From positions 1-40,797 of the forward strand of contig CAZCDQ010000006.1 in the NCBI GenBank assembly GCA_964497605.1: a stretch of DNA of 40,797 nucleotides, in the 5' to 3' direction. Positions 1 through 40,797 of the stretch are shown in pieces. How positions within the stretch are numbered: position 1 is the first letter of the stretch; the number at the start of each line of letters is the position of its first letter. A program made the translations under genes and the position numbers. The DNA is from an uncultured bacterium. GTDB lineage: Bacteria > Latescibacterota > Latescibacteria > Latescibacterales > Latescibacteraceae. Below the pieces are notes generated by a model that made no database searches, had not been told where the DNA came from, and saw nothing but the letters and a program-made list of their open reading frames with translations.

Positions 1-157
1 GTATCCGGCGGCCGATCCCTTCACGCCTCAGCGTGCGATGCAAACGTTCCTCGGTTTTCTTCGGCGTTATCTTTTCCTCCAGCGAACGCGCCAAAACACT
101 TACTTGGACAGCGTACCTCTTCAACATTCCACTCAGCAGCGCTCCCACATTCTTCAT
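1..157 (-). mobile_element. N-terminus of a probable IS4-family DDE transposase, running off the window edge
   Basis: Manual translation from ATG at 157 (not in the ORF track): MKNVGALLSGMLKRYAVQVSVLARSLEEKITPKKTEERLHRTLRREGIGRRI. The LARSLxExxxxKKTExRLxR pattern resembles IS4-type transposase N-termini. A strong RBS (AGGAG) precedes ATGs near 180-183 in another frame, so the 5' end may be frameshifted. Confidence 0.55.
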
Positions 158-270
158 ACAAAGAAAGAACTGGTTTCATCATGTTTCTCCTTGTTGAAGT
201 GTAATTAATTTGATATTCTTTGGAGAAAGAGCCAATTGCAAAAGTCACAACTTCGACCGATTTTTTTAAA

Positions 271-382
271 CATATCCCTCTTAACAAAGAGGATGTCCGA
301 AGGACATGGGGATCATATGAATTAAAGTGTAATACTCTCAATCTGCCCCTCTCCTTTTAAGGAGTGAATGAAAGGATGAGGT
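271..382. repeat. Degenerate REP-like hairpin cluster
   Basis: CCTCTT-aaca-AAGAGG, then the perfect hairpin ATGTCC-gaa-GGACAT (293-307), then CCCCTCTCCTTTTAAGGAG...GATGAGG (347-382). Confidence 0.35.
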
Positions 383-631
383 TTTCTGAAGCTTCCAGTA
401 TTACAAGCGTATTTAGCTGGATAAGAGAAAAGGATATCCGGGTGAAACATATGATGTGGCATAAAAATTATCGCTTGACATCTTGACACGTTTTTGTTCT
501 ATTACAGTATTATTCGATATGCAGGAAAACAGTTCCCGTTCCACAATGCAACCAAATGAGTTTGACAACACTGTGACCCGTCGATCATCCACATAGAACG
601 GCTTCGAGCCGTCCTTGGTAGAGGTGATGTC

Positions 632-3600
632 ATGAATCGCTCGATCAGATTTGCTTTCGGATTATTGTTTATTGTAACGGTAATAGTGAGCTGCATTTTT
701 AGCGGTGATGAATCATCAAATACCAATGACGAGCAAACGGAAGTGACCGTCTCGGGTACTGTTGCCGATTCTACGGGAGCCGGTATAGGCGGGATCACTG
801 TTTCCATGATATCATCGCCCGACACACTCACCACGACAACCGCCAGTACTGGGCAGTATTCGTTCCAAGACGTTTCACCGGGCACCTATCAGGTAATCCC
901 GGAACATGAAAGTTATACATTTACACCGGCTTCGCAAAACATAACGGTTGCAGACAATGCGGTGACGGTCGAATCTTTTCTTTGCATGCCTGCCACCGAT
1001 ACCGTTTCCCAATCACTCATATATGGCATTATTCGCGACAATCGCGGCGAACCGCTGCCGGACGTTGTACTTACCATAACAGAAACTGCGGCACAGGGTG
1101 CGACTGACAAAGAAGGGTCGTTTGCGTTTCAGCATGTAGAGAGCGGCGCATACACCATCGTGCCCGTTCTGGCGGGATACACCTTTTATCCCCCTTCTGC
1201 CGAGGTTACCCTTGCGGATGACAATGTACAGGTTGACTTTATAGGTGTTGCCCAGGGCAGTTCCGGTTCACTTGTCAGCGGCTCGATAGTGGACGCGGAA
1301 GGCCACGGCATACCGGATATCGAATGTTCGCTGACAAGTGCGCAGGACCGGTTTATTGCGGTTACCGATAATGACGGTATATACAGATTTTATGATGTTC
1401 CTCCCTCGTCATACGGATTATTGGCAATATCCGGCGGATATACCTATATCCCAGAGTATTTGTCAGTATCGGTGGACGACACCGATGTAACATGTGATTC
1501 CATCACGGCGATTCCCGCCGGCTGTAACTGCTCGTTCGATGTGTTCGGCATGATTAAAGATCAGGATGGATCAGGCATTGCCGATATAACGGTAACGCTT
1601 GCTCCGGCCAATATCAATGTTACAACCGATAAAGAGGGATCGTTTTATTTTGCTGATGTGGTTCCGGGGAGTTATACCCTAACTCCCTCACTCGATGGTT
1701 ACGGATTTTCGCCGTTGTCGGCATCGATCTCTGTCATTGCCGCCGATGTCCGTAGGGATTTTACCGGTGTCGTTAATACAGAGGGATACCTAATTACGGG
1801 ACGTATTGTCGATACCGACGGCAACCCGGCAGAGAAAATCGAAATATCGTGCACCGGTCTTTCCGGACGCGAAACAGACAGATCCGATACCAACGGCTAT
1901 TATCAATTCACTGATATGAATCCCGGTGTTTATCAGCTTCTTCCGATCACGCTGCCTGATACAACCTTTGTTCCAGAATACCGTACGGTGACAGTTCAGG
2001 ACAGTGATGTATCCGTGGAGGATATAGTTATAACTGTATCACAGACCGGATATCAAAGTATTATCGGCCGAGTCGTCGATGTCTCGGGAGATGGGCTCGC
2101 AGATATATCGGTCGCTCTTTTGCCTTCCAATGTATTGGTAACGACCGACAAAGAAGGCGGGTATATGTTTGACGATCTAGATGACGGCCTATACCTGGTT
2201 TCGGCGGTAATGGAGGGCTGGCAGTTTACACCGCCGCTATTGACAATCACCATTGAAGGTGAGGATGTATTAGCTCAGAATATTGTGGGTAGCCAGGGTG
2301 CTGGCGGTACTTACGGTGTGTATGGGATAATAGTCGACAGCAACGGGGACGCGTTCGCAGATGTGGAGGTGAGCCTCTCACCCGGTGACAGGAGTTCAAC
2401 CACGGACAAAGAAGGTAACTACTATTTTTCATCGGTTGCCCCCGGTCAGTATACGGTAACGCCGGTAATGAACGAGGTCGTATTTAATCCTCTATCGTAT
2501 CCTTTGACAGTCGTAGATCAACCGGTATTTGTTCCCCCGTTTATGGCTAATACGGAAGGGAGTGGTGGCCACGGCGGCGGTGCCGGCATTCGCGTATACG
2601 GCCGGATTACCGATGCGGAAGGCCACGGTGTCTCAGGTGTTCAAATCCAGATCGGCGGAGGGGACGTGGAACTGAACATGAACACCGATGATGAAGGGAA
2701 CTATGCGTTTATCGGCATTCCGGACGGACAATATACTCTTGTACCGGTACCCTCAATGCAACAGGCATATTCGCCGCCAATGATGCTCATCACCGTTGCC
2801 GGTGATGATGTAGAAGCGAATTTCACTGTCCAGGGCGCTGAAGATGATCAATTACATACAATTACTGTAAACATTAGCGACAGTCAAGGATTGCCTATTC
2901 AAGATGTTCTGGTAACGCTTGGCGGCGGACCGGCGACACAAGAACAAGTGACAAACGAAACGGGCACTGTTACATTTACCGGTCTTGAATCAGACAGTTA
3001 TTCGGTAACTCCTGTGAAAACGGGTTGGACGTTCAATCCTCCGACACAGTTCGTCGTCGTTACAAATATGGATATGATAGCGGATTTCATCGGCTCAGAG
3101 GCAACGGCAGAGGCGTATTCGATTGCCGGAAGTGTGCTAAATGAATCAGGTTACGGTATATCGGGTGTTCGTATTATGGTCAACAGTGTAGACTTGGGAA
3201 TGCCTGTCGGCTCCGCGACAACACTGCCTGACGGTCAGTTTGTGGTTACCGACCTGTTTGCCGGTGAATTCAATGTCATACCCTCAAAAGAAGGCTATTC
3301 TTTTACTCCGGAGCTGCAGACTGTTACAATCGAAAATGCACCTGTATCTCTTGAAGATTTCATTGCGGTACGAACCGATATTCCCGAAGAACAAACGGTT
3401 TCGACTTTGGTTACCATGTCCGGCGCAACGCTTTCTGTCCGAAACCATCTGGGCGATATCATCGACCTCGAATTCACGCCGAGATCAGTCATTCAGCCTG
3501 TTACGGTTACTCTGACAACACTTGCAGAGCCGCTGACTATTCCGCTCTCAACGAGCACGTTCCCCGGTATCCGGATCGAACCTGACGGTCTCCTTCTGAA

Positions 3601-4621
3601 CCGTCCGGCGAAATTAATGGTAACATTTGCCGATCCACCCGAAGACAATGAAAAGAATACACTGTTCTGGTCGTTACAGGACGATTATATACTTCCGATC
3701 GGCGATCAGGTAAACTCAAACGATACCGTACAGGGCGAGATATACCATTTCAGTGAATATGGCGCGGGTATCGGCACAAGGGAAGAAATATCGGCGCAGA
3801 TTCAGCGTGCCGCATTAACCGGTATACCCGCTGAGAAAGTGGCAATGCCAGCATCCGCAAAGCAAACCTGGCAGGGAAGTTATACACAGGTCAATGCGCT
3901 TCTCCACTGGGCGAACATGGCTATGGTGCTGGGTGATAACTTCGCAGCAAAAAAAGCTCTGGAGGAGGCCAAGAAAGCGTCCGAAAAATCGATAGATGAC
4001 TTTCTCAACGAAGTTGTACCCCCTGCTGATCCGTGCGATGATTATTTCGAAACGGTTGACAAGCTACTGGCATTAGCTACAAGTCTGGGATCGGAAGGAA
4101 GCGATTCATACAATAGGGGGGTTGAAAAGTGGAAGCAGTTGTATGACCAGTGCAAGGTCAGGATGATACTCGAAATCGATTACCATCAGGTGATGAATGA
4201 GGATGATTATAACGACGATATGCGATATCAGGGAAGCGTGACATTCTATGCCCCGTATTTCGGGCTTAAGGATGGCGAAGATTTCGGAAAACTTGAGGGC
4301 GTCGGCACCTGTCTGCTTCAAGGAACCGGCAGCAGCGAAGACTGCACGTGGACCAAGGTGGGAACAGTTAATATTACTCTGAATGGCCAGATCACACTCG
4401 ATGATACCGGTGTCGCCTATCTCGAACTTACATTTATTGATGAAGTCGAGTATTCCAAGACGACTATTTGCCCCGATGAGACCTGGACCCAGGACGTCAG
4501 TTTTTCATCGGAGCCGTACACTGTCAGGATAAAAGCGGAAAAAGACAATAGTATCAATCAGACAAAAACAATTAGCGGCACGACCATGAACATCACATAT
4601 ACCCTGAGAATACCCGAGTGA
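632..4621 (+). CDS. Large surface lipoprotein: about 10 carboxypeptidase-regulatory/CnaB-like beta-sandwich repeats, a ZU5-like domain and an unknown C-terminal region
   Basis: Hydrophobic signal peptide ending in lipobox-like IVSC. Ten repeats of about 85-90 aa (xxGxIxDxxG...TDxEGxYxF..V.PGxY.V.P...GYTFxP). Then GIRIEPDGLLLNRPAKL...GEIYHFSEY. RBS GAGGTG upstream. Confidence 0.85.
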   Translation: MNRSIRFAFGLLFIVTVIVSCIFSGDESSNTNDEQTEVTVSGTVADSTGAGIGGITVSMISSPDTLTTTTASTGQYSFQDVSPGTYQVIPEHESYTFTPASQNITVADNAVTVESFLCMPATDTVSQSLIYGIIRDNRGEPLPDVVLTITETAAQGATDKEGSFAFQHVESGAYTIVPVLAGYTFYPPSAEVTLADDNVQVDFIGVAQGSSGSLVSGSIVDAEGHGIPDIECSLTSAQDRFIAVTDNDGIYRFYDVPPSSYGLLAISGGYTYIPEYLSVSVDDTDVTCDSITAIPAGCNCSFDVFGMIKDQDGSGIADITVTLAPANINVTTDKEGSFYFADVVPGSYTLTPSLDGYGFSPLSASISVIAADVRRDFTGVVNTEGYLITGRIVDTDGNPAEKIEISCTGLSGRETDRSDTNGYYQFTDMNPGVYQLLPITLPDTTFVPEYRTVTVQDSDVSVEDIVITVSQTGYQSIIGRVVDVSGDGLADISVALLPSNVLVTTDKEGGYMFDDLDDGLYLVSAVMEGWQFTPPLLTITIEGEDVLAQNIVGSQGAGGTYGVYGIIVDSNGDAFADVEVSLSPGDRSSTTDKEGNYYFSSVAPGQYTVTPVMNEVVFNPLSYPLTVVDQPVFVPPFMANTEGSGGHGGGAGIRVYGRITDAEGHGVSGVQIQIGGGDVELNMNTDDEGNYAFIGIPDGQYTLVPVPSMQQAYSPPMMLITVAGDDVEANFTVQGAEDDQLHTITVNISDSQGLPIQDVLVTLGGGPATQEQVTNETGTVTFTGLESDSYSVTPVKTGWTFNPPTQFVVVTNMDMIADFIGSEATAEAYSIAGSVLNESGYGISGVRIMVNSVDLGMPVGSATTLPDGQFVVTDLFAGEFNVIPSKEGYSFTPELQTVTIENAPVSLEDFIAVRTDIPEEQTVSTLVTMSGATLSVRNHLGDIIDLEFTPRSVIQPVTVTLTTLAEPLTIPLSTSTFPGIRIEPDGLLLNRPAKLMVTFADPPEDNEKNTLFWSLQDDYILPIGDQVNSNDTVQGEIYHFSEYGAGIGTREEISAQIQRAALTGIPAEKVAMPASAKQTWQGSYTQVNALLHWANMAMVLGDNFAAKKALEEAKKASEKSIDDFLNEVVPPADPCDDYFETVDKLLALATSLGSEGSDSYNRGVEKWKQLYDQCKVRMILEIDYHQVMNEDDYNDDMRYQGSVTFYAPYFGLKDGEDFGKLEGVGTCLLQGTGSSEDCTWTKVGTVNITLNGQITLDDTGVAYLELTFIDEVEYSKTTICPDETWTQDVSFSSEPYTVRIKAEKDNSINQTKTISGTTMNITYTLRIPE

Positions 4622-4866
4622 CGGATGTTTTTGAAAAATAATATTTGTTTTCCTGTAAAAAAAGCTTGATACTTTACCGAACGTTTTGCTTAATTCTTGG
4701 AATAATTATCCGCTATATGTCACTGAATGCTCAATTGCTACAATTTTACCTTCTCCATCAAAAAATCGGTAAAAAACGAAATTTTAATATTGATCAAACC
4801 TTGGAAGCAGATCAAGATTTTTTGAATATATTGATTATTGACAAGCACAAATTGCTAATGGACTAA

Positions 4867-5400
4867 TTCGGACTGAAGTCCGGGCTATCAAACCGTAGTC
4901 AACTCAGGCCATCAAGAAATGAAAGTTGAGCGGCATATATCTTTTTGTACTCTTTGCCTTGTTTCTCAACATATGCGCGGATCACTTCTTCATTCACATA
5001 GGCACCAACGGTATTGATAAATATCCTACAGTCCAGATGTGGCCATCCCAGAGCTTCTTTTTCACCTCTGGATTGTTTTTATATATTTCTCGTGCCGTCG
5101 CCACTTTTACTATTTTGACAATACTGGATAGCGCTATGGTCGGTAAACTTTGTACAAGAAAATGAACTTGATCTTCATCAGTTCCAATCTCTACAAAATG
5201 TATTTCGTACCGTTCGCTTATCCCGATGCATGTGTTTTTTTAAGCGTTTCCTCTACGGCCGAGGTAAATACTGCGCTCCTGTATTTCGCAGGGCAGACTA
5301 TATGATATAACAGGAGATTCTTGTTATGTCTTTTCAGGATGTGTTCGCTTATCCCGAAAATATAACCCCGGACTTAAGCCCGAGGAATTCATTCGATTAA
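4867..5400 (-). mobile_element. IS200-like element remnant with both subterminal hairpins
   Basis: Hairpin CGGACT-GA-AGTCCG (about 4869-4882) and a related imperfect CCCGGACTTAAGCCCGAGG (about 5367-5385) flank a tnpA remnant. Confidence 0.8.
4899..5352 (-). pseudogene. tnpA: IS200/IS605-family HUH transposase TnpA pseudogene
   Basis: Manual reconstruction: (I)SEHILKRHNKNLLLYHIVCPAKYRSAVF...[frameshift]...ISERYEIHFVEIGTDEDQVHFLVQS...EVKKKLWDGHIWTVGY[frameshift]INTVGAYVNEEVIRAYVEKQG...*. Start reads ATA, the HUH motif reads QVH, and there are two frameshifts. Confidence 0.88.
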
Positions 5401-5407
5401 AATAAAT

Positions 5408-5435
5408 TGAACTTGGATGAATTCTATTCCGTCAT
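5408..5435 (+). promoter_or_regulatory. ECF (RpoE/SigW-type) promoter, probably autoregulatory
   Basis: TGAACTT (5408-5414), 16 nt, GTCAT (5431-5435), about 30 nt upstream of the ECF sigma gene. Confidence 0.6.
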
Positions 5436-5464
5436 ATATTACAAAGAGACTGATATTGCATTGA

Positions 5465-6067
5465 ATGATGAAACTCAAACATGCCGCCGGGGGCACATTG
5501 ACTGACGAGAGTATCAGCGAAAATGTCCTGATCGAACGAATGCAGGCCGGGGATCATAAAGCCGTCGATGAGATTTTCGCCCGTTATAAAAGCCCTTTGT
5601 ATGCATTCATCATACGGGTCATTCGCGACACCGATACCGCAGAGGATGTTTTTCAGGAAACATTCATAAAAATGGTGCGGTACATCGGGAATTTCAAAGG
5701 AAAATCGAAGTTCTCAACCTGGCTGTTTCAGATTGCGATGAATCAATGCAGAGACACACTGCGGAAAGGGAAAAACAAGACGTTTGTGCCGGTGGATGAT
5801 TATGAGAACATGCTTTCAATCGAGCCCGACGCCGATCCCTACCGGCTGATGAAATCACGGCGGGTCAAAAAAATCGTCGACAGCCTGCCGGATAAAATGA
5901 GGGAGGCCGTCGTGCTGAGATATTTTCACGATATGAGTGAACAAGAAATTGCGGCGATCGTCGGTTGCCCGGAGGGAACGGTAAAAAGCCGCCTGTTCCG
6001 CGCTACCGGAATAATACGAAAAAAATGGGAATTATCCGAAAGTTATACTATGAAAGAGGGATGCTGA
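5465..6067 (+). CDS. ECF RNA polymerase sigma factor (sigma-70 regions 2 and 4)
   Basis: AEDVFQETF, FSTWLFQIAMNQCRD, LPDKMREAVVLRYF...EIAAIVGCPEGTVKSRLFRA. Confidence 0.95.
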   Translation: MMKLKHAAGGTLTDESISENVLIERMQAGDHKAVDEIFARYKSPLYAFIIRVIRDTDTAEDVFQETFIKMVRYIGNFKGKSKFSTWLFQIAMNQCRDTLRKGKNKTFVPVDDYENMLSIEPDADPYRLMKSRRVKKIVDSLPDKMREAVVLRYFHDMSEQEIAAIVGCPEGTVKSRLFRATGIIRKKWELSESYTMKEGC

Positions 6068-6459
6068 TGGAACAATCGTTTGACAAAGAACTGCGCGACA
6101 TACTCTGTGCATATGACGTAGGCGAACCCGGCATGGATCTCTTGCAGCGTACCAGACAAAGCATGCACGAGGAACTGATTATTCAGACCTCGCCCGCGGC
6201 TATGACAGCACAGTCGCAGACCCGATGGGCGTTTCTGCTGGCGGGGCTCGCGATTGCGATGAGTCTTTGTATTTTCTATATGTTGACGGTCGGTACAATT
6301 TTGTGGTTCGTTTTGCCGGCGGATATTTTTGTTTATCTCCGTCACGCCATGTACGCTTTTACCGCCGCCGGAGGCAGTGTACTTGCGGGTATACTTATCA
6401 TGATGATTATAAAACAATTACAGTCACATCAAACTTTGAGGACATCCCATGTTATGTAA
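6067..6459 (+). CDS. Probable membrane anti-sigma factor
   Basis: TGATG overlap with the sigma gene; short soluble N-terminus followed by two hydrophobic segments. The track ORF starts at 5965; 6061 or 6067 is more plausible. Confidence 0.65.
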   Translation: MEQSFDKELRDILCAYDVGEPGMDLLQRTRQSMHEELIIQTSPAAMTAQSQTRWAFLLAGLAIAMSLCIFYMLTVGTILWFVLPADIFVYLRHAMYAFTAAGGSVLAGILIMMIIKQLQSHQTLRTSHVM

Positions 6460-6576
6460 TTTAATTTTATTTGGAATACTAATTGAACAACTGCTGCAAG
6501 CCGCAATAATTCTGCGCGCACGGCCGAAAAAGCAGCATATATATGTAAATGACGGACAGTATATATAGGAGATAAG

Positions 6577-7107
6577 ATGATGGAAAACGGTATGAAAAAA
6601 TGTCCTTATTGCGCGGAAGAAATCAAAGCAGAAGCGATTAAATGCCGTTACTGCGGCAGCAGCCTTGTCGACAGAAAAATCAATCTCGATTTTCTCAAGA
6701 CACCCGGCTACTGGCACCGTGTCGACGAGGGTAAAAAAGTTGCCGGTGTCTGCACCGGCCTTGCCGCTCAGTTCGACGCACCGATTATCATCATGCCGCT
6801 CAGGCTGTTTTTTATTCTGACAACGATATTTTACGGATTCGGCTTAATACTCTATATTCTGCTATGGATTCTGATGCCGGCGCCTGTCGATCACAGCAAT
6901 ACAGTTAACGCGTATATTACCACCGAGCCGCCTGCGTCGAAGCCGGCCGCTCAGCCTCCAGCCGAGCAACAGAATGAGACATCGCCTGCGGCTGACAAAT
7001 CCTCAGAAAAGAAACAGGAGGAGGGTGACAGCTCCTTTGAAATCGAGGAAGTAACCGACGCCGGACAAAACTCCGGTGAGGATACAACCGATGCCGATAA
7101 TAAATAA
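6577..7107 (+). CDS. Zinc-ribbon + PspC-domain membrane protein with acidic disordered tail
   Basis: CPYCAEEI...KCRYCG; [12 protein letters not shown]...[12 protein letters not shown] (PspC signature); RBS AGGAG. Confidence 0.9.
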
Positions 7108-7193
7108 TACCGCCGGAAACAGCCCTTTTATAGGGAAGCCCTGTAGAATTCGGCACAGAAATCAATACCGGAAAGAGGAGTGAAAAGCGCCCA

Positions 7194-7976
7194 ATGGAAA
7201 CGAATGATATGAAAAAATGCCCGTACTGTGCGGAAATGATTCAAAAGGACGCCCTTAAATGCCGTTATTGCGGCAGCAACCTGAATAAGTGGGACGCTCG
7301 ACGGAGCGGATTGTCCGCGAACGACTGGCACCGTGTGCGTGCGGGTAAACGTGTTGCGGGAGTCTGTACCGGCCTTGCCGCTCAGTTTGGTGCGCCGCAG
7401 CTTGTATTGCCGCTTCGGCTGTTTTTTGTGCTGACAACGATCTTTTACGGATTTGGATTAATACTCTATATCGTACTCTGGCTGCTGATGCCGTCCGACC
7501 CCGAGAAGAACGTATACTCGAAATCTGATCAAACCGGCGACATTGAAGTCGAAACGCAGGAAAATCCTCCTTCATCTGCATCAAAAAAAACCAGCGCGGT
7601 CGATTTGGCGATTTCGCTGTTTCTCATCATTGCGGGCGTACTGTTCCTGTTTGCTTTTTTCTTCAACACGCACATATTCCCGCTCTCAATTTTTGACTGC
7701 CACATATCGTTCCCCCACATTGTTCGTCCGCATTTTGTCGGCCCACTGTCATGGGCGCTACCGTTTAGTATTCTGACCATGTTGACCGTTTTCGGCCTGT
7801 TCATCCTATTCATCGGCGGGCTGAAAATCATTCGTTTCTTTGTCGGATGCGGGTTGGTATTTTTTGGCACCATATTTCTTCTGATATTTGTGCCGTTTTT
7901 ACCACTGATGTTTCCGGGTTTGTTGATTCTCGGAATATTGCTGGTTATCATTGGCGGGCTGAAACTATTGTTTTAG
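7194..7976 (+). CDS. Zinc-ribbon + PspC-domain protein with additional C-terminal TM helices
   Basis: CPYCAEMI...KCRYCG; [12 protein letters not shown]...LILYIVLWLLMP; several further hydrophobic segments. Confidence 0.9.
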   Translation: METNDMKKCPYCAEMIQKDALKCRYCGSNLNKWDARRSGLSANDWHRVRAGKRVAGVCTGLAAQFGAPQLVLPLRLFFVLTTIFYGFGLILYIVLWLLMPSDPEKNVYSKSDQTGDIEVETQENPPSSASKKTSAVDLAISLFLIIAGVLFLFAFFFNTHIFPLSIFDCHISFPHIVRPHFVGPLSWALPFSILTMLTVFGLFILFIGGLKIIRFFVGCGLVFFGTIFLLIFVPFLPLMFPGLLILGILLVIIGGLKLLF

Positions 7977-8033
7977 CTGAGGTAAATGCGTCATCTAAAA
8001 CACGGTCATACATGGATGACATACTCATTTTTA

Positions 8034-8062
8034 TTGACAATATCGGTTAAATTTCGTACATT
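8034..8062 (+). promoter_or_regulatory. sigma70 promoter of tRNA-Thr
   Basis: TTGACA-N17-TACATT, ending 15 nt before the tRNA. Confidence 0.7.
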
Positions 8063-8077
8063 TACAATGTTGTGCGG

Positions 8078-8154
8078 GCCGATGTAGCTCAGCTGGCCAG
8101 AGCTTCTCACTTGTAATGAGGTTGTCGGGGGTTCGAATCCCTCCATCGGCTCCA
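8078..8154 (+). tRNA. tRNA-Thr (anticodon TGT), encoded CCA
   Basis: Acceptor stem GCCGATG/CATCGGC, D arm TAGCTCAG..GG..AGAGC, anticodon loop CTTGTAA, T loop GGTTCGAATCC, 3' TCCA. Confidence 0.97.
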
Positions 8155-8205
8155 TAATATAATTTACCGAATTCCTCATCCCTGTTATACATATTACCTC
8201 GAAGA

Positions 8206-8441
8206 TCAGCTTTTCTCTTTGCTCCTTAAAAACACAAGCGCTAAAAAGACTGCATAGACGCTGGCAAAAACTTTGATACCGATTGCGATATTGCTCCACA
8301 TGATTGTCCCGCCGGAAATAAGTCGGAGCGTATATTACTTGTGAGGAAGTTTTTGAAAAATGCGCCGTGTGTAAATCCCACCAACGCAATTAGGAGAAAA
8401 CCAAATGCGCCGAGGCAATCCATAAGCGAGAGTTTCCGCAC
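8206..8441 (-). pseudogene. Truncated, frameshifted second copy of mnhB/mbhF (C-terminal half)
   Basis: LSLMDCLGAFGFLLIALVGFTHGAFFKNFLTSN[frameshift]TLRLISGGTIMWSNIAIGIKVFASVYAVFLALVFLRSKEKS* aligns by eye with the protein at 12960-13403 (..MLKNYL..MRLLSAGTILWSNLIVGIKVGVFLFAIFLA). Confidence 0.8.
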
Positions 8442-8442
8442 C

Positions 8443-8817
8443 CTATAATAAGTTTTTTATCCGTTCCAGTAATTCGTCAGGATTTATCGGCTTTTCAAGA
8501 AACTCATTGCTATTAATAAATTCCGTATCGATAGAAAAACCGGTCTGTTTGCTGATTGACGACATAAAGATGATCGGAATCGTTTTGAATTCGGTATCGT
8601 TTTTCAATTTATACCCGATATTAAATCCCTCCGTCGTGGTTTCCATCATGACATCGAGAAGGATTAAATCCGGCCGTTCATGTTCGAGCATCCGCATGCA
8701 GGTGTCGCCGCTGTCGGCGGTCACTATTTCATAGCCGTATTTTTCAAGCATAATGGCGATCAACTCAACAATTTCGATATCATCGTCAACAACCATTATT
8801 TTCGTTCTACCAATCAT
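8443..8817 (-). CDS. Single-domain response regulator (receiver)
   Basis: IMVVDDD, PDLILLDVMM, FLEKP. Confidence 0.93.
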   Translation of the reverse strand: MIGRTKIMVVDDDIEIVELIAIMLEKYGYEIVTADSGDTCMRMLEHERPDLILLDVMMETTTEGFNIGYKLKNDTEFKTIPIIFMSSISKQTGFSIDTEFINSNEFLEKPINPDELLERIKNLL

Positions 8818-8829
8818 TGCATTCCTTTA

Positions 8830-9330
8830 TCAATTGCAGCAATTTTCTCCCTGTAGTGCCTGAATAGTTTCCCGAACAGAATCGCACGACAATAACATAC
8901 CTGCGGTTTTCCTAATACTCACGCTCACCTCCGGCGAAATATCTTCGCCGAACGCCGTGGATTTCGGCTGAAATCCGAGGATGAGAATATCTGCAGATGT
9001 TGCCTTTTCGAGAAATTCTGTGAACAGCCGAAGTGACCCGTGTGTCGATGAACTCTCCTTTGCGATTACCCCACTCGCAACAACCATAATATCGCCGGGA
9101 TTTCCCCCAAAATCCATCGTGTCTGCAATGATCACCGTATCGGGACGCAGTCCCGCGATAACACCGGTATAATTCTCGGGAGTATCCCCGGCATTTATTA
9201 CGTCAAACAAGGCTTTTCCTGCCGAATTACCGTTTTTCAGTAACTGCCCAAGCAGAATTCCGGCGCCGTCATCGCCGCGCAGGTCGTTTCCCAATGTCAC
9301 AATGACAACATTCTCGTCAGGCAATGCCAT
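8830..9330 (-). CDS. hycI: Hydrogenase maturation endopeptidase (HycI-like)
   Basis: LGNDLRGDDGAG, TPEN, STHG motifs. ATG at 9330 has an AAGGA RBS (track start 9351). Confidence 0.88.
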   Translation of the reverse strand: MALPDENVVIVTLGNDLRGDDGAGILLGQLLKNGNSAGKALFDVINAGDTPENYTGVIAGLRPDTVIIADTMDFGGNPGDIMVVASGVIAKESSSTHGSLRLFTEFLEKATSADILILGFQPKSTAFGEDISPEVSVSIRKTAGMLLSCDSVRETIQALQGENCCN

Positions 9331-9399
9331 GTGATAATTCCTTTTATGCAATGATAACAGATATGAAAGCAGAATGTGAATGATATTAGGTTAAAATCA

Positions 9400-10008
9400 T
9401 CACCATTCTTCTGTGAGATAGACCTTGCGGCGGCAATCGGGGCAAAGGATTTTAAATAGGTCTTCACGGGAGGGCTTTCCCTCGCTGAAAGCAGTTTGAA
9501 TGTCTTCTTTTTGTGAGAGTTTTTCCATTCCGGCGAGTATCAGCGTCGGATTTGCATAAGCAAGACTCCCAAGGCGTTTATACAGCCAGTTAAGGTGATC
9601 TTTCGTTCCGACAATATCGCCGCACATTTCGCAGAGCGCAAGCTCTTTTTCAACACTCACAAACATGTTTTCTCGGCTGAGATCAGCCAGATCGTATTCG
9701 GTCGTGTAATCGATACCATTCTCCGTTGTGCAGTATGCATGGCACTGACCGCAGAAATTGCAGATATCGTACCAGAGTTTCATTGTCCTCGTACCCGCTT
9801 CGACATCGTCGATGATTTCGATTGACCGCGAAGGACAGACCTCGCTGCATGCGCCGCATCCGATGCAGATATCGGGATCGAACTCCGGTTTTCCGCGGAA
9901 TTCTTTCTGTGGTTCAAGAATTTCCTTTGGAAATTTCGATGTGTACGGTCCCTGGACAAGCAGGATTTTTATTGCCTCCCAGAGTTCACGAAGTTTCGGT
10001 TTACGCAT
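9400..10008 (-). CDS. 2x[4Fe-4S] subunit, NuoI/HycF/MbhN-like, with extra C-terminal CxxC...CxxC
   Basis: FRGKP, CIGCGACSEVCP, CNFCGQCHAYC, then CEMC...CPDC. Confidence 0.9.
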   Translation of the reverse strand: MRKPKLRELWEAIKILLVQGPYTSKFPKEILEPQKEFRGKPEFDPDICIGCGACSEVCPSRSIEIIDDVEAGTRTMKLWYDICNFCGQCHAYCTTENGIDYTTEYDLADLSRENMFVSVEKELALCEMCGDIVGTKDHLNWLYKRLGSLAYANPTLILAGMEKLSQKEDIQTAFSEGKPSREDLFKILCPDCRRKVYLTEEW

Positions 10009-10034
10009 TTATCACGACTCCATAATTATGGATT

Positions 10035-10358
10035 TCATTTAACGTTGGCATATTCATCGACAATACTGCTTTCACACAGTTTCACTCCCGCCTTGTGCGC
10101 CGCCCGCGCAAGCGCATGTGCGGCGACCGGTGAGGTCAACAGTATGAACGCGGCGCAAAGAAGCGCTTTTATTCCCGCGGCGCCTATTCCCATGACGAAC
10201 GCGAGACCGATGAGAATCATGCATGTACCGAGCGTCACACACTTTGTCGCCGCCTGAAGTCGGTTGTACACATCGGGAAGCCTTACCAGCCCGATACATC
10301 CGAAAAGATCAAATAAAATGCCAATAATAAAAAATGCCAATCCGATATTTTCAGTCAT
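10035..10358 (-). CDS. mnhG: Mrp/Mbh antiporter subunit G (MnhG/MbhC)
   Basis: GLVRLPDVYNRLQAATK...LTSPVAAHALARAA. Confidence 0.92.
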   Translation of the reverse strand: MTENIGLAFFIIGILFDLFGCIGLVRLPDVYNRLQAATKCVTLGTCMILIGLAFVMGIGAAGIKALLCAAFILLTSPVAAHALARAAHKAGVKLCESSIVDEYANVK

Positions 10359-10632
10359 CGTAGCTTCGTCCTTCCAGATATTTTGCGAGGGCTATCGTGC
10401 CAATGAAACTTAAGAGCGCCCAGGTGATACCGATATTCATATAAAAGTCTTTCCCGGATATCCATGTCAGCATGGCGCAGAAACCGACCATCAGCGTACC
10501 GAGTATATCGATCGCTACAGTTCTGTCGGGCGCGGAGGGTCCTTTTGCGATACGGAACAGGCAAAGGAACCCGGAAAAAAGAAGTATAAGCATAAAAATC
10601 ATTGGCCAGGAAAAACCAATCTGATCAATCAT
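10351..10632 (-). CDS. mnhF: Mrp/Mbh antiporter subunit F (MnhF/MbhB)
   Basis: RIAKGPSAPDRTVAID...LLSFIGTIALAKYL. Confidence 0.92.
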   Translation of the reverse strand: MIDQIGFSWPMIFMLILLFSGFLCLFRIAKGPSAPDRTVAIDILGTLMVGFCAMLTWISGKDFYMNIGITWALLSFIGTIALAKYLEGRSYDD

Positions 10633-11114
10633 TCGAACACCTTTTTGAGTATTTTTTCAAAACGGCTTACGATAATTTCGGTCTGCCGTTCAGGATCGTC
10701 AACCGTAATATTAATCCAGTGAATATAGAGATCGCTGCCGATGATGTCCACTGTCAGCGTACCGGGCGTAAGAGTAATCGAATTGGCTAGGAATGTAATG
10801 CCGAGATCGGATTTAAGTCCGGTGGTGACTTTAACAATCCCCGGCCTGATGGGAACATCGAGATGAAGTACCCGATATGCAACATCCAGATTCGCTTTCA
10901 CCATGTGGATGAAAAAGACAGGGATATAATAAAAAAACCAGATTATTCTCACCGGACTCAGCATCATGGCCGCGTTGTCGAAATAGATATGTGACAGGAA
11001 TACAGTACATATTAACGCAATGATAAGCCCCGCAACGATATTCTGAATATCGGCCGACCAGGTAAGAAGCATCCAGACCGCAAATGTTACGAGATAATAC
11101 ATTATTTTTTTCAT
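10629..11114 (-). CDS. mnhE: Mrp/Mbh antiporter subunit E (MnhE/MbhA)
   Basis: ANLDVA...PGIV...LANSITLTPGTL...LYIHW. Confidence 0.93.
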   Translation of the reverse strand: MKKIMYYLVTFAVWMLLTWSADIQNIVAGLIIALICTVFLSHIYFDNAAMMLSPVRIIWFFYYIPVFFIHMVKANLDVAYRVLHLDVPIRPGIVKVTTGLKSDLGITFLANSITLTPGTLTVDIIGSDLYIHWINITVDDPERQTEIIVSRFEKILKKVFE

Positions 11115-12610
11115 TATAGCGACCCCAGCACATTAATGATATACATGCTCTTGTCCGTCAGCACCTGCTGTACCGGTTCGATAATATCAATGAAATACGG
11201 GCACGCAAGCCCGAATCCGATGCAGAATAGGGCGAGAATCAATAACGAACCCCACATGGGTGCGGGAACTTCTTTCACTTTCTCGAGTTTCGCGGGAAGT
11301 TCACCGAAAAATGCCATTTTCTGCACCTTTATAAACGATACGATTGTCATAAAACTTACAAATATTGTCACCGCCGCAAGATAATACGCGGCAGGTCCCA
11401 TAATGTCGGCGGCCTGCACTGCGGCAATCACAATAATCAGTTTGCTGAAAAATCCGCCGAACGGAGGAATCGCGGAAATCGACAGCGCCGCTACAGAGCA
11501 GGTTCGCGCGGTCACCGGCATCTTATTCCACAATCCGCCGAGTTTTTTTAGATCCCGAGTCCCCGTCGCGTATTCGACCGCTCCGGCACAGAGAAACAGA
11601 AGAGATTTGAAAAACGTATGATTCAGTGTGTGCAGAATACCGCCGATAATCCCAAGCGGCGTTCCGAGACCGATGGCAAATATGATGTATCCCATCTGGC
11701 TGATACTGTGGTAGGCCAACAGGCGTTTGAAATCCCACTGTCCGACTGCAAGAAAGACGCCGCCGACCATCGACAGTACACCAAGCGTAATGAATATCAC
11801 TGACACCGAATGACCAAACCCGAACACATTGAAAAATATCCGCGCCAGACAATATACACCAAGCGTTTTAATGAGCAGTCCCGAGAGCATAGCCGAGATC
11901 GGCGCGGGCGCGGAAGGATGCGCGTCGGGAAGCCACGCATGGAACGGCATGAGCGCGGCTTTGAGCCCGAATCCCATAAGGAACAGTGCGGATATCAGTT
12001 TCACCATCGTACCCGTGTCGCCGCTCAGAACCTGTCCGATATGCGCGAGATTCAATGTCCCGGTAATCGAGTATGTCAGCGCGATGCCGAACAGAATAAA
12101 GCTCGATGCGATCCCGCCGAGAACAAGATATTTGAACGAGGCCTCAAGCTCCTCGCTTTCGATCCCGAATGCCACGAGAGCATATGACGATATCGAGGCT
12201 ATTTCGAGAAACACAAACATGTTGAACAGATCGCCTGACGCGATTACGCCGTTCATGCCGGCGACCATCAGCATAAGCAGACAGTAGTATTTCACAGTGC
12301 TTGTAAAACGCCGCATATATTCAAGCGAATATAGAACCACGAGAAAACTAACCACTGCGACTATCAAATGGAAAAATACAGTCATGGAATCGGAATACAG
12401 ATTAATTCCGAAAGGCGGATTCCAGCCGCCGAGCGCGTAAATGAAAGTATCTTCGCCAATTCGGCCGAATGCAAATAGTACTAATAAACCGGTCGTTACC
12501 ATCGCAATGGTATCGGCAAGCCACGCTCTGAACAAACCGGCAAGAGGAATAACAAATGCAGCCCCAAGCGGCAGCGCTATGAATAACGGAAGGATGTGTT
12601 CCGAACTCAT
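11114..12610 (-). CDS. mnhD: Antiporter-like subunit MnhD/MbhH
   Basis: GGWNPPFGI, GDLFNMFVFLEI, PFHAWLPDAHPSAPAPISA, KRLLAYHSISQMG; highly hydrophobic throughout. Confidence 0.92.
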   Translation of the reverse strand: MSSEHILPLFIALPLGAAFVIPLAGLFRAWLADTIAMVTTGLLVLFAFGRIGEDTFIYALGGWNPPFGINLYSDSMTVFFHLIVAVVSFLVVLYSLEYMRRFTSTVKYYCLLMLMVAGMNGVIASGDLFNMFVFLEIASISSYALVAFGIESEELEASFKYLVLGGIASSFILFGIALTYSITGTLNLAHIGQVLSGDTGTMVKLISALFLMGFGLKAALMPFHAWLPDAHPSAPAPISAMLSGLLIKTLGVYCLARIFFNVFGFGHSVSVIFITLGVLSMVGGVFLAVGQWDFKRLLAYHSISQMGYIIFAIGLGTPLGIIGGILHTLNHTFFKSLLFLCAGAVEYATGTRDLKKLGGLWNKMPVTARTCSVAALSISAIPPFGGFFSKLIIVIAAVQAADIMGPAAYYLAAVTIFVSFMTIVSFIKVQKMAFFGELPAKLEKVKEVPAPMWGSLLILALFCIGFGLACPYFIDIIEPVQQVLTDKSMYIINVLGSL

Positions 12611-12957
12611 CCTTTCAATCTCCTTATCTGAAGAATGTCGAACGTCTCGTATTTTTCAAACAGTCTGAGACACAGTGATATAACCATAGCAGTGGTACCG
12701 AGTCCAATTACGATCGAGGTGACAATGAGCGCTTGCGGCAGGGGATCGACAAATGTCATCGCCTCGCGCGCAGCCTTTTCTGCATTGGTCACAATCGGAG
12801 CCGTTCCGCCGCTCCGGTATCCAACCAGAATTAACATGAGATTAACCGCATACTCAATAATTAAAAGCCCAATCACGATTTTCACCAGATTCTTCTTCGC
12901 GAGAACAGCGTATACGCCAAGTAACAGCAATACGGTACACAGAACATACGGACCCAT
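12607..12957 (-). CDS. mnhC: Mrp/Mbh subunit C (MnhC/MbhG)
   Basis: NLVKIVIG...VDPLPQALIVTSIVIG. Confidence 0.93.
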   Translation of the reverse strand: MGPYVLCTVLLLLGVYAVLAKKNLVKIVIGLLIIEYAVNLMLILVGYRSGGTAPIVTNAEKAAREAMTFVDPLPQALIVTSIVIGLGTTAMVISLCLRLFEKYETFDILQIRRLKG

Positions 12958-12959
12958 AT

Positions 12960-13403
12960 CTATCGTCTTTCCTTTGTTGTATCGTCAAAATTAAAAAAGG
13001 CATATGCCAGAAAAATCGCGAAAAGAAACACACCCACCTTGATCCCGACAATCAGGTTGCTCCATAAAATGGTTCCCGCCGATAAAAGCCGCATCGGCTC
13101 ACCCTCGGGCAGGTAGTTTTTCAGCATAAATCCACCAAACAGTCCAATACAAATAAATTCAAACAAGCTTAGTACCCCAAAACTATCCCACACATGCAAT
13201 ATCCGTGACCCCAGACTGCCCTCAGCTTTTGATGTTCCGAATGAGAGAATCAACAGAACAAATCCCGCCGCAAGTATGACTCCTCCGGCAAATCCGCCGC
13301 CCGGCGCAATATGACCATACAAAACAATACTCGCGCCGAACACAACAATGAATCCAAGCACCAGCCGAGAGATTGTTTTAACAATGACTGTCATTCCATT
13401 CAT
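12960..13403 (-). CDS. mnhB: Mrp/Mbh subunit B (MnhB/MbhF)
   Basis: GHIAPGGGFAGG, GIKV. Confidence 0.92.
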   Translation of the reverse strand: MNGMTVIVKTISRLVLGFIVVFGASIVLYGHIAPGGGFAGGVILAAGFVLLILSFGTSKAEGSLGSRILHVWDSFGVLSLFEFICIGLFGGFMLKNYLPEGEPMRLLSAGTILWSNLIVGIKVGVFLFAIFLAYAFFNFDDTTKERR

Positions 13404-13930
13404 AAGTCCCGCCTTCCTTTCTTTCTCAGGATCGCAATCGCACCGACAATCGAGGTGAATATGACCGTCGCCTCGCCGAGTGTGTCATACGCTCTAAATT
13501 CAAGAAGGATCGCACTGACTAAATTTCCGGCGCCGGAAATGGAGAAACCCTCGTTTATGTACTGCCGTGATACACTAAGGATTGGCCTCCCGAATTCGGG
13601 CATTTCTTTATAAGCTATCGCAGCAACCACAATGAACACACCTGCGAACACAAGCCCTGCGGCGGTTGCAAAAATCTCGCCGTGGCGGTAACGGTGAGCA
13701 ATGGTAACATCCTCACGGACTACAATCAGACGGATAAGCATGATAAGCGCGATAACCTCGACAGCCACCTGTACGATCGCAAGATCGGGCGCACCGAGGA
13801 TAAGAAATATGATAGAAAGCGCCATTCCCATCGCGCCGACCGAGATAACGCTTGAAAGTAAGTCTTTCGTCTCGATGGCGATGATCGCACCGATTATCAT
13901 GAACACGATTAGTCCGTATAAAAGTATCAT
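13400..13930 (-). CDS. Fused MbhD-like (DUF4040) + MbhE-like membrane subunit
   Basis: N-half LGAPDLAIVQVAVE; C-half NLVSAILLEFRAYDTLGE. Confidence 0.88.
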   Translation of the reverse strand: MILLYGLIVFMIIGAIIAIETKDLLSSVISVGAMGMALSIIFLILGAPDLAIVQVAVEVIALIMLIRLIVVREDVTIAHRYRHGEIFATAAGLVFAGVFIVVAAIAYKEMPEFGRPILSVSRQYINEGFSISGAGNLVSAILLEFRAYDTLGEATVIFTSIVGAIAILRKKGRRDL

Positions 13931-13942
13931 CTCGTCCGTTCC

Positions 13943-15778
13943 CTATCTCACAAGATAAAATATTATGAATAACAGTCCGATCAATACGAACGCCGCATAC
14001 GTCGACACAACGCCGTTATGAATATACCGAAGAACATCGACTAGTTTCCCGCCGTACCTTCCGCCGAGAACATACAGATCGAATACGCCCCGATCGGCAT
14101 CGTCATAGATTATCTTCATCGGAGCAAAATCATGAATAGTCTCGTAAAATCCCGTTCCCGGATACCGTGTCAGTTCCTCATCCAATTTCTCGCCGCCAAT
14201 AAACCGTGTTGTCGAACGGATTTTTGATGTTGTCGAGACAAGATAAACCATATATCCTGCCGCCAGCGAAACAATCATAAGCAGCGTTGCAAGGGACGGA
14301 CTCCACATCCCTGTAACAGTATCGATCATTGCGGGAGCATCGACGAATTCCGAGGAAACCATCGGTCCGATGATATATTTCAGCGGAATCTGGGCGAATA
14401 TACCGAACACGACACAGAGAAGCGCAAGCACAATCATCGGCAACGCCATCGAGAATCCAACCGATTCCACCTTTTTCAGCTTCTCCGGTTGTTTTCCGAG
14501 AAAAACCGAGTATATAACCTTAACAAACGACGCCAGTGTCAGCGCGCTGCCGAACATCGCGGCGAGAAGAAATACAGGCTGCCCTATTTCGATCGTTCCC
14601 TGATATACGAGCCATTTCGAAGCAAATCCGTTGAACGGCGGCACACCGGAAATGGCGAATGACGCGATAAGCATCGCAACAAACGTGACCGGCATCGATT
14701 TCGATAACCCTCCAAGCTCCTCAAGTTCGGTCGTGCCTGCCTGTTTTTCCACCGCACCCGCGCCAAGGAACAGGCAGCATTTGTAGATGGCATGATTCAG
14801 CATATGGAACAGTCCGCCGACAATACCGATCGCAACACCGGTGCCGATCCCCATCACCATATAGCCGACCTGACTGACCGCGTGAAACGCCAGTAGCTTT
14901 TTCAGATTATGCTGCAGAAGCGCCATCATGACTGCAAGGATAATGGTCACTGCACCGATAATAAGCAGCAGCATTTTTAGTCCGCTGTTCAGCGCAAACA
15001 TATCGAGCGAAATCCTTGCCAGCAGATAGATGCCGAGCAGTTTATCGAGCGACGCGGGCAGATATGCCATCACACTTGCGGGAGCGCTTTCGGCGGCTTT
15101 GGGAATCCATGTATGTCCGGGGATCGCGCCGGCTTTAACAAGCGCCCCGATAAGAAACATGACATAGGTCACAACCATGAGCGCCGAATCGACACCGACT
15201 GCATTAATACTGCTCATCTGAAGCGTCCCCACAATATGCCACAGCATCACTATACCCAGCATGAGTGCACAATCCGAAAACCCGATGATTACAAATGTCT
15301 TACCCGCCGCATCGCGCGCTCCGCCTCCGCCGATGGTGATAAGGAAAAACAACAGTAGTGAAACGATCTCCCAGCCGATTAGAAAAAAGATCAGGTTATC
15401 GGCCAGAATAGCCGCGGCGGCTCCTGCGGCAGTCAGGCAAATATAGCCGTAATACTCGCCAAGACGGTCTTTCCCTTTCATGAAACCGAAAGAATAGATA
15501 ACCACAAGCGCTGCGAATACGGACGCGGCAAACAGGATGAAAGAACTTAGCGTATCGGCTCTCATATCCGCAGAGAATGAAAATCCCGAAAGTGTGAACC
15601 ATATCCATGAACCGACAATTTCTTTACCGCCAAAGAATATCGCACCAGAATACACCGCCGCAATGACTGTTCCGGCAAGGGCAACGGTCTCCCGTATTCC
15701 TTTGAGCGCTTTCGGGATAATCAGTATGACCGCTCCGGCAATCAAAGGGACGATGATAGGCATAAACAAATTATTCAT
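13943..15778 (-). CDS. Second antiporter-like subunit (NuoL/MrpA N-part/HyfB-like) with C-terminal extension
   Basis: GWEIVS, KAGAIPGHTWIP, LKKLLAFHAVSQVGY, FHMLNHAIYK, GVPPFNGFASKW, terminal HNG...Y plus TM. Confidence 0.9.
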   Translation of the reverse strand: MNNLFMPIIVPLIAGAVILIIPKALKGIRETVALAGTVIAAVYSGAIFFGGKEIVGSWIWFTLSGFSFSADMRADTLSSFILFAASVFAALVVIYSFGFMKGKDRLGEYYGYICLTAAGAAAAILADNLIFFLIGWEIVSLLLFFLITIGGGGARDAAGKTFVIIGFSDCALMLGIVMLWHIVGTLQMSSINAVGVDSALMVVTYVMFLIGALVKAGAIPGHTWIPKAAESAPASVMAYLPASLDKLLGIYLLARISLDMFALNSGLKMLLLIIGAVTIILAVMMALLQHNLKKLLAFHAVSQVGYMVMGIGTGVAIGIVGGLFHMLNHAIYKCCLFLGAGAVEKQAGTTELEELGGLSKSMPVTFVAMLIASFAISGVPPFNGFASKWLVYQGTIEIGQPVFLLAAMFGSALTLASFVKVIYSVFLGKQPEKLKKVESVGFSMALPMIVLALLCVVFGIFAQIPLKYIIGPMVSSEFVDAPAMIDTVTGMWSPSLATLLMIVSLAAGYMVYLVSTTSKIRSTTRFIGGEKLDEELTRYPGTGFYETIHDFAPMKIIYDDADRGVFDLYVLGGRYGGKLVDVLRYIHNGVVSTYAAFVLIGLLFIIFYLVR

Positions 15779-15796
15779 TGTCTACGGTTCCTTTTA

Positions 15797-17032
15797 TTAC
15801 TTATTAAGCTCCGCTATAAGCTGTTTTGCTACCTGTTCGGCCGTCGGAATTTCATCTTTATGATTTTTATACCGTTCTGTCTTCTTTCGGGACAATTCAA
15901 CCAATTCCTGACCCGACATCACAATATTGTTTGTATCTTTCTCCAAAACCGCCATTCTTTCCGTACAACAATAACATGGGTCAACCGCAGCGGTAACTAA
16001 TGCCACATCGGAAATTGTATGGCCGATGCAGGTGGCCTTATATGATGGAATATTCATATAACTCGGTGCTCTGATTTTGTGACGCACCGGTGAATTACCG
16101 CCGTCCCCCCGAACATAATGATAGACCTCTCCGCGCGGCGCCTCGGCATGCCCGATACCTTCCCCGGGAGGAACAGATTTAATTTTTGCATCGATCTGCC
16201 CATCGGGCATATCATCCATACACTGTTTAATAATTTTTGCTGATTCAATGATCTCAAGCAAACGTACAGCCGCTTTGGCAAATACATCGCAACTGTCCCA
16301 GGTGATAACATTCCAATCGATTTTATCGTATGCGTCATAGGGGTCATCAGTGCGAATATCATCGGATATTCCGGAAGCCCTTACCGTCGGGCCAACTGTT
16401 CCATATGCAACGGCATCCTCTTTCGTAAGCACTCCGATACCTTTCGTGCGTGCATGGAGAACAGGATCGTCCAGCACCGCGCCGACCAGCATTTCGGTAG
16501 ATTTTATTACTTTATCCATTTCTTTGTGCACCCAAGGGAAATCGTCGTTATTTAAGTCCCGGCGAACTCCGCCCGGTTTCATCATCGCATAATGGTTACG
16601 GTTTCCCGAGAGTTTTTCGCAAACATCGAGTATCGGCTCGCGGTATTTCCATGCCCACATAAAAACTGTATCATAGCCGATAAAATGTCCCGCGAGACCA
16701 ACCCACAAGAGGTGGCTGTGAATTCGCTCGAGTTCACAAATAATCGGACGGATATATTGCGCGCGTGGGGGCGGCTGTACATCACAGAGATCTTCGACTC
16801 CTAAAACGTAAGCAATCGGATGTGAGGTAGAACAGATACCGCATATCCTTTCCACAATAAAGGCAGCCTGATCCCATGTTTTCATAGAACTGAGTTTTTC
16901 TATCCCCCGGTGCATGTAACCTATATTGATTTCAGCATCGACTACTGTTTCTCCCTCAACATACAGCTTGAAAAATTCCGCTTCCTCAAGCAGGGGGTGA
17001 AACGGGCCGAGCGGAACAATCGTTTTTTTCAT
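15797..17032 (-). CDS. Group-4 [NiFe]-hydrogenase large subunit (NuoD-like)
   Basis: GPFHP, GYMHRGIEK, L1 ERICGICS, EAPRGE, L2 DPCYCCTER followed by a tail of about 52 aa; the maturation protease is in the same operon. Confidence 0.95.
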   Translation of the reverse strand: MKKTIVPLGPFHPLLEEAEFFKLYVEGETVVDAEINIGYMHRGIEKLSSMKTWDQAAFIVERICGICSTSHPIAYVLGVEDLCDVQPPPRAQYIRPIICELERIHSHLLWVGLAGHFIGYDTVFMWAWKYREPILDVCEKLSGNRNHYAMMKPGGVRRDLNNDDFPWVHKEMDKVIKSTEMLVGAVLDDPVLHARTKGIGVLTKEDAVAYGTVGPTVRASGISDDIRTDDPYDAYDKIDWNVITWDSCDVFAKAAVRLLEIIESAKIIKQCMDDMPDGQIDAKIKSVPPGEGIGHAEAPRGEVYHYVRGDGGNSPVRHKIRAPSYMNIPSYKATCIGHTISDVALVTAAVDPCYCCTERMAVLEKDTNNIVMSGQELVELSRKKTERYKNHKDEIPTAEQVAKQLIAELNK

Positions 17033-17478
17033 TTTCCAGGCTCCTTGAAGTCACGTCGTAACGGATAAACTCCCTCGGGCCAGCTATCTGCCATAAGAAT
17101 CCTGTCTGGATTCGGATGGTTTATAAAAACTACTCCGAGAATTTCGTGAATCTCACGCTCGATCCAATTTGCGGCCAGATAAAAGACCGCGATTGACTCG
17201 ATTTCCGGTTTTGGTTTCGATACTATCGTCTTTAACGAAATAATCTGATGCTCTTTTGGGTACATGAAATGGTAGAGAATTTCAATTCCGTTTCTCGAAT
17301 CAACACCGGATGCGATACACAGCCTTCCGCCAAGGTCATCATACATATATCGGCAGATATCCGGCACATCGCGTTTATCGATAGTTACATACACTCTGCG
17401 TTCGTTTTTCACAAACACGTCCTTCAGCGCGTCCGGAAATTTGCTTTTTATTGCGTCAAGGGCTTTCGCATCGGGCAT
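17029..17478 (-). CDS. NuoC/MbhK-like subunit
   Basis: AANWIEREIHEILGVVFINHP...YPLRRDF. Confidence 0.92.
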   Translation of the reverse strand: MPDAKALDAIKSKFPDALKDVFVKNERRVYVTIDKRDVPDICRYMYDDLGGRLCIASGVDSRNGIEILYHFMYPKEHQIISLKTIVSKPKPEIESIAVFYLAANWIEREIHEILGVVFINHPNPDRILMADSWPEGVYPLRRDFKEPGK

Positions 17479-17490
17479 ATCATCATTCTC

Positions 17491-17922
17491 CTACAGGGTT
17501 TGCAGCGCTTTCACAACGCCGAGAATCATCGCTTCAGGTTTTGGCGGACATCCCGGCACATAAGCGACAATGCCATTCGGGTCGATCTCTTTCACCACTT
17601 TATCGAGCGGCCCAACACAGTTATAACTATCGCGGAACATGGTCATCGTAAGGGCGCATGAGCCGATTGCGAACACAATGCACGGTTTTGCGGTCTGCTT
17701 GTACAGCTCGACAAATCTCGGCAGCACATGACGGTTGACCGATCCTGAAACAAGCAGTGCATCCGCATGCCGCGGACTGCCGACAAGTTTAATGCCAAAC
17801 CGCTCGACATCGAACCGCGGGGTCAGAAGGTCGAGGATTTCGATATCGCAGTTATTGCAGGGAGACAGCGCGACATGATACACCCACGGCGATTTCTTCA
17901 GTCCCCACATGGTCAGGCTCAT
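17491..17922 (-). CDS. Hydrogenase small subunit (NuoB/MbhJ-like)
   Basis: CNNCDIE, FDVERFG, SPRHAD, GSC, VPGCPPKP. Confidence 0.95.
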   Translation of the reverse strand: MSLTMWGLKKSPWVYHVALSPCNNCDIEILDLLTPRFDVERFGIKLVGSPRHADALLVSGSVNRHVLPRFVELYKQTAKPCIVFAIGSCALTMTMFRDSYNCVGPLDKVVKEIDPNGIVAYVPGCPPKPEAMILGVVKALQTL

Positions 17923-17962
17923 TATTTTTCCCCCGATTTTATAGCAATAATTCCTTTAACCG

Positions 17963-18892
17963 TTACAATCCAACATACGCCAGCGCAAGACCGATCAGCG
18001 CCAGCACAGTCATTGTGCCCCAGAAAAAGCTTACTGCCTGATCGATTCGTACCCGCGGATTCGTATTCCGAATGAGCACAATGAGTACTATTATCGCAAC
18101 GTATTTCAACACCGCCCAGAGAATTGAAATCCCTTCGAGACGTATCCCCCCCATCAACATCGCGACTATGAACAGCGGCATGACCGCAAGCATCATTGCT
18201 TTTGTCATTTCGATAACTGCGAGCGGAGGTCCGGAATATTCGGTGATAACACCGCCCATGATCTCCTGCTCCGCCTCGGGCGCGTCGAACGGCACAAACC
18301 CCAATTTTGCCTGTGTGCAGAGCAGAAGCACAATAAACCCGAGTACACCAGAGATACTTGCGATATTTACACTGCCCATGACTTGCGAATCGATGATGCT
18401 TCCTATACTGAAATCGAATCCCGATTTCATAATAACCATAATAACAACAATCAGAAACGGCAACTCATAGCCAAGCAGGAGTTTCATCTCTCGTGACGCT
18501 CCGACTGCGGCAATGGGATTTCCCGAGGCACTTGCACCAATAATCAGACCGGTCGCGGGAACAGTCAGCAGATAGACCAGTACAATCACATCACCGACAA
18601 AACTCTGATCCGGCCAGATAAGGACATGAACAAGCAGTACCGAGGCAAGAATCATACCCGCAAATCCGAATAACGGCGCCAGCAAGAAAACAGTTCGTCC
18701 CGACCCCTCAGGAACCAGTGTCTCTTTACCAAGCAGTTTGAGTATATCTGCAATCGGCTGGTACCACGGCGGTCCGACACGGGCATGTACCAACGCGGTC
18801 ACCTTACGGTCGATCCAGCTTGTAACAAGTCCGAGAACAAGCACTCCGACAGCGATTAAGATGAATTTAACGATCAACATGATTCCGGCCAC
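17963..18892 (-). CDS. NuoH/MbhM/HycD-like membrane subunit
   Basis: DRKVTA..HARVGPP..QP..D..KL..KE, GASRE, PFDAPEAEQE..GG...EYSG, PRVRIDQ. Confidence 0.95.
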   Translation of the reverse strand: MAGIMLIVKFILIAVGVLVLGLVTSWIDRKVTALVHARVGPPWYQPIADILKLLGKETLVPEGSGRTVFLLAPLFGFAGMILASVLLVHVLIWPDQSFVGDVIVLVYLLTVPATGLIIGASASGNPIAAVGASREMKLLLGYELPFLIVVIMVIMKSGFDFSIGSIIDSQVMGSVNIASISGVLGFIVLLLCTQAKLGFVPFDAPEAEQEIMGGVITEYSGPPLAVIEMTKAMMLAVMPLFIVAMLMGGIRLEGISILWAVLKYVAIIVLIVLIRNTNPRVRIDQAVSFFWGTMTVLALIGLALAYVGL

Positions 18893-18942
18893 AGACTCTA
18901 CACTCCGCTTTTATGTTGCATTTATCATGATTCCCGATTCCG

Positions 18943-19431
18943 TCACGGTCTCCGCACAATCGACTTGTATCCTACCGCATGCGAGCCGAGGACCATCTCA
19001 CCCTGCTCAACGTAAGCATCGGCGACTTCCTCGTACCTGAGCGCGCCGGTCGGGCAGGTTGCGACACATGCCGGGTCTTTATTATCCGCAAGCCTCTCGG
19101 TGCACAGGTCGCATTTCCCCATGGAGAACACCGCGAGCTTCATGCCTCTGCTCAGGACACCGAACGGGCAGGCAATTACACAGCTCTTACATCCTGTACA
19201 CCGGAATGAATTACGGCGAACGATGCCGTCCTCGTCCCGTGTCATTGCCTCATTCGGGCACGCCGCCACACATGCCGGTTCCTTGCAGTGCCTGCACACA
19301 ACCGGAAGATTACCCACACCCTCGACTTTGGCGCTCTGAAGCGTGAGCGTATCATTACGTACCCGGTGGCAGGCAACCGAATGAGACTGGCATCCTATGC
19401 ACAAATCAAGCTGGACAAAAAGCTTTTTCAC
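18943..19431 (-). CDS. Four-cluster ferredoxin (HycB/HydN/DmsB-like)
   Basis: CIGCQSHSVAC, CRHCKEPACVAACP, CTGCKSCVIACP, CDLC...PACVATCP. GTG at 19431 overlaps the upstream TGA (track start 19461). Confidence 0.9.
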   Translation of the reverse strand: MKKLFVQLDLCIGCQSHSVACHRVRNDTLTLQSAKVEGVGNLPVVCRHCKEPACVAACPNEAMTRDEDGIVRRNSFRCTGCKSCVIACPFGVLSRGMKLAVFSMGKCDLCTERLADNKDPACVATCPTGALRYEEVADAYVEQGEMVLGSHAVGYKSIVRRP

Positions 19432-20855
19432 GATGCATCCTTTTTCTGCAATTGCATCCACGCCGTATTATCGGTCAGTGAGCCGTCCGAATAGCTCAGG
19501 ACAGTCGACCTGTAAACAGGCTGTGGTGTTTTATGTTCAATCTCTTTCAAAAGCGAACCGATCCGGCTTTCCGAGGGTTCCGTCCTCATTATATTCGTCT
19601 TTACTTCGCCTTCCGAAAGGGTTTGATTCTTTCCCGCCACAAGTTTTCGTATGATATCGCCGTATGAAAGCGCTCCTCCCGTTGGTTCGAGGACCGGCGT
19701 TCTCAATTTCCCGTTATATGTTCCCGCCGTTTCAAGCCAAAGTGCGGTCGGCATAACAATGTCTGCAAGCGTAGTCGTTTCGTTTGCGAATGGCGCTCCC
19801 GCAGCGATGAAATCAAGATTTCCACGGATGGTTTTCGCATCATTTTTCGACATACCTCTAAAGATATCCGCACCTAGTACAAGAAGTGAATTCAACTTCT
19901 CGTCCATCGCGGCGCCGATTACATCCGCAACTGATTGTACTTTACCGTCCGTTTCGTTCAGACCGGCAACGATACCCTCGGCATTGCCATAAGTGTAAAG
20001 CGAGAACAGCTTTTTGCCGTTTCCGGCCGCCTCTACAATCAGCGAGGCAAACTCAGCCGCGACCGGATCCTGTGATTCGATAATCACAACCGCCTGATCG
20101 GCTTTCACAAATTTCTCCGCAAGGGCTTTTACCGCGCCATCCTTAACCGCGGGATACGATGTTCTCACCGCCTCTTTCCACAAGGGGCCGCTGTATCCGG
20201 ACAGATCGACGACCGCTTTCAATAGTTCCGCAAGTGTCACACGCACGTTTCCCTCTATATGGGTTGAGGCAAAACGCGCTGTCCGGTTCGGCGATTCCGA
20301 AACAACCGCAAGCGTATTCGCTCGATGGGCATATTTTGCGTTCAACGCTGGTCCCGCAATGACCGGGCCAACCTCGAACGGATCGCCGACCGCAATCGTG
20401 CATTTCGATTTTTCGACATCCTCAATCGTTGCCGGCTCGCCGGTTCCAGATGCGGCAATTGCTCTCAGAACCGCGTCGTCCCCGGTCGCGAAATGAACCG
20501 CAACGCTAGCGTTCAGGCACTCTTTCGCGTACATAATTGCCAAAGAAACATCCTCGAGCGACGCATCGCCACTGAGAACGACCGCAGCCGAACCCTCCGA
20601 CTTCCCGAGCGCTTTCGCTGTCGCAGATATTGCATCCTCCCACGTAATGACTGCCCCTTTTTCAGTCGGCTCACTCAGCCGCATGGGATGATTGAGAAGA
20701 TCGAGCATATAATTTCCTTTGCTGCACAAGCTGCCGCTGCATATCGGATCGTTCGAAAGATATTCAAGGTTGACCGCTCCACCGAAATCGGATTCGATCG
20801 CGAATCCGCATCCAAGCGAACAGAACAGACAAATATTTTCCTGCGATTTCATCAT
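19428..20855 (-). CDS. Truncated molybdopterin-oxidoreductase-fold protein (FdhF/NuoG C-part-like) with N-terminal [4Fe-4S]
   Basis: CLFCSLGCG...LCSKG, HPMRL, ETTTLADIVMPTALWLETAGTY. Only 475 aa; no recognisable Mo-ligand motif. Confidence 0.8.
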   Translation of the reverse strand: MMKSQENICLFCSLGCGFAIESDFGGAVNLEYLSNDPICSGSLCSKGNYMLDLLNHPMRLSEPTEKGAVITWEDAISATAKALGKSEGSAAVVLSGDASLEDVSLAIMYAKECLNASVAVHFATGDDAVLRAIAASGTGEPATIEDVEKSKCTIAVGDPFEVGPVIAGPALNAKYAHRANTLAVVSESPNRTARFASTHIEGNVRVTLAELLKAVVDLSGYSGPLWKEAVRTSYPAVKDGAVKALAEKFVKADQAVVIIESQDPVAAEFASLIVEAAGNGKKLFSLYTYGNAEGIVAGLNETDGKVQSVADVIGAAMDEKLNSLLVLGADIFRGMSKNDAKTIRGNLDFIAAGAPFANETTTLADIVMPTALWLETAGTYNGKLRTPVLEPTGGALSYGDIIRKLVAGKNQTLSEGEVKTNIMRTEPSESRIGSLLKEIEHKTPQPVYRSTVLSYSDGSLTDNTAWMQLQKKDAS

Positions 20856-20867
20856 ACGTTCGTCCCT

Positions 20868-21695
20868 TTACATACCGAACACATTGGAACAATCTTTTAT
20901 AAGCTCGTAATTCATGTCGGGGCCGTCCTTGCACAGATAATAGGGGCCGATGTTGCATCTGCCGCATTTTCCCGTTCCGCAACTCATCCGTCGGTTCATA
21001 GACAGATATATTTGTTTCGGTTTATAGCCGATTTCCATAAGTTTCATTGTTACAAATTTCAGCATGATCTCCGGACCGCAGGAAATCGCGCAACTATTTG
21101 AAATATCGATATCCACATTATCCAGAAGCGTGGTAACTACCCCAACATTGCTAGTCCATCCCGGTGCCGCAACATCGATGGTGGGTGTGAATTCCACATT
21201 GGGTATCTTGGCCCAGGAATCATACATGCTGCGGTATACCAGATCGTTCGGTGTCCGTGCGCCGTATTTGATATAGACTTTTTTGAAACTGTCGATTTCG
21301 TCGAACAACACATACAGAAGTGATCTGAGCGGAGCAAGCCCAACACCGCCGCCAACAACCAACACTTCCGTTCCCCGAAGCTTATCGATCGGATAACCTT
21401 TTCCGAACGGACCGCGAAGGCCCACCGTGTCGCCAGCCTTAACCGAAAGCAATTTGTCGGTGACTTTCCCCATACGCAGAATGGTAAATTCAATTGTTTC
21501 GGTGCGGTTGGGCGATGATGACGGTGTAAACGGCGCTTCGCCGACACCCGGCATTGTCACCTGCATAAATTGTCCTGCTTTGAATTTCATTTCCTGTTCG
21601 GGCCGGATAACGACCGTTTTAATCGTTGGAGTTTCCTCGATCACGTTTCCCACTGTCCCGGTCAGGGGCATATACGGATTTTGAACGTCGCTCAT
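20868..21695 (-). CDS. FAD/NAD(P)-binding [2Fe-2S] subunit (AsrB / sulfhydrogenase gamma-like)
   Basis: GQF..V...GVGEAP, GLRGPFG, GGGVGLAPLRS, CGP, RRMSCGTGKCGRC...CKDGP. Confidence 0.92.
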   Translation of the reverse strand: MSDVQNPYMPLTGTVGNVIEETPTIKTVVIRPEQEMKFKAGQFMQVTMPGVGEAPFTPSSSPNRTETIEFTILRMGKVTDKLLSVKAGDTVGLRGPFGKGYPIDKLRGTEVLVVGGGVGLAPLRSLLYVLFDEIDSFKKVYIKYGARTPNDLVYRSMYDSWAKIPNVEFTPTIDVAAPGWTSNVGVVTTLLDNVDIDISNSCAISCGPEIMLKFVTMKLMEIGYKPKQIYLSMNRRMSCGTGKCGRCNIGPYYLCKDGPDMNYELIKDCSNVFGM

Positions 21696-21696
21696 G

Positions 21697-22770
21697 TTAT
21701 TTTTTTGCTCCTACGGTTGACGAGTCGAGCGCTTTCATCACTTTTCTCATGTCGATTTTCCCCATACAGCCTTCGATACATCGTCCGCAGCCACTGCATG
21801 CCTCAAATCCAAAGTTTGTCGGAAAATAATCGAACTTATGGAGGTACCGGTGACGAAACCGTTCCATCAGTCCAAGACGCGGTGAACCTCCCCCCGCCAT
21901 TTTAGAATATCCGGCGTAGGAACACGCGTCCCATTCCTTGATTCTACTGTATGTGCCGGATTCATTTTGCCGGTCGTACAAAAGGAAACAATGACAGGTC
22001 GGGCATGAAAAAAGGCATGCCCCGCATCCGATGCAGGCGCTGACATGCTCGTACCAGCCGTCGCTTTCGCGCTGAATTTCGAGCAGTTCCTGGCGGGATT
22101 TCGAGAGTTCGTATTCTTTGTTGATATCTTTAACTTTTTCTTTTGCCGCCGCGCGTTTTTTATCTCGTTCGGCGATGAGTTCGGCCGGAACATCAGCAAA
22201 CAGTTCCTTTTTTTCCGCGACAATGTCCACACCCTTGTCGGAACCGACCTCAACGATATAGCCGTTATCTGCGCTGCTAATATTCAGATCGAATCCCTCC
22301 GCTGCATACGGCGCAATTCCCGCAAGCGTACACAGGCAGTTCTCGCGGGGATAATCACAGTCTGCGGAAACGATAACTGTGTTCGCGCGCCTGTTCTGAT
22401 AGAAGATATCTGTAAACTCCTCCTGAAGAAACACCGCATCGAGCGATTTCACAGACTCAACATCGCATGCCGCCGCACCGACAATTGTTACAGGTTCGTC
22501 GGACAGCGCCGGTGTATCGCCGCTTCCGGCCGGATATTCAGCGACTTTGGTTCGGCCAGCAAACAGAAACGTTTTCAACGGATCGGATGGACGGTATCCG
22601 CGGAACACGTAATCATCACCCTCAGTTCGTTCAGCATAGGGATAGCGAACGATTCCCTTGTGGTCTTCAGCCTCTCCTGGGATATAAATTTTGCTATTTT
22701 TTCCCAGGACATCGAGCAACCGCTCAAAATCCGTGCCGCTTATGAAATATGTTTTGGCATGATCACTCAT
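21697..22770 (-). CDS. Fe-S subunit (AsrA / sulfhydrogenase beta-like)
   Basis: ACD...LD, D..Y..RR, C.....NCLC, CIGCGACLFSCPTCHCF, WDAC, CSGCGRCIEGC. Confidence 0.9.
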   Translation of the reverse strand: MSDHAKTYFISGTDFERLLDVLGKNSKIYIPGEAEDHKGIVRYPYAERTEGDDYVFRGYRPSDPLKTFLFAGRTKVAEYPAGSGDTPALSDEPVTIVGAAACDVESVKSLDAVFLQEEFTDIFYQNRRANTVIVSADCDYPRENCLCTLAGIAPYAAEGFDLNISSADNGYIVEVGSDKGVDIVAEKKELFADVPAELIAERDKKRAAAKEKVKDINKEYELSKSRQELLEIQRESDGWYEHVSACIGCGACLFSCPTCHCFLLYDRQNESGTYSRIKEWDACSYAGYSKMAGGGSPRLGLMERFRHRYLHKFDYFPTNFGFEACSGCGRCIEGCMGKIDMRKVMKALDSSTVGAKK

Positions 22771-22793
22771 TCTGTCATATCCCCAATCAGAGC

Positions 22794-23942
22794 TTAATCT
22801 TGTTCCGATTGCTGTTTTTTTGGCAGATGAACAGTAAAGCTTGTTCCAACATCTACGGTGCTGTCAACAGTGATATATCCTTTATGGGCATCGACAAACT
22901 TTTTAACAATCGCAAGCCCAAGGCCAGTGCCTGTTTCCTCTGTCGATGTAACGGACCGCTTTCTGATATTGCTAACACGGAAAAATTCATCGAACACAAA
23001 TGGGAGCATTTCTTTCGGTATACCGATCCCGGTATCCGAAATGGTAATAGAAATCATATTGTCTTCGTCGCGGACGACGGTGTTTATCATTCCGTATTTG
23101 CGGTTGTATTTGACCGCATTGGAATAGAGATTGAGAAAAAGGTGAACCAGAGCTTCGTGATTTCCGACAATTGTCGGGAAATCCTCGGGAATATCGATTT
23201 CATAACGAATATTCTTTCCCTGGGCTATAAGTTCGATTACGCCGGCCGCTTCATCGAGAATCTTCCTGATATCGACTACCTCGACTTTTTCGAGGATTAC
23301 GGTTTCCTGAATCCGCGCCATTTCCAACCATTCGTTTACAAGCGATAAAAGCCAGTTAATACGCTGCTTGCATTGTGTAAGTATTTCGTGCTGTTTCGAT
23401 TCCAAATCGCCGGTGTAGCCGCCAAGCAGCACCTCAATATACTGCTCGACCACAACAAGCGGGCTCCGCATTTCATGGGTTATAATTGATACGAAATTTT
23501 CACGGATTCTCTCATTCTCTTTCTGAAGCCGCACCGTCTCGACCATAAGGCGCCGCTTTTCCATGGCCCGATCGACAATGATGCGAAGTTCATCGGGAGT
23601 AAACGGTTTCGGAAGAAAATCGGACGCGCCCTGCTTCATGGCCTCCACTGCGGATTCGACTGTCGCGTATCCGGTAATAACGACTACGATGATAGACGGA
23701 TCGAGCGAGGAGATCGCCCGTATCAACCCGCCGCCTTTTTTTCCGGGCAGTTTGAAATCCAGAAGAACGATGTCCGGCCGTTTTTCCCTTACTAACGTCA
23801 ACCCCTGTTCAGCGCGATACGCGGCATATATGCTATATCCCTCGCGCGACAGAACCTGATTGCAGGAATCCTGCATCGATTCTTCATCGTCAATTACGAT
23901 TATAATTCCGGATTTCTTACCGGCGCCGTTATTTTGAGCCAT
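22794..23942 (-). CDS. Hybrid receiver-histidine kinase (REC-HisKA-HATPase, cytoplasmic)
   Basis: VIDDE, LLDFKLP, KPF; H-box THEMRSPL; NLYSNAVKY, DTGIGI, GTGLGL. Start placed at ATG 23942 because the track start (24107) lies inside the sigma54 promoter. Confidence 0.92.
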   Translation of the reverse strand: MAQNNGAGKKSGIIIVIDDEESMQDSCNQVLSREGYSIYAAYRAEQGLTLVREKRPDIVLLDFKLPGKKGGGLIRAISSLDPSIIVVVITGYATVESAVEAMKQGASDFLPKPFTPDELRIIVDRAMEKRRLMVETVRLQKENERIRENFVSIITHEMRSPLVVVEQYIEVLLGGYTGDLESKQHEILTQCKQRINWLLSLVNEWLEMARIQETVILEKVEVVDIRKILDEAAGVIELIAQGKNIRYEIDIPEDFPTIVGNHEALVHLFLNLYSNAVKYNRKYGMINTVVRDEDNMISITISDTGIGIPKEMLPFVFDEFFRVSNIRKRSVTSTEETGTGLGLAIVKKFVDAHKGYITVDSTVDVGTSFTVHLPKKQQSEQD

Positions 23943-24102
23943 TGTTCTGAGCGTTTGCCCTCCATTGCCGGGATTAAAAATGTCGTATGCCGATACTCCC
24001 GCCTCGAACGGGATACAGAGAGATTCCTGTGGTTGGCAAGTTACCATTTTGTAATCATTGTCATATATATTTGAATTGTTAATCATTAAGTATTTTTCTA
24101 TA

Positions 24103-24118
24103 CGCAATTCTAATGCCT
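24103..24118 (-). promoter_or_regulatory. sigma54 (-24/-12) promoter of the hydrogenase operon
   Basis: The minus strand reads AGGCATTAGAATTGCG, i.e. GG-N10-GC, close to the consensus TGGCAC-N5-TTGC. Confidence 0.7.
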
Positions 24119-24240
24119 GATTTTCGAGCTGACGGTCATAAAAACGAATTCCGGCCGCAAAATGCTATTTTTATAATATCATGGAAACTGTATATTTCTC
24201 TCGGTGACACTGATATTGCTGAAGATAGAGCGTCAATAGC

Positions 24241-24277
24241 GGGGAATAACACCCCACAGACGGGGAATATTTCCCCG
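24241..24277. promoter_or_regulatory. Twin palindromic upstream activator sites
   Basis: GGGGAATAACACCCC (24241-24255) and CGGGGAATATTTCCCCG (24261-24277), centres 21 bp apart, about 125-160 bp upstream of the -24 element. Confidence 0.65.
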
Positions 24278-24362
24278 TCTATATCGAGGTTCGTTGGTAA
24301 TGCATTGCTGAATGTCGGATATAATTTGCGGAATACGGGTATAAGCGTGCGAACAAAACAGG

Positions 24363-25739
24363 CTATTGAAACGTTATTTCTTGTTCATACAGCCGGTATT
24401 TCCGTATTTTGCTTCTGAGTGTTTTACGGTCAATGCCGAGCGCGGTAGCTGTGCGCGATTTGTTGTAGCGGAATTTCTCAAGCATACATTCGATATGTTT
24501 CTTTTCAACATCCTCGAGTTGCTCAAGCTGCCGGTGTTCTGCAAAGAACTCGGGGGTGATACATGAAATCCCTTTGAAAATTTCGAACGGATCTACTTCT
24601 CTGTCCTCGCAGAGCGCAACCGCCCGTTTTACCAAATGCTCAAGTTCGCGGATATTTCCGGGCCAGTCGTAATTGATCATCGTGTTCATGGCTTTTCCGG
24701 ATACTCGCAGGGGATAACCGGAATCCTTTTTACGGCGGAACCGTGTCAGGAAATGTTCTGCAAGAACAGGGATATCCTCACGCCGTTCGCGAAGCGGCGG
24801 AATATAGATCGGTATCACATTGAGACGGTAAAAAAGGTCCTCTCGGAAACGTCCGCTTTTAATCTCGTTGTGCAGAAACTGATTCGTCGCGGCAAGGATT
24901 CTCACATCGACCGGAATCTGAGTTGAGGAGCCGACTCTGGATACCCGTTTTTCCTGAAGGGCCCTTAATAGTTTGCTTTGTATGCCGTAGCTCATATTTG
25001 ATATTTCATCGAAAAACAGCGTTCCTTTATGGGCAAGCTCGAATCTTCCAACTCGGCTTGCGACGGCGCCGGTGAACGAGCCTCTGCTGTGTCCGAAAAG
25101 TTCGCTCTCGATAAGCGTATCGACCAGGCCGCCCGAATCGACAGTCACGAAATTTTCATTTCGGCGTTTACTGCAATGGTGCAGCGCCCGCGCGACAAGT
25201 TCCTTGCCGGTCCCCGTTTCACCTGTGATGAGTACGGAGCAATCGGACATGCCGGCCCGGACAATAAACTGTTTCAGTTCCGTAATCACCGGACTCTTGC
25301 CGATAATCGCGTCGATACCGACACTATTGTTTGGTTCGCTTTCACCGACAGAAGACTCACCGGTGTGACGTTTCTTTTCAAGCGCACGGGCGACAACGGT
25401 TCTGAGCTGATTGGGAGTGAATGGTTTGGGAACGAAGTCATACGCACCCATTTTCATAGACTCCACCGCATTTTCAACGGTGGAAAAACCGGTTACGATG
25501 ATAACCGTGCATTCGGGATTTTTTATATGGATCGCTTTCAGCACATCGAGGCCGCTCATGTCCGGCATTTTCAAATCGAGGATAACCACGTCGTATTTCT
25601 GCGATTCGAGACATAACAGCCCCTGATTCCCATTTTCAGAAAGATAGACATTACAGCCCTTTCGCGACAGTATCTGGAAACATGAATCGCGAATCGTAGG
25701 TTCATCGTCAATGACAAGGATATTGAACGGAATTTCCAT
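24363..25739 (-). CDS. NtrC-family sigma54-dependent response regulator
   Basis: REC domain; [43 protein letters not shown]; Fis-type HTH. Confidence 0.97.
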
Positions 25740-25769
25740 GAGAACCTCCCACTTCTCTATCGTTTGAAA

Positions 25770-26912
25770 TTATTTTTCGGCGTTTGTGAATACGGGAAGC
25801 AGGACAGTAAAAATCGCGCCGCCGCCAGACTGGTTTTTCGCGGTGAGCGATCCACGGTGACGTTCGATAATACCGTGACTTAATGCCAGACCGAGTCCTG
25901 TCCCGTGCCCTTTGAGCTTCGTGGTGAAAAACGGATCGAAAATATTATCAAGGTGTTCCTCGGATATTCCCGGGCCGGTATCTTTAAACCGGACACTCAC
26001 CATACCGCGGTTTCCGTTTTCACTGTCCGCCCCGGTGACAATCTTCAATTCACCCGAATCCTCCATAATTTCCGCGGCATTTCTGATGATATTCTCGAAT
26101 ACTTCCTGAATCTGAGATATATCCGCTTTCACAGTGGGGACATTCTCCCCAAACGCTTCTATCACTCTGATATTTCTGAATATATCCTCACTCCGCAGAT
26201 TACTTAACGCCTCGGTTATAATAGTATGAATATCGACCTGTTCAAATTTCGGTTGGCTTTGACGGGCTATGGTCAGTAATTTCTTTACTATATTTTTGCA
26301 CCGTTCGGATTCTCTTATGATTTTCTCGATATTCGGATAATTGGGATCGTTCGCGGGCGTGTCCTCACGAAGAAGGTTGGAATATACGATAATACCACCA
26401 AGCGGATTGTTGATTTCATGCGCCACACCGGCGGTAAGCTCTCCGAGCGATGACAAACGTTTTGAATCTTCGATCTGACGATTCAGTTCCTCGATTTTCC
26501 GTTCACGATTTTGAACTACCGAAACCAGGTAATCGATAGTATTGTTGAGAATATCCGATAATTCCTCCTGACCGAACCGCAAGGGAATATCCACAGAATC
26601 GACAGATAATTTCCGGGTTTTGTACGCCCGTTCGGCAATCGGCCTGAAATACCGGACTGTCAATATGTAGGAGACGATCGATGCGATGCCGGAACCTATA
26701 ACAATGAATATAATGACGAGTCCGAGTCCGACAGCCGAATCCGCAGGCGAAACCGTTTCAGCAACTGTATACGCAATCGCGGCAAATACAACAGTAATCA
26801 CAACAACCGGGATAAAATGAATCGGTAATAAACGTGCCATCACAAACCCCTGAGCGGTGAATATTTTCCTCTTTCGTTTCTGCACAAGATGTTCTGCGTA
26901 CCTGCGAAACAT
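25770..26912 (-). CDS. Membrane sensor histidine kinase (NtrB-like transmitter)
   Basis: Two TM segments with a very short loop; [37 protein letters not shown]. The start may be ATG 26840. Confidence 0.93.
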
Positions 26913-26930
26913 GGGGAAACAATCTTCGGT

Positions 26931-27154
26931 TTATATGCCGATAATTTTCGATACCGTTTTCTGAAAGGTGACCGCATCAACCGGTTTCTCGAAATAGTCC
27001 TCTGCGCCTGTCCGAGATAATCTTCCATATTCCCGGCGGAGAAACCAATTCCGGTTTTCTCGCCAATAGCGGTCAGCATGATGACCGCTATTGGGGCGGT
27101 ACCGTTCGTTTTTTCAATTCACGGATTCAGCACAATTATTCTTTTCTGTTTCAT
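26931..27154 (-). pseudogene. Decayed single-domain response regulator
   Basis: MKQKRIIVLNP*IEKTNGTAPIAVIMLTAIGEKTGIGFSAGNMEDYLGQ[frameshift]AEDYFEKPVDAVTFQKTVSKIIGI*. This is the C-terminal half of a receiver; the phospho-Asp region is missing. Confidence 0.7.
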
Positions 27155-27243
27155 GTGTTGACAGATCATGAAAAGGATGAAATTATATCAGTTAACGACT
27201 GCAGAAAAGACATTGACAGTCATGCGCATCGCCTCACACTATT

Positions 27244-27272
27244 GTTATAATATTTTAATTGTCTAAAGTCAA
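27244..27272 (-). promoter_or_regulatory. sigma70 promoter for the kinase/NtrC genes
   Basis: Minus strand TTGACT-N17-TATAAC. Confidence 0.6.
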
Positions 27273-27756
27273 GTTTTTTTGAGGTGTTCGTCACATTTGT
27301 CGAACCGGTGATGTGCGGTTCATTCCCCCGATACTTTTTGAAACTAATGCGTGCAATGTTTCGGCATCGATCGTTATTTCAATCTTGGCTTCGGATGGTG
27401 TTTCCAGATAACCCTCCATATCGTATGCCGAAACATTTTTATTTGTTTTCAGCAATGCTTGTAAGCAGAATCGAAAGAAATGTCATTTGTTGCGCTCCTT
27501 TTTGAACCGCAACCAGCAAACATATTGCACATTCAGCATATCATGCTGTTCTGATATTGCAAATGCCTTTAGCATGCAAATCAAGCACAGTTCCGCATAG
27601 TGGTACCAAGAAAGCGAGAGAAATCATATGTCATTTATTTTAAGACGCTTAGATGACAGATAAATTATAAATACCCGTGCAATAAGAGTTATTTGAGAAT
27701 GGGAAAGAGAATTTTGACGTATGTATTGTCTTGAAATGCAGTTTCTGCTGTTTGTT

Positions 27757-27796
27757 TAAAAGACCGGAATCACAGCCAATCATGCTGCAATCCCGG
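27757..27796 (-). terminator. Probable intrinsic terminator after katG
   Basis: Imperfect stem ACCGG..CAGC / GCTG..CCGGT followed on the minus strand by CTTTT. Confidence 0.4.
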
Positions 27797-27813
27797 TTTC
27801 AATACTGCATTTA

Positions 27814-30021
<2,208 letters not shown>

Positions 30022-30138
30022 CTATTATCCTCCTATTATCCTTGACTACGAACACTGCAATCGCGAAAATATTTTTTGGTGCAGATTAAATAGTATATCT
30101 TTTACATTCATTCATTGAATATACCGTTATTAATGACA

Positions 30139-31149
30139 TTAATATTTGATAAACTTATCTCCAGAAGCGCCACAGATGCTGCATTTTTCAGGAATAAATT
30201 TCTCAATGTTCCCGCAAACAGGACACAGATAATAAAATATTTCTTCTGTTTGATCAAGATTTTCTAATGCTTCTTTGTAAAGCTTTGCATGGACTTCTTC
30301 TGCTTTCATGGCAAATGTAAAGGACATGAGTGCCGCTTTATTTCCTTCCTCTTCGGCTACCTTAACAAAGTCAGGATACATGTCTTGATATTCGTGGGTT
30401 TCGCCTGCAACTGCATCTCTAAGATTATCATCCGTTGATGCAACTTTTCCTGCAACTTCAAAATGTTTTAGGGCATGTAAGGTTTCCGCGTCAGAAGCCG
30501 CCCTAAATAACTTGGCTGCATTTAATTTTCCATCTTTCTCTGCCTTTTTGGCGTATGCCAAATATTTTCTGTTTGCTTGGGATTCTCCGGCAAATGCCTC
30601 CATGAGGTTATCGATTGTCTTGTTTTTATTCACTTTGTTGTCCTCCTTGTTTATTATATGTTCTCTTGTAAGGATTTCTATTAATCTTTCCACTGCTTCT
30701 TTAGGGAAACCAGTAGGTTGATCACTTTCTAATAAGGATTGAATAAAGTTGTGAACATTTTGGCTTTGTGGAAGCATATAGCCCGATTCACGCAATAGAT
30801 CTTCAGCCATAATTCGATTAGACATTCTCAGCGCCTTGGCAAGTTTGCGCAGAACAGGATTTTCAGTGGTTTTATAAATATCTGCAGCTATTTTTTCCTG
30901 TTTTGTTTTACTTGCAGTTAACGATAACAAAACATTCTTGACAGCGTCTGTTTTTTTCTGCTGAGATGGGAATTCCTCAGGAATCAAAGAAATTGCGCGG
31001 GATGGGCAAGCATCAACACATAGTCGGCATCCATCAAGACATTTAGAAGCATCAATCTGACCTGTTTCTGTATCTGTTGCTCCTGTAGGACATATAAATA
31101 GGCAGAGACAATCTTTTGTACATAAGCTAATATTTCTAACAGCATGCAC
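30139..31149 (-). CDS. Ferredoxin-domain protein fused in frame to rubrerythrin
   Basis: CTKDCLCLFICP, CLDGCRLCVDACP; then FAGESQANRKY, ETLH, GETHE, EEVH, CPVC...CSIC. GTG 31149 follows the upstream stop. A second strong RBS (AAGGAGG) precedes an in-frame GTG at 30633. Confidence 0.88.
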   Translation of the reverse strand: MHAVRNISLCTKDCLCLFICPTGATDTETGQIDASKCLDGCRLCVDACPSRAISLIPEEFPSQQKKTDAVKNVLLSLTASKTKQEKIAADIYKTTENPVLRKLAKALRMSNRIMAEDLLRESGYMLPQSQNVHNFIQSLLESDQPTGFPKEAVERLIEILTREHIINKEDNKVNKNKTIDNLMEAFAGESQANRKYLAYAKKAEKDGKLNAAKLFRAASDAETLHALKHFEVAGKVASTDDNLRDAVAGETHEYQDMYPDFVKVAEEEGNKAALMSFTFAMKAEEVHAKLYKEALENLDQTEEIFYYLCPVCGNIEKFIPEKCSICGASGDKFIKY

Positions 31150-31150
31150 T

Positions 31151-31822
31151 TTATTTTTCCCCCTTGATCTCAAAAATTTTCTTATTTTGTACTTTACAAA
31201 CCGGACAAATCTGTGGGGCTTCATCACCTATGTATAAAAATCCACAAATTTCACATACATATACATGAGTATTTTCCAATAAAGTGTCCTGCTGTTTTTC
31301 ATATTTGCTAAGAAGAGAACTCAGAATTCTCGTTACCTTTTCTCCCCAGGCAAGCGCCCTGAGAGCGCCTCTATCAGATGCGTCAGATGCAATAATATTT
31401 GCTTGCGTATAGCCTTTAGCCAAATCCTGTTCGATTATTGCGTTAAGATCCTTTAATTGGTCTCCATTTTCAGTACTATTTTTTGTTCTATAAAATTCGG
31501 CTAATTGGTTGAATAATTCGGCCTCTTCAATCCTATACTGTTTTGTACATCCTTTTGAAAGGTTGGAGCACAATGCGCTAACTTCTCCGAAAGATAACTC
31601 TCTTATGCTATCCTTTTCAATTTCTGAAGCGCTTATTTCCTGTGCCTCAGGTTTTCTGTTAATGTGCTGTTCCGAAAAATCAGCTTTCATTGCGCCACAC
31701 AAAGGACAAGTCCAGTCCTCCGGAACATCTTCCCATTTTGTCCCAGAGGAAATACCTCTTTCACTATCGCCAACAGCTTCATCGTAAACGTAACCACAAA
31801 TAGAGCATACGTATTTTGTCAA
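31151..31822 (-). CDS. Rubredoxin + ferritin-like helical domain + rubredoxin-like domain protein
   Basis: YVCSICGYVYD...WTCPLCG; C-terminal YVCEICG...CPVC; RBS AAGGAGG before TTG. Confidence 0.88.
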   Translation of the reverse strand: MTKYVCSICGYVYDEAVGDSERGISSGTKWEDVPEDWTCPLCGAMKADFSEQHINRKPEAQEISASEIEKDSIRELSFGEVSALCSNLSKGCTKQYRIEEAELFNQLAEFYRTKNSTENGDQLKDLNAIIEQDLAKGYTQANIIASDASDRGALRALAWGEKVTRILSSLLSKYEKQQDTLLENTHVYVCEICGFLYIGDEAPQICPVCKVQNKKIFEIKGEK

Positions 31823-31902
31823 AAATAATCCTCCTTCAGTTAAAATCTAATTTTTCATAATAACGAAATCAATATTCATTATACCATATTCATGTTCTAT
31901 AA

Positions 31903-32316
31903 TTACTCATAAGCATCTTCATCGCATTTATCACAATGCCCGAAAAATTCCAACTTATGGTATCTGGCATGAAATTGTGTCGTATTATTCACCATTTCAT
32001 TCAGCGAATGATCGATCGGCAACGCTAAATCGACAATTTTACCGCAGTTTTCGCATACGAAATGATAATGGAGACCGGTATTCGCCTCAAAACGGTCGAA
32101 TGTGCTGCCCGCTTCAATCTTTTTCACCAATCCCTGTTCGATAAGTATATGTAAGTTACGGTAAACCGTACCCAGGCTGAGATGCGGATAATCTTTTTTC
32201 AGCCGGTTAAAAATCCAGTCGGCAGTCGGGTGCATTGAGGTGCCGCGCAGAATTTCGAGTATCCGGTCGCGTTTTTTGCTTTTTCTAAATTTTCCCAAAA
32301 TAATCCTTTGAATCAA
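31903..32316 (-). CDS. Fur-family regulator, PerR-like
   Basis: HPTAD, SLGTVYRNL, HYHFVCENCGKIVD, CDKC; adjacent to peroxide-defence genes. Confidence 0.92.
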   Translation of the reverse strand: MIQRIILGKFRKSKKRDRILEILRGTSMHPTADWIFNRLKKDYPHLSLGTVYRNLHILIEQGLVKKIEAGSTFDRFEANTGLHYHFVCENCGKIVDLALPIDHSLNEMVNNTTQFHARYHKLEFFGHCDKCDEDAYE

Positions 32317-32366
32317 TAATCGGAATGATTATTATTAAAGTAATAGTTTTTTTTCTTCTTTGTCAA
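32315..32366 (-). promoter_or_regulatory. Promoter and candidate Fur/PerR operator of the regulator gene
   Basis: TTGACA on the minus strand (32361-32366); inverted repeat AATAATC-ggaat-GATTATT (32315-32333) overlapping the gene start. Confidence 0.5.
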
Positions 32367-32442
32367 GCATAAAAAATTGTTATATATTTAGAAATAAATG
32401 TTAGTATGCTGATAAAACATGTCTTAATATTCGAGGGAAACT

Positions 32443-33210
32443 ATGAATAAAACATGTATCCTGTACCTTGCGGTTATATTCATATTGATGTCGCCAGCAA
32501 TTTCTTCGGCGCAGTTTTATAAAGTGTACGAGTATACCACGGCCGAGGCCGGAGAAATCGAGCTGGTATATTGGACGACATATGTCCCGTCCAGCGGTCA
32601 GAACTACACGTTTTTCGGTGAAGATTACTCGCGGGAAGGACTGTTCGCCCAGTCGCTTGAGATAGAGTACGGTCTCAGCAACAAATTGACAGTCGCCGCA
32701 TATGTGGATTTCGAGAAGCCCGACGGGTCCGACATGAAACGGACCAGGATGAAAGCTGTTATGGCCCATTACAGCTTATACGATAAAGGCAGCCGTCCGG
32801 TCGATATCGGATTGTATTTAGAATATATCCTTCCCCGGGTCGGCTATAAGGATTCCGAGGAAATCGAGTTCAAGGCGATTCTCGAGAAAGATATCAGTGA
32901 TTTTACGGTGACGCTGAATCCGACATTTGAAAAAAAGGTGAGCGGCGAGGTCGAGGAAGGGATCGAGTTTGCGTTCGCTGGAGGTGTTTACTATAAAAGA
33001 AACCTTTCTATCATACCCGGTATCGAATTTTATTCAAAAATGGGAGAACTACGGGAAACAAGAGGTTTCGATGAACAGAGCGCATTTATATTCCCCACTG
33101 TCAATATTTTATTTTTACAGAATTTCCAATGGCATGTCGGCGCGGGATTTGGACTTTCAGACAATTCGGACGATATCCTGCTGAAAAGCATTCTGTCGTT
33201 TGGATATTAA
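32443..33210 (+). CDS. Putative outer-membrane beta-barrel protein
   Basis: Signal peptide (..ISSA/QFY), alternating amphipathic strands (LEIEYGL, IGLYLEY, WHVGAGFG), aromatic C-terminus LSFGY. Confidence 0.7.
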   Translation: MNKTCILYLAVIFILMSPAISSAQFYKVYEYTTAEAGEIELVYWTTYVPSSGQNYTFFGEDYSREGLFAQSLEIEYGLSNKLTVAAYVDFEKPDGSDMKRTRMKAVMAHYSLYDKGSRPVDIGLYLEYILPRVGYKDSEEIEFKAILEKDISDFTVTLNPTFEKKVSGEVEEGIEFAFAGGVYYKRNLSIIPGIEFYSKMGELRETRGFDEQSAFIFPTVNILFLQNFQWHVGAGFGLSDNSDDILLKSILSFGY

Positions 33211-33267
33211 AACGGTTTATAACCGAAGCGCCGCATATCTTATCACTTTACATAACGGAGTGCTATA

Positions 33268-34644
33268 ATGAAAATAAACGGCAAGAAACATATTATTTTG
33301 ACGCTGTTTTGCGTACTGTTGGCGAGCGTTTTAATCGCCCGGGCAGAAGAGGCAGAAAAGCAGCATATCCCCTATAATTATTTCGACAATCCGCAGGTTT
33401 GCGCAGGCTGCCACTGGGACAAATTTACCCGTTGGAATGACTCGCAACATTCGAAAGGTATGACCGGCGATTTTTTCCAGCGTCAGTTTTATGAGTTAGT
33501 GCTGCCCTCGCGGTCGTTCGACAAGCGGCTCGAGAATGTTCATGAGGGATGTATCGGCTGTCACGGGCCGGGGTCGTTTCTTGCCGGCGACATGATTCCG
33601 AAAGAGGCGAACACGCTCGATAACCGCTGGAACCAGGGCAACGGTTACAAGACGCTTGCCGACCGCGGCATATTCTGCGATTTCTGCCACACGCTCGACG
33701 GTTTCCAGAATTCACCGCCGTTTAATCATGATTACATATCCGCGGCGACAGAGGAGGTTGATCCGAAACGGGGCGATCTTGAATTTCCGTGGTCGCCGTT
33801 TCACGAGACAAAACGGTCGGAGCTTTTTGAGGCCCCGGAAATATGTGCCACCTGCCATAACGAGCAAAATCCGTTCGGTGTGTGGGTGAAAGCGACAGAG
33901 ATAGAATATGCTGACAGCGAATATCCAGGGGAAGGCATCGTCTGCCAGACCTGTCATTTTCAGACAATGGGCGGCCAACCGGCCAAAATGGGACCGATCC
34001 GCCCCCACAACAGCGACCACTGGCTCGGCGGTGGATTCTCGGGATTTGTCGAGGGTGCGGCGAAAGTTAAAATCATCATGGACAATCCTGAAATCAGACC
34101 CGGCCGCGACGTATCGTTTACTATACTTGTCCACGGTACCGCGACTGGTCATAAATTTCCGACCGGCTCGGTCGAGGAGCGGGATGTCTGGCTGCATGTT
34201 ACCGCTCATGACGGCAACGGAAATGAAATCGCTCATATACCTGTGCCGGTTAATCTGAACGACCCGAACGACAAATACTTCATAACCTCTAATGAGCGGG
34301 TTGCATACCCCTCGCACAGCAGGCTGTCGAAACCGTTTGCACGCGATTCGCTCCCTGAGGGCGACCGCCTGTATCACAGCGCGTTTATCGATTCGGACGG
34401 CGAATTCACCTATGCACAGTGGATGGCTGTTGAGGAAATTGAAAACCGGCTCGACCCGAACGAGGAACGTGAGGAACATTATGTCTGGTCGGTACCGTCA
34501 AGTCTCCGTAATGACGCAGTATATCTGAGAGCGGTGTTGAACTACCGGAGAATGCCCGATTCGTTTGCGGATTTTCTTCGTATCGACCGGCGGCCTGTTA
34601 TTGAAGTTTCGAAAGACGAGATGAAGCTGAATGTCATACGATGA
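33268..34644 (+). CDS. Periplasmic pentaheme cytochrome c with heme-free C-terminal domain
   Basis: Signal peptide; CAGCH, CIGCH, CDFCH, CATCH, CQTCH; GHKFPTG motif. Confidence 0.92.
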   Translation: MKINGKKHIILTLFCVLLASVLIARAEEAEKQHIPYNYFDNPQVCAGCHWDKFTRWNDSQHSKGMTGDFFQRQFYELVLPSRSFDKRLENVHEGCIGCHGPGSFLAGDMIPKEANTLDNRWNQGNGYKTLADRGIFCDFCHTLDGFQNSPPFNHDYISAATEEVDPKRGDLEFPWSPFHETKRSELFEAPEICATCHNEQNPFGVWVKATEIEYADSEYPGEGIVCQTCHFQTMGGQPAKMGPIRPHNSDHWLGGGFSGFVEGAAKVKIIMDNPEIRPGRDVSFTILVHGTATGHKFPTGSVEERDVWLHVTAHDGNGNEIAHIPVPVNLNDPNDKYFITSNERVAYPSHSRLSKPFARDSLPEGDRLYHSAFIDSDGEFTYAQWMAVEEIENRLDPNEEREEHYVWSVPSSLRNDAVYLRAVLNYRRMPDSFADFLRIDRRPVIEVSKDEMKLNVIR

Positions 34645-34696
34645 CAAGGTTTTTTTAATCCTCGGAAACTATCACAATATACTCTCTATGAAAATG

Positions 34697-34732
34697 AAAA
34701 ACCGCCGGTTTTAAATTTGACCGGCGGTTTTT
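34697..34732 (+). terminator. Intrinsic (bidirectional) terminator
   Basis: AAAAACCGCCGGT...ACCGGCGGTTTTT. Confidence 0.88.
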
Positions 34733-35146
34733 GCATAAGAAAAATCTGCCATAATGCTGACACTTCGAAAAAAAAATGATTTCCCCGAAATACCTGAATA
34801 ATGTCTCGTAAATAATTTAACTTACCGCAACAAATCGTACGGCAATCATTTGGTTAATCACTATATTTAATTTGCCTTAAATAATTAAATCCTTTATTTT
34901 TACAATATCTTACTACGGGGTGCATTAAATTGTTTACATTTATGTGGCTGCATATCGAACATGTTTTTCTTGAAAATACTGTTTGACAATATTAGGTTGT
35001 CGTTGGCGACTCCGCAGGTATTTTCGTACATTCGATATTAATTTCTGTAGCATACTATTTATTGCACTGAGTAGTAACACAACAATCATTCGAATTATCC
35101 AGTCGCTCCGCAGTCTTTTTATGAGCCCGCGGCGGGAACATGCTAT

Positions 35147-37165
35147 ATGGAATCAGGGAAAAAAGAAAATTTGCCGACTTTGCATATCGGGGTCGGAGGA
35201 GCGCTTGTCACCCTTTCGCCGCTACCGTTTATGCTTGCATTTTTTGGCTCTGAGACAACGGTTCCGCCCTATTGGCGTCTGGGATTAGCCTTATTATCGG
35301 CAATCGCAAGTATTCTCTGTTCATACACGCTGTTCAGAAACCAGAAGCTTAGCAGGATTACCGGAAACATAGCAGCGCTGGGAACATTCGGTACCGCATT
35401 ACCGTTTTTAGTAAGCAATCCGTTCGCCGCACTGATCGGGACAATAGCAATGATTGCTATTATTTCGGGATTAGCAGATTTCAGGCCTGTGAATTTTAAG
35501 CCAAAATATTTTCTTCGCCCGGAAGCATGGTTATACAGGGCTTGGTGGTCGGCGCTGATGATTCCGTTAATAGTAATCATATCAAAAACCGGATATGGAA
35601 CGGTATCGTTTGTCTCACCTTACATTATCGAAATATCACTTGTTCTTTCGCAAATTCTGTTCATTATCTGGATTGTAAAATCCAAAAAAAATCGTTATTT
35701 TCCCCTGCCTATACTCTGCTTTGTCTTCCTTGGTCTAATCCACGCACTCTCTGCAGTTCAATATATATCAAACTTGGCGTTTCTGGCTGGTTTGGTGATT
35801 GTAATTATTCTCCCCCGGCAAGGGCGCATTATTCATCCCCGGGATTATTGGTGGGATATTTTTCTGAGTCATCCCGTACGAATACTTTTTAGTTCATTCT
35901 TCACGCTGTGCGTTATTGGCAGTTTTCTGCTTCTCATACCTCCAGCAAGCGCTCGGGGTGTTATCGATTTTGTCGATGCGGCTTTTACTTCCGTGAGCGC
36001 GGTGTGTGTCACTGGACTTATTGTATTGGATACGCCGAACGATTTTACACAGCTCGGCCAGTTTTTCATTCTGCTTCTGATCCAGCTCGGCGGTCTCGGC
36101 ATTATGAGCATTACGACTGTCGCGTTTCATGTCATGGGACGGCGAATCAGCCTTCGTCACGAGCGGGTATTGACTACGATGACAGAAACCTCTCACAAAG
36201 ACCTTGTTGCATCGCTTGTTACTATTCTTAAAATGACATTTTTTGCCGAACTTATCGGTACAGTTGTGCTTACTCCGTTATTTTATGAAAGCGGCGACTC
36301 GCTTGCTTCGGCTTTATGGCGCGGCACATTCACTGCAATTTCCGCATTCTGTAATGCCGGATTTTCTCTGCAAACAGAAAGTTTGCTATTTTATGGTGAT
36401 AATGCTGGGATTCTTCTCACGGTATCGTCACTGATCATTTTAGGCGGACTTGCTCCCGCAACAAGCCTCCTGCTCCCCCGCTGGGTACGGGGTAGGAAAA
36501 CACCTATTCCTGCCCGGATTGCGTTTATAATGACACTTGTTCTCCTTGTTTCCGGAACACTTTTTATGCTGGCATTCGAATGGGATGGCGTATTGGCAGG
36601 ATTACCGTTTGGAGATAAAATTCTGAATGCATGGTTCCAGTCGGCTACACTCAGAACTGCAGGATTTAACTCGGTCAACATTGCACATGTTGCACATCCA
36701 ACATTTATTGTAATGCTTTGCTTCATGTTCATCGGCGGCAGTCCCGGAGGAACCGCAGGCGGAGTAAAAACAACAACTGCCGGAATACTGATCCTGACTT
36801 TCTGGTCAAATATTACCAGGTGCGAAGATGTTGTTATGCAAAACAGAAAAATCGGATCGGTCACCATTTATCGCGCTATAACGATTGTAATATCGGGACT
36901 CTTTTTGTGGATTATGGTGGTGCTTATGTTGGAGTTGACACAACAGATACCGGTGAGAGATATTATTTTTGAGACCACCTCGGCGATCGGCACGGTAGGG
37001 CTTTCGACCGGTGCGACGGCGATGTTGGATGAGATCGGGAAAATCATTATTATGGTCACAATGTTTGTCGGGCGGATAGGCCCAACGGCGCTGTATTTGC
37101 TTATAAGCGAGAAAGCATCTTCTAAACTCTCGCATTGGCCTGAAACAAAAATTACGTTAACCTAA
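35147..37165 (+). CDS. ktrB: KtrB/TrkH K+ uptake channel with long N-terminal membrane extension
   Basis: Four pore motifs SAVCVTGL, SAFCNAGF, TLRTAGF, SAIGTVGL; FIGGSPGGTAGGVK; MFVGRIG. Confidence 0.93.
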   Translation: MESGKKENLPTLHIGVGGALVTLSPLPFMLAFFGSETTVPPYWRLGLALLSAIASILCSYTLFRNQKLSRITGNIAALGTFGTALPFLVSNPFAALIGTIAMIAIISGLADFRPVNFKPKYFLRPEAWLYRAWWSALMIPLIVIISKTGYGTVSFVSPYIIEISLVLSQILFIIWIVKSKKNRYFPLPILCFVFLGLIHALSAVQYISNLAFLAGLVIVIILPRQGRIIHPRDYWWDIFLSHPVRILFSSFFTLCVIGSFLLLIPPASARGVIDFVDAAFTSVSAVCVTGLIVLDTPNDFTQLGQFFILLLIQLGGLGIMSITTVAFHVMGRRISLRHERVLTTMTETSHKDLVASLVTILKMTFFAELIGTVVLTPLFYESGDSLASALWRGTFTAISAFCNAGFSLQTESLLFYGDNAGILLTVSSLIILGGLAPATSLLLPRWVRGRKTPIPARIAFIMTLVLLVSGTLFMLAFEWDGVLAGLPFGDKILNAWFQSATLRTAGFNSVNIAHVAHPTFIVMLCFMFIGGSPGGTAGGVKTTTAGILILTFWSNITRCEDVVMQNRKIGSVTIYRAITIVISGLFLWIMVVLMLELTQQIPVRDIIFETTSAIGTVGLSTGATAMLDEIGKIIIMVTMFVGRIGPTALYLLISEKASSKLSHWPETKITLT

Positions 37166-37181
37166 ACGCGGAGTTGTTCAT

Positions 37182-37847
37182 ATGGCTCAACAGGTATTGA
37201 TCATAGGATTAGGACAGTTTGGAATGTCGCTTGCACGCACATTAACCGAAAAAGGCGCGGAAGTTCTTGCGGTTGATTCACAGAAAACCCTTGTGGAGGT
37301 AGCGTCTTCCTTTGTCTCCGATGCGCTGTTACTCGACGCAACCGATGAAGCGGAGCTGGCACGGCTTGAACCGGGAAAACGCGATATCGCCGTGTGCGCA
37401 ATCGGTGAAGAGTCAAAGGAGGCTTCTATCATTTGCACAGCATTGCTTAGACAAATGGGGGTACCGCTGATTATTGCCCGGGCAAACGATAAGCTGCATC
37501 ATCGAATATTAAAACTGGTCGGCGCGCATCAGATCATAAATCCCGAGGAGGAAATCGGAAAACGCATAGCAAATAGGCTCCTATACCGTCATGTCGTCGT
37601 GGACACTACTCTTGGAGAAGATCTGCATCTTACAGAAATTAGCATCCAATCATCCATGGTTGGAAAAAGACTCATCGATCTTGATCTGCCGAAACGATAC
37701 GGTGTAATGGTAGTCGGAATCAGGAGTGGAGATTCCGGAAAGGTACACCAGCCCACGCCCAGCGAAATGCTGAAAGAGGAAGACAACCTCATCACTGTTT
37801 CGAGTGAAGCCGCGATATCAAAGTTTTTAAAAGGAGTTAAAGCATGA
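37182..37847 (+). CDS. ktrA: KtrA/TrkA RCK regulatory subunit
   Basis: IGLGQFG, LDATD, ARA, INPE, C-terminal RCK_C. Confidence 0.93.
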   Translation: MAQQVLIIGLGQFGMSLARTLTEKGAEVLAVDSQKTLVEVASSFVSDALLLDATDEAELARLEPGKRDIAVCAIGEESKEASIICTALLRQMGVPLIIARANDKLHHRILKLVGAHQIINPEEEIGKRIANRLLYRHVVVDTTLGEDLHLTEISIQSSMVGKRLIDLDLPKRYGVMVVGIRSGDSGKVHQPTPSEMLKEEDNLITVSSEAAISKFLKGVKA

Positions 37848-38503
37848 AACTTACGCAATCGGTAAAACTGGGGGCTTGGTTTCTTATCGGCCTCACCATG
37901 CTTATGGCGCTGGGTTCTATCTGGGTGTTTGTAAGAATGTCGCCGGCTATCGAGGATATCATTACCCGAAACGAACATTCCCTTCAGGCCTGCGAAGAAA
38001 TGCTTGCGGCGTTAGCATTGGTTCACAGATCTGGCGCCAATGACGAATCCTTGCATGAGAGGTTTGCAAACACATTTGAAAAGGCGCAGAACAATATTAC
38101 TGAAAAGGGCGAAAACGAGGTGATCGAGGAGATCGGCAAATCCTATCAAAGCGCCTTTGAGGGAGATTATTACAGCCTTGAAAGAACCGTTTCGGCAATC
38201 AGCCGTCTCGGTGAAATCAATCGCGAGGCGATGTTAGAGGCGGACAGAAAAGCCAAACAGCTCGGGAACGCCGGCGCATGGGGTGTCGTCTTTATGGCCT
38301 CGCTCGTATTTTTTGTGGGTATACAGTTCATACGAAGATTATCGCAGAGGCTTGTAAAGCCGTTCGAGGAAATTCATGCGGTGATTTCGGCAAACCTGAA
38401 AGACGATCAGATGCGCCGCTGCACTGTATCGCCAAATCTCCCGCACGATATTCAGATTGTGTATAACGAACTGAACGAGTTACTTGATAAAACCGAGTTA
38501 TAA
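37844..38503 (+). CDS. Two-TM protein with helical periplasmic sensor-like domain and no output domain
   Basis: ATGA overlap with ktrA; TM, about 110-aa helical region, TM, then a HAMP-like stretch (RLVKPF..I). Confidence 0.7.
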   Translation: MKLTQSVKLGAWFLIGLTMLMALGSIWVFVRMSPAIEDIITRNEHSLQACEEMLAALALVHRSGANDESLHERFANTFEKAQNNITEKGENEVIEEIGKSYQSAFEGDYYSLERTVSAISRLGEINREAMLEADRKAKQLGNAGAWGVVFMASLVFFVGIQFIRRLSQRLVKPFEEIHAVISANLKDDQMRRCTVSPNLPHDIQIVYNELNELLDKTEL

Positions 38504-38516
38504 AATCAATCCGTAA

Positions 38517-40091
38517 TTATTCCTTCGTTTCGACCGCTCCCATATCGGGACCCGCACCGTAAAACGGCCATGCCGAATTTTTGTCGTTAAAATTATACAG
38601 TATAAGACCGTCGTCATGACCCGGAGAATCCGTCCTGAGCTTATCGGTGCCCACAATATATAACGGTATGCCCTCTATGCCGTGTGCCTCATGCCCTTCT
38701 GGTATGCTGCCGTTGTATAGGTCGTAATCGAAATCGCTTAGAGGCATGGTTTCCGCCGCATCGGGGCGGATACTGGTTCTTCGGACATGAAGCACATTGT
38801 TCCGGCTGGTGACATTATACTGGCGCTTTGCATTTGTCGAGGGTTGAATACCGCAGTCGACACCGTGCGGCTGGTACGAGGAATTATGGTAGATATATAT
38901 TTTCCCTTTGTACCACTGAGAGTTTTTCTCACTTTCATCGAGACCGAGCTTGAACAGGCTCCACCCGTATTTATAAGCGATTTTTGCCTGCATCCACCGG
39001 CTTGTATTCCTAAACACATAAAGCGGCCCAACCGATGTTGTCGCCAGGCCAAATGCTATGTTTGATAAATCGATATGATTGTCCCAAACCCGTACATTCA
39101 TGTTCGCCCCCTCGACCTCGATCCCGTCATCCCAGACATGCGTAACTGTATTGCCGTAAATGTCACTGTCGCGTATCGGAAAGCCGTCATAGGAAAAATT
39201 GTGGTCCGCGCCCATACCGTCATTGAACATGTGTTCGGTGTCGGAAAAAATTCTGTTGTTGCGGATAACATGATTGGCCTCAGGAAATCCCTCGCATTCG
39301 AACGCAATACCGTTCGCGCCCAGCGGATGGCCGGTATCCCAACTATTTGAAGTATACCGGGGATGATGGATATCGCAGTTCTGAACCGTGATACGCGCAA
39401 GGCCGCAGGCGTTCGACCATATCCCGCAATCGTCCTCTGTCTGCAGATTTTCCTTGCGTGAAGTCCCCCAAACGCTGATGTCGCAGTTATCGATAACAAC
39501 ATCGTGAACATTACCCAGTTCAATGCCGTATTTACCCACATCGGTCACAGTCAGATTTCGGAGTATAACATAAGAGGCGCCGATAGAGACACCCGGTTCG
39601 CTGCCGCCTGAAATTTCAGCACTTGTGCCGTCATAGACAATATATCCCATCTGACTCCCTCCTTTGTCGATAACATACCCGCTCTTCTGCGACCGGACTA
39701 TGACCGTCTCTGCAACCGGAAGGTTTTCGACCTCGGTCCAAGTAGTCACGCTGATAATCTCTTCCTCACCGGAAGACAGCCGGAGCCGGACGTGATATGC
39801 TGTTTCCGGATTGAGTCCTACAATACTTCCGCGGTATTCTCCGCCGTGCCAATCGCCGGACGGCCGGGTATCGTACCACAGATTCTGTGCGCGTTTCCAG
39901 TCGGTTTCTCCATCGGCACGATATTCGGCCGTGCAATCGATACCCTCCCCGCCGACACCATCCCAGTACAGACCGATACAGCTATATGTCGGCACACCGT
40001 ACGGGGAATCGGCTAATACATTTGCGGCGAACAAAATCAGAGAAAGCACACCGATCGATATGCTCAGCATAATTTTTAAGACACAATACAT
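38517..40091 (-). CDS. Secreted right-handed beta-helix (pectin-lyase-like) protein with N-terminal FN3-like domain
   Basis: Signal peptide, GSIVGLNPETAYHVRL, repeats (VIDNCDI, VQNCDIH, IRNNRI, IYGNTV, VWDNHI, IYHNS), C-terminal PDMGAVE. Confidence 0.8.
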   Translation of the reverse strand: MYCVLKIMLSISIGVLSLILFAANVLADSPYGVPTYSCIGLYWDGVGGEGIDCTAEYRADGETDWKRAQNLWYDTRPSGDWHGGEYRGSIVGLNPETAYHVRLRLSSGEEEIISVTTWTEVENLPVAETVIVRSQKSGYVIDKGGSQMGYIVYDGTSAEISGGSEPGVSIGASYVILRNLTVTDVGKYGIELGNVHDVVIDNCDISVWGTSRKENLQTEDDCGIWSNACGLARITVQNCDIHHPRYTSNSWDTGHPLGANGIAFECEGFPEANHVIRNNRIFSDTEHMFNDGMGADHNFSYDGFPIRDSDIYGNTVTHVWDDGIEVEGANMNVRVWDNHIDLSNIAFGLATTSVGPLYVFRNTSRWMQAKIAYKYGWSLFKLGLDESEKNSQWYKGKIYIYHNSSYQPHGVDCGIQPSTNAKRQYNVTSRNNVLHVRRTSIRPDAAETMPLSDFDYDLYNGSIPEGHEAHGIEGIPLYIVGTDKLRTDSPGHDDGLILYNFNDKNSAWPFYGAGPDMGAVETKE

Positions 40092-40239
40092 GGTGACCTC
40101 GATTGTTATTGTTGTATTTCAACTTTTAACTTTTCGGCAATATACTGAAAATGAATCAGGGAATCATAAAAAACAATCAGGTTATGATTCCGGCCGGGAA
40201 ATAACAAAAAAAACTAATAGGTGTGAGCAATGATATATA

Positions 40240-40258
40240 TTACTATGTAACATAGTAA
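40240..40258. promoter_or_regulatory. Candidate operator palindrome
   Basis: TTACTATG-TAA-CATAGTAA, about 150 bp upstream of the beta-helix gene. Confidence 0.4.
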
Positions 40259-40474
40259 CATATATTATGCGAACGATGCTATCATAAATCCGGCAGCTTT
40301 TTAATCGAAAGAACCAAATGAGAAAAGAATGGAGAGGAAAAAAACAAATGATATCGACGCCAGCAGGAATAAAAAAGCCGAGAGCAGGCCAAACGATGAT
40401 GTTTGACTGATACCGCAGAAAGTATCCAGGCAAGCCCCCGCTCTCAGCGATAAAAATGCATTATTCGAGGATAT

Positions 40475-40702
40475 TTATTCATAGTAATCGAGCTGATCGT
40501 CATAATCCATATCGTCCGAATCGTATCCGTTGTTAATATCAAGCAGATTAATATAATCGTCGTGAATGTGGTCGTCACAATATGCTGTTTTCTCACCGCA
40601 CCTCGAGCATTCCACCATATGGTTTTTGATTGCGGTTTTCATTGAGAATTCATAACCGCAATTATCACATATATAGATATATTTTTTTTCATTGCTTTTC
40701 AT
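40475..40702 (-). CDS. Small zinc-ribbon protein with acidic tail
   Basis: YICDNCG...CSRCG, D/Y-rich C-terminus. ATG 40702 preferred over the track start 40792. Confidence 0.6.
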   Translation of the reverse strand: MKSNEKKYIYICDNCGYEFSMKTAIKNHMVECSRCGEKTAYCDDHIHDDYINLLDINNGYDSDDMDYDDQLDYYE

Positions 40703-40797
40703 TGATATGCCTTTTGAATAATATATGATTAAAATAACAGTTTTTTTCTTTCCGGGTATCCAGTTAAATAAGCTTGTAATCATGGAAGCCACAGAAG

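What the first reader, a model, noticed from the sequence alone, without database searches (positions are those of the whole stretch)
8830..22770. Candidate new respiratory complex: NAD(P)H-flavin module + non-catalytic FdhF-like subunit + group-4 hydrogenase + full Mrp antiporter
Seen: 18 co-oriented, closely spaced or overlapping genes in the order AsrA-like, AsrB-like, FdhF/NuoG-like, HycB-like, NuoH, NuoB, NuoC, NiFe large subunit, NuoL-like, MbhD/E, MnhB, C, D, E, F, G, HycF-like, HycI. Established: AsrA/B-type pairs serve as the NAD(P)H module of group-3b sulfhydrogenases and sulfite reductase; FdhF-HycB-HycF is the input wire of formate hydrogenlyase; Mrp-coupled Mbh uses ferredoxin. 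No AsrC or group-3b alpha/delta partner occurs in this window. Inference: an ion-translocating H2:NAD(P) oxidoreductase, for example ion-gradient-driven H2 evolution from NAD(P)H or the reverse. It would resemble a complex I analogue with a non-NuoEF input. I cannot confirm that it is undescribed.
Basis: partly seen in the sequence, partly recalled or inferred. Interest (0 to 1): 0.88.

Follow-up and report, generated by a model that had tools for sequence, protein, structure and literature searches.

The report
Hun-type membrane hydrogenase operon, already described
This is a real, well conserved operon for a membrane-bound nickel-iron hydrogenase joined to a sodium/proton antiporter and a flavin input module, but the same gene cluster has already been described from genomes under the name Hun, and nobody has yet tested what feeds it electrons.

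Summary
The large subunit keeps its Ni-Fe ligands. The FdhF-like protein keeps only its [4Fe-4S] site: it lacks the Mo-ligand residue and the cap domain.

The module AsrA-AsrB-(FdhF-like)-HycB always sits beside the hydrogenase core. AsrB lies directly upstream in 37 of 37 metagenome loci and the large subunit downstream in 18 of 18.

The architecture is not undescribed. Glass et al. (bioRxiv 10.1101/536078) named this operon Hun, including the CGIC/CYCC signature and the optional molybdopterin-like insert. Two other papers note it (PMC6349859; bioRxiv 10.1101/765248). No biochemistry was found.

The window is a new Hun member, from a Latescibacterota genome out of a microbial mat. Glass et al. 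propose ferredoxin as donor. My sequence evidence favours NAD(P)H: the NAD(P)-binding motifs are invariant, and the nearest solved relatives are the beta and gamma subunits of Pyrococcus sulfhydrogenase I. This is untested.

New here: a conserved sigma-54 promoter with a two-component system, and insert-free Hun operons in the same phylum.

The parts
25770..26912 (-). Sensor histidine kinase (HisKA + HATPase_c)
   Evidence: Pfam. A homologue sits at the same relative place in L014, L017, L051, L052 and L054.
24363..25739 (-). NtrC-type sigma-54-dependent response regulator (receiver + Sigma54_activat + HTH_8)
   Evidence: Pfam and NCBIfam. Conserved upstream of the operon in L011-L014 and L017.
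24241..24276 (-). Two GGGG-N7-CCCC inverted repeats, candidate binding sites for the activator
   Evidence: The same kind of palindrome lies at a similar distance upstream of the -24/-12 site in L013, L014 and L017. That these are enhancer sites is my inference.
24104..24118 (-). Sigma-54-type -24/-12 promoter (GGCATTAGAATTGC)
   Evidence: GGCA-N7-T(T/A)GC sits at the same place in 5 of 6 loci checked; L013 has a TAGC variant. rpoN is present in the genome. On its own the match is no rarer than chance in the window: 34 matches found against 33 expected at 2 mismatches.
22794..24107 (-). Hybrid receiver-histidine kinase, 23 nt upstream of asrA-like. The start is uncertain: TTG 24107 overlaps the promoter, and an in-frame ATG lies at 24086.
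   Evidence: Pfam. Conserved directly upstream of the AsrA-like gene in L011-L014, L017, L046, L051-L054 and L082.
21697..22770 (-). HunA: AsrA / sulfhydrogenase-beta-like iron-sulfur protein
   Evidence: Best solved relative is 9nez_B, at 2e-42. All Cys are conserved against it and across 31 homologues.
20868..21695 (-). HunB: AsrB / sulfhydrogenase-gamma-like FAD, NAD(P)H and [2Fe-2S] protein
   Evidence: Best solved relative is 9nez_C, at 1.9e-46. GGGxGxAPxR, CGP and four Cys are invariant in 32 sequences.
19428..20855 (-). Non-catalytic FdhF/NuoG-like insert that keeps the FS0 [4Fe-4S] site
   Evidence: The Sec/Cys column holds no Cys in 31 sequences, the next column is Asp in 31 of 31, and the four FS0 Cys are present in 31 of 31. 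The model has pLDDT 93 and a bis-MGD fold.
18943..19431 (-). HunC: HycB/CooF-like protein with four cluster motifs. The first motif is CxxCxxHxxxC in this clade.
17963..18892 (-). HunD: NuoH-like membrane subunit
17491..17922 (-). HunE: NuoB-like small subunit with four Cys
17029..17478 (-). HunF: NuoC-like
15797..17032 (-). HunG: group-4 [NiFe] large subunit, reading RICGICSTSH ... DPCYCCTER plus a C-terminal extension
   Evidence: Nearest solved relatives are HycE 7z0s and MbhL 6cfw.
13943..15778 (-). HunH: NuoL/MrpA-like antiporter subunit
10035..13930 (-). Mrp-type module: MbhD/E, MnhB, MnhC, MnhD, MnhE, MnhF, MnhG (HunI to HunO)
9400..10008 (-). HunP: HycF/NuoI-like two-cluster ferredoxin subunit with a C-terminal four-Cys tail
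8830..9351 (-). HycI-type maturation endopeptidase
8443..8817 (-). Single-domain response regulator, 12 nt downstream of hycI
   Evidence: A 59% identical homologue sits at the same place in L012.

Best explanation
[quoted passage not shown] This member carries the optional molybdopterin-fold insert.

Most likely electron path: NAD(P)H binds the AsrB-like subunit (FAD, then [2Fe-2S]). Electrons pass through the [4Fe-4S] clusters of the AsrA-like subunit, then probably the single FS0 cluster of the FdhF-like scaffold, then the four clusters of the HycB-like subunit, the two clusters of the HycF-like subunit and the cluster of the NuoB-like subunit, and reach the Ni-Fe site.

The NuoH-like, NuoL-like and Mrp subunits couple this near-equilibrium reaction to H+/Na+ movement. 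By my estimate (standard potentials recalled, Nernst calculation mine) NAD(P)H to H2 breaks even near 60 Pa H2. The enzyme could therefore conserve a little energy at low H2 and use the ion gradient to push H2 out at higher H2, or run backwards to make NAD(P)H.

Expression is switched by a two-component system acting at a sigma-54 promoter.

Shown: gene content, metal-ligand motifs, synteny, loss of the FDH active site, motif conservation.
Inferred: subunit contacts, the donor, the direction, ion coupling, the regulation.
For: Identity as Hun:
- The gene order is the same as the 16-subunit operon of Glass et al., including HunAB like AsrAB, no AsrC, the CGIC/CYCC large-subunit signature and a molybdopterin 4Fe-4S protein between HunB and HunC.

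The input module belongs to the hydrogenase:
- In metagenome loci with enough flank, AsrB is directly upstream of the FdhF-like gene in 37 of 37.
- AsrA+AsrB are upstream in 31 of 31.
- HycB is directly downstream in 39 of 40.
- The large subunit is downstream in 18 of 18.
- Genome loci show the same order.
- The operon's AsrA-like gene is the only Fer4_22 gene found in the genome.

NAD(P)H as partner:
- HunB has FAD_binding_6 and NAD_binding_1 domains.
- Its best solved relative is the gamma subunit of Pyrococcus sulfhydrogenase I. NCBIfam labels that enzyme family NADPH-dependent.
- GGGxGxAPxR, CGP and the four [2Fe-2S] Cys are invariant in 32 sequences that are 47-73% identical to the window's.

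FdhF-like as a relay or scaffold:
- The four FS0 Cys are present in 31 of 31, although identity falls to 21%.
- There is no Mo ligand and no cap domain.

A functional hydrogenase:
- Ni ligands are intact, HycI is in the operon, and HypD is in the genome.

Regulation:
-.
Against: - No assay, transcript or structure exists for any Hun complex in what I could search.
- Glass et al. propose ferredoxin, not NAD(P)H, as the donor.
- By my recollection, every biochemically characterised group-4 hydrogenase uses a low-potential donor (ferredoxin, formate, CO).
- The genome makes reduced ferredoxin (PFOR), and I found no other ferredoxin-linked hydrogenase in it: no FeFe hydrogenase and no second group-4 enzyme.
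- The genome already has a soluble Hox-type hydrogenase with a NuoEF-type module, which by homology would be NAD(H)-linked. An NADH outlet therefore exists without Hun.
- Insert-free Hun operons exist in the same phylum, so the FdhF-like protein is not needed for the module to connect. Its place in the wire is a guess.
- The sigma-54 match alone is no rarer than chance in the window.
Confidence: 0.5

Rival explanations
1. Ferredoxin-coupled Hun, as published. Reduced ferredoxin donates to the iron-sulfur clusters of HunA/HunC, H2 is evolved and H+/Na+ are pumped, as in Mbh. The flavin subunit is a relay or has a side role.
For: - Proposed by Glass et al.. Matheus Carnevali et al. likewise hypothesise an Mbh-like function.
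- The genome has PFOR, and I found no other ferredoxin-linked hydrogenase in it.
- The energetics are comfortably exergonic (established knowledge for Mbh, recalled).
Against: - The NAD(P)-binding motifs of HunB are invariant across 32 divergent sequences, which is hard to explain if no nucleotide binds.
- Rnf-type genes are present and can already take electrons from ferredoxin.
- By my recollection, Mbh needs no such input module.
Confidence: 0.28
2. Dual-donor (confurcating-like) enzyme. NAD(P)H at HunB and reduced ferredoxin at the HunA/HunC clusters are used together to make H2.
For: - A flavin module and many exposed-type clusters sit in one input arm.
- The genome lacks the usual confurcating FeFe hydrogenase.
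Against: - HunB is of the PyrK/NfnA type. By my recollection, the flavin in that type is not the bifurcating one.
- No NfnB/GltD-like or HydB-like subunit is in the operon.
Confidence: 0.1
3. Membrane-bound sulfhydrogenase. The beta/gamma-like pair reduces elemental sulfur or polysulfide with H2 or with the ion gradient.
For: - The nearest solved relatives are the beta and gamma subunits of sulfhydrogenase I.
- The sample is a microbial mat, where sulfur species are common (general knowledge).
Against: - By my recollection, sulfur reduction by sulfhydrogenase I is not regarded as its physiological role.
- Nothing sulfur-specific lies in the operon or its flanks.
Confidence: 0.05
4. Formate hydrogenlyase, with the FdhF-like protein oxidising formate.
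For: - The order FdhF-like, HycB-like ... HycF-like, HycI resembles FHL.
- E. coli HycE is the best solved match to the large subunit.
Against: - The Sec/Cys Mo-ligand column holds Gly here and no Cys in any of 31 homologues; the adjacent His is Asp in 31 of 31.
- There is no Molydop_binding domain.
- No formate channel gene was seen in the window.
- Insert-free operons exist.
Confidence: 0.02

Closest known systems
Hun supercomplex (Glass et al., bioRxiv 10.1101/536078; predicted from genomes of Atribacteria, Firmicutes, Omnitrophica, Elusimicrobia, Bacteroidetes, Kosmotoga)
   Same: Same gene order and subunit set, HunA to HunP. HunAB are AsrAB-like, with no AsrC. The large subunit carries CGIC/CYCC. 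An Mrp-like module is present. An optional molybdopterin 4Fe-4S protein sits between HunB and HunC.
   Different: The host phylum differs: Latescibacterota, with close relatives in Planctomycetota MAGs. I could not see Glass et al.'s Table S5 or Figure 3A to check whether these phyla are already listed there. A HycI gene and two-component genes flank the operon here. I read the donor as NAD(P)H, where they proposed ferredoxin.
'Enigmatic' group-4 hydrogenase of Saganbacteria RX5A (Matheus Carnevali et al. 2019, PMC6349859) and the 'Mbh-Mrp-oxidoreductase type' of Elusimicrobia (Meheust et al., bioRxiv 10.1101/765248)
   Same: Hydrogenase subunits, Mrp-like subunits, an unclassifiable molybdopterin protein, cooF-like, asrA and asrB in one region. 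For the Elusimicrobia type, an oxidoreductase module of unknown function.
   Different: I read only the text passages. The supplementary figures that show the gene order could not be opened, so identity of order is inferred from the wording.
Pyrococcus furiosus Mbh (6cfw) and the Mrp-linked hydrogenases of Thermococcales
   Same: NuoH/B/C/D/I-like core plus an Mrp-derived membrane module. MbhL is one of the two best solved matches to the large subunit.
   Different: By my recollection, Mbh takes electrons straight from ferredoxin and has one antiporter-like subunit. Here there is a four-protein input arm and two antiporter-like subunits.
E. coli formate hydrogenlyase (7z0s/7z0t)
   Same: The wire FdhF, HycB, HycF, small subunit, HycE, and a HycI protease. 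HycE is the top solved match.
   Different: The FdhF-like protein here lacks the Mo ligand and the cap domain. An AsrAB-like module is added. The membrane arm is Mrp-type.
Pyrococcus furiosus sulfhydrogenase I (9nez), group 3b
   Same: The beta and gamma subunits are the nearest solved relatives of HunA and HunB, with all cluster Cys and the nucleotide motifs kept.
   Different: The catalytic pair here is of group 4 / complex I type and membrane-bound, not the group-3 alpha/delta pair.
Non-catalytic molybdopterin-fold subunits: the NuoG C-terminal domain, and the molybdopterin-fold subunits of StnABC (8oh5_C) and Nfn-ABC (9bov_A)
   Same: The FdhF-like model superposes on these as well as on true formate dehydrogenases and nitrate reductases, with TM about 0.64-0.78 normalised to the query. 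That the NuoG, StnC and NfnC domains are cofactor-free is recalled.
   Different: It is a free-standing 475-aa protein that keeps only the FS0 cluster site.

Membership tests
Hun complex (Glass et al.) | HunA and HunB similar to AsrA and AsrB, at the head of the hydrogenase operon | tested here: met
   synteny.
Hun complex (Glass et al.) | AsrC missing | tested here: met
   No TIGR02912 match over the cut-off in the 90% complete genome, and none in the window.
Hun complex (Glass et al.) | Large-subunit metal-site signature CGIC ... CYCC | tested here: met
   RICGICSTSH and DPCYCCTER. The L1 motif is present in all 24 large subunits found in the metagenome loci. In the 22 whose frame is complete, L2 is DPCYCCT[EN]R in 20 and DPCYSCTER in 2.
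Hun complex (Glass et al.) | Sixteen subunits in the order input, NuoH/B/C/D-like, NuoL-like, Mrp-like, HycF-like | tested here: met
   compared with the text of section 8. Their Figure 3 is not held.
Hun complex (Glass et al.) | HydDB class 4g, but distant from other 4g | not testable with these tools
One search shows only that HycE and MbhL are about equally near.
Formate hydrogenlyase (group 4a/4b) | Catalytic formate dehydrogenase with a Sec/Cys Mo ligand, the adjacent His and the MGD cap domain | tested here: not met
   Gly and Asp at these columns. No PF01568 domain.
Group 3b sulfhydrogenase | Group-3 alpha and delta subunits partnered with beta and gamma | tested here: not met
   The large subunit scores as NuoD/HycE/MbhL type. 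The only other NiFe enzyme in the genome is Hox-type, with a NuoEF module.
Anaerobic sulfite reductase AsrABC | Siroheme subunit AsrC | tested here: not met
Respiratory complex I | NuoD without Ni ligands, NuoEF input, quinone site | tested here: not met
   Ni ligands are present, HycI is present, and no NuoE/F is in the operon. This is the only Complex1_49kDa gene found in the genome.
Mbh (group 4d, ferredoxin-coupled, Mrp-linked) | Core plus Mrp module, with ferredoxin donating directly and no separate input subunits | tested here: inconclusive
   The core and the Mrp module are present. The extra four-protein input arm departs from Mbh. The donor cannot be tested in silico.

The most novel reading that the evidence does not exclude
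Hun is an ion-translocating NAD(P)H:H+ oxidoreductase: a complex I analogue that ends at a Ni-Fe site instead of a quinone and starts at a sulfhydrogenase-type flavin module instead of NuoEF. It would let fermenters that lack confurcating FeFe hydrogenases vent NAD(P)H as H2, paying with or earning Na+/H+ gradient according to the ambient H2. The molybdopterin-fold insert would be a cofactor-less relay, comparable to the C-terminal domain of NuoG.
Probability: 0.4. Interest if true: 0.8.

Novelty: new member of a known kind. Interest (0 to 1): 0.42.

Why it matters
Hun-type operons are widespread. Glass et al. report them in Atribacteria, Firmicutes, Omnitrophica, Elusimicrobia, Bacteroidetes and Kosmotoga.

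No biochemical test turned up in my literature searches.

As a finding from this window it is ordinary in one sense: the architecture is already in print.
- the case for NAD(P)H from motif conservation;
- the demonstration that the FdhF-like insert is non-catalytic but keeps its cluster;
- the sigma-54 / two-component control;
- the variable membrane arm.

Tried and rejected
Complex prediction. FdhF-like + HycB-like + AsrA-like as partner, each as an alignment of 30-31 rows. Scores were 0.43, 0.28 and 0.00, so there is no verdict. It counts neither for nor against binding.

Expression. Three DNA holders from one study (microbial mat metagenome); no RNA holder is listed.

Subgroup classification. 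I could not do a HydDB classification or build a rooted tree with reference subgroups, because no reference sequences were at hand. The FastTree of 32 large subunits is midpoint-rooted, was read without support values and has no outgroup. I use it only to say that insert-free and insert-bearing operons are interleaved.

Fold search. It cannot separate catalytic from non-catalytic molybdopterin-fold proteins; both match at TM about 0.7.

Formate hydrogenlyase reading: rejected.

Sigma-54 site. The pattern search alone is not significant: 34 matches found, 33 expected. I keep the site only because of its position and its conservation.

Intrinsic terminators. The scan gave nothing convincing at the operon's ends. 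Its best hit is the palindrome I read as an activator site.

Literature.
- Two searches on Latescibacteria with hydrogenase or hydrogen terms, and the passages I then read in the Caldithrix abyssi and Ace Lake papers, turned up no description of this operon.
- The claim that no biochemistry is in print rests on searches, in a library that lacks most subscription journals.
- The supplements of PMC6349859 and of the two preprints were not available. They may list Latescibacterota or Planctomycetota carriers, or show the gene order.

Full report
**Observation**

The window carries 18 co-oriented, tightly packed genes on the minus strand from 22770 to 8830. By the ORF coordinates, no gap exceeds 50 nt and several genes overlap by 1 to 8 nt.

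In order of transcription:
- AsrA / sulfhydrogenase-beta-like;
- AsrB / sulfhydrogenase-gamma-like (FAD_binding_6, NAD_binding_1, 2Fe-2S domain);
- a 475-aa FdhF/NuoG-like protein;
- a HycB/CooF-like protein;
- NuoH, NuoB, NuoC;
- a NuoD/NiFe large subunit;
- a NuoL-like subunit, MbhD/E, MnhB, C, D, E, F, G;
- a HycF/NuoI-like protein, and HycI.

The large subunit reads RICGICSTSH and DPCYCCTER with a C-terminal extension. The small subunit has its four Cys. The HycF-like protein has two full cluster motifs. This is therefore a hydrogenase, not an Ehr or complex I derivative.

**Organism and genome context**

The contig belongs to a 90% complete Latescibacterota genome of the same genus as Candidatus Latescibacter anaerobius. 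The DNA is held by runs of a microbial mat metagenome. What I found in the genome:
- The operon's AsrA-like gene is the only Fer4_22 protein.
- No AsrC reaches its cut-off.
- No FeFe hydrogenase was found.
- The operon's large subunit is the only NuoD-type gene, so there is no complex I.
- Also present: a soluble Hox-type hydrogenase with a fused NuoEF subunit, Rnf/Nqr-type genes, PFOR, HypD and rpoN.

**The FdhF-like protein**

A profile of five orthologues matches true formate dehydrogenases only over domains I to III. The Sec/Cys Mo-ligand column aligns with Gly125 and the following His with Asp126.

In a 31-sequence alignment that falls to 21% identity:
- the ligand column holds G, A, S, N, H or D, and never Cys;
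- the next column is Asp in 31 of 31;
- the four Cys of the FS0 [4Fe-4S] site are present in 31 of 31.

No Molydop_binding domain is found in the window's protein. Longer relatives of 550-615 aa do carry a C-terminal extension. Pfam records PF01568 for one of them, P0045. By eye they too lack a Cys at the ligand position.

The AlphaFold model is confident (pLDDT 93) and has the bis-MGD enzyme fold. It superposes about as well on nitrate reductases and formate dehydrogenases as on NuoG and on the molybdopterin-fold subunits of StnABC and Nfn-ABC.

I read it as a cofactor-less scaffold that keeps one cluster.

**Synteny**

In genomes:
- The whole operon recurs in the same order in four relatives from three genera of the same family. 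The upstream kinase and sigma-54 activator recur with it. Genes are missing only where contigs end.
- It recurs in an uncultured bacterium and in two Planctomycetota MAGs.
- Within the phylum the FdhF-like gene is patchy: 6 of 168 genomes, all in one family.

In metagenomes:
- A scan seeded with two longer FdhF-like relatives returned 58 loci, of which 49 carry an FdhF-like gene at 80 bits or more.
- Among loci with enough flank, AsrB lies directly upstream in 37 of 37, AsrA+AsrB upstream in 31 of 31, HycB directly downstream in 39 of 40, and the large subunit downstream in 18 of 18.
- All 24 large subunits found have the L1 motif. The 22 whose frame is complete read DPCY[CS]CT[EN]R.
- These loci were chosen by the FdhF-like protein, not by context, so the association is real. 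It says nothing about how often Hun lacks the insert.

Insert-free operons:
- AsrA-like genes occur in 25 of 168 Latescibacterota genomes.
- I fetched five further loci. Four show AsrA-AsrB-HycB-NuoH... with no FdhF-like gene.
- The insert is therefore optional.

The membrane arm also varies:
- full Mrp, as here;
- NuoL-like plus MnhC/D only;
- no antiporter-like subunit at all, for example L028, where a TPR protein sits between HycB and NuoH and HypA follows HycF.

A midpoint-rooted FastTree of 32 large subunits, read without support values, places the three insert-free operons as sister to an insert-bearing one, inside a tree that otherwise consists of insert-bearing operons.

**Prior art**

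The architecture is in print.
- Glass et al. (bioRxiv 10.1101/536078; abstract and section 8 read) describe a 16-subunit 'Hun' Ni-Fe hydrogenase-Na+/H+ antiporter supercomplex. HunAB are like AsrAB and AsrC is missing. HunG is classed 4g by HydDB but is distant from other 4g sequences. The signature is CGIC-CYCC. [quoted passage not shown] They list Atribacteria, Firmicutes, Omnitrophica, Elusimicrobia, Bacteroidetes and cultured Kosmotoga as carriers. They propose ferredoxin as donor.
- Matheus Carnevali et al. 2019 (PMC6349859; passages) call the same set of genes in Saganbacteria 'enigmatic' and guess an Mbh-like function.
- Meheust et al. (bioRxiv 10.1101/765248; passages) speak of an 'Mbh-Mrp-oxidoreductase type' whose oxidoreductase is of unknown function.
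- Searches found no assay.
- I could not open the figures or supplements of these papers.

**Mechanism**

The nearest solved relatives of HunA and HunB are the beta and gamma subunits of Pyrococcus sulfhydrogenase I (9nez; 2e-42 and 1.9e-46). All cluster Cys and the flavin and nucleotide motifs align with them.

Across 32 HunB sequences, from both insert-bearing and insert-free operons, GGGxGxAPxR, CGP and the four [2Fe-2S] Cys are invariant.

I therefore favour NAD(P)(H) as the soluble partner. The proposed wire runs from HunB through HunA, perhaps FS0 of the insert, HunC, HunP and HunE to the Ni-Fe site.

The thermodynamic argument is mine and rests on recalled standard potentials: break-even falls near 60 Pa H2, so ion coupling could work in either direction.

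The ferredoxin reading stays a serious rival. The cell makes reduced ferredoxin, and I found no other ferredoxin-linked hydrogenase in it. The complex prediction gave no verdict.

**Regulation**

A GGCA-N7-TTGC element lies in the gap between the NtrC-type activator gene and the hybrid kinase gene (24104-24118). The same element sits at the same place in 5 of 6 loci checked, and the sixth has a near match.

GGGG-N7-CCCC palindromes lie about 140-160 bp upstream in the window. Similar palindromes are seen in three other loci.

The hybrid kinase gene ends 23 nt before hunA, and a receiver gene follows hycI after 12 nt. The unit is therefore probably kinase, 18 genes, receiver. That a sigma-54 phosphorelay switches the operon is my inference.

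**Verdict**

- The complex is a new member of an already described but uncharacterised kind.

Noticed in passing
L028:8113-16492 (also L031, L033, L057): A variant of the same operon has no antiporter-like subunit. The order is AsrA, AsrB, FdhF-like, HycB, a 227-aa TPR protein, NuoH, NuoB, NuoC, large subunit, HycF, then HypA. The input arm and catalytic core are therefore kept while the energy-coupling arm is swapped or lost.
   Followed up: partly
L079, L080, L082, L083 (other Latescibacterota families): These are Hun operons without the FdhF-like insert. L082 has the hybrid kinase upstream. L079 has a sigma-54 activator and a kinase downstream on the other strand. The link to two-component regulation therefore extends beyond the window's family.
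   Followed up: partly
window 18943-19431 (HycB-like), residue 27 of the 172-aa frame: The first cluster motif reads CxxCxxHxxxC, with an invariant His in the window's clade (8 of 8 sequences). The consensus of the wider 31-sequence set has Cys there. This may be a His-ligated cluster that shifts the potential.
   Followed up: no
window 9400-10008 (HycF-like), C-terminal 80 residues: Besides the two ferredoxin motifs there are two CxxC pairs (CEMC and CPDC), as in a zinc ribbon or a further metal site.
   Followed up: no
G000 contig C137 (L084:3704-8830): A second hydrogenase of Hox type: a fused NuoE-NuoF subunit, HoxU, small subunit, a 481-aa large subunit and a protease.
   Followed up: partly
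window 27814-32316: An oxidative-stress cluster on the minus strand: KatG catalase-peroxidase, two overlapping frames with rubrerythrin and rubredoxin domains (30139-31227 and 31151-31822, overlapping by 77 nt, perhaps one gene with a frameshift or a mis-called start), and a Fur-family regulator. The 2-kb bin 28001-30000, which lies within katG, has 55.5% G+C, against 37-51% in the other bins of the window.
   Followed up: no
window 632-4621: A 1329-aa protein made of at least ten CarboxypepD_reg / transthyretin-like repeats.
   Followed up: no
window 5465-7976: An ECF sigma factor gene followed by two paralogous genes for zinc-ribbon + PspC-domain proteins. A tRNA-Thr (TGT) lies at 8078-8154 on the plus strand, just past the operon's end.
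   Followed up: no
window 35147-37847: A TrkH/TrkA potassium uptake pair.
   Followed up: no
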